A stretch of 54,810 nucleotides of DNA, the filler included, from Circinaria calcarea (Eukaryota), in the NCBI GenBank assembly GCA_051942165.1. It is 3 parts of 3 records of this genome, joined end to end, with 100 filler letters (N's around TTAATTAATTAA, not from the genome) between each part and the next. Parts side by side here need not be neighbours in the genome. Positions count along the whole stretch, not along the records: positions 1 to 18,310 come from JAVECS010000239.1; 2 more parts are not named here. One strand, written 5' to 3'. Made by a program: the position numbers and the translations under genes. The notes beneath the pieces are model-generated. The model was not told the origin of the DNA. It searched no databases and saw only the letters and a program-made list of their open reading frames with translations. Positions 1 through 54,810 of this stretch are shown here, piece after piece. The number at the start of each line of letters is the position of its first letter. Position 1 is the first letter of the stretch.

Positions 1-141
1 AAGATTTCAGAAAATATGGAGGATTAAGACCATTTTTACCTTTAACTTATTCAGTTATGCTAATAGCTTCTCTTAGCTTAGTAGCTTTCCCGTTCATGAC
101 AGGATTCTATAGTAAAGACTTTATATTAGAATCTGCTTATG
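1..141 (+). repeat. Terminal direct repeat, copy 1 (nad5 coding sequence)
   Basis: 1-141 is identical to 18170-18310 and encodes [16 protein letters not shown]...[10 protein letters not shown]. Confidence 0.97.
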
Positions 142-1460
142 TAGAAGGCATTAAATACTTTAAGGCCTATGGAGCTATGTTATTCGATGGTGATCTAGCA
201 AAGAAATCTATTAATCATAGGGTTCAATGAATAGATAAAAACCGAGATTATATAGTTAATTTTGAAAACAACGACATTATTGATAAGGCTGACCAGGATA
301 CTAAAGCTTGTTTTGTGTCCTTTTGTTTTGAGTATAAACGTTTTATCGAATTTATGAACAATTTGGAACAAGTCGAATTTAAAACTAATTTACCTATACA
401 ATTAGATGCAAGTTGTAATGGGTATCAGCATATTACACTGCTAACAAAGCAAAAAGCTTTGTTTGATAAACTTAATATTAGTCCTTCTACCAAGGATGAT
501 CATCCTCAGTATTTCTATGCTTATATGCTTATAAAGATGAACGAGCATCTTACTACTAGATTGGGTGGATCCGTGGAGCTAGATCCTTCTGAAAAGGAAA
601 GTTACCTAAGATTAATGAATAATGGTTTGACTAGAAAAAATGTAAAAAAATGTGTAATGACTAAGTCTTACAATGCTACATCCCCCAAAATGGCTGCTTA
701 TATTATTGAGCTTATGTATTCACATAAAAAGACCGTATAAGTGATAGAGTCAGATAACAAGGTTTTAAAATAAATTGAGGTTTATTCAACGGATGAGAAC
801 AGCACTGAGACATATATTACTAAAGAAGATGTATATACGTTTGTTAGAATGTTTAATGCAGTGTTGGATAGAGTTTTCCCTAAATTCAAATTCCTAAATG
901 ATTATACTAAAGCCATTGTTAATATATTTTCAAAATTAAATATACCTATACCTTGAACACTCTAGAGTGGAGCTCTAATTAGTCAAAGTTATTTTAACTA
1001 TAACTCTGTAAAGTTAAAACCTTTTAGTTTTATAAATTCGAAATACAGCTTTAGAACTATAATTAAGGATGAGTTTAGGACAGAGAAACAAAGAAGTTCT
1101 ATCATGCCGAATCTAATTCATTCTTTAGATGCTAGTTCCATAGCTATTTTGTACAGTTATTTAAGCAAAAATAAAATAACTGATATCTATACTGTACATG
1201 ATTGTTTTGCTGTAACCGCTAAAGTCGTGGAGACTTTAATTTCAGATCTAAAAAGTGTATATTTATACATATACACCGGGTCTGAATATATAACTAACTT
1301 AGATAATCATATTAAAGAAACAATAATTAGTCAGTTTGGAAAAGATAAATTCAGTTCAGACGGTAAATATGTTTATGTGGGTGAAAGTAAGAAAATACTT
1401 TTCCCAGATATTACATCTATAACTAAAGATAAGTCTTGCATTAAAGGACTAACTAAGGGG
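142..1460 (+). pseudogene. rpo: Linear-plasmid-type T7-like single-subunit RNA polymerase, C-terminal half (3' end approximate)
   Basis: One frame holds motif A PIQLDASCNGYQH, motif B RKNVKKCVMTKSYNA, and PNLIHSLDAS...YTVHDCF (motif C). In-frame stops: TAA 738, TAA 771, TAG 963. The N-terminal half is absent. Confidence 0.92.
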
Positions 1461-1680
1461 GAACCAGGCAAACTAGTAATTTCTGATCGTGACGTTATGA
1501 AGGAAAGACACCTTTGATGCAAGAATCTCATTTATTCTCATCTAACTTTTCTTCCTTTCGACGACGGGAGAGAACGCATTTTCTAGTCGAAAGTTTGATT
1601 CTGTAATCGCGCTTTTTTGCTTAATCAAACTCCTTTGAATTTAAGAGGTCTACTACTTACTGCAAATGTTCTTGATAATC

Positions 1681-1781
1681 TGTTATTTTTTGTCATTTTT
1701 TTGTATTTTATTTTTTTTATATACTGTGAACACAATACTAGTTTTTTTTAATTATCCATAAGAGACTAAATAAACCTTATT
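1681..1781 (-). repeat. Degenerate ~100-bp direct repeat, copy A (leader plus ATG on minus strand)
   Basis: Shares TGTTATT.TTTGTCAT, TGTATTTTA, ATATACTGTG.ACACAATACTAGTTTTTTT and TAAACCTTATT blocks with 2423-2529. Confidence 0.85.
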
Positions 1782-1802
1782 TATTTTACATTATTAACTG
1801 TT

Positions 1803-2438
1803 TTATCTTTTACGATTAATATGTTTGAAAAATCAACGTAATTTACGTGTTCGACGGAATAAGTTAGGTAACTCTTTCTCGAAATCCTTTTTAATTTCAG
1901 ATCAGATGCGTATGTTACGATCATATGTATTTTTAAATTCTTGGTAAGAACCAAATTCGTCTGAGTGTTGCTTTCAAATAATTCACAAAAATCTGCGTTT
2001 AGCCTTAGATTTAAAATCTTTTAAAGCAGGATTGTCACTTGTAATAGTATGATCCACTCTTTCAGACTGACTAGTTTGAAAGGGAGGATAATTAGAATGT
2101 GAACGTCTAGGTCTTTCATTAGACCTATCATCAGTTAAACGAGATGGATCTGGAAGTTCCCTTATCTCATGTAAAGACACATCTAACTTAGGGTAAACCA
2201 TTTCAAATATATCCATAATTAGAGGGCGTATAAAAGAAACTAAAAGACCAATAAGGAAAAAATCCTTAAAACTAGATAAATCGTAGCTAAAGTAATGGAC
2301 GATATATAACCTGACCGAGAAAGAAAGAACTAAAGTAATAGATAAGATAGCTAAGCTTCGAAGAGAAAATAAATTACGAATATTTGAAATCAACCTGGAT
2401 GCGCTATTATTATTATTATTTATGTTATTATTTGTCAT
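1803..2438 (-). CDS. Hypothetical 211-aa membrane protein (orf211), probably plasmid-derived
   Basis: The 151-aa track ORF reads through TGA codons to TAA at 1803-1805. It has two N-terminal hydrophobic segments and a Trp-rich basic C-terminus (RRFLWIIWKQHSDEFGSYQEFK...IWSEIKK), and lies between rpo and dpo. Confidence 0.7.
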
Positions 2439-2529
2439 TGTATTTTATGTTAATTATATATATACTGTGTACACAATACTAGTTTTTTTATTTCTAAATT
2501 AAATTACAAGGCACTAGCTAAACCTTATT
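2423..2529 (-). repeat. Degenerate ~100-bp direct repeat, copy B (leader plus ATG of orf211)
   Basis: Matches 1681-1781 and contains the orf211 start codon. Confidence 0.85.
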
Positions 2530-2647
2530 ATTTTCTTTTTACAACAATCGTTGGATATTAGGTTAAAGACACACTATGAGACAAATACATCCATGTAAAA
2601 GCCGTTCACTGCCTCCTATAATAAATAACAAAGTAAGATTGAGGTGA

Positions 2648-2673
2648 GGGGAGGGGAGGGGAGGGGAGGGGGG
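2648..2673 (+). repeat. (GGGGA)4GGGGGG G-tract array
   Basis: Five runs of four or more G separated by single A, in AT-rich DNA. Confidence 0.9.
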
Positions 2674-2685
2674 TTCACCCCTCTA

Positions 2686-4946
2686 TTACGCCACCAAATG
2701 GTGAATAGGGTAAGTGCTTATTGTACCAGTTTTAGTTCTAACGGGTAAAAGTCCTAAGTAATTGTGTTCAGGAGCTTTCACGTCACAGTAAAAAAAACCA
2801 AATAACTCTTCCAAGTTAGCTTTTTTATTTATGTACTCTTGTTTATGACATTGTAACCCAACCATATCATTCAAAGACACATAAGGGTATAGAGAATTTA
2901 CATCATAATAATATAAATTATTACCATAGGGTTTGTAAACTTCCGTATTCCCCCCATAATAACCTAATTTTATATCTTTATAAATTGCTCTTTTATTAAT
3001 ATGAGGAATGGGTTTATCTACACTTAAATAGTCTTTACTGAATATCTCATATGCCAATTTAGATATTGTTAGACATTTAGTCATTTTAACATCAAAATCC
3101 AAAAATAAAGTTCTATTTACTTTTACTAATACTTGATAAAGACTGATCAAATCTTTTGATAGATAAATCAATGATTCTTCTTTAAAATTTCAGATATCTT
3201 TCTTTAGACTATTATTATATACTTCTTGGTTAACTATTTTTGTGTTGTAATAATTGATGCTAGGTGTGGATCCTATGTAAAACAAAGTGTCTTTACTTGC
3301 AAATTTATGTGGGAAATCTCCTTTACTTACAGGTAGATCATACTTGATACACAATTCCTTTAAACTATCCGTTAAAATACAATAACTATCTAATATATTT
3401 ACTGCATATAATTTGTCATCTATCTTACGTTTAATAGTCAATTTTAGTATAACATCATCTCTACATACAATTTTTAATATATAAGGGTTGTTGTTTTTTA
3501 CTTTATTATATTCTAATATAGCTTTTATGATAAAAACACTATCAAACCTACCAAAATTATGAGCGTAAAATGTCGTACCACTATACTTAGGTCTAAGCAT
3601 TTCATCCACACAATTAAGTACTATTTCATCACTATTTAATGGTTTAGCATCAATGTAGTATAAAACAGGCTTATTATCCAAATTAGTTAAAAACCCTAAT
3701 GCATATACTTTAGCTAAATTATTTACATTATAAGTTTATAGATCTATGACTCCAATCCTAACATCCTCAATAATAGTAACTGTATCCACATAGTGTTCTT
3801 TTTTTATAGGTAATAAACTAATATTTTTATCACTAAAAACAATATTATTGTTCTCAATTAAAAATGTGTAATCTCCGAACTTTCTAGTATAAAGATTATT
3901 CCCTATATTAATATCCTCAACCTCACCTAAAAACACACCGTATATAGAATAAGCTTTCTTTATGAATTTATTTGTATTAATTATATCTATAATAGATATA
4001 ATGTCTACCCCCGCACATTTATCTGGAAAAATAGCTGTTTACTATGAAAAGATGGTGACTTTATTTTATCCGGTAATAAAGAATTATTTTTATTAAAGTT
4101 TTCTATAAAATCTATATATCCATCTTGATTAGGTTTTTTTACCAACGTTAATACACTATTAACTCTATTACCTTGTGTAAATACCTCAAGTGGTTTACCA
4201 TATTCAACTAAATCCAAAGTTAAGGGAAAATATGGAGATATTCTTTTTATATTGATATACTCCTTTTTAGATAGTTTAGGTTTAAGAACATCAATTCTTA
4301 ATTTTTCTAACTCTCCGTATACAACCTCTCTATATAATATTTGGACTAAGAGTACATCAATTTCACTTAAACGGTACTTGTCTAATGTAATAAACAACCT
4401 GGAAATTATAGTCTCTCTTAAAATGTTAAAGCTAAGACTATCTGCGTAGTTATCATAACTAAATGAAAATTGTTTATCTAACATAGCAAAATCATCTTCA
4501 TTATACCTAATTTTAATTAACATCTGATATTGTACTCTTACTTCCATATTTTCTATAATATATCTTGTGAATATATCTATATCTAGTAGTTCTTCGACAC
4601 TTAATCAAAAAAAAAAAAAAAATAATAACATTAATGTTTTAAATAAAACTGTTAAGTTATTTAAAACATTCTCCAGAAAACTGTCTTTTTGTGCTACACA
4701 TTCTGGGCAAAATAATACAGCTTCTGTTTCAAACTTTAGCTTTGGATATGATTTTTCCACTCTTAGTAATAACATAGATAGCATTAACAAGTGATTAGTC
4801 ATCTTGTATTTTCTTTTAATCTTTCTTTTTGGATTATCTTTATTAATAATGTTATTTTTTTTTTTATTTGGTGGGTTCCGCAATAGCTTATCTAATGAGG
4901 TTTTTAGGGATGTTGTTGCTTTATTAATTAAACCTTTACCTTTCAT
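2686..4946 (-). pseudogene. dpo: Linear-plasmid protein-primed family B DNA polymerase, 3'-truncated
   Basis: ExoI IGVIDL*TY (nonsense at the Glu position, 3736-3738), ExoII FYAHNFGRFDS, ExoIII YLSKD, then YYGGNTEVY and YYYDVNSLYP. Frameshift in a G-run near 4008. Homology ends after LPVRTKTG (~2723), so the later polymerase motifs are missing. Confidence 0.93.
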
Positions 4947-5313
4947 AAAGTTTATATTATCTACTCTTTAGAGTTCCATTTCACAACTATTACCTATAAT
5001 TTTACAAGTTGTAGACTATGTGAACCGCTTACCCGATGAAAGCTTTTTAAAGGAAAAATGACTTTATTAAGTTTTATTCTACCGTTAGCTCTTACTATAA
5101 TAACAGCTATGGGGATTGTTGGTAAAGAGATTACCACGACCGTTGGGCAAGCATCCAAAATTTACATGGAGTCTTTTGTAATTATGTTATAAAAGTTTCT
5201 TTTTTTTATAAGGCATGGTATAGTAAAATATACTATATAAGTATATTGACCTTTTAAAATTTATTTTAAAACTTTTGGGGATAAATTCTATTAATCCCTT
5301 TTTTTTTATTAAA

Positions 5314-7005
5314 ATCCTAATTTTTTCTCTTTTATCATTATTATTATCTAATGCCGTCACATTACGACGAGACAAATCTATTTTATATTCACGTATTACT
5401 ATAACTATCTTGGTTACCTCTTCTGTTCTAGCTCTTGAAAATCTAAATATGACATCCCTAGAAAAAGGGATAGGTTTGTATGGAGGTCTTTTTCATGCTA
5501 CATCAACTAGCCAAACTTTTCAAATATTTATCTTTTTAATAAGTGCTGCTATTTTACAATTAAGTGGTTTTTACCCTCGAAGAGTTTGAGTAAAAGAATC
5601 TTCAAGTTTTTCTAAACTATTTACATATAAATTTCTATATTTTAAAACAAAAATAATAAACAAAATGGGAGAACAATATAAAATAATTGAGTATCCCTTA
5701 ATTATTTTGTTTATAATAACTGGAGCTACATTTTTAGTATCTAGCAGTGATATAGTTTCTATTTTTTTGTCAATAGAGTTACAAAGTTATGGTTTATATC
5801 TGCTATCGACACTATATAGAAACTCGGAGTTAGCTACCTCCGCCGGTCTTACTTATTTCTTATTAGGTGGTTTATCTTCTTGCTTTATTCTTTTAGGTAC
5901 AAGTTTATTATATGCTAACTCAGGTAGTACTAGTTTAGATGGATACTATGTAATAACTAGTTTATCCGATTTAGCCCAAAATAATATTAATAATGTTATC
6001 TCTTGATCAAAAGCTAATTATCTGAATCTTTCTCTACTTATAATGTCAGTAGGTTTTTTATTCAAAGTTAGTGCCGCACCTTTTCACTTTTGAAGCCCGG
6101 ATGTTTATGATGCTCTACCTACTATAGTAACAACCTTTGTTGCAATAATCTCTAAAATATCTATTTTAATATTCTTATTTGAATTAGTTCACTTTACAAG
6201 TAATTCCTCTTTCGCCTTTAATTTTAATTGAACATCTAGCTTATTAATTAGTTCTTTATTATCTTTAATAATAGGTACAGTACTAGGTTTAACTCAATCT
6301 AGAATAAAAAGATTGTTCGCCTATAGTACTATATCACACATAGGATTTATATTATTAGCTTTAAGTATAAATACTTTAGAGTCTATTATAGCCTTTATTT
6401 TTTACTTAATGCAATATTCCATTGTAAATTTAAATGCTTTCATCTTATTAGTTAGTATAGGATTTTCATTATACCCATATACAAATGAGGATAAAAGCTA
6501 TGAAAAGTTATTAGATAGAAACAACTCTCCAATACAGCTTATTAGTCAAATAAAGGGTTATTTTTATCTTAATCCAGTTTTAGCTTTAAGTTTAGGGTTA
6601 ACTATCTTTTCCTTTGTTGGTATACCACCTTTAATAGGATTCTTTGCGAAACAAATGGTGCTAAGTGCTGCATTAGATAGTGGTTATGTTTTTTTAACTT
6701 TAGTAGCTATATTAACTAGTGTTATAAGTGCAGTTTATTATTTAAGTGTAATAAAACAAATCTTTTTTGATAAATTTGAATATAATTTAAATCCAGAATT
6801 TGAAGATCTTATATTACATGGCAGTATTTTAAAGAAAACTATTTTAAAAGAAAAAATAACATTTAAGGTTGAAAATATCGTCTTATCAAGTTCTTTAACT
6901 ATTACTATTTCTCTTTTAACTCTAATAATTTTATTATTTATCTTTAACCCCCAAGAATGATTAAGTATGGCTAATATATTAGCACTTATCATGTTTAATC
7001 CATAA
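5314..7005 (+). CDS. nad2: NADH dehydrogenase subunit 2 (no ATG at the expected start; ATC assumed)
   Basis: Continuous frame with TGA=Trp: [60 protein letters not shown]. Ends TAA directly before the nad3 ATG. Confidence 0.96.
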
Positions 7006-10000
7006 ATGACTAGTACAACATTCTTTTTTGTTTTTATACCGTTATTAGCCTTTATATTACTAGCTATTAACTTAATTTTTGCTCCACATAATCCTTATTC
7101 TGAAAAAGATAGTGCCTTTGAATGTGGTTTTCATTCCTTTTTAGGACAAAATCGAACTCAATTTAGTATCTCTTTCTTTATTTTCGCCTTATTATTCTTA
7201 CTTTTTGATTTAGAAATTTTATTAGTTTATCCTTATATAGTTAGTGCTTACAGTAATGACATGTATGGTTTATTGATTATGCTTATTTTTTTCGGAGTTT
7301 TAACCCTAGGTTTTGCATTTGAGTTAGGTAAAAATGCGCTTAAGATAGATAGTAGACAGATGTACAGTGTTGCTGCTAAACAGTCACAAGTTAAGAGTTA
7401 TTACTCTAGTTTTGCATATATACTACCTCTTACGATTTTGGACACATTAACTAATGCATTTAATTTTGTTATAGATAATACTAGTTTAAACTCTTATTTT
7501 TTTATTATATTTATTTTGTTATTAGTATTTTGTTTTTTACTTATCGCATTAAGCACATTTAGGATACTGGCTTCTATTCCAGTGCCAGTGTTAGATACAC
7601 GAAATGAAGCTTATGTTAAAAATAATAAAATAAAATATCGTCGTGTAAAAAGAGATAAAATCACCTCTATTAAGTTAGGTGATTTGGATAATGAGGTCCT
7701 TACTTATAGGGGTCGGGCTCTTATTCAAAATGGTAAGAAAGTGTATCCTCAGATTAAAAAAAATCCTAGTTTAAAATCAGATTCTAATTTTAAAAGATGT
7801 GTAAATCACATCTTTTCTGATAGATCTGTAATTAAATGGACACTATTAATAATTTTAAATATAGGTTTAATACCTTTAATAATGTTTATAGGTCTGGTGT
7901 GTTGCGGAAATAGCATTTTGGCTAGTCTAACTGAAACCTTAAGTTTGGAAACTTTGGATTCTAGCTTTTTAAATCTATTTAATTATGGCTTTAATTTAAT
8001 CATTTGTATTTATAAAAATTCTGATTTTATCATAGAAAGTTTTTTTGACTGTTTAAAGAGTAATCCTTGAATTGGTGTATTTTTCATCTTAAAATACAAT
8101 TTAATAAACATAATGACAATTAATTTATTTAGGAAAAAACCTACTAATAATAGTAATTTTCTGGTTTTTATTATTAGATTTATAATAAGTATTGTTATCC
8201 ATACGTGAAAGGATAGAAAATTCCTAGTCAAATATTTAGCGGTTATATCATCCTATAAAAAAGAATTTTTAAGTATATTGGCTATGTTGTGAATGTCCGT
8301 ATTTATAAACAGGGCTTTATACCATAATATGATGACAACAGATTACGATATAAATAATACATGATTGCAGCAATTTGATATGTTGTTTTCTACGTTTTGG
8401 ATCATTTCTATCACAGCTTATTGTCTATTTAAATTGTTTAGAGCCAAAAAGCTAGAAAATAAATCACCTTCATTTTTAGATTTACGTGAATTCACTAAGA
8501 GTCTTACTTTTATAAATTTCTTTTCTTGTTGTGTGATGTACTTTTTATGTTTATATTATATTTCACCATATTATATCTTAATATTTTCCTCTTTAGGATG
8601 TTTATCATTTGATACATTTGTAAACACATCCGGGTTAATCTTAAAATTTCATCCTGCCTTAAAATCTATTCATGCAATATTTGAATATAAATATTTTGCA
8701 AATTTTAAACGAAATACTTCTTTTTTGTATTTACATGAAAAGAGGCTATCTGGACCAGTAGATAAATTAGTCACGGTAATAAGATCACCAGTGTCTTTAA
8801 ACAAAAACATAGTTCTAAGACAAAATGCTAAAGCATTAAACAATGTTGCTAGTTTGCTTGTTGACAGAGGCGTATTTAAAGAGACTATATTATATGTAAA
8901 GCCATGTTTTGTATTTTCTGCTATTTCCGGTAAAAATATTTTTTCTATCAGTTCTAATAAGGGTAATACAGATTATATACATTTTGTTGAGACAGACGAA
9001 AATAAAAAGTCAGAATTATGTGATATATTAAAGATTTACAGCAAGAAAAACATATTCCAAATTCCATTTAGAAATATAGATTATTATTGTGTAGTAAAAA
9101 ACAGATGTATTATTACCAATTGTAATGATATGAAAAATGCCTTTCAGAATAAAGAAATTTTAGGTATTGGTAAAAAGATCCCAAATTTAAATATTATGAA
9201 AAATGCAATCGCCCCTTTAGATAACAAGAAGTTAGAAGATTGTCAAAAGTTACTTAAATTTGGTTTAAGAAGTCGTGATAATTTGCCAGTTTCTAATGAA
9301 TTATTATCTTACATTAAACCAAATAATAAGGATTATAGTTTGGAGGATCTGTCTGTTTATAATAAGTCATCACCTCCTTTTTTAAATATATTAAAGGGTA
9401 AAATATTTGATACTAATGATATGTTTATAAATGAAGTTGGGATGAATAATTTTTACAATGACATCATTGTAAATATGGTGCACACAAATTCTTTGGATTT
9501 ACAAAATATAAATAATGGGAACCTTTCCAGAAATGTTCATAAGAGCAGTGGTCTTTATTTGGATAGAAATAACAGATTAATTTATATTTTTTCAGAAAAA
9601 ACTTTAAATGCTTTAAATGCTAACCATGTTGAGATTGGCAATTTGTATTATAGCACAACAAAAAACGTTACAAAACGACTAGTAAAAGGAAAGCCCCAAA
9701 ATCCTTTGTATTATATTAGTTTTAAAACAAATACATATACTGAAGACAGTATAGCTTTATTTACTAAAGAAGAAAATGATTACATAAGGTCCGATTTATA
9801 CGGTAGCATTTTTAAGTTAGACCAGAGCGTAAAAAGTGAATTAGAAAATATTTACTACACTCCTGCAGCAAAGAGTAAATCTGCAGGGGTCTTTCATAAA
9901 TTAGATTTAACTAAGTCAATAGATAAAGAAAAACCATTATACTTTCGTCTTAAATTGGGTAATACTACTAAGTATGTACCTACCAATTATAAGATATGCA

Positions 10001-11664
10001 GAAAGGGACCTCTTATTCTCGCTAGTTCCGCATTTAACGAAGCTGAAAATATCTCATCACTAGAACTACAATCTGTTCAGTTATTGGCTCTAGAACTAAT
10101 GAATGATAAATACGATTCATTAGATTCTACACCTAGTGACTTATCATATTATAATATAGAAAAACATGATTTACCAGTAAATTTTGTTCTCGAGAATTAT
10201 GAATTAATATATAAAATGGATCGGAATATAAAAGATATTATAGAAAATCCCAGAGAAAAATATAAAAATCTATATTATAGTTATAATTATGGTAATCATA
10301 TATTAATGCACCACAATATGTATACTGAAAAACCTATCAATTTATATCAAAAAAAATTACTTGAGAATAATACTGTGAAATTTGTAGAAAACGAATTTAG
10401 TGGTTGCATAATTAGTCTAGATAATGAAATTAAAAGCAAATTAAAAAGTTTTTGAGTACAACAAAAAAAAAGTTTGCCTTATAAGCCGTTTGATTTATCC
10501 TTCAAATATAAATCCGATTACCCTATCTATACAGAAGGATTTTACCCAGAAGATAATACTAATTATGTCTTAACTGATGCTAGCACAAAAGTGCATAATG
10601 TGTCTTTAATACTATCTGTAAATTATCAATCTCCTATTTATAAAGACCCATCTCAAATACCTATAGTCCAGTTTCCTATACCTGCTCCCCTGGAAATTCC
10701 GGAAAATGCTAATACAAGGAAAAGAAGGGGAAACAGTAGTGCCAGTACGGTGGATACTGAAACTTCTACTTCAGACCTTAGCTCTCCGCCTCAAACTATT
10801 GAAAGTTTATCAGAAGGAAATGTTGATCCGCCGAGAAATACATCTTCTCTTAATTTTAATGATTTTAATGATTTTAATGATTTGGGGCCAAATTATGATG
10901 ATTTATACGATGCAACACCAGCAACGAGCCCTAGGATTAGACCATTAACCACTGATAATCTTAACAATTTTACTAATAATACGAATTTATTGCCAGATAT
11001 TGGTATGATAGAGGAAAGGGATAATATGGATAATTTTTTAAATCCAGAGTTAGGAATAGTTGATTTAGATCCCAATTTTGATTTTAATTTAGGAATGGAT
11101 CACAATTTTGATTTTAATTTCGGAATGGATCACAATTTTGATTTTAATTTAGAAATTGATCACAATTTTGATCACAATTATGATCTCAATTTAGTATTTG
11201 ATCCCAATTTAGAATTTTATTCTGGTCAAAATTTAGAATATGACCCGTCTATAAATACCATATTTAATAAAATAGATATTACTTATAAATTTTTCAAAGA
11301 TCTAAATGGTAATTCAAAATTTGCTCTATATGATGCAGAGGATACTAGCTGTATAAGACTAAAATCATTATACCCTGAGGATAATTGGATAATAGTTCCA
11401 ACAATAGATAATACATATCCTGAAGCAGTGTTAGTTTGCAAAAATTCTGCAGAGATTGTAGATACTTTTAGGCCGGGACATAAAAGACAAAACAGAATAA
11501 TCTGCCCATGACCTAATGAGGACGCATTAGCAGTTATTACAAATGAAGGCTTTAGTTTAACACACTTAGGTTTAGAAATAGAACCTTATTATCATAAGCT
11601 AGGTCAAAAATTTGTTAAGTTAAATATACCTGAACCTTATAGTGATACAGTGTTAAACATTTAA
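7006..11664 (+). CDS. nad3: NADH dehydrogenase subunit 3 with a ~1,430-aa in-frame C-terminal extension (1552 aa)
   Basis: Residues ~1-118 are typical Nad3 (APHNPYSEKDSAFECGF, FLLFDLEILL, FELGKNALKIDSRQ). Track ORFs 7006-8070, 8365-10455 and 10474-11511 share a frame and are separated only by TGA. First TAA/TAG is at 11662-11664. Confidence 0.92.
11068..11172 (+). repeat. 30-bp coding tandem repeat, ~3.5 copies (D[PH]NFDFN[LF][GE][MI])
   Basis: GATC(C/A)CAATTTTGATTTTAATTT... units start at 11068, 11098, 11128 and 11158, followed by degenerate copies. Confidence 0.92.
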
Positions 11665-12946
11665 TTTTGTTTTTTGTTAGATTAGATATTACTTATCTAC
11701 ATTTAAATAGAAAAACACTATGTTATCATAAGTAATATGTTGGGGGGTAAATATTTATAATATTACTAACACGATATGTTTTCCGCGAACTTTTTAATAG
11801 TGCACTATTTAACTGGCACATTACCACAATAAAAGTAAAGAGCATATTTAACTTTTTATCTCTTAAATTTCACCCTTAGTTTTTATCTAAACTCTTATTT
11901 TATATGAGATCTTTATGCATAAATGATCGCATTAGCTTGTTTAGTCTTCAGACTAAACAAGCCACAACTAGTTTCTTTTACTCTAGATATTTCATCAAAT
12001 TGCTTTTTGATTAGAGGTTATTATATTTTTTTTTATTTTTTTTTATTATAATATTATGTATCGTAACACTAGTAGTTAGTAGTAACAACTGTAAATTATA
12101 ATAAACTTGATCCAGGATCTAAACCTATTTATAAGCCTCTAAATACTTATAGAGATCTAATTCATAGACAAATATGGGTACGTTTTTATGTACATATGCA
12201 TATGGGTAGATGTTGCACTTGTTTTATGCCTTATAAACGTGATGAATATTGAGCATTTCATTGAATAGTTGAAGGATGTAATGCTACAACTCATATAGCT
12301 TATCCTCATAGTACACCGATTAGCCCTAATTTCGTACCTAGACCTAAGCTATAAAAACTAAAAAAAAAAAAATAAAAAAAAAAAATAAGTTTTCTTCCTA
12401 TTACTCTTCCTCTTCCTCTTCTTCTTCCTCTTCCCTCATCATAGTTTTTATTTAACAAAAAACTATGATGACCGGACGAGAGTTTTCCGGGAATTTATTT
12501 AGACTTCTAAAAAAAAAATTCTCCAAATTACATTAGTGGAGTTAATTAATAACTAAAAAAAAAAATAAAATTTAGTTATTAATTTATGACAAGATTCTAC
12601 AGAGATCTACATCCCTTCGTCCAATAGACGTTGTGATAAGGACAGTAGAGTTAATAAAGATAATATTGACAACAGTCGAGATCAATTAAGATTTAATCGT
12701 GACAATCTTGATATTCGCGGCAATTATATTGGTAATGGTTATGTACTGAGGATTGATCCTCCCACTTTTTATTTTGGAAAGTAAAAAGAAAAGGAAAAGG
12801 AAGGAGGGAGTGTAAATCCCTCCTCTCCTCTGAGGTTCGATTCCTCTAGATCTATCACTTATGGTTTAAGTGATATTAAACTCTTAAAGGCTTTTGGAAG
12901 ACTTTTAAGATCTCTTTTTTTGTTATTAAAAAAGAGAACATATTCA

Positions 12947-13468
12947 ATGAATGTATTTAAAAAAATAAATAAAAAAAAAATTTTTAAAATGTATATAAAC
13001 TTATATTCAAAATTATCCAGTCGTTTCGATAAATTAACTTCTTCCTTTACTAATATCAATAGCAATACTGATATGGATCTTACAGTACTAGTGGGGTTTT
13101 TTTTATTATTAGTAGCTTGTGTTTTACTTATCATTGTAGGCGTACTTTGAATAGTGGCTTCTACTAATAAACAAGAAGAAACGTCAGTATTGGAATCACG
13201 TCCTCAACATATTGTTATGAATCCTCGTAGAAGAAGACCTAGATGTGTAAAACACAACTGAATGGATTGTACTCTATCTGAGTTTGATAATGAGGATTTT
13301 AATTTCTCGAATATTTTGCAGTGTAATAATAGTAGATGTGTTCACTCTTTTGTAGAGCCTAGGGAAAAGCCTACTTTTAAAAATACTGATAACTTTCAAA
13401 GATGTATTAATCTAGACTGTAACAAGTTACGTTGTGCAACTTGTAAAAGGTATAACGTAAATACCTAA
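12947..13468 (+). CDS. Hypothetical 173-aa protein: one transmembrane helix plus a Cys/His-rich domain
   Basis: Track ORFs 12920-13150 and 13262-13468 are joined by TGA=Trp. TM segment VLVGFFLLLVACVLLIIVGVLWIVA; C-terminal domain with 8 Cys and 2 His. Start codon uncertain. Confidence 0.7.
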
Positions 13469-13700
13469 AAAAGGTATTATTTAAAAGTCTCTAGTTTAAC
13501 ATATATACTTTTTTATTTGTCTATTTAGACAAATAAAAATATAAACTAGGGTAGTGTTATGTTACTAATAACATGATACTAAGAACATTTTCACCAGAAA
13601 AGCTTTTAAGTTGTATCAAATAACTGATCTATAGGTCAGGAGTCCGTATATGCTACTATTCACAGCATAGTTATAAATGGTTCGTTTCGGTTATAATATT

Positions 13701-13800
13701 ATGACTTCAGTTTTTTTTTTTCTTCTTAGGTTTAATTCCTTTAGCCTTTGTTATAGCTTTTTCTGCTTTAGCATTAGGTGTTGCATCAAGTGTGGCTTAA
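13701..13800 (+). pseudogene. atp9: Probable degenerate atp9 remnant
   Basis: ATG-A-CTT-CAG (MLQ with one extra base), then GLIPLAFVIAFSALALGVASSVA*, resembling Atp9 GLIGAGVGIGVVFGALILGVARNP...VA*. Located between nad3 and nad4L. Confidence 0.5.
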
Positions 13801-14000
13801 CACGTTGTGTTTCTTGCCATTATCTTATTAAAATTAACTATCTTAATAAATAAAAAAAATATTTTTTTTTTATTAAGGAGGTTAAAGGTGTAAAGGTGGA
13901 GGGTAAAGATATTTACTCTAAAGATCTAGTTAGTTTTGGGGCTTACTTATAAGCCCAATAAGGGTTACACGTTATTAAATAAAACATAAACATAAAAAAA

Positions 14001-14270
14001 ATGAATTTATCACTAATACTTTTTTTAATAGGAATCTTAGGATTCGTTTTAAATAGAAAAAATATAATTTTAATGCTTATTTCAATTGAAATAATGCTTT
14101 TGGCTATTACGTTTTTAATCTTGGTAAGTTCACTTAGCTTTGATGATATATTAGGTCAAACATATGCTATCTATGTTATAGCAATAGCTGGAGCTGAATC
14201 TGCGATAGGTTTAGGTATCTTAGTAGCTTTTTATAGATTAAGAGGTAGTGTTGCAATAGAATATAAATAA
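14001..14270 (+). CDS. nad4L: NADH dehydrogenase subunit 4L
   Basis: [33 protein letters not shown]...[25 protein letters not shown] overlap with nad5. Confidence 0.98.
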
Positions 14271-17200
14271 TGTATCTAGCCATAATAGTTTTACCATTAC
14301 TAGGATCAATAGTTTCCGGCTTTTTTGGTAGAAAAGTCGGAGTTACAGGAGCACAATTAATAACATCTTTATCCGTTATTGTAACTACATTGTTGGCTTC
14401 CATTGCCTTTTTCGAAGTTGGTTTAAATAACATCCCTGTATCTTTAGAATTATTCAGATGAATTGATTCTGAGTCACTAAATGTGTCATGAGGTTTTCAT
14501 TTTGACTCTCTAACAGTATCTATGTTAATACCCGTATTAATAGTTTCTTCTTTAGTACATATATACTCCATAGGATATATGAGCCAAGATCCACATAATC
14601 AAAGATTTTTTAGCTATTTAAGTTTATTCACTTTCATGATGATTGTTCTAGTAACAGCTGATAACTTTTTATTAATGTTTGTAGGTTGAGAAGGTGTTGG
14701 AATATGTTCATATCTTTTAGTAAGTTTCTGATTTACTAGAATAGCTGCAAATCAAAGTTCCATCTCTGCCTTTTTAACTAACAGAGTGGGGGATTGCTTT
14801 TTAACTATTGGTATGTTTGCTATATTGTGATCCTTTGGTAATGTAGACTATAGTACTGTGTTTTCACTCGCTCCTTATGTTAGTGAAAATATTGTTACTA
14901 TTATAGGTATTTGCCTTTTAATTGGTGCTATGGCTAAAAGTTCTCAAGTTGGATTACATGTTTGGTTACCTATGGCTATGGAAGGTTGGTGTAACCGGGC
15001 TTTCCTTAAACTTCACTATATGCGGGAACATCCTGTTTTAATTCTTGGTCCACTCAAGAGATATTTCTTGCTCGGAAAAATTCAAGAAGAGGGACAATCC
15101 GCAGGAAACTTAACCTCTACAGGTTTAGGTTCCTCAGAGACTACACGTGAAGCATTTAGATTAAAATATATTAATTATTAATCCTTATTTATAGGGTTTG
15201 TGTAAGTATATGAATGATTTGTCATAAATAAAGACGGATATTTATAATTTAAAGTTAAAACTACCAGCTTATATGCTCAAGTTTTATTTTATATTAAAAA
15301 AACTTAGGTTTTGGTGTTGTAAGAATACAAGACAAAAATAATAATCTTATTTGTTTTAGAGTAAGAGATAAAAACGGGTATTTAAAAAGAATATCAGTAT
15401 TTAATGGCAATATCTTTTTAGATGAAAGAAAAAAGCAATTTAGATTGTTTTTAACTGCATATAATAAAATATATAAAGAAAACATTCTATATCTGGATAA
15501 CAATAGCAAACCAGATCTATCTAATTTTTGGCTTTATGGATTTACTGACGCAAAAGGTTGTTTTACTTGTTCAATTACTTTTTTTAAAAAATACAAGCAT
15601 ATAAGCAAGGGATTAGTGAGATTAAGATATATATTATCCCCCAAGATAATTATCATCCTCTTAAATATCTGGCTTACATGTTAAATGGTAAAATACATTA
15701 TATTAAAAGCTATGAAGGTTATAATGTAACAGTTAATACAAGTAAATTATCACGAATTATTAAATATTTTAATCTTCATTCTTATAAACTCCAAAGTCTA
15801 TAGTATACTATAAAATAAATAAAATGTATATGTTAGTGGTAGACAAAACCCATTTAACCTTTGAAGGATTTAATCTAATTAAAAGATATAAGAAAAATCT
15901 AAATAGATTAGATAAAAGAATCTAATATAATTATAATATAAATGAAGATATAGTCCGAACAGTTATTAAAGTAGCTGAGTGTTTTTAATTAATATATATA
16001 TATTAAAAACCAACAGATTTGCCTACACCTGTTTCTGCACTGATACATGCTGCTACAATGGTAACCGCAGGTGTATATTTATTGATGCGTACATCTCCTT
16101 TAATAGAATATAGTTCAACAGTTTTAATCTTATGTTTATGAATAGGAGCTATTACTACAGTATTTAGTTCTCTTATTGGCCTATTCCAACAAGATATTAA
16201 AAAGGTTATAGCCTATTCCACTATGAGTCAATTGGCTCGAGTATATAATTATGTATTAATTATATACAGGCATCAAGCTATATGCGTAGAAGTTATATGT
16301 AAAAATATAATCAATTCGCAGATAACCAAAGCTCATGGTTATATTTATAACCATATTAGTATTAATCTTTTTAATTCATCTCTCACACTCATGTGACAGT
16401 ACTTTTATATTATGTTACATATAATTATGTCAGTAAGATGAAAGATTAATATTATAAGTAAGTTAGTAGGAATCTCAGAGGCCATACGCTTGATATTAAT
16501 CTATTTAAACTATAATATACTATTAGGTTTATATATGTTTAAATCTATTCATTTATTTATTTCAAAAATATCTCTAAAATATTCATATAGTACTTATAAT
16601 CATAATATAAAAAAGACGATAGATAATCCATTTAATGAATGGTTATCCGGATTAATAGATGGAGATGGTTATTTTATATTAACAAAAAAAGGGTATGCTA
16701 GCTGTGAAATAACTATGGATATTCGAGACAAAAAAGCTTTATATGAAATAAAACAAAAATTCGGCGGTTCTATAAAAACAGTTGCAAATGCTAATGCTTT
16801 AAGATACAAATTAAGACACAAAAAAGGCTTAATTTCTTTAATAAATAATATAAACGGTAATATTAGAAACCCTATAAGATTATTACAAATGAATAAATTA
16901 TGTGTTAAATATGGAATAGAATTGAAATATTCTAATTGTTTAACATTTAATAACGGATGATTAAGTGGGTTTATTGATAGTGACGGTTCAATATATTATA
17001 ATGAAAAATCAGGTCAAGTGTATTTAAGTATAACCCAAAAAAATAAATATCTGTTAGAACCTTTTATAAAATTATATGGTGGAAGAATAGATATTCTTAG
17101 TCCTAAAGTAGAAGCATTTAAATACATTATTTATAGAAAGTCTGAACTATTTTATCTTATTGATAAATATTTTATAAACTATCCTTTGAAAACAGAAAAA

Positions 17201-18310
17201 ATGAAAAGGTTAAATTTAATAAAGCAATTTTATTCTGTAAGGATTAACACACAAAGTAAAGATATAAATAAACTTAATGAATGAATAGCATTTAAACATA
17301 AATGAGATATATACAAAGATTAATAAAGAAATGGTCCAAATATTTTAATAATATTGCTAAATTTTAGAAAAAAAGCTTATTCCTTATATTTAGCTATCTT
17401 AATTCACTTTTATTCAATGCTATTAGATAGTAAGTTACTTGCATCGTCTAACACTTCTGAAGGTTCATATAAGAATAAACCATCCATTTACGAAGAAGAA
17501 ATGGATGAAAAAAGAACTAGCCTCTTAACAAAGGAGGAACTAGAGGATGAAAGATACCTATATCCAGAAGAAGACGAGGAGACTATAAAAAAAAACAAAT
17601 AAATGATAGATAAGCATAATGAAAGAATAAAAAAAGAGGAAGCTTGAGATCCAGAGGGGCATTATAATGTTCCTACTGCTAAGAGGCGTGAAGTAAGGGA
17701 TCCAACTTTTTTAGATGACGACTCTGTAAAAGGTAGTATAGATGACAGGAAGGATAGGGGTAAATTAGGTGAGTTAGTTGTTAAAAATAGATCTAAAAAA
17801 TCTTTTTATACAGCAAGCTCTGAGGAAACAATTAAAGGACGATCAAATGACGATTCAGCATATGATATACCTGATATTGATTTGGATGATTTCTAAATAG
17901 TTTTCATCTATTACCTTATACTGACTTTAATGATTTTGGAGTTGTTTTCTATATGGATAAACTAGTAATCCAAATTCTCAATTATGTGCTAAAATATAAG
18001 CTTTTATCTCTAAATAATAATGTTAAAATATTGCAATTAGGAATGATGGTTATAGCAGTAGGTTTATCATCTTATAACATTGCTTTATTTCATCTTGTTA
18101 ATCACGCCTTTTATAAAGGACTTTTATTCTTAGGTGCAGGTGCGGTAATTCACGCAGTTTCGGATAACCAAGATTTCAGAAAATATGGAGGATTAAGACC
18201 ATTTTTACCTTTAACTTATTCAGTTATGCTAATAGCTTCTCTTAGCTTAGTAGCTTTCCCGTTCATGACAGGATTCTATAGTAAAGACTTTATATTAGAA
18301 TCTGCTTATG
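14270..18310 (+). CDS. nad5: NADH dehydrogenase subunit 5, 5' 400 codons; exons 14270-14986, 16022-16228, 18034-18310
   Basis: [71 protein letters not shown]. The normal 3' third is absent from this contig. Confidence 0.96.
14987..16021 (+). mobile_element. Group I intron after nad5 nt 717, with a degenerate LAGLIDADG ORF
   Basis: Exon ends in T and intron ends in G. Core motifs AATCCGCAGG, TCAGAGACTACA, AAGATATAGTCC. Eroded endonuclease motifs (FIGFV*..., [12 protein letters not shown]) with stops and frameshifts. Confidence 0.92.
16229..17323 (+). CDS. Intact double-motif LAGLIDADG homing endonuclease/maturase, in frame with nad5 exon 2
   Basis: Open from the splice site to TAA 17321-17323 with TGA=Trp. 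Motifs [13 protein letters not shown] and [13 protein letters not shown]. Confidence 0.92.
16229..18033 (+). mobile_element. Group I intron (IB-like) after nad5 nt 924
   Basis: Exon ends AGT and intron ends TTG before CAATTAGGAATG. Core motifs TTCGCAGATAACC, ATCTCAGAGGCCATACG, AAAGAAATGGTCC. Confidence 0.92.
18170..18310 (+). repeat. Terminal direct repeat, copy 2
   Basis: Identical to 1-141. Confidence 0.97.
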
Positions 18311-18410
18311 NNNNNNNNNNNNNNNNNNNNNNNNNNNNNNNNNNNNNNNNNNNNTTAATTAATTAANNNNNNNNNNNNNNNNNNNNNNNNNNNNNNNNNN
18401 NNNNNNNNNN
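18311..18410. other. Artificial contig linker
   Basis: N-run + TTAATTAATTAA (stops in all six frames) + N-run. Confidence 0.98.
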
Positions 18411-18631
18411 TAATAGAAATAATTATGTAGCGGGCGCACGTTAAAATAAATTTATATATTCCACATATAAATTGCGCTGCCAAATTCGTTCGTATATTTC
18501 TTTATTTTTATATATTAATGCGCATTAAAATTCGCATTTAAAATAATATTAATTAAATACGGTATAATCCTGTTCCTCTATTTGCTGTTTAATTAATATT
18601 ATGAATAAGAAAGCCTCCTTCCTAGTCCAAC

Positions 18632-19960
18632 CTAGTCCAATTCGATTGCATCGAATTGCGATTCGCCCGTCTTTCTTCCTGCATGCCGCTGTTCCTTTCT
18701 TTGTTTCCTTGCCGTCTCCTTTTTCTTTTTCTCCGCTGCCTTCGCCGTAGCTGTTATTACCGCCTGTTCCTGCTGCGATGTTTCGTTCCTCGTCGGCTTT
18801 CGAATACACCCGCTGCTCGTTGGTGGAAGACTTGAGGGTGAAGATCGGAGGAGCTCTTCCAGTTCATCGCTAGAAGAGGAAGAGCTTGGATCATACTCCT
18901 TAATAGAATAAAAGGAGGTGGAGGGGTCGGGCATACTTAAGCTGGGTAGGATGACTGCTCGTGGCTGGCTCGAGCGGATGACGAGAGGGGTGAAAAGGGA
19001 AAGGAAAACGTGCTGCTCCCTATCTTGGGCGCCGCCGATAATGATGCAGTCTTGCGTCTTATTGTCGTTGGTGGCGCCCAAGGTAGGAAGCAGCAAGCGG
19101 AGCTTGTTGGTGTTGAAGATAACGTCCGTCTGCATCATGAACCCGCTAAACCTTCTTGCTATAGTGATTTGAGCGGAGGAACAGAAGAAGATCTGTTCCA
19201 TAACCCTCCCGATTGCGACCGTGCCGTCGCTGCTCCAGATCGTTTTGATCAGGGGTCTAACATGGAAGCCTAAGGCTTCCAGCCGAGCTTGTAAGTCTTT
19301 TGCTTGTTCGATTTTTGTTTTGCCCTCCTTATTTTGCTTTCTAATAAGGTTGTAGTAGTCCTTCCTGTCCGTGTCGTGTACACCGGATACTCGCAAGATT
19401 GCGCCGCTGTTTCCGTGCGAGACTCCCGCTGTTCTGTGGATGGTTGCCAGCCTGGTAGCCTCTTCTGCACCGGGCCTACGACTGCGGAGGACTAAATCGA
19501 GGAAGGGATCCGGGTTGAGAGGGTGGTTGTGAGTAAGGTTAGTGGATTTAACCCGCCATTGCGACTCCCCTTTCCATTAACTAATTCTGATAGAATAGGG
19601 ACAGTCTGTTTTGCGGACTAAACTGCTACGGACTATCCCGTCCTTATTCTTCGCTCTGTCTTCGTCTGCTAACTTCCTCTAGTTCTTCATTTCCGCTCCG
19701 TGCCGCCGGCACTTCATAATAAAGACGCCTGTGGTCCCCGCTCCGCTCTGCTTGACAAGCGGGAAGCCCTGGCTAAAGGCATAGCTCTTTAGCCGTATTT
19801 CGACGGCGTCTTGAGTGGCGAAGCGCTTCTGGACGGTAGGAGGGCGAAGGTATGCTGGCGGGAGGGCCTCAACGGCTGCAAGAAAATCGTTGAGGTATAT
19901 TGAATCCACCCAGCTAGTATCCGGGGTCGTTAAATTAATTAAAAGGGTGGAATCATCCAT
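18632..19960 (-). mobile_element. Mutator-like (MULE) transposase remnant, internally deleted
   Basis: FAR1-like N-terminus (RLKSYAFSQGFPLVK...KCRRHG) and start of the MULE catalytic domain (IFFCS...MQTDVIFNTNKLRL...GATNDNKT), followed abruptly by a low-complexity acidic/basic tail. Confidence 0.75.
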
Positions 19961-21006
19961 ATTTCAATATACTAATAGTATTCAATTGATGTCTATTCAG
20001 ATATCTATGAAAATTGAGTGATCGTAAAAAGAAATTTTTTTTCTGTAGCCACTACCTCTAAATACCCTTGCTGGCTTCATAATTTTATAAATTTCTATTG
20101 GTTGATGCAATTTTGGTGGGGTTTACTAATAAATTCTATCGTAATCGAGCATTTCGGATAATTCTTAAGCATAATTAGGATTTTAACGCTACTAGTAATA
20201 AAAATTTTATTTACATATTATATACCGGACGACCCCCCCCCGGAAAGCTTGGCGACCTCCCCTGAGACCCGGGGCTCCTAGCGCTTTGCAACGTACTCAT
20301 CAAAAAGGCACAGACTCGAAAGTCTATCCTGCTTACGCTGGGGAAGAGACCTCGAAAGGTCTCATCACTTCGGAAGGCTTGCGTGCGAAGTGGCTTATAT
20401 ATGAATTTCCCAACATAACGAATTTCTCACACAACGAAAAGGGGATACAGGCTTCCGACTTTCTAGCACCGTGCAAAGATGCTTCCATTCAATATCTTTA
20501 CGGATACAATTAAGCTCGCTGTTGCAGACGATGCCTTACAGCGGCCCTAGAACAGTGCCTGTTATTTATTACGAATCGCTTGGCCGAGTGGTAGTGGTTT
20601 ATATATCATTGGATAAGGTTGTCTGGGAATGGAAAGATATCTATAAATGAGATACAAATATTGCTCTGCCAGAGTTCACGATTACGGAAATTTTAATCCG
20701 TTAATCTCGACTTATCAACACTTAATGTGCGAAAATTTAGGCAACTGAAGCCGGGCTGAACACAGCCAGTGTAAGCCCCTATATGCTACGCCCCATCTAG
20801 TACAGGGCCATGCCCCCTCACTGCTCTCTCGTGCTCCCATATGCTCCCTGGGTGCTCCCCCGTGCGCCCTCGCTGCTCCCTCTAAAAGCGGCCCTGCTCC
20901 CTTTGCCGACCAAAAACGGCAGTCCCCAATCCTAAGTTCGGGGTGTATATAATATATATATACTCTGTCGGATACCATAGATCTAGTTTCTCCTTCTCAT
21001 AATCGA

Positions 21007-22052
21007 TCACGTCCTATCGTACTGTCCCATCAATTCCGCCCTCCGACTAGTCTCATGGACCTGTAGTTCGGCTACAGGTGCTTCTGTTTTGACCGGGTCG
21101 ACAGCTGCGCCGACTTCGCGGTTTTGTACAACAAGAGCCCTAAGCTTTTTATTCCTTGTCTTCTCTCGACTAAGTAGGTAGAGAGATAGTAGCAATGGAA
21201 GTAGCAATCCGAGCCCAACTCCTAGTCCCACCCCTACGCCCACAGTCGTGCTGTGGTTATGTGCTGCCCGCAGTTGTCCTTGGGCTGCAGCATCGGCTGA
21301 AGAACATGGTGTGTCTGTGCAATTGGCGAGAGAAGCAGAATTATCGCCGGAGGTAGAGGTTGCTGACAAGACGGATGACCTGCTAGAGCTCCCGCTACTC
21401 GTAGGCATTATACTAGCAAGGGGAGCGAAAGTGTACCCTCCGATAAATGCGGTTCCGTTTTCAACCTGGGCAAGTGAGCCAGACTTCAGACCAAACAGGG
21501 GCTCTGAAGTGCAGCAGTTTGTGGTGTTTCCGCCCGGTGAACAGCACCACTCGTTGTTGTCGCAGCGGTATAAAGTACTTTGGAAGTTGATTCTTGCTGT
21601 ATTATCAAAATAAGTCAGTTTGATTCAGCGTACCTGGTCGTCGGCTTGGCAAGAGTGCTCAATACGGAGCAATAGTGGGCAGTCTGCCTTTATGTAGACG
21701 TAAGGTGAGAGAGGATATACATACGTGATAAACAGCTCTGGAAGCACGAGCTGTCTCGCCAGGTGCTGTCAGTACAAGAACCTGTGTTTAGAGACGAGTC
21801 CCACTGGAGGAGACAAAGCCCATTGGAAAGGCATGTTGAACCTGGCTGGCAGCAATGTGTTACCGCTGCGGTCGGTCTGCATACGGTATGGCCATCATTG
21901 GGGGACGTCTCAGTACCATCCGGCCAATAGCATTTGAGCTGTGCGTTAGATGGAGGAAGACTAAGAAATCTTAAAAGGAAAGAAAAAAAGTAAGAGATTT
22001 GAAACTGGACGCATGTCCGACGGAACGAATGAAGCGGACGTAACTTCAGCAT
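21007..22052 (-). CDS. Type I membrane protein with Cys-rich ectodomain and Ser/Thr stalk (Mid2-like architecture); intron 21597-21724
   Basis: CYWPDG...CC...CLSNGLC...GSCTD.TW...C. A GTATGT..CTGAC..CAG intron restores frame into LYRCDNNEWCC. TM segment VGVGVGLGVGLGLLLPLLLSLYLL. Start uncertain. Confidence 0.82.
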
Positions 22053-23412
22053 TCTAGCTACTAAGGCTGTTCTGATTGAGATACTCGAGTGTAGACAAGA
22101 GGAGAAGGCTTGTTCCTCTTATTGCAATTCTTCGCGAATTTCAAGCCATCTGCAGCCCTCAACGCCATGACAATATATATTTATAGCAGAGCGGGGTAGC
22201 TCCCATAGTGATCATGGCGAAGGAGCTGCGGCAGAATATGCAGGAAACTAATCGTGGAAACCAATCAGCTCTCTTGTAAGATCGCTTGGCTTAAAATTGA
22301 GGGCTAATTTTATAAGTTGTGGCTTAGAATACAAAGTAGGCAAGGAGTCCGCAGCTCTTCCACCAATTATAGAATCAGCCCTCGGATATCTCCCGGTGTT
22401 GTACTGTACTCGATCTACCCAGTGCGGCAAACATTATGATAAGATGACGAGTGAATCAGATTATTGAGTATTAAGTCAAGGATAAGCTAGTCGAGGTGGA
22501 GGAGGCCCTAAATAAAGCAAAGCTATAATGATCTCGACTCTGCATTCTTTTACTATAATAAGGACTGAGTTGACTTGATTGGCTAGTTATTTTAAGAATT
22601 GACTATTAAAATATTTCAGCGTAGAAACATCGCTACAGCAAGACAAGAGACTGATTGAAGATCCGGGAGATGCTTGGATTGAAGACCGTCTATCGCAGAT
22701 CTGACGATACAGCAATCCCGCCGCAGAGCCAAAACGAATTCATCGTACTAAGCGATCTAAGTATGCACCCAATGATTCGGAGTAGTACAACTTCGTGCTT
22801 CGCCACAGCTGTCTCTTCGGCTACTAATTTGACAAAACCCAAGCTTTAGCGACCGGTCGTCCTTGGAGTCTTTCGAATACCAGATAAACCTAAGGATTCC
22901 AGGTAAAGTCCAGGATGAGCCTAACTTAATAATAGCTAAATAGATGCTGGCTGGCGACCATGGCATCTGCGCTTTAGAATAATTATACTGCGTAAAAGAA
23001 AGCAGTTCTGGTAGTATAATACAAATATAGTATAGAAGCTGGCCGCGCGTAAAATCAAGTAAGGAATTTAAAATTTAGTAACTTAAAGTAGCTAAATATA
23101 AATTACTGCATAAGTACGTCACGTTAAGCGCCTTACCTATATAATATTTACTATACAGTATTTTTTATTCACTGGCTAATAAAAATATCCCGTTGGTCTG
23201 AGGGGCGAGCGAGGCTGTTTAACGGAAATACGGAGTGGTCCAGGTTTCTGCTATTCTAATACTTTCTTTTTTATAATATTTTTAAAAATCGTATTGCAGT
23301 TCTTAATTAGCAGACGCTTGAAGATTTTAATGATAGGCCTTTTTTAAATTTATATTATTATCACGATATACTCGCACGATTACGAGACAGCATACGCGCC
23401 GCCGTCGCTGAA

Positions 23413-25107
23413 ATGGCGGAAGGGATAGAGATGGTGGTGGGACCTGGGTTTCCCATAGTGGTGGACGAGGAGGGGGCAAACGCGCCAAAGCGCGCCGAGC
23501 AGCAAGAGGTTAGAGGAGGAGAGGAAGGAGGAGTGGAAGGTAGGTGCCAGGAAGAAGGCGCAGTACTGAAAGAGGTGAGTGGAAATGGGCCTATTCGGAC
23601 TAAACGCGTGGTGGCCACGCGTAAAGGACCGCTGGACAGACCAGCAAAGGAAGTGGAGGCGTTGGTGGAAAAGAAGACAGCAGGGCTGGTCAGTCAAGAC
23701 CAGATGACACAGCTGAGAGAGGAGATCCGTCTAGGAGTCACAGAGGAGGTGATCCAGATCAGAGCGGCATGCGAAAATGCCTTCAGAAAGCGTGAGGAGG
23801 ATCAGCAGCGAGATAACGCACTGCTGAAGCAAGAGATAGAGAGCCTGAAGCTCGAAATAAGGGAGCTACAAGCTAGGGGGTCGCCGTCACCACAGGCGCG
23901 ACAGACACAGCCCACCAGGGCCCCAAAACCCACCCCTACGCCGGCGGCGAGCAGGCAGGGAGTACCACCCGCAACCCCCGCAATACACGCGGGCCTAAGG
24001 GCAGCGGAACACCCGGAGGCCACCCAGGCCTATCAGAAAAAGAGCTTCGCCCAAGTGGCACAACAGAACTCAAAAGACACCCCGGGGGAGGGGTGGAAGG
24101 AGGTAGTACACGCGAGGGGAAAGAAGCAGGAGGCGAAGAAGACCAGCGTTGGACCTCAAGAGCCGATGGCAAGAAGGATGCTCTTTCCGAGGAGCTCAAA
24201 GGATGCGCCCAGGAAGGCGGAGGAAGATGTAGTGCTGGCAGTCAACGGGGTGCTGCAAAAATCAGGTGCCCCGCCCCATATAAGGGCTATAAGAGCTGGA
24301 TACTCAGCAACAGGGGCAATCTCAGTGTTACTGGGAGAGAAGGCGAACGCGGGCATGCTACTGCCCATATATAAAGATAGCCTCATCAGGGCCGTAAAAG
24401 AGGTGGACGCGGAGATAACCGGGATCCATGCCATAGAGCAATGGCACCGCTTGAGGGTGCATGGCCTATCGATGGATAGGTACTATGGAGCAGGGGGGAT
24501 GGAGCTGCTTCAAAAAGAAATCGAGATCAATACCGGAATTCAGCTGAAGGTTAGGCCCAGATGGCTGATTTCCGAGAAGAGGTTATGGGAGAGAAGAGCG
24601 GACGGCGGTAAAGCGAATTCCGCGGTCGTGATAACAGTGAGCGAGGAGAATGAGGCGAAGAGGCTCTGTAAGGAGGGGCTGAGCCTCGAAAAAGCGCCAA
24701 GATTCGTGGACAGATACTGGGAGGCGGGACCAGAAGCGATCTGCCCGATATGCTGCGGAGTAGGGCATGATAGGTTTGGAGGATGCGGGGGAAGGAGCCC
24801 TCGCTGCTCAATCTGTGCTAAGGAGCACAGAACAGAGGAACATAAGTGCCAGGTGGTGGGCTGCACGGCAAGCGCAGGAAGAACGTGCATACATGATGTC
24901 GTAAAGTGTGCAAACTGCGCAGGAAGGCATAGGGCGGTGGACGCGAAATGCCCAGTGAAGATTCAGGCAGGCGTAAAGGCGAAAAAAGCCAAGCTGGATC
25001 GAAGCGTGGAAATCGCAAAGAAGAAGCTCGTGGGGGTAGTAGTCTATAACCCAGCGAGAAATATCACCCCCCCCCCCCGCCATCAACCCAAGGGGAGGAT
25101 GAGGTGA
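23413..25107 (+). CDS. LINE ORF1 gag-like protein
   Basis: Coiled coil plus three zinc knuckles (CPICCGVGH...C, CSICAKEH...C, CANCAGRH...C). Confidence 0.88.
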   Translation: MAEGIEMVVGPGFPIVVDEEGANAPKRAEQQEVRGGEEGGVEGRCQEEGAVLKEVSGNGPIRTKRVVATRKGPLDRPAKEVEALVEKKTAGLVSQDQMTQLREEIRLGVTEEVIQIRAACENAFRKREEDQQRDNALLKQEIESLKLEIRELQARGSPSPQARQTQPTRAPKPTPTPAASRQGVPPATPAIHAGLRAAEHPEATQAYQKKSFAQVAQQNSKDTPGEGWKEVVHARGKKQEAKKTSVGPQEPMARRMLFPRSSKDAPRKAEEDVVLAVNGVLQKSGAPPHIRAIRAGYSATGAISVLLGEKANAGMLLPIYKDSLIRAVKEVDAEITGIHAIEQWHRLRVHGLSMDRYYGAGGMELLQKEIEINTGIQLKVRPRWLISEKRLWERRADGGKANSAVVITVSEENEAKRLCKEGLSLEKAPRFVDRYWEAGPEAICPICCGVGHDRFGGCGGRSPRCSICAKEHRTEEHKCQVVGCTASAGRTCIHDVVKCANCAGRHRAVDAKCPVKIQAGVKAKKAKLDRSVEIAKKKLVGVVVYNPARNITPPPRHQPKGRMR

Positions 25108-25163
25108 TGGAAGGCCAGGAAGCCATGGCGACCCAAGGGACCGAATGCCCAACTTATAGGATC

Positions 25164-28100
25164 ATGTTAATTATACAACAGAACTGCGGCAAAGGGTACG
25201 AACACACCATAGCGGCCCTGGAAGCAGCTCTGCAGCTGGGGGCAGGCATGGTATGCCTGCAAGAGCCCTTTATAGGGAAGAGAGACCTGGTCCACGCGGC
25301 TTTCAGCCAGTACTGGCCGGAGGGCCCCAGGAAGGAAGCAAGAGTGATGACCGCAATCAGGAAAGATATCCTTAATAGGGTAGTAGTGGATAACAGAACA
25401 GATCTTATAGCCCACCCTTATTTCTTGGCGGTGGATATTAGAGAAGTCAACCCACGCACCAAGAGGCCCGATCGAAGAACTCGGGTGATAAATGCATACG
25501 ATACCACTATTGGGGAGGGCCACACCTGGCAAGGACCCTCGCCAAGGGTGAGGAGAGCACTTCAGGATGTGAAGTGGCGAGCGGTGCTCCAAGGAAGAGC
25601 GCTGCTAGTGGGCGATCTCAACGCCCACAGCCAAGTCTGGAACCCAGGATGCGGAAGGCGCCTCAACGCAGCGCAGCTAGAAGGCCTTATTGAGGAGCAT
25701 GACTTGCTGATTAATAATGAGCCAGGGAGGTTCACGAGACCCGCCAGCAGAGCGGTGATAGACCTAGCCCTTACCACCGTAGAGCTGGGGCCTCTAACGC
25801 TCTGGAATATCCCGGAGGATTACCCATCTAGCTCTGATCATGAATTAATCCTCCTGGAATGGGAGGATCAAATCAGAGGCATTGATCAGAAAGAGGCTGG
25901 AGCAGCCACAGGCTGGAACGTACAAGCCTTAATAAAAGATGCGGAGCAGCTTCAGCTAGCTAAGGAATTCTGGCAGCAAGGGTCAAAGGGCAAGCCACAG
26001 CCGGCGACCGACTGCACCCAGGAAGAGCTCGATGCGGAGGTAGAATGGGTAGAAACTTATTTAGCCGGTACCCTAACCAAGCACACCAAGGTAATACGGA
26101 TCACCCCTTTTTCAAAAAGATGGTGGAACGGAGAGGTGGAGCAGGCAAGAAAGACGTTAGGTGCCGCGAAGAGGCGCTGGAAGGGCTATATCAGCGATGG
26201 AAACCAAAGGCTGCGCGAGGCCAGAAACGAGTATTACCGGACGATCAGGAAAGCGAAGAGACAATGCTGGCAATCCTTTTTGCAAGGGGACGCAGAGGTC
26301 ACCTCCGATCGAATTCAACAGGAAGACACGGATAGATGCTGGACGGCCCTGAGGTTCACTAACCCTAGAGCACAAGCTACAACCCCTGCGATGAGGAAGC
26401 CGGATGGGACTATGGCGGTTACCATAGAAGATAAAGAAGCCCTAATCCGAGCCTCAGCCTTCCCAGAACCACCTCAGAGCACTCCGAGAGCAGAAAGGAT
26501 CGGGCGAGGCATAGCTCACCAGTCGATCACTGCGGAAGCGATTCGCAGGGCCCTATTCGGGCAGGCGATTAAAAAAGCCCCAGGCCCAGATAAGCTAACC
26601 TTCAGGATATTAAGGCTGCTGTGGGATTGGGATGCGGAAAGGGTTGAACGGCTCATAAGGCATTCAATCCGGCTACAATACCACCCCAAGAGATGGAGGC
26701 TGGCGAGAGGGGTCCTGCTTAAGAAACCCGGTAAAGAGCCGCTAGTATACCTTACACCCAAAGGATACCGAGTTATCAGCCTGCTTAACTGCCTAGGGAA
26801 GGTAGTGGAGAAGACAGTAGCGGAAGAGCTGGCGATGGTATGCGAAGCAGGGATAAAGCTACATAAGGGGCAGATGGGCGCTAGAAAGAGAAGATGCGCA
26901 GTTGACGCCGTGGCAGCAATGCTGCATAAGGTTCAAGAAATATGGAGCCGAAAGCGCCTCGCAGGAGCATTATTCATGGACGTAAAGGGTGCCTTCCACC
27001 ACGTGAACAGCGATAAGCTGATCTACCGGATGCAAGAAATGGGAATTGATGATGATCTGATAGGTTGGACTAGGTCCTTTCTCACGGATCGTCGAGTAGA
27101 ACTTGTTATTGACGGGTGTATTAACCCGGAAAAGGCAGTAAACACAGGGATACCGCAGGGGTCACCCGTATCACCGACTCTATTTCTGATCTACCTGAGT
27201 GGAATGTTCACTGAAGTGGAGGAGGCGGCGCCAGGAATCACTCGCTATCCTTCGTAGATGATTTGGGATTTATTGCCGAAGGAGGCTCCGCAATGGAAAT
27301 TGCAGCCACGCTGGAAACGGTGGGCAAAGAGGTAATTCAATGGGGTCTGGAAAACGCGGTTAGCTATGACGTGGATAAAACGGAAGCAGTGCTGTTTACC
27401 AAAGCCAAAGCCACCAATCGAAGAAGAATGATCCGAAGCTCCAAATTCCGAATAGGGGCCAAGACAGTGGCCTTCAATGAAGAGGCAACTAGATGGTTAG
27501 GAGTTTTTATCGACTCCGGCCTTCAATTAAAAGCTCACTCTGAACACCGGATGAGGAAAGCAAAAGCCGCGGAGGCGAGGCTGAAAGGAATAGTAGGCAC
27601 GCATGGACTCACCCCGGGGCTAGTACGGCGGATACAGATAGCAGCGGTCCAGGCGACGGCGTTATACGGCGCGGAATTATGGTGGAAAGGGCAAGCGAAG
27701 CAAGAAAAGGATATGCAAAAGCTGGTAAATCGCCAGGCCAGAGCAATAACTGGAATGTTTCGCAGCACCCCAGAAGCCTTGATAATAAGAGAGGCGGGCC
27801 TGACGCCGGCAAAAGCTTTGCTGAATGCCAGACAAAGAGGGTACGGAGGGAGGCTTTTAAGCTTACCAGACGGCCACCCCACCAAGGAAATCCTGCCTAT
27901 CACACTGATAAAGGGCGATGGCGCTGCCCAGCCGGGCGAGCAACCAATCGGCGATACCGACTGGGCAGTAGGAAGGGGCCAGAACACACTGGGCCACTAT
28001 CTAGCGAGGCAATTGGCTACCCAAGGCGCCATTGACCCCGCAGAAGGAGTGGAGCCAATAGTGGAGACCCGGCCAAAACCATATCCAGGAGGGATTATTA

Positions 28101-28911
28101 TACCACCCACGGAGCAAGCGCTCGAAGAAGCAAGAGAACCCCGCCTCGGCCTAATACTATGGTCGGATGGATCAAGACTGGAACATGGGGGGGTAGGAGC
28201 TGCGGCTGCATGGAAGCGGGAATCAACCTGGCATACATGCAAAACATCGCTGGGAAAAAGTAAGGAAATTTTCGATGCCGAGCTTTGGGGGGTCTCTGAC
28301 GCCCTGGAAGTGGCACTGAATATAGCAAGAAATCAAGAAGCGGTTACTATCTTCCTCGACTCTCAAGCCGCTATCAAGATGTGGAAGTGGGTGGGGGTTT
28401 TAGGTGTGACTGAGCTGTTATGGATTTAAGTGGATTGATGAGAGCAATGCTTGAATTGATTTGATGACTATGAATAGTCTTGTATTATGTGGCTTGCGCC
28501 TTGAATGTGCAGTTGTCTGCTTGTATATGTATGCAATGTCTATTGCTTGGTTTTTGTATGCTCTATGCTCTATGCTCTATGCTCTATGGAATTAGGTGGT
28601 GGGAAGAAAACAGCGCTTTTATATGTGCCATAACACGCTAGTGATAGCGTGGCGCGTTCACCTGTTGAAGTGCCAACTGCAACACTTGCCTGGCGCTGTG
28701 ACGCCATGCCCAGTTTGACACAAGAAGATAAGAAACGCCGACAGTGGAGCCGGGCAGGCAATGGCGAGCCAGATCCATGAAAGAACTCGGCAACTCATGA
28801 GTAGAGGGCATACCGTAGTAATACGATGGGTCCCCGGCCATGCAGGGGTTGAGGGAAATGAAGTAGCGGATCAAGCCGCGAAGCAAGCTGCAGAGGGTAA
28901 AGGGAGGAAGG
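25164..28911 (+). pseudogene. LINE ORF2 (AP endonuclease, reverse transcriptase, RNase H), disrupted
   Basis: APE motifs QQNC, LQEP, GDLNAH, IDL, SDH. RT motifs GIPQGSPVSP and SFVDD (after a frameshift at ~27243). RNase H WSDGS...DSQAAI|...WVPGHAGVEGNEVADQAAK is split by the LTR. Confidence 0.92.
28380..28720. mobile_element. Solo LTR (341 bp) with 5-bp target-site duplication CAAGA
   Basis: Ends are TG...CA. CAAGA occurs at 28375-28379 and 28721-28725. Removing the LTR and one TSD copy restores the RNase H frame. Confidence 0.92.
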
Positions 28912-31900
28912 TAACAACATCCATTTGTTCCACATGCCAGTTATAATGCGCAGCCAGTGCGAAAAGTATTTTCACCGTAGCTGTCTTGACGACTGAGGCA
29001 AAGGTTTCATCATAATCGATGCCCTCGATCTGTTCATAGCCTTTGACAACCCACCTGGCTTTGTGTTTGATGGCGCCCATTGGCAGCTCTTTCTCCTTGT
29101 AAACCCACTTACCTTTTAGCACTTTTGCGTGCTTTGGACGTGCCACCAAGCTCCATGTGTGATTCTCCTCATGAGAGCGTAGTTCAGCTTCCATAGCCTG
29201 GTTCCATTCCTCTGATTTGGAACTCCCAATGGCGTCCTTGTAGGTCGCAGGTGTATGCAGTTTAAGCTCTGCTTTTGCTACTCTGGCGAAGCCTTCACCC
29301 ACCTTCTTGCCATATGTGCACCTTTGCAAATCACGTAAGCCTAAGCGCTTTCGTGGCGAAGGCGGCGGAATGGTGTCAGGAGAGGACTGCGGAGCAGAAA
29401 ATCCTAATCGTATAGATTCATAGATCCTGCTGCCGTCAATATCAAGCGTATAACTTCCGTGTTCATCTTGTCCGCCGAAGGCTATATCATCCTCTTGATC
29501 TAAGTCGTCCATTTCGTCATTGGTGCCGAAGTTCTAAACATCGAGGTCCTCGTTCAGCTCATTCGTAATCTCCTGCGGCAGCTGTAGCTGCTGCTGATGG
29601 CTCAGAAATCACTGAGTGTCCTCCTCAATGATATTAGAAGTGGCTTCAGCTTGCTTCCTGCCGGGAATCGAAAACGATACACTATTCACCCCGTTTTCGA
29701 GAAAGATTTCTGGCAGGATTAGCTCTGTGATATCAATTCCGAAACCATCAATTGCTCCCACTACTTCTGTAAGCAGTGTATCCCATTTAAAACTTCCAGA
29801 TTCATTGAATATAACATCGCGGCGTATATAAATCTTGCTTTTGATGGGGTCCCATATCCTGTATTAATTAGTGCCTTCGTAGCCCAGTAGTATGCCTTTC
29901 CATACTCTGGCTACCATCTTTCCAGCAGCTTTACTCTTTTCGTTAAAAACGTAGACATCACAGCCGAAAACTCGTAGCTTGCTGAAATCTAGTTTCTTCT
30001 TCTCCAGAGCCTCGTACGGTGTCATTATCAGCGCCGAGGTGAGTAATCTGTTTAATATATAGATCACGAAATTCATAGCTTCTACCCACAGCTTGGCTGA
30101 CAGACCAGCAGCTAATAGATTTGTTCGAGCCTTCTTAATAATGGTTCGAATCGATCTCTCGCTCACGCTATTTTATGATTGATTGTACGGAGCTGAGATT
30201 TCTGCCTGTATGCCTTCCTGTTCGAAGTAGGGCTTTATTATAATGAATTCACCCCCTCCGTCGCTCCGCCATTTGGCGATGATAAAGCCGTATTGGTTTC
30301 GAATTATTGGAACGAATTTCTTAACCTTTGCGAGGGCTTGACTTTTTTTAGCCATTGATATGAACCACCGATAACATGTGGCATTGTTAATTATGACCAA
30401 GAAGTAACGGCTGCCTCTATATGTAGGTAGGGTCTTGCCTCCGCCGCCAAGATCTGAATGGAAATGGTATCCTGGCGTTACGGACCTCATCATTGGGCGT
30501 GTACTGGGCTGTCAATATGACTTGCTCAGTACACATGGCTCGCAGAATAAATGGTTACCCCCTAGAGCCTTGATGTTAATACCTGTAGCCATTGTAGCTA
30601 GCTTCCGTATATCAGCTACATTCAAATGACTCAGTCGACGGTGTCATAACTCCAAATCTAGCTTAATAGCCGTTTTAAAGCTGGCATGGAGTAGGTTTTC
30701 TTCAACCACATACTATATGGCGTGGGCTTTGCTCAGCGTTAAACAATAAAAATTACCTGAACGTGCACCTTCCAGTGCAACCTCGCAGTCATCTAATACA
30801 CCTAAATATCCATTCTTTCCAAGAAAGCTATACCCCTTTATTTTGAAACTTCCTAATGACAGCAGGTTGCTTTCGAGCTCAGAACAATAATAGACATCCT
30901 TGACGTCGATATCCTAATCAACGCCATCGATTTGGACATGCAGGATGATGGTTCTATAACCAGAGACTCTAATCTTGGAGCCATCTGCGAGGTAAATATC
31001 CTTATTACTTTAATTAAATAATTCGGCGAAAATGGTAAGATCGTGCGTCATATGCGCTGAAACTGCTAAATTAAGATATTATTCCGGATCTTTGGCATTT
31101 ACCAACTTTACTGATCCAGCGCGTACGAATATAGAACGATTCTTCTTTTTATTCTTATTCTCCTTATCACTCTTTTTTGCATCATTCGCCTTCGGATTCT
31201 TCGGATTCTTTTTCAGTTCCTTGATCCTTTCCTTATTCTTCTCTCTCTATTCTTCTGTGCCCAGCTTAGGGTGTGTAAATTAATAAGTAAATTATTGGTG
31301 GTTAATATAGCCATATATATAACACCAATTACCTTTTATTTCTCCCCTTTCTTTCTTCTTGTCTGATTTCGAACCCCTTGAGTTCGGCCTTTTATTGTTC
31401 GTTTTTATTCCTTTCACTGCGTCCTTGGTATCGATTATAGCGGAACGAAGCTCTTATTATATAAACTAGTTAATGACTTCGTCCAGCTCCGAATCCTTAA
31501 CCCTATCTTCCGCATTTTTCTGATTGAGGTTGAGGTTGAGCATTTATGTGACAAAACTGGTGTAGCCGTCACTTAGACCATAGAGAAAGATCGATATTTA
31601 AAAGAAATCTAGAAGGGCTTTGCCTATATCTTTTAGCTTGGTCTTTGTTTTTTTGATTTCGTTAGCAAACTTAATTAATGTGGAGTAGTCCTTAGCTGTC
31701 TGATTCTTCCATATCTTTCCAAGTGCCTGGTATACCGCGGTGTATCCAGTGATTTCGTATTTTTGTTTCAAGAAGTCCATTTGCTCCTTTGATGATTCTA
31801 ATATTAATTTACCGAGTTAATTTCTAGAGATCTCTTCCAGAGTTATCTCTAGCAGCCCTAGTGTACGTCTATATTTCGTGTTATATTTATCAAGCTTTCG

Positions 31901-32370
31901 CTCATAGTACTCCTGACGATCTTCGTACTTTGAGTTATATTTTGGATTATCCACAGGCACGGTGGGCTGCGCTGGCGGCGTCGGTTTGATTGTCTCACTA
32001 GTGAACAGCTCCCATATTCTATTGAGGCGTGCAATTGCTCGTGTGGACTTGTACCATGCCTCATAGTTTTCAGCTCCTTTAAACTTCACTATTTGGCTGA
32101 GCCCTTGAAGGGAATTTGATATTTTGTCTGTCGAAAAACGGGGATGAATGAGCTATTAGTATGTGAATTATCAAGCCCTTCTCCACTTTCTCTCCTGTTT
32201 CTTTGGAACCTGCATTCCTTCTCCTATTTGTGAGTAAGGGGCTACTTCTTCAGTCCTTTGACGTTGGAAGTGGTTGGGAGCGGCGTATTGCTTTTCCGTG
32301 TGATATGATTGGGTGTTGCCTATGGCAACCGGGCAGCAAGTAAACACCTATGTGTTACTGGAAGAGCCCG

Positions 32371-32381
32371 GGCTCATAACC
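32371..32381 (-). promoter_or_regulatory. Primer-binding site, half-tRNA-iMet type
   Basis: Minus strand GGTTATGAGCC immediately follows the LTR-terminal ...TTATCA, as in Ty5/copia-type elements. Confidence 0.8.
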
Positions 32382-32630
32382 TGATAAAATGCCTACGGTC
32401 ACGTTGTGCCTGGGCATTTGCAAGGGGTATTGAATGGTATGAAGCTATCGAAATACTATGGATCTGCAGTAGTATTTATGATAGCCATGACCCTGTAGCT
32501 TGCCCACTTGATGCGGAGCAGCAAACGAATGAATAAAGGTTTCTTTGAACCTCCGGGAATGCAATGCATTGAATGCGCGCATGTGCAGAACCTCTGCGCG
32601 CATACCCATGCCTTCTACCATATTCCAACA
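32382..32630 (-). repeat. 5' LTR of the copia element (249 bp)
   Basis: Minus strand begins TGTTGGAATA and ends TTATCA, abutting the PBS. Confidence 0.82.
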
Positions 32631-34934
32631 CAGGGTCTCTTGTATCGCTCCTCAGGAGCGGACTCGTTCACTTGATTTCTCTCTTCTCCAAAATTGTGTC
32701 TAGTTTCTCCGTCGTCTTCGCCAAGGATTTCTCAGGAGCGGACCCATCCACCCCCTTTTCGTAATCGCTGTCACTCTCGCTCTTAGGATCCACCATCTCT
32801 ACCTCATTCTCCTTGTTATGGCTGCCTTTGTCGCTGCGGCTTTTGTCGTTGCTGCTCTCGCTTTGTTTGGCACGTCTCCTGTATAGATAGAGGTTATTAC
32901 CAGTAAAAGGCATGAAGATATTGCAAACTGACTGTTGTTGCTTGTCCACCCAACGCCACCTTTCATCCATTTGTGTGTGTCTCCGTCCCGCCCGTCGATT
33001 GTTACCGAATTGATCTTTTGTCCTGCTATTTCGTTTTCGTACACATTTACCCGCCATGGCAAGATTCCCTGTTCATTGCGTCTGGCAGTGCTGTTAGAAT
33101 AGGCCATGTCTTTTCAAGGCATCAATTAGAATTCTACGAACAGGGTAGAACAGCCGACGGTGGTTGGGAAGCAGCCACACCTTTCACTCTTTATCTAGTG
33201 GTTGCCAGTAACGGTATCCGCCGGTGCCATAGGAGTATCATGATTCTAGACAAGAAAGGGGAATACGGAGTATCTTGTAAAACTACAGAGTATCGAAGTC
33301 GAGAGCATGCAGTACGTCGTGGCTAAGCTTAGCGCCGGGACTGGGGGAATGAGTATCCGTACAGTGTAGGCCCATAGGCAGCATTCTTCATTTTCAGCAA
33401 CGCATAGAATAAACTTGCCAAACATATAGGTCATAATACCCTTAAGATCAGATCTAATACTAATATTTCCTCCGTTCGCCACGAAACAACGTATCGTTAC
33501 TCCTAACCTAGGTGACGTTCTTTAAATAATATTAATAATTTAATCGGTTAATTCTATTGGGAGAATAAATATCTCGGATAAATTTAATAGCTTGCTCGAA
33601 TTTTTGAGTCTGAGTCCCGAGTCCAGCCCCCACCAAAATAGGTCATCCCTATTCGCATTTTGCTCGGTGATTTTTCTTTCGGGATTTTGCGTGTGGTAGG
33701 CGATAAAAGAAACGACCAGGCTTCCCTTCGGTTATTTCTAAAGCACATTAATTTTTTCACTTATTAAAACATGGATTTTTTTAAACGTGGGAGTTAAAAA
33801 CATCAGTAAAGTGAGAGTTTATTTGATTTTAATAAATCTGATGGAAGTGCGCTTGCTATGGCTATTTATAGCTTCAAGATTTAACACTTTAAAAATACTG
33901 TTTCACTGCGGGCTTTGAAGGCCTTCCAGTCGCTTTGATAGCCTTGTTTTTATTAGCAAAATGCTTCGCCCCCACTTTTTAGCTGGCAGCTGGTAGCTGG
34001 TAGCCTTTCAGCGTCTTTACACCCTTCCTTACTCTCCTTTTCTCCGTCTGCCGCATTCTGGATTTCTCCTCGATTAATCTGTTATTTCAGCCTTGGCAAG
34101 CAGAACCATCCTTCCTCCCTTACCATTTACACTATCTCGGCATACAATCGAACAAACACATTAGCTTTGCCCCCCCCGCCGGCAATCTCCAATACTTCGG
34201 GGGAGAAGAAGACCAAAAGAAATGCAAAGCCTTCGCCCACGACCCTCGAACGCATTTCAAAGCTGTAAGCGATAGATAGTTGCAAGTCCTGCACGGCTAT
34301 CTATCAAAAGGGGAAACCCTCTGCCTCGTCCCCAAGGACGGGACGAAACCCCGTTTCGAACCTTCGAGGGGCTAGGGAAAACGTTTATCCTCCATGTTAT
34401 TAAAAGGTCTCTATGATACGGTGACGGGAAACTTCCTTCCCCCGCAAAGCGTTGGAGTGCCGGCTGATCGATTGTGTTCGCTTTTCTTGACGGCGGAATC
34501 CCAGAGAAAAATCCACAATGTAGTGAGAAGACACCTTTTTCGACCACTTCCCATTCCCGCCTTTTGTGGGAAAGCAGGAGTTTTTACGTACCTCCTTATT
34601 GTTCCCTGGATGTTTTCGTACCTTGGCATGAAATTGCAAGGTAAGAACTCGCTCGGGTTGATGGTATTCACAATTGGCACCTTCGTGGAAACGGCTTTCG
34701 GATGACTTTGTTAATTCCGCCTGATCGTCACTAAAAATCTTGAAACTCAAAATAATAATTTACAATATAATAAGCAGAATGTCAGTAAATATAAACTAGT
34801 GTTAGAGAGATTATAAGATTATATATTATAAAGCGCGATTCTAACAATCTGGCTATAGCTCTTTTCGCCACGTCTTATAAACTGGTGATCGATTCTCAAT
34901 TAGTGCTATGTGACGAATATTACAGTTCAAAGAA

Positions 34935-36596
34935 TCATGCTCCAAATGGGGAAGCGTCCCACCCAGGTCCATCGAGTCTCGCAGCAGGATTTACGACCCT
35001 TTCTGCTGGCAGCTCACTGGCATCTGATTTTAACTCAGGGTTTCGTTGTTCATGATATCTCGAAGGTCTTAAAGCAATAGGCCTTCGTCGTATTTGTTGC
35101 ACTGTAGACTCGATCGTGTCTTCCAATTGGACCGTTTGATTTGGAATTTCCATATTAGCGCTATGCTTGGGGTCGTGATCCTTGCTGTCTTGGGTTATCG
35201 CATCAGATTGGGTGTCGACTGCTGGCCGTGGCGGCAACGGCGGTGGCCTGAGGGGATTATTGGTGAAAGCTGCAGACTTTTCGTTGTCTAGATTTTCTCC
35301 CGTTCCGTTATCATCGCTATCACTCTCGATAGTTAACTCAATTTCCTTGTCCTCGATCTTCTCATCAGTATCGCTATATAAATACATCCCGAACAGTCCC
35401 AAGCTCGATTTCCGTGTCCCTTTGGTTGAATCATACGAGTTAGTCTTCTCCATCTCGTCTGCGGCGACATGAGCAGTCTTCTTTTTCTCGGTGGAGGCGC
35501 CATCGGCATGAGAGCCCGTCTCGACAGGTGTGGCATTGCCCGACGCCCGACTCCTCGATCCAAAGAATGGCCTTTTCTTCTTCTGCTTTTTTTCAGAAGA
35601 ACCACTGTCAGTCTTGTCCAAATCAATATTGGCTCCCATAATCCCTTGCTTCATGGTCCGAAGCTCAATAACCCGCTTCCTCGCAGCCAATATATCAGGA
35701 TGATTGAAATTAAGCATCTTTTCCCTTCCTCTCAAAGCCTGCTCTGCCAACTTTAACGCACGACCAACTTCCCGCTTCGTAACATGTGCTTCAGAAAGGC
35801 GAAGTAGTGCCGTCAGGGTACTTGGATGCTCCTCGCCCACAACTTTCTTTAGTCCATCATACGCCTGTTGTTGCAGAATCATTGCACGATCTAATTCTGA
35901 TGCATCCGCCAATGTTAAGGCTGCAGCGTACGCCGATTGGTATTCGTAGGGTTTTGCGTGGTGTTTGCCGTAAGTCTTCTGAACTCCGTTCCATGCAGTA
36001 GACAGAAGCCTTGAAGCTTCTACGTACCTACCCTGTATTATTCGGATACTGCCTAGCGCGTTCTGTATGAAAAAGTTGTACTGATGATCTGGTGGAAAAG
36101 GGTGCTCTTTTTCGATGAGATCTATCAAGCTCAAGAAGATCGTCTCAGCTTCCTCCAATTTGTTATTTACAATGAGCGTGGTTGCGAACGTGTATCGCGC
36201 TTCCTGTGTGTCGATATGGTTGGGACCATAAGTGGCAGTTGTCACCTCCAAGTACTCTCCTGCTGTCTTCTCCGCCTCAACGTATTTCCCTTGCGCGCAC
36301 TGAATGAAAACGAGTCGCCGCATGATCAGCAGGGTTGTCTTGTCAGCCATGCCAATCAGATGTCTCTGTCCATTCAGGGCACTTATGATACAAATTTCCG
36401 CTTGGTCATATCTTCCTGAAAACTCCAGAATCGTGGCAAGACGTCTCTGCGAAGAAAACACACTTGGATCATGTGGTCCTAAGAATTTCTCACGTCCGGA
36501 TAAAGCTTTTCGAGAAGCTTTCTCTGCCACGGCGAGCGTTCCACGGGTTTGCGCAATAAGGGCGAAAAGATCCAAAGCATCGAAGTACTGCCGGTC
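34935..36596 (-). CDS. Kinesin-light-chain-type TPR repeat protein, 5'-partial (possibly the C-terminus of a fungal NLR-like protein)
   Basis: Repeated units such as LGPHDPSV, YGPNHIDT, YGKHHAKP, VGEEHPST, LNFNHPDI, then a disordered tail. Cut by the contig end; no NB-ARC domain is visible. Confidence 0.8.
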   Translation of the reverse strand, partial: DRQYFDALDLFALIAQTRGTLAVAEKASRKALSGREKFLGPHDPSVFSSQRRLATILEFSGRYDQAEICIISALNGQRHLIGMADKTTLLIMRRLVFIQCAQGKYVEAEKTAGEYLEVTTATYGPNHIDTQEARYTFATTLIVNNKLEEAETIFLSLIDLIEKEHPFPPDHQYNFFIQNALGSIRIIQGRYVEASRLLSTAWNGVQKTYGKHHAKPYEYQSAYAAALTLADASELDRAMILQQQAYDGLKKVVGEEHPSTLTALLRLSEAHVTKREVGRALKLAEQALRGREKMLNFNHPDILAARKRVIELRTMKQGIMGANIDLDKTDSGSSEKKQKKKRPFFGSRSRASGNATPVETGSHADGASTEKKKTAHVAADEMEKTNSYDSTKGTRKSSLGLFGMYLYSDTDEKIEDKEIELTIESDSDDNGTGENLDNEKSAAFTNNPLRPPPLPPRPAVDTQSDAITQDSKDHDPKHSANMEIPNQTVQLEDTIESTVQQIRRRPIALRPSRYHEQRNPELKSDASELPAERVVNPAARLDGPGWDASPFGA

Positions 36597-36696
36597 NNNN
36601 NNNNNNNNNNNNNNNNNNNNNNNNNNNNNNNNNNNNNNNNTTAATTAATTAANNNNNNNNNNNNNNNNNNNNNNNNNNNNNNNNNNNNNNNNNNNN
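36597..36696. other. Artificial contig linker
   Basis: N-run + TTAATTAATTAA + N-run. Confidence 0.98.
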
Positions 36697-37329
36697 GGAG
36701 AAGGGGTAAGGTTAGGAAATTGGCAAAGGAGGATGGATAGATAGGCTTAGAAAATGCATAAGCAGGGGAGGGGAGAGGCCTCCAGGGTATGAAATATGTG
36801 TTTGCTTCTTGCTTGCTTACGATAGTCCAACTCTAGCTTGGGGCTAGGGTCTATGGGAAATGTGCACGTGGTGTCCTTTCCATACCAATTGCCAACTGAA
36901 AGATAGCCCAAGTCGTCGAAGGACCCTCCACGGTATGAATCGTGTTGTGCGTTGCTTGTTTCTTGTTTCTTGTGGCTTGCTCCTCGCACCTTTTAGCCAG
37001 CTAGGATACTGGCTAAACTCTACCAAAACCCCAACGTGGTATACTTCCAATCCTAGATAAACTCATGCGGGAGAGTGATGTCTGTGTCTGCGGTTTCTTG
37101 GTAGAGTAGAGCAGAACCTTGTAGGGAAAAGGTAACTACTCTAGCCATCAACAGTGTGTTACCCTAGGATAATATCATGTAACAGTCCGCAACATCTCAC
37201 ATGGATCCCGCCTTTTGTAATTCTTGAAACTTGTTTGCCTTTCCATTTTCCGACCGGTAGCGATCGATACAATATCAATACTAAACAATAAACTTTTCTC
37301 ATCTTCCCTCAGAAACCTTTAGGGTATAC

Positions 37330-40300
37330 TCAAGGAGCCATCACCAATGCCAACAGCGCCATTCGACAGTAAAGCCCGTATCGCATCTGTCACCGGTGTT
37401 AGCAAATCATTCCCCTCCTCCAAAATAAACTCAAAACCCCTAATTTCCAAACTCACCTGCCTGAAATAAGCCGCCCTCTGGTCAAAGTCCACTTCCTCGT
37501 CGACTTCTCGATTCCGTGGCAGCGGATGCATGACCACCATTCCCGGCTTGGCACCCTTGAGCACCTTGTTATCCACCACCAATCCGTCCTTGACCTGTTC
37601 ATATAGATCCAGATCTTCAAACCGTTCCTTTTGCACCCGTGTGCAGTATAGAACGTCACTTCTGGCAACGATTTCAAGGGATAGCGTAGTGGATTCAGCA
37701 ATTAGTTGGCCCGATGAGATGAGCTGTTGACGGATGGACGAAGGGAGGGAGAGAGGACCGGGGGAGACAAGTTGAATGGAGACGGCGTAATGGCGGAGAA
37801 GTTTCACAAGAGAGTGTACGGTTCGACCGTGGCGGAGATCGCCGATGAAGGTAATGGTGAGACCGGTAACGGTACCAAGTTCTTCTCTGATTGTGAAAAG
37901 GTCGAGGAATGCCTGAGTAGGATGTTCCTTGCTCCCATTTCCACCATTGATGATAGGCACAGAAGAGAATTTAGCAGCGATATCAGCAGAAGATTCATCC
38001 GGATGGCGGAGAACGATAGCGTCGCCGTAACAGCCTAGCGTACGGATGGTGTCTTGGAGTGATTCACCTTTCTGGGTGGACGAATGAGATGTGGCGATTG
38101 CGACCGTACGACCTCCTAATCGTTGCATGGCAGCGTCAAAAGAGGCAGAGGTGCGGGTGGATGGCTCATAAAAAATCGTGCAGAGGAGTCGACCGCGTAA
38201 TACATCGAGGATGCCTTGACGTTGAACGCCGAGGCGCATCTCTTGGGCAACGGTGAAGAGCAGATGTAGGTCCTGGCGGCTGATATCATTGACGGAGATG
38301 ATGTGGCGTTGCTTGAACGACGAGTTGGAGATAAGATCGAGAAGTGAAGTGGATGGTGTAGAAGGTAGAGGAGGTAAAAGAGGTGGACCCAAATCTTCAG
38401 CTATAGCTGGTGTGGTGCCTGTTGGAGGATGAATACTATGAGTGTCTGAATGACGAAGCCTTTGGAACGGTCGAGGCGTAAGTGTCGAGGTACCCCTGCC
38501 ATGGGAGCTATCCGGTCGAGGCTGTATAGCTGGAGAAATAACGGACTTGACTTCTGGCGAAAGGGGTGAAATCACATGTGAGGACATATCTTTCCCTCGT
38601 GCTGCGTCCAATACCAATTCCCCGTCAAGGCACACGGTTTGATCCTGGAAGATTACCCTCTGGACGGTCCCTCTCATAGTTCTACCGGTGAATGGGGACC
38701 AGGCAGGCGAAGATGAGAGAATATACGGCCTATCAACCTCGATTTCGACAGAAGTGCCAATCTGCTCATGCAACTCAAAGATAGACTTTGGATTGTCATG
38801 TAATCTTGCGGTGATATCATCGATAGTAAGACGTCCTTCCGATACTGCAGTGAAAAGTAGTGGAAGTATATCCGCAATGCCCACAGCGGGAGTGGCATCT
38901 ACCTTGGCCGCAATAGCGACTTGATATGGTAGACTCCCTATGGAGAATGCGTCTATAATGTGCAGATGTTCCCAGAGCGCTTCTTGATCCTGACGGGTTG
39001 GGAGAAATAAGCATTGTGGGAAAGTCTCCTGAGACAGGAACAGTGAGTACACCGATACATCACAAGTGACCTTCAAACCCTTCTCCTTACTCAAGGCGAT
39101 CAAGGCGATGTCGTCTTTGGTGCTGACACTCGTAACATGCAACTTCCTATCATGCAAGCTCGCTAATAGTAGGACTGAAGCAAGGTCAGTGGTCTTCGCG
39201 TCAGTGACCATGGGTTTATTGGAAGGCCACGCGGCAAAGTGCGAGGTGATGGCTGCAACTTTGCTGATATTGTCACACAAGTGGTTGAATGGTATAAACA
39301 GGGACCCAACTTGTCCTGCAATCTGGCCAACCTGTTCCGAGTTGGACGATGTCGCGGCCACGGAAAAGTTGTAATCACAGTAAGCTCCTTGCCGGCTATT
39401 CTTCTGTGCAATCTTGAGCGATCGCGAATCCGTCACTGAACTGTCGAGTCCCAAAGGCATAACCCTAATCATACTAAAACCAGCAGCAAGGGAGGCTTTC
39501 GTAATCATGTGGAAATCGTGACTGGCATTAATAGCAATACCAGGAGCAAACGCTGCAATATTCACGAGTCCTGGTAACGATATCGTCCGATGGCTGGTTT
39601 TGAAATCAATACTCAGTATCTCGAGATCGTAATGTCTCGAGATAGCCTCGATGAGTATCTTTGCATTCTTGACGTTTGTCACAAGGGGAGTTTGGTAGTC
39701 GACTGCCATTCTCCGCGTCTTATAACCACTACTCATGTAATTCGCAGGCCTCCGGAAGCGATTACTGGATGGCAAGTTGATGTAGAGATCAATGAGGTTA
39801 TTTGCCAAATGTTGTGTTAGAGAATACTCTGACTTCTGATTTTTCTCTTCGTTCGCCAAGGTCTCGAGATATTTCACTGGAACTCCGTGTTCTTGTAGAT
39901 AATCTGCTGTACCGGCGGTTGCGAATAAGTTATATCCCATCCGGTGTAATTTTCTCACGGAAGGCAGCATTTCTGCTTTGTCCTTGAAGGAACCAATAGA
40001 AAACAAAACGTTCTTATTTGGCAGCCGGAAGCCGGTAGAGATCAATGCTTTAAGGTAAGCCTCGTACTTGTCTCTGCCAAAGCAAGCGACTTCACCAGTC
40101 GACGCCATCTCCACACCCAGCACCGGATCCGCACCTGACAGCCTTGAAAAGGAGAACTGTGGTACCTTAACGCCAACATAATCTTTTGGGATGTCAATGG
40201 CGGGATATTCCTCAACTGGAAGACCTAACATGGCTTTTGTGGCCATTTCGATCAGATCCAAGCCCATAACCTTTGACACGAAAGGAAAGGATCGAGAAGC

Positions 40301-43300
40301 TCGGACGTTACATTCAATGACCTTAATCTCGTTGTCCTTAGCAATGAATTGAATGTTGAAAGGACCGGTCACGTTCAATGCGTATCCGATCTTCCGCGTG
40401 GCTTCTTCTATTCTTCGGACTGTCTCGGGGTCAAGATCTTGGGGAGGCAGAATCAGGGTAGCGTCTCCCGAGTGAACGCCTGCATTTTCCACATGTTCCG
40501 ATATGAAGTGACCGATCATTCTCCCCTTGTATGCAACAGCATCCATCTCGATCTCTTTGGCATTCTCAATATACTTGGTAATCACCACAGGGTGATCCCT
40601 CGATACCTCTGCTGCCTGGTTCAGATAATTGGCAAGATCGTCCATGGAGTAAACTGTGTTCATGGCAGCGCCTGATAAAACGTAGGATGGCCGGACGAGA
40701 ACCGGGTATGTGACCTTTTCACAGAATTCGGTGGCTTCCTCTATGCTCGTTAATTCCTTCCATGCTGGCTGATCAACAAAAATCCGGTCTAGCATACGCG
40801 AAAACTTATACCGGTTCTCAGCGGTGTCGATCATTTCCGGTGAAGTTCCAAGAACTTTAACGTTCAGGCGGTGCAAAGGAAGAGCGATATTGTTCGGAGT
40901 TTGACCTCCCACAGAGATGATGACACCGCTCGTGGATTCCGTATGGTAAATGTCCAGGATTGTTTCCAAGTTAATATTCTCAAAGTAAAGTCGATCAGCT
41001 TCATCATAATCCGTGCTAACGGTTTCTGGATTATAATTGACCATGACGGTTTTGAAGCCCTGCTCTCTCAGTGTGCGGATAGCTCTGACCGAGCACCAGT
41101 CAAATTCGACCGATGATCCAATGCGGTAAACACCAGATCCGAGGACCATGACACCGTGGTCGTTAAACGTTACATCGTGTTCGGATCCATTGTAGGTCAT
41201 GTACAAATAATTTGTGATGGCTGGGAACTCTGCCGCAACAGTGTCAATTTGTTTCACAAAAGGTGTGATACCGGCTTCGACTCGCAACCGACGTACAGCT
41301 AGTTCGTTTGAGCTCCAGAACTTAGCGAGCTGACGATCCGAGAATCCAAGTTGCTTTGCTTGACGCAGAAGGGGCAGTGGAATAGTAGTTGCGTTAAAAG
41401 TGCTCATGTACTTGCCGAAATTGCTGAGACCTTTGAGCTTGCTTAAAAACCATTTGTCGATTTGAGTCATCTGCCATATCTTATCTACCGAATACCCTGA
41501 GTACATAGCATTGGCGATGGCGAAGAGGCGTTGATCAGATGGGGTTTGCAATTCGTTATCGATTGACATCAATGCATTGGTAGCATTGAAACCCAAGTTG
41601 TGGAAGTCTATAGCTCGTATGGCCTTTTGGATGGCCTCTTCAAAGGTCCGGCCAATACTCATAACCTCGCCAACACTCTTCATAGATGAATTCAGCTGAG
41701 TGGAAACCCGGGTGAATTTCTTAAGATCCCATCTAGGTATTTTGACCACGACGTAGTCGAGAGACGGCTCGAAACATGCGCATGTCACTTTCGTCACTGC
41801 ATTAGATATCTCGTTCAGCGGTATTCCCAGACCTAGCTTGGCAGCAACAAAGGCCAACGGATAGCCTGTTGCTTTGGACGCTAATGCAGAGGATCTCGAA
41901 AGACGTGCATTGACTTCAATGATGCAGTACTCCTTTGAGAATGGATTCAATGCGTATTGTATGTTGCACTCGCCAACTACACCAAGATGGCGAATGACAT
42001 TGACGGCTGTCGTCCTTAACATGTTGTAGTCCTGATCCGAAAGCGTCTGCGATGGTGCAACGACGATAGAATCCCCAGTATGTATTCCAAGAGGATCGAA
42101 ATTTTCCATGTTGCAAACTGTGATGCAATTGTCCCTAGCATCACGGACAACTTCATACTCTATTTCCTTCCATCCTTTCATACTCCTTTCAATCAAGACT
42201 TGAGGACTGGCAGCAAACGCTTTATTGCAAAGGTCAACTAGTTGTTGCTCGTCTTCCGCAAAGCCGCTACCAAGGCCCCCCAAGGCATATGCTGCCCGTA
42301 TAATGACAGGAAATCCAATGTCCTTTACAGCCCGGAGAGCTTCCTCCACAGAACTTGCAGAAGCTGACTTGGCGCACTTCTCGCCTATTGATTCCATGCT
42401 TCGGGCAAATAACTCCCGGTCTTCGGTGGTAATAATGGTGTCAATGGGCGTACCTAGAACCTGTACACCAAGCTGCTCGAACTCGTCTTTCAACTGGATT
42501 CCAACCTGTAATGCTGTTTGACCACCAAAGGTAACATATATAGCATCAGGTCGCTCATGCTTGATCACCTTGCGAACAAATTCGCTGGTCACTGGTAGAA
42601 AATAGACCTTATCAGCAAGACCTTTGGAGGTTTGAATTGTAGCGATATTAGGATTGATAAGGATGGTATAGATCCCTTCCTGCTTCAAGGCTTTGACAGC
42701 CTGGCTTCCCGAGTAGTCAAATTCACCGGCTTGCCCAATACTGAGGCCGCCACTCCCCAGCACCAAGACCTTCTTCACCAGTACCCTTGGATGGAGTCGG
42801 TTATTCTCTTCAGATGCACCACCAGGAAACACCACTGGAGCTGATAAAGCTTCCTCAGTTTCAAGACTTTTCTTGATGGTATCGATAAAGACGTCAAACA
42901 GAAACTCCGTATCACGTGGGCCTGGAGTGCTCTCGGGATGGAACTGAACGCTGAAGAATGGACGACTGACGTGTCTGATACCCTCGTTGCTCCCGTCGTT
43001 AGCGTTCACGAAAAGTTCCTCCCAACTCTCCGGCAAGTTCGAAGCATCAACAGCATAACCATGATTTTGCGAGGTTATATAGCATTTTCCGGAAAGTAGA
43101 TTTGTGCATGGAATGTTATGGCCACGGTTCCCAAACTTCATCTTGATGGTGGAAGCTCCTGCAGCCCGTGCAAGTAGTTGATGGCCCAGGCATATCCCGA
43201 AGATTGGCGTCTTACCTTCAGCCATCGCAATTGATATATTTTCAGCTGTTTTTGTGAGTATTGCTGGGTCTCCTGGACCATTGGAAATGAAAAGACCGTC

Positions 43301-44330
43301 ATATTCCGTTCCAGCAAGTCGGGGAAAGTCGTAATCCCATGGAACTACTTGTACCGCAACTCCCCTAGAAACAAGGCATCTGAGTTGGCTATACTTTAGG
43401 CCTACGTCCACGCAGAGTACCCTGACTGGTCGCCCAGAAGGATGACGAAGCGCAGTTGCATCAGGTGGAGTGTGGAGATGGGGTGCACGGCAGGAGACTA
43501 CAATTGGGGTCAGAGATCAATTTAGCAGTTGGTTGACATGTAAATTTCTCACCGGCGGCCACTAGGTTTTCCATGTTAGGATTCAACCACTCGATCTGAT
43601 CGTACATCATCCGCCAGTCTCGACTCATGGCCCGTTCAAGGGGAGTATGGTGCTCAGTATGTCCATTCACTCTGTTCTTGGTACTGTCCTTGGACTCGAC
43701 TAGCATTCTGCCAAGCAGACTTCCCCTTTCACGAATCTTCTTAGTCAAAGCCCTTGTATCAACGCCGTACATAGCAGGAATCCCCTGTTGCCGCAACCAG
43801 ATTCCAAGAGAAGACGATGCCAGATAATGAGAGAAGTCTTCGCCAGAGTATGAAGCAACCACAAGACCAGCAATGTGAATTTCGGCGGCCTCAAAATGGG
43901 CGGGTAGGCTGGGGAGAAGCTCGTCCATCGTCTCCCGAGAAGGCACTCCATAGTTCCCGACCAGTGGAAAGGTCACCACCAGAATTTGTCCCCGATAAGA
44001 CGGATCTGTCACTGATTCGGGGTAGCCTACCATGCCAGTCTGAAATACCAGCTCTCCTGCCGTGCTATTCTCTGCACCAAAGCTGTAGCCTTGATAGGTC
44101 GATCCATCTTCCAGCTCCAGTATCGTGGATCTTTTACCTGCTTGTCCCAGCGCCAAGAAGGACCCGACTGGCACCACGAGTGCTGTTTCGGTCCCATCTG
44201 TGCCATTGGTATGACCTTTGGAGGGATGTATATCTCCGTTAGATGCTTCGACTGAAGCTGCAGTTGGCCGGAGTGCCAAGGGAGATTGACCGGGTGAAAT
44301 ACCATTCACCGCCTTTGAGGGAGTTGTCAT
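37330..44330 (-). CDS. URA2: Multifunctional pyrimidine biosynthesis protein (GATase, CPSase, inactive DHOase-like domain, ATCase), ~2291 aa; introns 43498-43552 and 37387-37456
   Basis: [59 protein letters not shown] introns restore frame and give the C-terminus [18 protein letters not shown]. Confidence 0.96.
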
Positions 44331-44877
44331 AGTTGTTTTACAGGAATAGAAAATCTCGGCCGTTTATCGTAATTTTCGTGAAATCACTTGAAGCATAGCA
44401 ATCGGTAGGCCGTGAAGTATTTACATGGCATGATCTTTAAAGATGAACCCCTATCTAACACCTCGTCCCCCACAGCGATGCTGGATTGCTTTAAACTTTT
44501 CTCTAGCCAATAATCCGACATCGATAGTGCGCCAACGGTAAGCGCTAGAATATGGTACATTAACACTGACCCTAATCCCTGTTATCCCCCACAAAAACGG
44601 TCCGTGCAGTAAAAATACCGCCCTGGTGTATTCTAGTCAGCTGTCTGTACTCGGTACATAGGACAAGCCTTGAAGCTAGCCGTTACCATACCTAGTTCGA
44701 AGTTAAGTACATCAGTACCCGCTGTTTGTCTCAGTTAGTTTGGTCGCTGTGTCCTCCTTTCATGGCGACGGTACCAGCCTGTAGGTGCGGGGAAGCAAGT
44801 TCTCCGACGGAGGAGGACTGATTACTCGCCTTCAAGTCAGTCCTCCCCCGTACTGGCCACCGTCCCTGGTTGCCAGG

Positions 44878-47800
44878 ATGCTATCCTCACTGTTACGGCC
44901 CAACAGAGACCGTCAACGCAGAGGGTCCTCGCCCGCGTCTTGGTACACTGGTGTGCAGCCGTCGCCGATGGCTGCCCGTAGGACTTCGACCGAGGAGCGT
45001 CGACGGGTGGCAGCCAACTTCGATGATGAGGATTCAGCTGGGGAGGACGAAGATCCAGATGGAGACGATCAAGGACAAGACGAAGCAGACGGTGAAGATG
45101 ACCCGAACAATGAGGACGGGCACGGGGAAACATCACCGCTGCTGCCCATCTTTGAGACTGCTCTTCTAGGTACGTTGGGGCTTCCTTTGGATATGAAGAT
45201 TATGTCTGATCGAGGTGGTTCAAGACGCGTTACCGGTCTACAACCTCACACATGCCATTCGCCTACTGGTCGTACCACGATGTGACACTACTCTGTCATG
45301 GGACCAGCTTCGATCTCCCCAGGTCTCGCAATTCCTCGTCAAACCGATACAACAACAAATAATCACCTCCCACTTCTCGAGTGCCACCCTTTACGCGCTT
45401 ATGGCCAATTGCCTGCAGTTCAACAAGGAGGTTCAAAAGAACGCGGGGAACAGTGGCACAAGCAAAACGCGAGCACTGGTGTGCGAGTTGCTTGCCATTA
45501 AACTCTTAAAAGAGTTCAGCACTCGAGAACTGGTTTGTAACGGCCGGACATGATTGTAACTGATGGCTAATATAATCTTAGATCGGTAGATATGATACGC
45601 CGAATAGAGACTTTGTGTATGTACTGATTTTTGGGTCTAGATGCGTTGTCGTACGACTTCTACCCTTTACAAGGCATCACCAATGGTAACACTCCGCCGA
45701 CACCAAATTGGGAAGTGTCCCAAAAGAACAAGCCTCAACCACGAGTAGCACGGATATCGACGCTCGAGATAGCCATCAGAGCTCAGGCCAAGCGCTTCTT
45801 AGCACATCCTTTGGTGGTCCAACAGCTGGAAGCCATCTGGGCCGGTACTATCGTCTTCCATTCCGCTGCAGATAATTTGCACCGTCCTCAGACTAAAGTG
45901 GTCCCGAACCAAAACAGAGGATATGGCGCCTTGGGGTCCGGCGGTCCGGTGTTGAAAGCGTCTCCAAACGGCCTTCAGCCATCCAAACAACGCGACCATC
46001 ACGATTCAGTGACGCTAACGGTTCGTAGGTCCGTTACCTTGTATGATCCTCGTGATGCGTCGCTGTTCAAACTGTCAAGACTTAGAGTGCCGCGGTATCG
46101 ACAAGCCCTTTCAACCTTCTCGTTTGCAGCGTTACTTGGCCTATTCCTTGCAGTCCTGACGGAGAGATCACTCAAGATCACAGCGCTAGAAGTTGTGTTC
46201 TGGTTGTGGAGCGCCGGTTTCATGCTTGATGAGATTGTAGGGTTCAATGAACAGGGCTTTAGTTTGTACATCATGAGCTTCTGGAATGCATTTGATCTGG
46301 GTATCTTAATGCTGTTGATCTGCTACTATTGCATGAGGCTCTATGGGATCCTAATGCCGGCTTTACGAAAACACCATACTGCAGACATGGCATACGACAT
46401 TTTGGCCGCCAATGCTGTGCTGCTATTTCCGCGCTTGTTCTCTGTGCTAGATCATTATCGCTACTTCTCACAGCTTCTAATTGCCTTTCGTATGATGGCG
46501 GTCGATCTAGTGGCCGTATTCATACTAATCATAATCAGTTGCAGTGGCTTCTTCGTGGCTTTCACCTTATCGTTTGGCAATGACGACGATGCCAAAGCTG
46601 TGGCCTATGCACTCTTCCAGATGGTGATGGGCTTCACACCCGCAGCTTGGGAGCTGTGGCCAACATACAATTTCCTGGGCCAGGCTATCTTGATTTTGTT
46701 CCTTTTCATTTGTCATTTCCTCATTGTGACTATTCTAATCACGGTGCTTACAAACTCCTTCATGGCTATCGTCCAGAATGCGAATGAAGAGCATCAATTC
46801 GTGTTCGCTGTCAACGCTATTTCCATGGTCAAGTCGGATGCTTTGTTCTCATACATTGCTCCGACCAATATCTTGGCCTGGGTACTTACTCCCCTCCGGT
46901 TTGTCTTGCCGTTCAGCCAATTCGTCCGTATCAATAGAACAGTGATCAAAGTCACCCATTTTCCGGTCTTGTTTGCGATATATGCATACGAACGTGTCGT
47001 GCTACGAAGTAAAGCTTTTGAGCTAACGGAGATGATTGAGCAACGCGGCCGGTCCGATGTAAAAGCGAGGGTATTTGAAACACCTGGTACTGGATTGAAT
47101 CTCTTTAGTCCCAAGGCACCAAAAGTGAGAGAGCCATCCGTCACTACCTTCCAAAAGGACCGAGCACTCGATGAAGTATTTCGGAGACCGTTCAGAGGAA
47201 ACACAGCGCGGACGCAAAAAAGCCATGACCGTCGGAAAACTAGCAATGTGGTTAACAATTGGATGCAAAGTATGGATCCGGAGGGAACAGCAAGCTCTCC
47301 GCCGGAGCAGGACCGCTCGATCGTCGATAGGCTTGAGACTCGACGGCCTTTGCATCGACAGTCGCAGGTTGTCAGGAGGCGCCAAGGCCCGGGAAGGCAG
47401 TTTTCTGTCGCTACCATGTCTATCGCATCAGATCCTGAGGACTTCGTTGGGAGTACCAGGAATCCCTATGGTCCAGGATATCGTCGTGATGACACTGATC
47501 GGATAAATTTAACTATGGAGGACCTCCCTGAGCAAACCGACGGTGACGGCGACGACGAGTTGGTTACTAATGATGACGATGAGAACTTGACAGCAGATCC
47601 AACCCCAGTCGATCAACGGCGAAAGATAAGCCAAGCGGACTATTTCACTCGCAGCCCTACAGCTGGTCCTAAGTTACCTGATCCTCAGCCGGCTTTATCA
47701 TTTGCAGAACCACCAGAAGATCGTCCAGTTACACGTGTCGGGCCCGACCGTCCTGGGAGAAAGGTCCACAGCAGAAGCCTCTCCACCAACACGATTCTCT

Positions 47801-48480
47801 TTAATCCTACTGTCGAAGGGGCTGATTCATCTTCCTCACCAAGCCGTAAGGCTGCGACTGCTAAGAATAGTGCCAAGAATACTGGCGCGGGCAGTGGAGC
47901 AGTAACACCTGCGTCTATGGGCCGGCGGACACCCAAACGTATGCCTCCTGGAGTGGCTCGAGCTCGACCCATCATGCCTCCTCGAGTAGAATTCCACACG
48001 GCGCCCAATGTGGCAGGGATGTTGATGCTTGACAATCAGAATACCAGAGGTCAGAGAGCGCCTTTGGCATTTGAGATTGGCTCTGATATCGGAGACAACA
48101 AGGCTGCTGGAGGGGGCTTTATTGGGACAGTACCTGCAAGCCTTGCGACACAAATGGCTTTTGCAACAGACGCGATGAGAGTCAGCCGAACCAGCGATGG
48201 TGGGAGTGATGACCAACAGAGGATAGCAAAGTTAATGCTGGCGAGGATGAATAACCTTGAAGAGAGTTTCCGGGATATGCTGCAAGAAGTCAAGGAGTGG
48301 AGGAGGAAGGACAATCGCAGTCCAGGAGAGAATAAACCTGGGAGTCGAACGGGAAGGAAACTGGCTCGGAGGAGCCCAAAAGGGCAAGAGACACGGACAG
48401 ATAAGGGTAACAAAGATGCTGGGGATGAATGGGTGGACGAAAAGGAAGTGCCAACAAGGGAAAAGGGAAGTTCGGTTTAG
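44878..48480 (+). CDS. Yvc1/TRP-like cation channel; predicted exons 44878-45169, 45225-45532, 45582-45585, 45641-48480
   Basis: LSWDQLRSPQVSQFLVKP, TLEIAIRAQAKRFLAHPLVVQQLEAIWAG, RLRVPRY, multiple TM segments with LITVLTNSF, and a long disordered C-terminus. Confidence 0.88.
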
Positions 48481-48959
48481 CGAGCAAGGCGTTGTAGAGC
48501 ATATTGGCATCTTGTTCGTTACGTGGGTGTTAGGTTCATCGCTTTCTCGCTGCACTGTCGGTGGCACTGTCAGCGTTTGTTCGTTCGACTATACCCCTTG
48601 CAGCTTCGCATTGCGTGCTATTCGCTGGCTTCTATTCGTTTGCTAGAGGGTTATAGAATTAGATGGTCTTGTTGCCGTGCGGTTGCTCTTAGCTTGTCGT
48701 TGAAATTACTTTCACCACGATCTAGTAATGGTGTTGATCCCCACTTGACCCTGAGCATGATTCAAAGAAGCCAATCACAAATGCCATTTGTTGAAACGCA
48801 GGTCACCCTTCTGTCCATACCTACACCGCCGAGTTTTCACCAAAAATCTGTACCAACCGCTCATATGTCCACCGGACACCCCCTTGTCCGCCTGCCATTC
48901 ACTGTGGCTCCGTGTGCAAATTCGAAAACCATTTACGCATGGCTAACGTCAAATCGTAT

Positions 48960-49387
48960 CTAAACTCCCCCGCCTATCATGAAAATATTAGCTTCCACGC
49001 TTGATACCGTCTTTGTCCTCCGTCCAGCGTGATCCATCAATGCACCCAATCCACCTCGCCCTTACTCCTCCCCTCCATTTTCTTACGTTCTCTTGTGGGG
49101 CTGGGAGCCAACTGACCACTCCTATGCGTGCTCACCGCGTAACCGGCACTATCCCCTCCCGTGTTGCTCACCTCGTCCGCGGAAGACGGCTTGGATGCGG
49201 TGGTGGACCGCCGCTTCTCTTGCAGGGTGCGGGCCTTGAGGGCGAGGTAGAAGCCGGCGGTGGTGAGGACTGCGAAGGCGGGGAGGGCACGGCGGCTGGA
49301 GAGAAGGTTAGTCGGCTGAGGGCACCCTTGTATGGGTCGCGGCGCAGAGAGATATCGGAAACAAAGAATGGCAACTAAGCTGGTCAT
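48960..49387 (-). CDS. Small single-TM fungal protein ending RSGGGV; intron 48974-49116; 5' structure uncertain
   Basis: ALPAFAVLTTAGFYLALKARTL...YAVSTHRS. A GTCAGT..GCTAAT..TAG intron yields the last exon GGGV*. Confidence 0.62.
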
Positions 49388-50685
49388 CAAGGTACAGCCG
49401 GTGATTTTTTTTTAATCTCAGATGTTGCAGGTGTTCTATTATCCATTTGTATACTTTTCTCGCTGTACTTTTGCGTTGAATCTTGTACTCACGGGTACTT
49501 TGGGTGGTGAGGAGGAGGGATAAAAGAAGGTGAGGGGAAGACGGATGGCTTACGCGAATGAGCCTGAGGAGGACATTAGATCAGTCAGATATGCTAAGGC
49601 CTTGCTGGCGTCTTCACTGGTGGTGCATTGGATTTGGAAGACTCGCAAAGACCGTCCTTGGGTTGCTCTCTTGAGACTCTCCACCCTGAATGGAAGATAC
49701 TTCGAAGGATGGATTGAATGAAGCACACGACAATCTTAGGGTTGGTACCGGGCCTGCGGAGGAAGCCCATCGCCGTTCGCCTATCCGACCCATGACGTCT
49801 TTGAAGGAAGAACACCCCTGGAAGGCATTGCGGGAGCCCATGCGTCTCGCGTGGAAAGATGAGGCTGGCCCTTCGGTTGATTCCAGTGGAATTTCCAACG
49901 CGCAAACGTCCATTAGAGTCACCATCCATCACCCTCCCTCCACAACTCTATCGCGGACACTCACATCATCCTCCAACAGATCCTGGGCTGACGGCTTCGT
50001 TCTTTTCGTCTACAGTGACGCTCATCGACACTAGTCGGGGCTTGTCGAGTCCAGTGTAGGTCGAACTGAACGCGCTGTGATAAATAGCCACAGGCCAAAT
50101 CAGGCTCGAACACCTGAAGATTTCATTGGACAAATCAATCAACAACAGACACGAAAGACACTGGAAGAGGCTTGATAGTAGGGGCCCTGGCCTATTGACT
50201 TCAGTCCTCACACAACCCTCCTTAGTCTTGTGCAACGCACCAGCGAGGCTGACAAGTGCGGGACAAATTATCCCAAGCGGTGAGGCTGCAGGCGCTCCTA
50301 AGGGAAAGCGTACAGTTACTCGACATCAGGCATCTGCTTTCGTCCGTTGTTCTCCTTCGCATCCACCAAGACAAGACCTGCTTACAGACAAGGGCTTGAC
50401 TCACCTTCGAGAACCTCACGGCTCTTCTTTTACTTTGTCTGTGCCTTCTTTCTTTACTTTGAGCAGCAGCAGCCCTGCTCGGAGCGCAAGGCACCCAATC
50501 CTCTGTCACCACCCGTCCAGCCTCGTTTGTTGGCCCCGTCGGGTTTGTCCTGGCAACTCAGGCTGACACCTGGCTATCTGCATTGCCCAGGTCTCCCGTT
50601 GGGTATTGTCTCTTTCTATACTTGGGATCTACCTCTGGTCGTGAAGGTGTGATTTACTTATTTATCCAAAGCAGATCTTAGCACA

Positions 50686-53600
50686 ATGTCGTCTGGCTGG
50701 CCAAGTAGATATCCGCGGAACCCTTTTCTTCCAGAAGGTAGCCCTTCCTTACAGAGTCGCGATATGCAACCCGCGATTGGCGTCTCCATGGTCGTCGAAG
50801 CTCGAAATGAAGCTAACGTTGATGAAGAAATCGTTGCTGGACAAGCAGATATCGATAAGCTGAGCGAAGATCTCGATCAAGAAGATCGTGATCTGCAAAT
50901 GGCAATCTGTGCGTCGTTGGATGATGAGCCATTGCCGTCAAGCTTGCCGTCAAGCAGCAAGACATCCGGTTTTATAACGAAGTCGGAGTCTTTGAAGCGA
51001 GAGGAATCGGCCGAGCAGGCGGATGATGAATCCCCTAAATCCAAGCGAGCCAAATGTTCTCCTTTTAAAGAAGTCAACATGGAGACCGTTATGAAAAATG
51101 CGGAGAAGCTCTTTGCCACCGAACTTCCGGTCCTTCGGGTTCCTGATGGCGATACTTATATTTACATTGACCCCCCGCCTCGAATGCCCGAGCAGGATGG
51201 CATGACATACCAGTGGATCCGTGATCGATACCGTACACCGCTTTGTATGAAAAAGGAGACACTGGCGAAATTGAATTCCCCATTCCTAAACAAGCTGTTT
51301 GGACCGACTTCGCAGTATCGAGTAATTCGCCGGCGTGGCCTCGTGAATCGACTCCCTCCCGAGATTAAATACGTCCTTGATCTAACACCGCCAAATGAAG
51401 GAGATGAAGCAATGATTCTGGTATCTGAGTTGTCTTGCTCCGAAGGCATCAGGAACTGGGTACGTGCAACTAAACGCTGGAATATTTCCAAAAACCTAGT
51501 GGGTGGCTATGATGACTATGTCGCTCAGCTCCAAGATCCATGGTCATACAGCCTAGGTAACCAAGATGCCACCGCCTCTACTGAAGACACCCTGTCGCCT
51601 ACCACCGAGACCGCAGATGGGAGTGAGTCGAAAGAGGGCAAGGCCGCTGCTTCTCCATCAACTCCGAACCTCGCAAAGCAAACGGTTACCAAGAAGGAAG
51701 AGGAACTTCCGGTTCACCTGGAATATACCGCCGTCAGACATCGTTCGGCGATTGAGCGAGTATTACTCGCGGTTGCAGGTCAAGATCCGAAACTAGATAC
51801 AGCCCCAAAGGTTTGGACTACCGCTGCCATTGCCAAATACTTTGAAATCAAGCATGAGTCTATCTCCGACTATGTCGTCCGCTGGCTTTATGCGGCGCCT
51901 AACACATGTTTCCTTGAGGTAATGCCAGAGATCGCGTTGAAGATGGCCGATGGTCTAAAGATCCCGAGTCTTTGTCAAGATGCTTATGCTCTCCTCGTTG
52001 GCGAAGAGGCACTAGCAGCTGCCTGCCAGGGTCACGTCATTTCCGGCTTTGATCAGAATCATACAGTCCATGGGCGCAAGAAATCCGAAGTGCCGGACAA
52101 ATACCAGACATACATCGAATATGCTAGCAAGGCGTTTCGTAGCCGTATCACCGGTGAATTCGAGGCACTCGTCTCTGGTGACTGGTTTGAGCGTTTGGAT
52201 GAGTATACCAAGCTCTTACGGTACGAATCCAGATCCGTGGCTTACGATTCTGCATTGGGCCAATTGAAGGATCTACTCAAGGCGTTTGTCCGGGGAGCTA
52301 TCTATTATCTCCTTTGCTCAAACTACGAGAACATGTGTGGACCATTTGACGACAGTAGCGGCGCCGATGATCTATTCCCGACCATCAAGTTTCGACAAAC
52401 GTGGCGTCTTCTGCATCCACAAGAGCGCATTCTTACTAGGTCGTTTTGGGGGTGCTTGGGCATGGTGCGACTTCAAGATTCGTTTTCGAATCTTACCGTT
52501 ACTTCGACGACTTATCAGTATACACCCTCACAGTCCTGGAATCCTGAAGGTCAAGATCTATTGAATGCAAAGGTGTTTGAACTTATTAGAGCATCTGATG
52601 TTAATCGAAAAGCTACCGAATGCTATCAGCTATTTACTTTTCGCTCATCCGATCCTGACTTTTACCCAAACACATTCAGTTCACCTACCACGGAAGCCCC
52701 GAGTGCAAAGATAGTGAATGATATTTTGGAAACAACCCACACAGTGAGCAGTAACGCTGACCAAGAATCCGCAACCGACTCTCAGCAAGACACGTTGATC
52801 GCTCCTGACGGGATTACCGGTGCCGTTACTACTCCATCCGGTCACTCGGTCGAACCACGTCAGTACCAGCATGGAGTCCCGATGTCTCTACCAATTCGAA
52901 GTGTTGTTCCGTCCTCTGCAAATGATTCCAAAAACGTTGTTACAGACATGAATATGCCAAATCAAGGGCAGTCTCCGAACAGCATTAATCAAGGCATAGC
53001 TGCCAATATTTTCTCTAGCACGTTGCCATTCCGAGACAGTAAAAGCAAAGACAACTCGTCCAAAGACCTGGAAGTCGACACATCGGAAAAGGCCGGGACT
53101 GAAGCGTCCAATCGCCGTGCAGAAGCGAGTGTCATGAAATGGGAACTCCGGGACCATCAAGATGAATGGTATAACCGTTGTATGTACCTATATCCATTAT
53201 ATAAATGGTAAAAGGGTGTTGGGACTAACACGTTATGAAGCCAAATCAAGTTACGGGATAAAAGATGAGGCTATTTCGCCAAAAGACAATATCTCTTCCC
53301 AAGGACAGAACAACACGGAGGCATCTCAAGCTAAACAGGATGGTTGGTGGTACAAGACTCGTAGGTGCATCCTTCGAATGGTAAAAAGTCTTATACTGAC
53401 CTGCCACCTAGCCGAATTTTTATCCCAGTACTCCCCTCCGGTAAGCAATGTTTCAGCTGCAACAAAGTCTAGCCACCGCCAATTCTACCTCCACTGACCG
53501 TTCTTCATTATTACAGGATTATACGCCACCACCTGACGTTAAAGTAACCGGACATGCAGCAACATACGAGTTTTTTAGTTTCCAGGAATTCCTCAAACAA

Positions 53601-54326
53601 GCCGAAAAGTATATTCATGCTGTGTCTGAAAGCATTCTCAGTAACCCACATTCCTCATCTCAAGATCCTCTCGATCTACGTCTTACGAATACTCTTGTCT
53701 GCCTGACCGACGCGGAGTGGAAATACCTTCCTTTATGGGCTGGCGGTAACGATGATGACAGTGGTGGTGTATTTGATGACGAGGTGCCGTTGGCAGAGAT
53801 GGGATTTTCAACCGCAGGACCGAAAGTGCATACCGGTGTCGGAAGCAGTGCGGCATCCAGTGAATTTGAGACGCTCGGTGGTTCGAAAACCAGCGGAAGC
53901 TATCATACCTCTACTGTTGTCAACGACGGTTACTCGGATGGTCTCGATCGTCGTCGTGTTTATGATGCTGACTCTATGTGGGGTGATGTGATGGCAGATA
54001 AAAACATCAAGAGCGATGGTACTTCTTTCAATCAGGATACCCCCATGGATACAGATGATGGATCTTCGTGGGTAGGAATCATGACGCCTACTTCTGCGGA
54101 CGAATTCGACGAACTCGAACGAGCCTCGGACAAGGGAAAAGGGAAGATGTCATTTGATGATGATGATGAAAACCTTGATGAAAACCTCGATGACATCTTT
54201 ACCGGGGAAGAAGAAAATGATTCCGACTTTGACGACGGGGAGGAGGTGGAAATGGACGATTTTGAAGGTGAAGATGAGCAAGGAATGGATGACGGTTCGA
54301 ATCATGTCCCTAATACCAAGTCTTAG
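50686..54326 (+). CDS. Large fungal hypothetical protein; predicted introns 53180-53240, 53343-53411, 53441-53516
   Basis: An 841-codon ORF is joined in frame to the 53448-54326 ORF by three GT-AG introns with CTAAC/CTGAC branch sites. UIM-like DLQMAICASL near the N-terminus; YLPLWAGGNDDDSGGVF and an acidic tail at the C-terminus. Confidence 0.8.
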
Positions 54327-54810
54327 ACGGTTCTGGAAAAATAGCTTGGCCTTGAAACTACTAATACTCCCCTGGATACGATACGTTACGGGTATGAAGA
54401 CATGATGGAAGCTGGCTACATTTGCTGCAAAATGCTCCATAAAAGCTTTTTTTCCCCGAATCTCGGTGTCAGCGAGTAGAGGACGCTGCATAGCTAGGAG
54501 TTGTTACTCAGTTGCTTTTTGCAATAATAAAACAAGATGCTAGAATTTTTTTTATTTCTTTTCTCTTTTCTCTTTTCATGCCCCCTTTCCCTAATTGCGA
54601 AATCATTTGATTCCAATCTTTGCCCATCCAAACCTTCATCCTTCAATCCCTAGATATTCCGGTTCACTCAATTCAAACCTTGGAACAACCCCGCCCCCCC
54701 CCCCAACTAAAGCAAAGGCCTCCAAACAGTGCACTTCTAAGCCCCCTGGTACTATCAATACAGTGCAGTGGCCAGTGATAGAGGCTCTCTGTAACTGCAA
54801 CTGCAACTGC

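What the first reader, a model, noticed from the sequence alone, without database searches (positions are those of the whole stretch)
7006..11664. Giant nad3: a complex I subunit fused to a ~1,430-aa unknown protein
Seen: with TGA=Trp, nad3 has no TAA/TAG for 4,659 nt. The six in-frame TGAs (8068, 8206, 8290, 8362, 10453, 11509) explain the track's fragmentation. After the Nad3 core come roughly 8-9 more hydrophobic segments (to ~8620), a long Lys/Asn-rich soluble region, a Pro/Ser/acidic linker, D-x-N-F repeats and a ~150-aa terminal domain. I recognise no LAGLIDADG, GIY-YIG, RT or polymerase motif in it. Known: filamentous ascomycete Nad3 is typically ~120-140 aa. Inference: a 1,552-codon frame is very unlikely to stay open by chance in DNA this AT-rich, especially with neighbouring plasmid genes decaying. 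It may be a maintained polyprotein cleaved to free Nad3, or a selfish/cargo gene using nad3 translation.
Basis: partly seen in the sequence, partly recalled or inferred. Interest (0 to 1): 0.9.

Follow-up and report, generated by a model that had tools for sequence, protein, structure and literature searches.

The report
Giant accessory gene fused to nad3
In this fungal mitochondrial DNA the small respiratory gene nad3 has no stop codon and runs straight into a 1,400-codon, fast-evolving membrane-protein gene of an unnamed family, the largest case seen here of a habit that is common but unexplained in related soil and lichen-type fungi.

Summary
Window 7006-11664 is one open frame of 1,552 codons under code 4, with six TGA=Trp codons. 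It starts with a complete Nad3. The five other frames carry 52-156 stops, and shuffled sequence never stays open beyond 170 codons.

The frame is neither an assembly artefact nor a nuclear copy. A database protein from a relative (P0020) has the same Nad3 (122/122 identical) joined to the same extension. Contigs from other samples bridge the junction.

The extension (aa ~246-1552) belongs to an unnamed family found only in metagenomic fungal mitochondrial DNA. It has a 6-7-helix membrane module, a conserved soluble domain and variable C-terminal parts. Other members sit behind nad3, or behind 5' pieces of nad3 or cox3.

Long in-frame nad3 tails are common in this clade: 7 of 117 loci, and 697 database proteins. 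Their sequences fall into at least 51 unrelated groups.

My best reading (0.55) is an accessory, wandering gene that is translated by read-through from nad3. Its function is unknown, and both structure models were too poor to use.

Stop-less nad3 is already in print for lichen fungi, and this scan has met similar fusions in other genomes. This cargo family and its size are new.

The parts
5275..7005 (+). nad2 (576 aa); its stop abuts the nad3 ATG at 7006
   Evidence: Pfam Proton_antipo_M, E 4.2e-57. The sequence reads TAA then ATG at 7003-7008.
7006..7419 (+). Complete nad3: three-helix core plus native C-terminal tail (aa 1-138), with no stop codon at its end
   Evidence: Pfam PF00507 on aa 16-113. 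Aligns to solved ND3 7zm7_3 over aa 2-133. Residues 1-122 are 122/122 identical to P0020. The normal tails of 110 related loci end 4-48 codons after SRQ.
7420..7740 (+). Poorly conserved linker (aa 139-245) with one strong hydrophobic helix (aa 165-183) and a basic stretch
   Evidence: Hydropathy. It is 83% identical to P0020 but absent from P0002. One RNA-library contig skips 7467-7799 (333 nt, in frame). Another has indels of +3, -3 and -6, plus a -1/+1 pair. A third has a 1-nt deletion in the G run at 7709.
7741..8685 (+). Membrane module of the family (aa 246-560): 6-7 hydrophobic segments, four TGA=Trp codons
   Evidence: 52-65% identical to P0002 and 77-81% to P0015. About 25-36% identical to the distant members P0018 and P0011 (alignment). 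P0015 was called from the GTG at the equivalent of 7741.
8686..9585 (+). Conserved soluble domain shared by all family members (aa ~561-860; motifs KRLSG, VDRGVFK, LYVKP, SGKNIFS, YYC, ILGIGKK, IVNM)
   Evidence: Alignment A1. BLASTP against P0011 gives 28% identity over aa 600-840, E 6e-14. The representative search hit P0006, P0011 and P0013. No Pfam, NCBIfam, PHROGs or PDB-sequence match.
9586..10695 (+). Central soluble region (aa 861-1230), the best conserved part among close relatives
   Evidence: 77% identical to P0002 and 79% to P0003. Fragments P0008 and P0010 match it. AF2 mean pLDDT was 35 for the model of aa 565-1235, so it was not usable.
10696..11235 (+). Acidic Pro/Ser then Asn/Asp/Phe low-complexity region (aa 1231-1410, net charge -25) with about five copies of a 30-nt repeat at 11068-11221
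   Evidence: Composition. Repeat family D1. Length variants in other samples skip 60, 62 or 77 nt. 46% identical to P0002.
11236..11664 (+). C-terminal domain (aa 1411-1552) and the only in-frame stop
   Evidence: 77% identical to P0002. Also found in the short fragments P0007 (52%) and P0009 (48%), with invariant LYP, W, C and WP.E.AL columns. AF2 mean pLDDT 46, not usable.
14001..14270 (+). nad4L, the next conserved gene. The nad3-nad4L interval is 6.6 kb here against roughly 1.2-2.7 kb in relatives
   Evidence: ORF list. blastn synteny with 12 loci. cox2, which fills this interval in 42 of 66 loci, is absent from the window.

Best explanation
The frame is a composite of four parts:
- A complete nad3 (aa 1-138, native tail included) that has lost its stop codon.
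- A variable ~110-aa linker with one membrane helix.
- From about aa 246, a member of an unnamed, fast-evolving family of fungal mitochondrial accessory genes. This part has a 6-7-helix membrane module and a conserved soluble domain.
- Lineage-specific C-terminal parts: here a central domain, an acidic repeat and a ~140-aa end domain.

The accessory gene is extra DNA lying between nad3 and nad4L. I think it has no translation start of its own and is made by ribosomes that start on nad3 and read on. Family members elsewhere use the same trick, carrying a copied 5' piece of nad3 or cox3. Nad3 would then either be freed by proteolysis or work with the tail attached at its matrix-side C-terminus.

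Shown here: the open frame, the family, the recurrence of fusions, and the extra DNA relative to synteny.

Inferred: translation as one chain, processing of the product, and any function.
For: **The frame and junction are real.**
- 0 stops in 1,552 codons, against 52-156 in the other frames.
- P0020, from an independent assembly, has Nad3 122/122 identical followed by the same extension at 77-83% identity up to the first TGA.
- A DNA contig (X2, 7220-7627) and RNA-library contigs (X7, 7077-7887; X5, 6955-7466 joined to 7800) cross the junction.

**The open frame is selected over long distances.**
- P0002 (1,399 aa) is 65% identical over aa 252-1552 and is also uninterrupted.
- 3.9% of single-base changes in this frame create a stop. 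Neutral drift at 10-20% divergence would give 15-30 stops, so P(0) < 3e-7.
- Database fragments begin and end at the window's TGA positions: P0020 ends before W355, and P0003 ends before W1150.
- The tail uses 6 TGA against 3 TGG for Trp.

**The gene piggy-backs on host genes.**
- P0002 starts with a nad3-like piece; 0 of 2,000 shuffles reach its alignment score.
- P0011 starts with COX3 residues 2-36, E 2.8e-4.
- P0125 is nad3 + cox3 fragment + family module + a haem-dependent oxidative N-demethylase-like (HODM) domain. The family HMM hits it at E 2.3e-166.

**nad3 is a recurrent capture site.**
- 7 of 117 metagenomic nad3 loci read on for 100 or more codons.
- One of them (L045) reads into a class-III aminotransferase, Pfam E 6.5e-68.
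- 697 database proteins of 246-2,000 aa carry this Nad3. The tails of 117 of the 120 listed, plus the window's tail, fall into 51 BLASTP clusters.

**Frame-keeping indels in the linker.** The events seen are +3, -3, -6, a -1/+1 pair and -333.

**Extra DNA.** The nad3-nad4L interval is 6.6 kb here against about 1.2-2.7 kb in 12 syntenic loci.
Against: **No protein or mapped-transcript evidence.** Contigs from RNA libraries cannot show a single transcript and may contain DNA. In Umbilicaria pustulata the stop-less nad3 frame is covered by three separate transcripts (PMC7186782, passages read). That favours RNA processing over read-through.

**Weak constraint on the sequence.** Among the 40 best-supported differences printed (592 further differences were not shown):
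- The tail has 15 nonsynonymous, 4 synonymous and 1 stop-creating change. The stop is 8455 G>T at codon 484, in run X1.
- This matches the neutral expectation of 21% synonymous.
- It differs from nad2+nad3, which show 6 nonsynonymous and 14 synonymous (Fisher p 0.0036).

**Frame-breaking indels in some contigs of relatives:** -1 at 7709, +1 at 8558 and -1 at 10817.

**Alternative start and truncation.** P0015 was called from an internal GTG (equivalent to 7741) and has a different, shorter C-terminus.

**Ascertainment.** The fusions were found because they are in frame, so their being in frame is partly built into the search.

**No functional clue.** Nothing came from Pfam, NCBIfam, PHROGs, PDB sequences, the ESM Atlas or AF2.
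Confidence: 0.55

Rival explanations
1. There are two gene products from one frame. The nad3 mRNA is cut near the end of the native nad3 tail and is translated without a stop codon. The downstream gene is translated on its own from an internal start such as the GTG at 7741. On this reading the in-frame continuity is tolerated rather than used.
For: - In U. pustulata the stop-less nad3 frame is covered by three transcripts (PMC7186782, passages).
- The Ramalina paper cites yeast work in which 3' processing removes encoded stops of nad4 and nad5 (PMC13706191; I saw only the citing passage).
- P0015 was called from the GTG equivalent to 7741.
- The linker at 7420-7740 is the least constrained stretch. 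It carries a 333-nt deletion variant and a 1-nt deletion variant.
- P0002 lacks the linker altogether.
Against: - Four of five indel events seen in the linker keep the frame.
- RNA-library contigs cross the junction.
- Family members that are not behind a whole gene carry a 5' piece of nad3 or cox3 including its start region. This suggests they cannot start translation unaided.
- No stop has accumulated in the 107-codon linker, either in the window or in P0020.
Confidence: 0.27
2. The tail has been taken into service by the host. On this reading it is a lineage-specific accessory arm of complex I, or another inner-membrane protein, held at the matrix-side C-terminus of ND3.
For: [quoted passage not shown] The ND3 C-terminus is therefore a structurally tolerated attachment point.
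- That tail is retained here.
- The open frame is kept in two lineages that are 35% diverged.
- The central and C-terminal domains are 77-79% conserved.
Against: - The substitution pattern looks neutral, and one relative carries a stop.
- The C-terminal parts are swapped in P0015, P0018 and P0011/P0125.
- The tails on nad3 in related fungi fall into 51 unrelated clusters. That looks like cargo turnover, not a conserved subunit.
Confidence: 0.1
3. The tail is a decaying relic: a dead inserted gene whose frame merely happens to be still open, with no product that matters.
For: - 15 nonsynonymous changes against 4 synonymous, plus 1 stop, among the sampled differences.
- Frame-breaking indels in contigs of relatives.
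- A truncated variant, P0015.
- The neighbouring plasmid polymerase genes are in pieces.
Against: - 0 stops in 1,414 tail codons, against 52-156 in the other frames.
- P0002 is also open over about 1,300 aligned codons, where 15-30 stops would be expected under neutrality.
- Distant members at 25-33% identity still share a domain, with E-values down to 2.4e-27.
- Codon-position GC pattern resembles that of the core genes.
Confidence: 0.06
4. The feature is an assembly artefact or a nuclear copy of mitochondrial DNA.
For: - The window joins AT-rich and GC-rich DNA.
- The mitochondrial contig's two ends are identical over 141 nt.
Against: - The GC shift lies at an artificial spacer (N runs around TTAATTAATTAA at 18311-18410). 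These are therefore separate contigs.
- The junction and tail recur in independent data: P0020, and contigs in runs X1, X2, X5 and X7 at 88-99% identity.
- Six in-frame TGA codons fit only the mitochondrial code.
Confidence: 0.02

Closest known systems
Stop-less nad3 (and cox1, nad4, nad5) with long stop-free intervals in lichen-forming fungi: Umbilicaria pustulata, Usnea mutabilis and Parmotrema ultralucens (PMC7186782), and Ramalina (PMC13706191). I read passages of both papers, section 3.3 of the Ramalina paper, and two supplement passages of PMC7186782.
   Same: - nad3 has no TAA/TAG at its conserved end.
- The conserved core looks normally constrained.
- The downstream part has no database match.
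- How translation ends is unknown.
- Relatives of the window occur in soil, biocrust, rock and moss samples.
   Different: - The passages I read give no nad3 interval length. The stated intervals are 134 to more than 300 codons for cox1 and more than 100 for nad5. Here the interval is 1,433 codons.
- Those papers did not report that the downstream part is a conserved gene family with relatives in other genomes.
- I did not establish the window's taxon.
Mobile-ORF gene hybrids at the 3' ends of atp6, atp9, cox2 and nad3 in Glomus sp., and atp6 in Allomyces (PMC3630166, passages read).
   Same: - A foreign ORF is inserted at the 3' end of a core mitochondrial gene, nad3 included.
- In some cases it is in phase with the core gene and co-transcribed with it.
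- nad3 length is highly variable among relatives because of such inserts.
   Different: - Those ORFs are LAGLIDADG or GIY-YIG endonucleases that bring a replacement C-terminus and leave a duplicated native C-terminus downstream.
- Here there is no endonuclease domain and no second nad3 C-terminus.
- The native tail is retained upstream of the insert.
[quoted passage not shown]
   Same: A gene without its own start is expressed by reading on from a resident gene. Two products may come from one frame.
   Different: No intron was detected here, although Rfam also missed the nad5 introns. The partner is an orphan membrane protein, not an endonuclease, a maturase or a second core subunit.
Chimeric ORFs of plant mitochondria (CMS type).
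   Same: 5' pieces of core genes (here nad3 in P0002, cox3 in P0011 and P0125) are joined in frame to novel hydrophobic sequence.
   Different: Different kingdom. No phenotype is known. The ORF is far larger and is conserved between species.
Accessory enzyme genes in fungal mitochondrial genomes (class-III aminotransferase and N-acetyltransferase in Annulohypoxylon and Phialocephala; PMC6140425 and PMC7902536, passages).
   Same: Non-core genes reside in fungal mtDNA. One related locus (L045) has such an aminotransferase fused to nad3. P0011 and P0125 carry an HODM-like enzyme domain.
   Different: The window's tail has no recognisable enzyme domain.

Membership tests
NADH dehydrogenase subunit 3 (Nad3/ND3, Pfam PF00507) | Profile match above the curated cut-off over the three-helix core | tested here: met
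   PF00507 scores 89.1 bits against a cut-off of 23.3, on aa 16-113.
NADH dehydrogenase subunit 3 (Nad3/ND3, Pfam PF00507) | Full-length alignment to solved ND3, including the TMH1-2 loop with its conserved Glu-Cys | tested here: met
   7zm7_3 aligns over aa 2-133 at E 2.2e-43. The SAFECGFHSF stretch is conserved.
NADH dehydrogenase subunit 3 (Nad3/ND3, Pfam PF00507) | Usual length of about 115-150 aa, with a stop shortly after the tail | tested here: not met
   The frame is 1,552 aa. 110 of 117 related loci stop 4-48 codons after SRQ.
Unnamed family of fungal mitochondrial membrane-protein ORFs (P0002, P0003, P0004, P0015, P0018, P0011, P0125, P0013) | Significant sequence similarity over the membrane module and the following soluble domain | tested here: met
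   - phmmer hits run from E 5e-298 to 8e-6: P0003, P0004, P0005, P0006, P0011, P0013.
- BLASTP against P0002 gives 65% identity over 1,337 columns.
- The HMM built from A1 hits P0125 at 2.3e-166.
Unnamed family of fungal mitochondrial membrane-protein ORFs (P0002, P0003, P0004, P0015, P0018, P0011, P0125, P0013) | Mitochondrial location and attachment to a core gene or a piece of one | tested here: met
   - Whole nad3: window, P0020/P0015, P0125.
- nad3 piece: P0002.
- cox3 piece: P0011, P0125.
- For P0018 I have only a contig of the same length as that of a long Nad3, P0021.
Homing-endonuclease mobile ORFs (LAGLIDADG / GIY-YIG) forming 3' gene hybrids | An endonuclease domain | tested here: not met
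   No Pfam hit in aa 121-1552 at E up to 5. The LAGLIDADG ORF in the nad5 intron of the same contig is detected.
Homing-endonuclease mobile ORFs (LAGLIDADG / GIY-YIG) forming 3' gene hybrids | A duplicated host C-terminus downstream of the insert | tested here: not met
   tblastn of Nad3 aa 1-138 against the window finds only 7006-7419. No relevant direct repeat was found.
Mitochondrial linear-plasmid genes (B-type DNA polymerase, phage-type RNA polymerase) | A polymerase domain | tested here: not met
   None in the tail. Such domains are found at 3-740, 1104-1586 and 2686-3681 on the same contig.
Stop-less nad3 of lichen-forming fungi | [quoted passage not shown] | tested here: met
   The core is 122/122 identical to P0020, and only 2 synonymous differences were listed in nad3.
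Stop-less nad3 of lichen-forming fungi | The host is a lichen-forming (Lecanoromycetes) fungus | not tested
   The other contigs in the window are fungal nuclear DNA. Relatives occur in soil, biocrust, rock and moss runs. No taxon was assigned.

The most novel reading that the evidence does not exclude
A previously undescribed class of giant (about 1,000-1,400 aa), fast-evolving, modular inner-membrane proteins is encoded in the mitochondria of soil and lichen-type ascomycetes. These proteins can be made only as C-terminal continuations of core respiratory genes or of copied 5' pieces of them. In this fungus a ~160-kDa chain would be synthesised as part of ND3. It would either stay tethered to complex I at the NDUFA5-bridge side or be cut off there. 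nad3 would thus serve as a general 'landing pad' that lets foreign or newly arisen genes be expressed in an organelle where every mRNA needs its own translational activator.
Probability: 0.25. Interest if true: 0.8.

Novelty: new variant of a known kind. Interest (0 to 1): 0.6.

Why it matters
How a new gene could ever become expressed there is therefore an open problem. The authors who described stop-less nad3 in lichen fungi say they cannot explain how its translation ends.

This locus is the most extreme case seen here. It adds three things:
- The downstream part is a real gene family, with members that are 25-65% identical in other genomes.
- Members of that family carry 5' pieces of nad3 or cox3.
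- nad3 carries dozens of unrelated tails across related fungi.

Together these make the idea of 'expression by read-through from a core gene' directly testable with RNA ends and proteomics in one organism.

There are also practical consequences:
- Annotation pipelines will mis-size nad3 or split this frame at its TGA codons.
- nad3 length is a poor quality check in these fungi.

Tried and rejected
**Structure**
- AF2 on aa 565-1235 (10-row alignment) gave mean pLDDT 35. AF2 on the C-terminal 148 aa (4 rows) gave 46.
- Both models are too poor to use, so I ran no fold search.

**Function by sequence**
- Pfam, NCBIfam, PHROGs and PDB sequences gave nothing on the tail.
It gave no usable hit for two parts of the homologue P0002.

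**More DNA of relatives**
- The search for related loci in metagenome contigs failed with A1, which had no conserved stretch. With A2 it found 589 pattern matches, none confirmed.
- As a result no dN/dS could be computed on homologues. The only substitution data are the 40 differences printed by read laying; 592 more were not shown.

**Intron hypothesis**
- Rfam found nothing relevant at the gathering threshold or at E<=1.
- It also missed the nad5 introns on the same contig, so this result is uninformative.

**Transposon-like ends.** No terminal inverted or direct repeats flank the tail.

**A cox2 remnant or a second nad3 C-terminus inside or after the tail.** None found.

**Linker as a degenerate copy of the nad3 5' end**
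- The helix-to-helix score was reached by 1 of 2,000 shuffles for the window, but by 355 of 2,000 for P0020.
- The NPS..SDSNF stretch was reached by 13 of 2,000 shuffles.
- I judged this too weak and dropped it.

**Other checks that added nothing**
- No whole genome is held for this window.
- No tRNA genes were found in the window.
- Cluster look-ups gave no organism or product names for family members.
- Parts of the tail without cover in the RNA runs, and the small word shares of all 20 holder runs (0.06-0.16), are not evidence of anything.
- The loose end in run X1 at 7410 could be an allele without the tail, but 29 letters cannot show that.
- Earlier-findings look-ups by place and by sequence found nothing.

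Full report
**What the window is**

The window is several contigs joined by artificial spacers: N runs around TTAATTAATTAA at 18311-18410 and 36597-36696.

- Contig 1 (1-18310) has 25-31% GC and is fungal mitochondrial DNA.
- The other two contigs have about 45-55% GC. They carry fungal nuclear-type genes: a CPSase-ATCase protein, a YVC1-type channel, a non-LTR retrotransposon and a TPR protein.
- The GC shift is therefore not a nuclear insertion of mitochondrial DNA.

Contig 1 carries, in order:

- a nad5 fragment fused in frame to a plasmid-type RNA polymerase (3-740), and a second polymerase piece (1104-1586);
- B-type DNA polymerase pieces on the minus strand (2686-3681);
- nad2 (5275-7005);
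- the frame in question (7006-11664);
- nad4L (14001-14270);
- nad5 exons (14270-14986, 16022-16237, 18034-18310), with a LAGLIDADG intron ORF.

- It has no TAA/TAG, while the other five frames have 52-156. In 200 shuffles the longest open run never exceeded 170 codons.
- Only Nad3 is recognised by Pfam, on aa 16-113.
- Solved ND3 of C. thermophilum (146 aa) aligns to aa 2-133.
- I scanned public metagenome contigs for the Nad3 motif FELGKNALKIDSRQ and obtained 117 loci. In 110 of them the stop comes 4-48 codons after SRQ, with tails such as MFTLNNNNKS..ISSFKK.
- The window keeps an equivalent tail (MYSVAAKQSQVKSYYSSFAY) and then runs on. The native Nad3 therefore ends at about aa 138, and the stop is simply missing.

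**It is not an artefact**

- P0020 (356 aa, from a different public assembly) has Nad3 residues 1-122 identical to the window. It then has the same extension at 83% identity (aa 123-250) and 77% (aa 251-355). It ends just before the position of the window's first TGA.
- P0015 overlaps P0020 with the same sequence and continues from there.
- I laid contigs of four public runs on 5200-12400 at 88% likeness or better. They cover the whole stretch in the two DNA runs and 19 and 21 of 30 bins in the two RNA-library runs.
- A DNA contig spans 7220-7627, and RNA-library contigs span 7077-7887 and 6955-7466 joined to 7800.
- These are contigs of relatives (mostly 90-99% alike). They cannot prove a single transcript, and RNA libraries may contain DNA.

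**What the tail is**

Searches of 5.8 billion and 1.84 billion proteins found few relatives, none of them named:

| Query | Result |
|---|---|
| aa 130-1552 | 1 hit among 6,401 candidates |
| aa 353-1552 | 12 hits at E<=1e-3 |
| alignment A1 | 6 hits among 7,998 candidates |
| cluster look-up | no product names; sources ENA, Logan, JGI |

- P0002 (1,399 aa) is 65% identical over aa 252-1552 and is uninterrupted.
- P0003, P0004, P0005, P0014 and P0020 are fragments whose ends coincide with the window's TGA codons. This is as expected if they were called with TGA as a stop.
- Distant members (P0018/P0006, P0011, P0013, P0125; 24-36% identity) share the membrane module and the soluble domain at aa ~561-860. 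They have other C-terminal parts.
- P0011 and P0125 end in a haem-dependent oxidative N-demethylase-like (HODM) domain.
- P0015 has yet another C-terminus that is not present in the window.
- The family is therefore modular.
- The tail gave no match in Pfam, NCBIfam, PHROGs or PDB sequences. The ESM Atlas gave none for two parts of the homologue P0002. The two AF2 models were unusable, with mean pLDDT 35 and 46.

**How family members are attached**

- The window and P0020/P0015 follow a whole nad3.
- P0125 (1,218 aa) is a whole Nad3, then a COX3 N-terminal piece (..NNFQQPHPFHLVSPSP..), then the family module.
- P0011 begins with that COX3 piece: E 2.8e-4 against yeast COX3 residues 2-36.
- P0002 begins with a diverged copy of the Nad3 N-terminus (..HNLYPKKDSAFECGF); 0 of 2,000 shuffles reach its score.
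- A gene that turns up behind the start regions of different core genes looks like a gene that depends on them for expression.

**nad3 is a hot spot**

- Of the 117 loci, 7 read on for 100 or more codons after SRQ: 544, 350, 323, 213 and 167, plus two that run off their contigs. None of these tails resembles the window's.
- One tail (L045) is a class-III aminotransferase with four TGA codons.
- A search with Nad3 aa 1-140 for longer proteins returned 697 proteins of 246-2,000 aa at E<=1e-10. The 120 listed are 74-98% identical to the query and 248-1,281 aa long.
- I located the motif in 117 of those 120. Their tails, plus the window's, form 51 BLASTP clusters. The window groups only with P0020 and P0125. 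94 of the 118 tails have at least one hydrophobic 19-mer.

**The tail is extra DNA**

- In the 12 best-matching loci, nad2-nad3 (75-78% identity) and nad4L-nad5 (82-86%) are syntenic with the window. They lie about 1.2-2.7 kb apart, against 6.6 kb here.
- Nothing in 7450-13900 matches them except 91 nt in one locus.
- In 42 of 66 loci with enough flank, cox2 follows nad3. The window has no cox2.

**Selection**

Over long distance the frame is clearly protected. 3.9% of single-base changes in the tail create a stop. Neutral drift at 10-20% divergence would therefore give 15-30 stops over the ~1,300 codons aligned with P0002, yet none is seen in either lineage.

Over short distance the picture is different. 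Among the 40 best-supported differences printed (592 further differences were not shown):

- The tail has 15 nonsynonymous, 4 synonymous and 1 stop-creating change. The stop is 8455 G>T at codon 484, in run X1.
- nad2+nad3 have 6 nonsynonymous and 14 synonymous (Fisher p 0.0036).
- The synonymous share in the tail equals the neutral expectation of 0.21.

Contigs of relatives also show frame-breaking indels (-1 at 7709 in a G run, +1 at 8558, -1 at 10817). These sit beside frame-keeping ones: +3, -3, -6, -333, a -1/+1 pair and a +2/-2 pair. Some of these may be errors in low-depth contigs.

My reading is a fast-evolving accessory gene that is kept open in some lineages and is decaying in others.

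**Mechanism**

I commit to translational piggy-backing at 0.55. Ribosomes would start on nad3 and read through the linker into the accessory gene. Nad3 would either be released by proteolysis or carry the tail at its matrix-side C-terminus. In C. thermophilum the native ND3 tail forms a tether into the NDUFA5 bridge (PMC9699679, passages).

The main rival (0.27) is RNA processing that yields a stop-less nad3 mRNA and a separately translated downstream gene. In U. pustulata the stop-less nad3 frame is covered by three transcripts, and editing does not create a stop (PMC7186782, passages).

The remaining rivals are host domestication (0.10), a relic (0.06) and an artefact (0.02).

**What is known already**

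- Stop-less nad3 is reported for U. pustulata, Usnea mutabilis and Parmotrema ultralucens (PMC7186782). It recurs in Ramalina together with stop-less cox1, nad4 and nad5 (PMC13706191, passages and section 3.3). Both papers leave the mechanism open.
- nad3 hybrids with in-phase endonuclease ORFs are known in Glomus (PMC3630166, passages).
- In-frame intron ORFs and cox1/cox2 single frames are known precedents (PMC10448965 and PMC5626475, passages).
- Seven full-text searches found no description of this family or of a nad3 frame of this size. Subscription journals are not covered, and apart from two passages of the PMC7186782 supplement I did not read supplementary tables.
- This scan has reported nad3, nad5, nad1 and cox2 fusions to orphan membrane-protein genes in other genomes. 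None of those shares sequence with this one.

**Verdict**

This is a real feature: the largest instance seen here of a recurrent but unexplained phenomenon, with a new cargo family. I class it as a new variant of a known kind, with interest 0.6.

Noticed in passing
window 1-141 and 18170-18310: The mitochondrial contig's first and last 141 nt are identical, so it closes on itself as an 18,169-bp circle. That circle would hold only nad2, nad3+tail, nad4L, the first ~400 codons of nad5 and plasmid polymerase remnants. It would have no tRNA, rRNA or cox2. It could be a real sub-genomic or plasmid-recombinant circle, or a loop in the assembly graph.
   Followed up: partly
window 3-740: A second in-frame capture on the same contig. 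nad5 codons (homologous to about aa 355-419 of a relative's Nad5) run without a stop into a plasmid-type RNA polymerase (Pfam RNA_pol on aa 48-237). If the contig is circular, nad5 itself is truncated and fused to it.
   Followed up: partly
window 1104-1586, 1803-2438, 2686-3681 and 4005-4946: Integrated linear-plasmid remnants (RNA polymerase and B-type DNA polymerase in pieces, plus two ORFs without Pfam matches) lie directly upstream of nad2. Related loci have a cluster of 9-12 tRNA genes there instead. The window has no tRNA gene at all.
   Followed up: partly
L045:4369-6354 (minus strand): A related metagenomic mitochondrial contig has nad3 fused in frame to a class-III aminotransferase (662 aa, Pfam E 6.5e-68, four TGA codons). 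At least six database proteins share this architecture or cluster with it (P0056, P0059, P0071, P0086, P0118, P0137).
   Followed up: partly
P0125 (1,218 aa) and P0011 (984 aa): Family members carry a haem-dependent oxidative N-demethylase alpha-subunit-like domain (PF11927) at the C-terminus and a COX3 N-terminal fragment before the membrane module. An enzyme domain of this kind in mitochondrial DNA is unusual.
   Followed up: partly
window 11068-11221: About five copies of a 30-nt tandem repeat encode D(H/P)NFDFNLGM units. Contigs from other samples differ here by 60, 62 or 77 nt, so the repeat number is polymorphic.
   Followed up: partly
window 23413-28429: A non-LTR retrotransposon on the second contig (endonuclease-reverse transcriptase and RVT_1 domains in the 25104-27257 ORF). 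It has a strong A-over-T strand bias and flanking ORFs without Pfam matches.
   Followed up: no
window 12920-13468 (+) and 12859-13425 (-): Two overlapping ORFs of 182 and 188 aa lie in the 2.3-kb spacer between the tail's stop and nad4L. The plus-strand one has a hydrophobic helix and a Cys-rich end. Neither has a significant family match.
   Followed up: no
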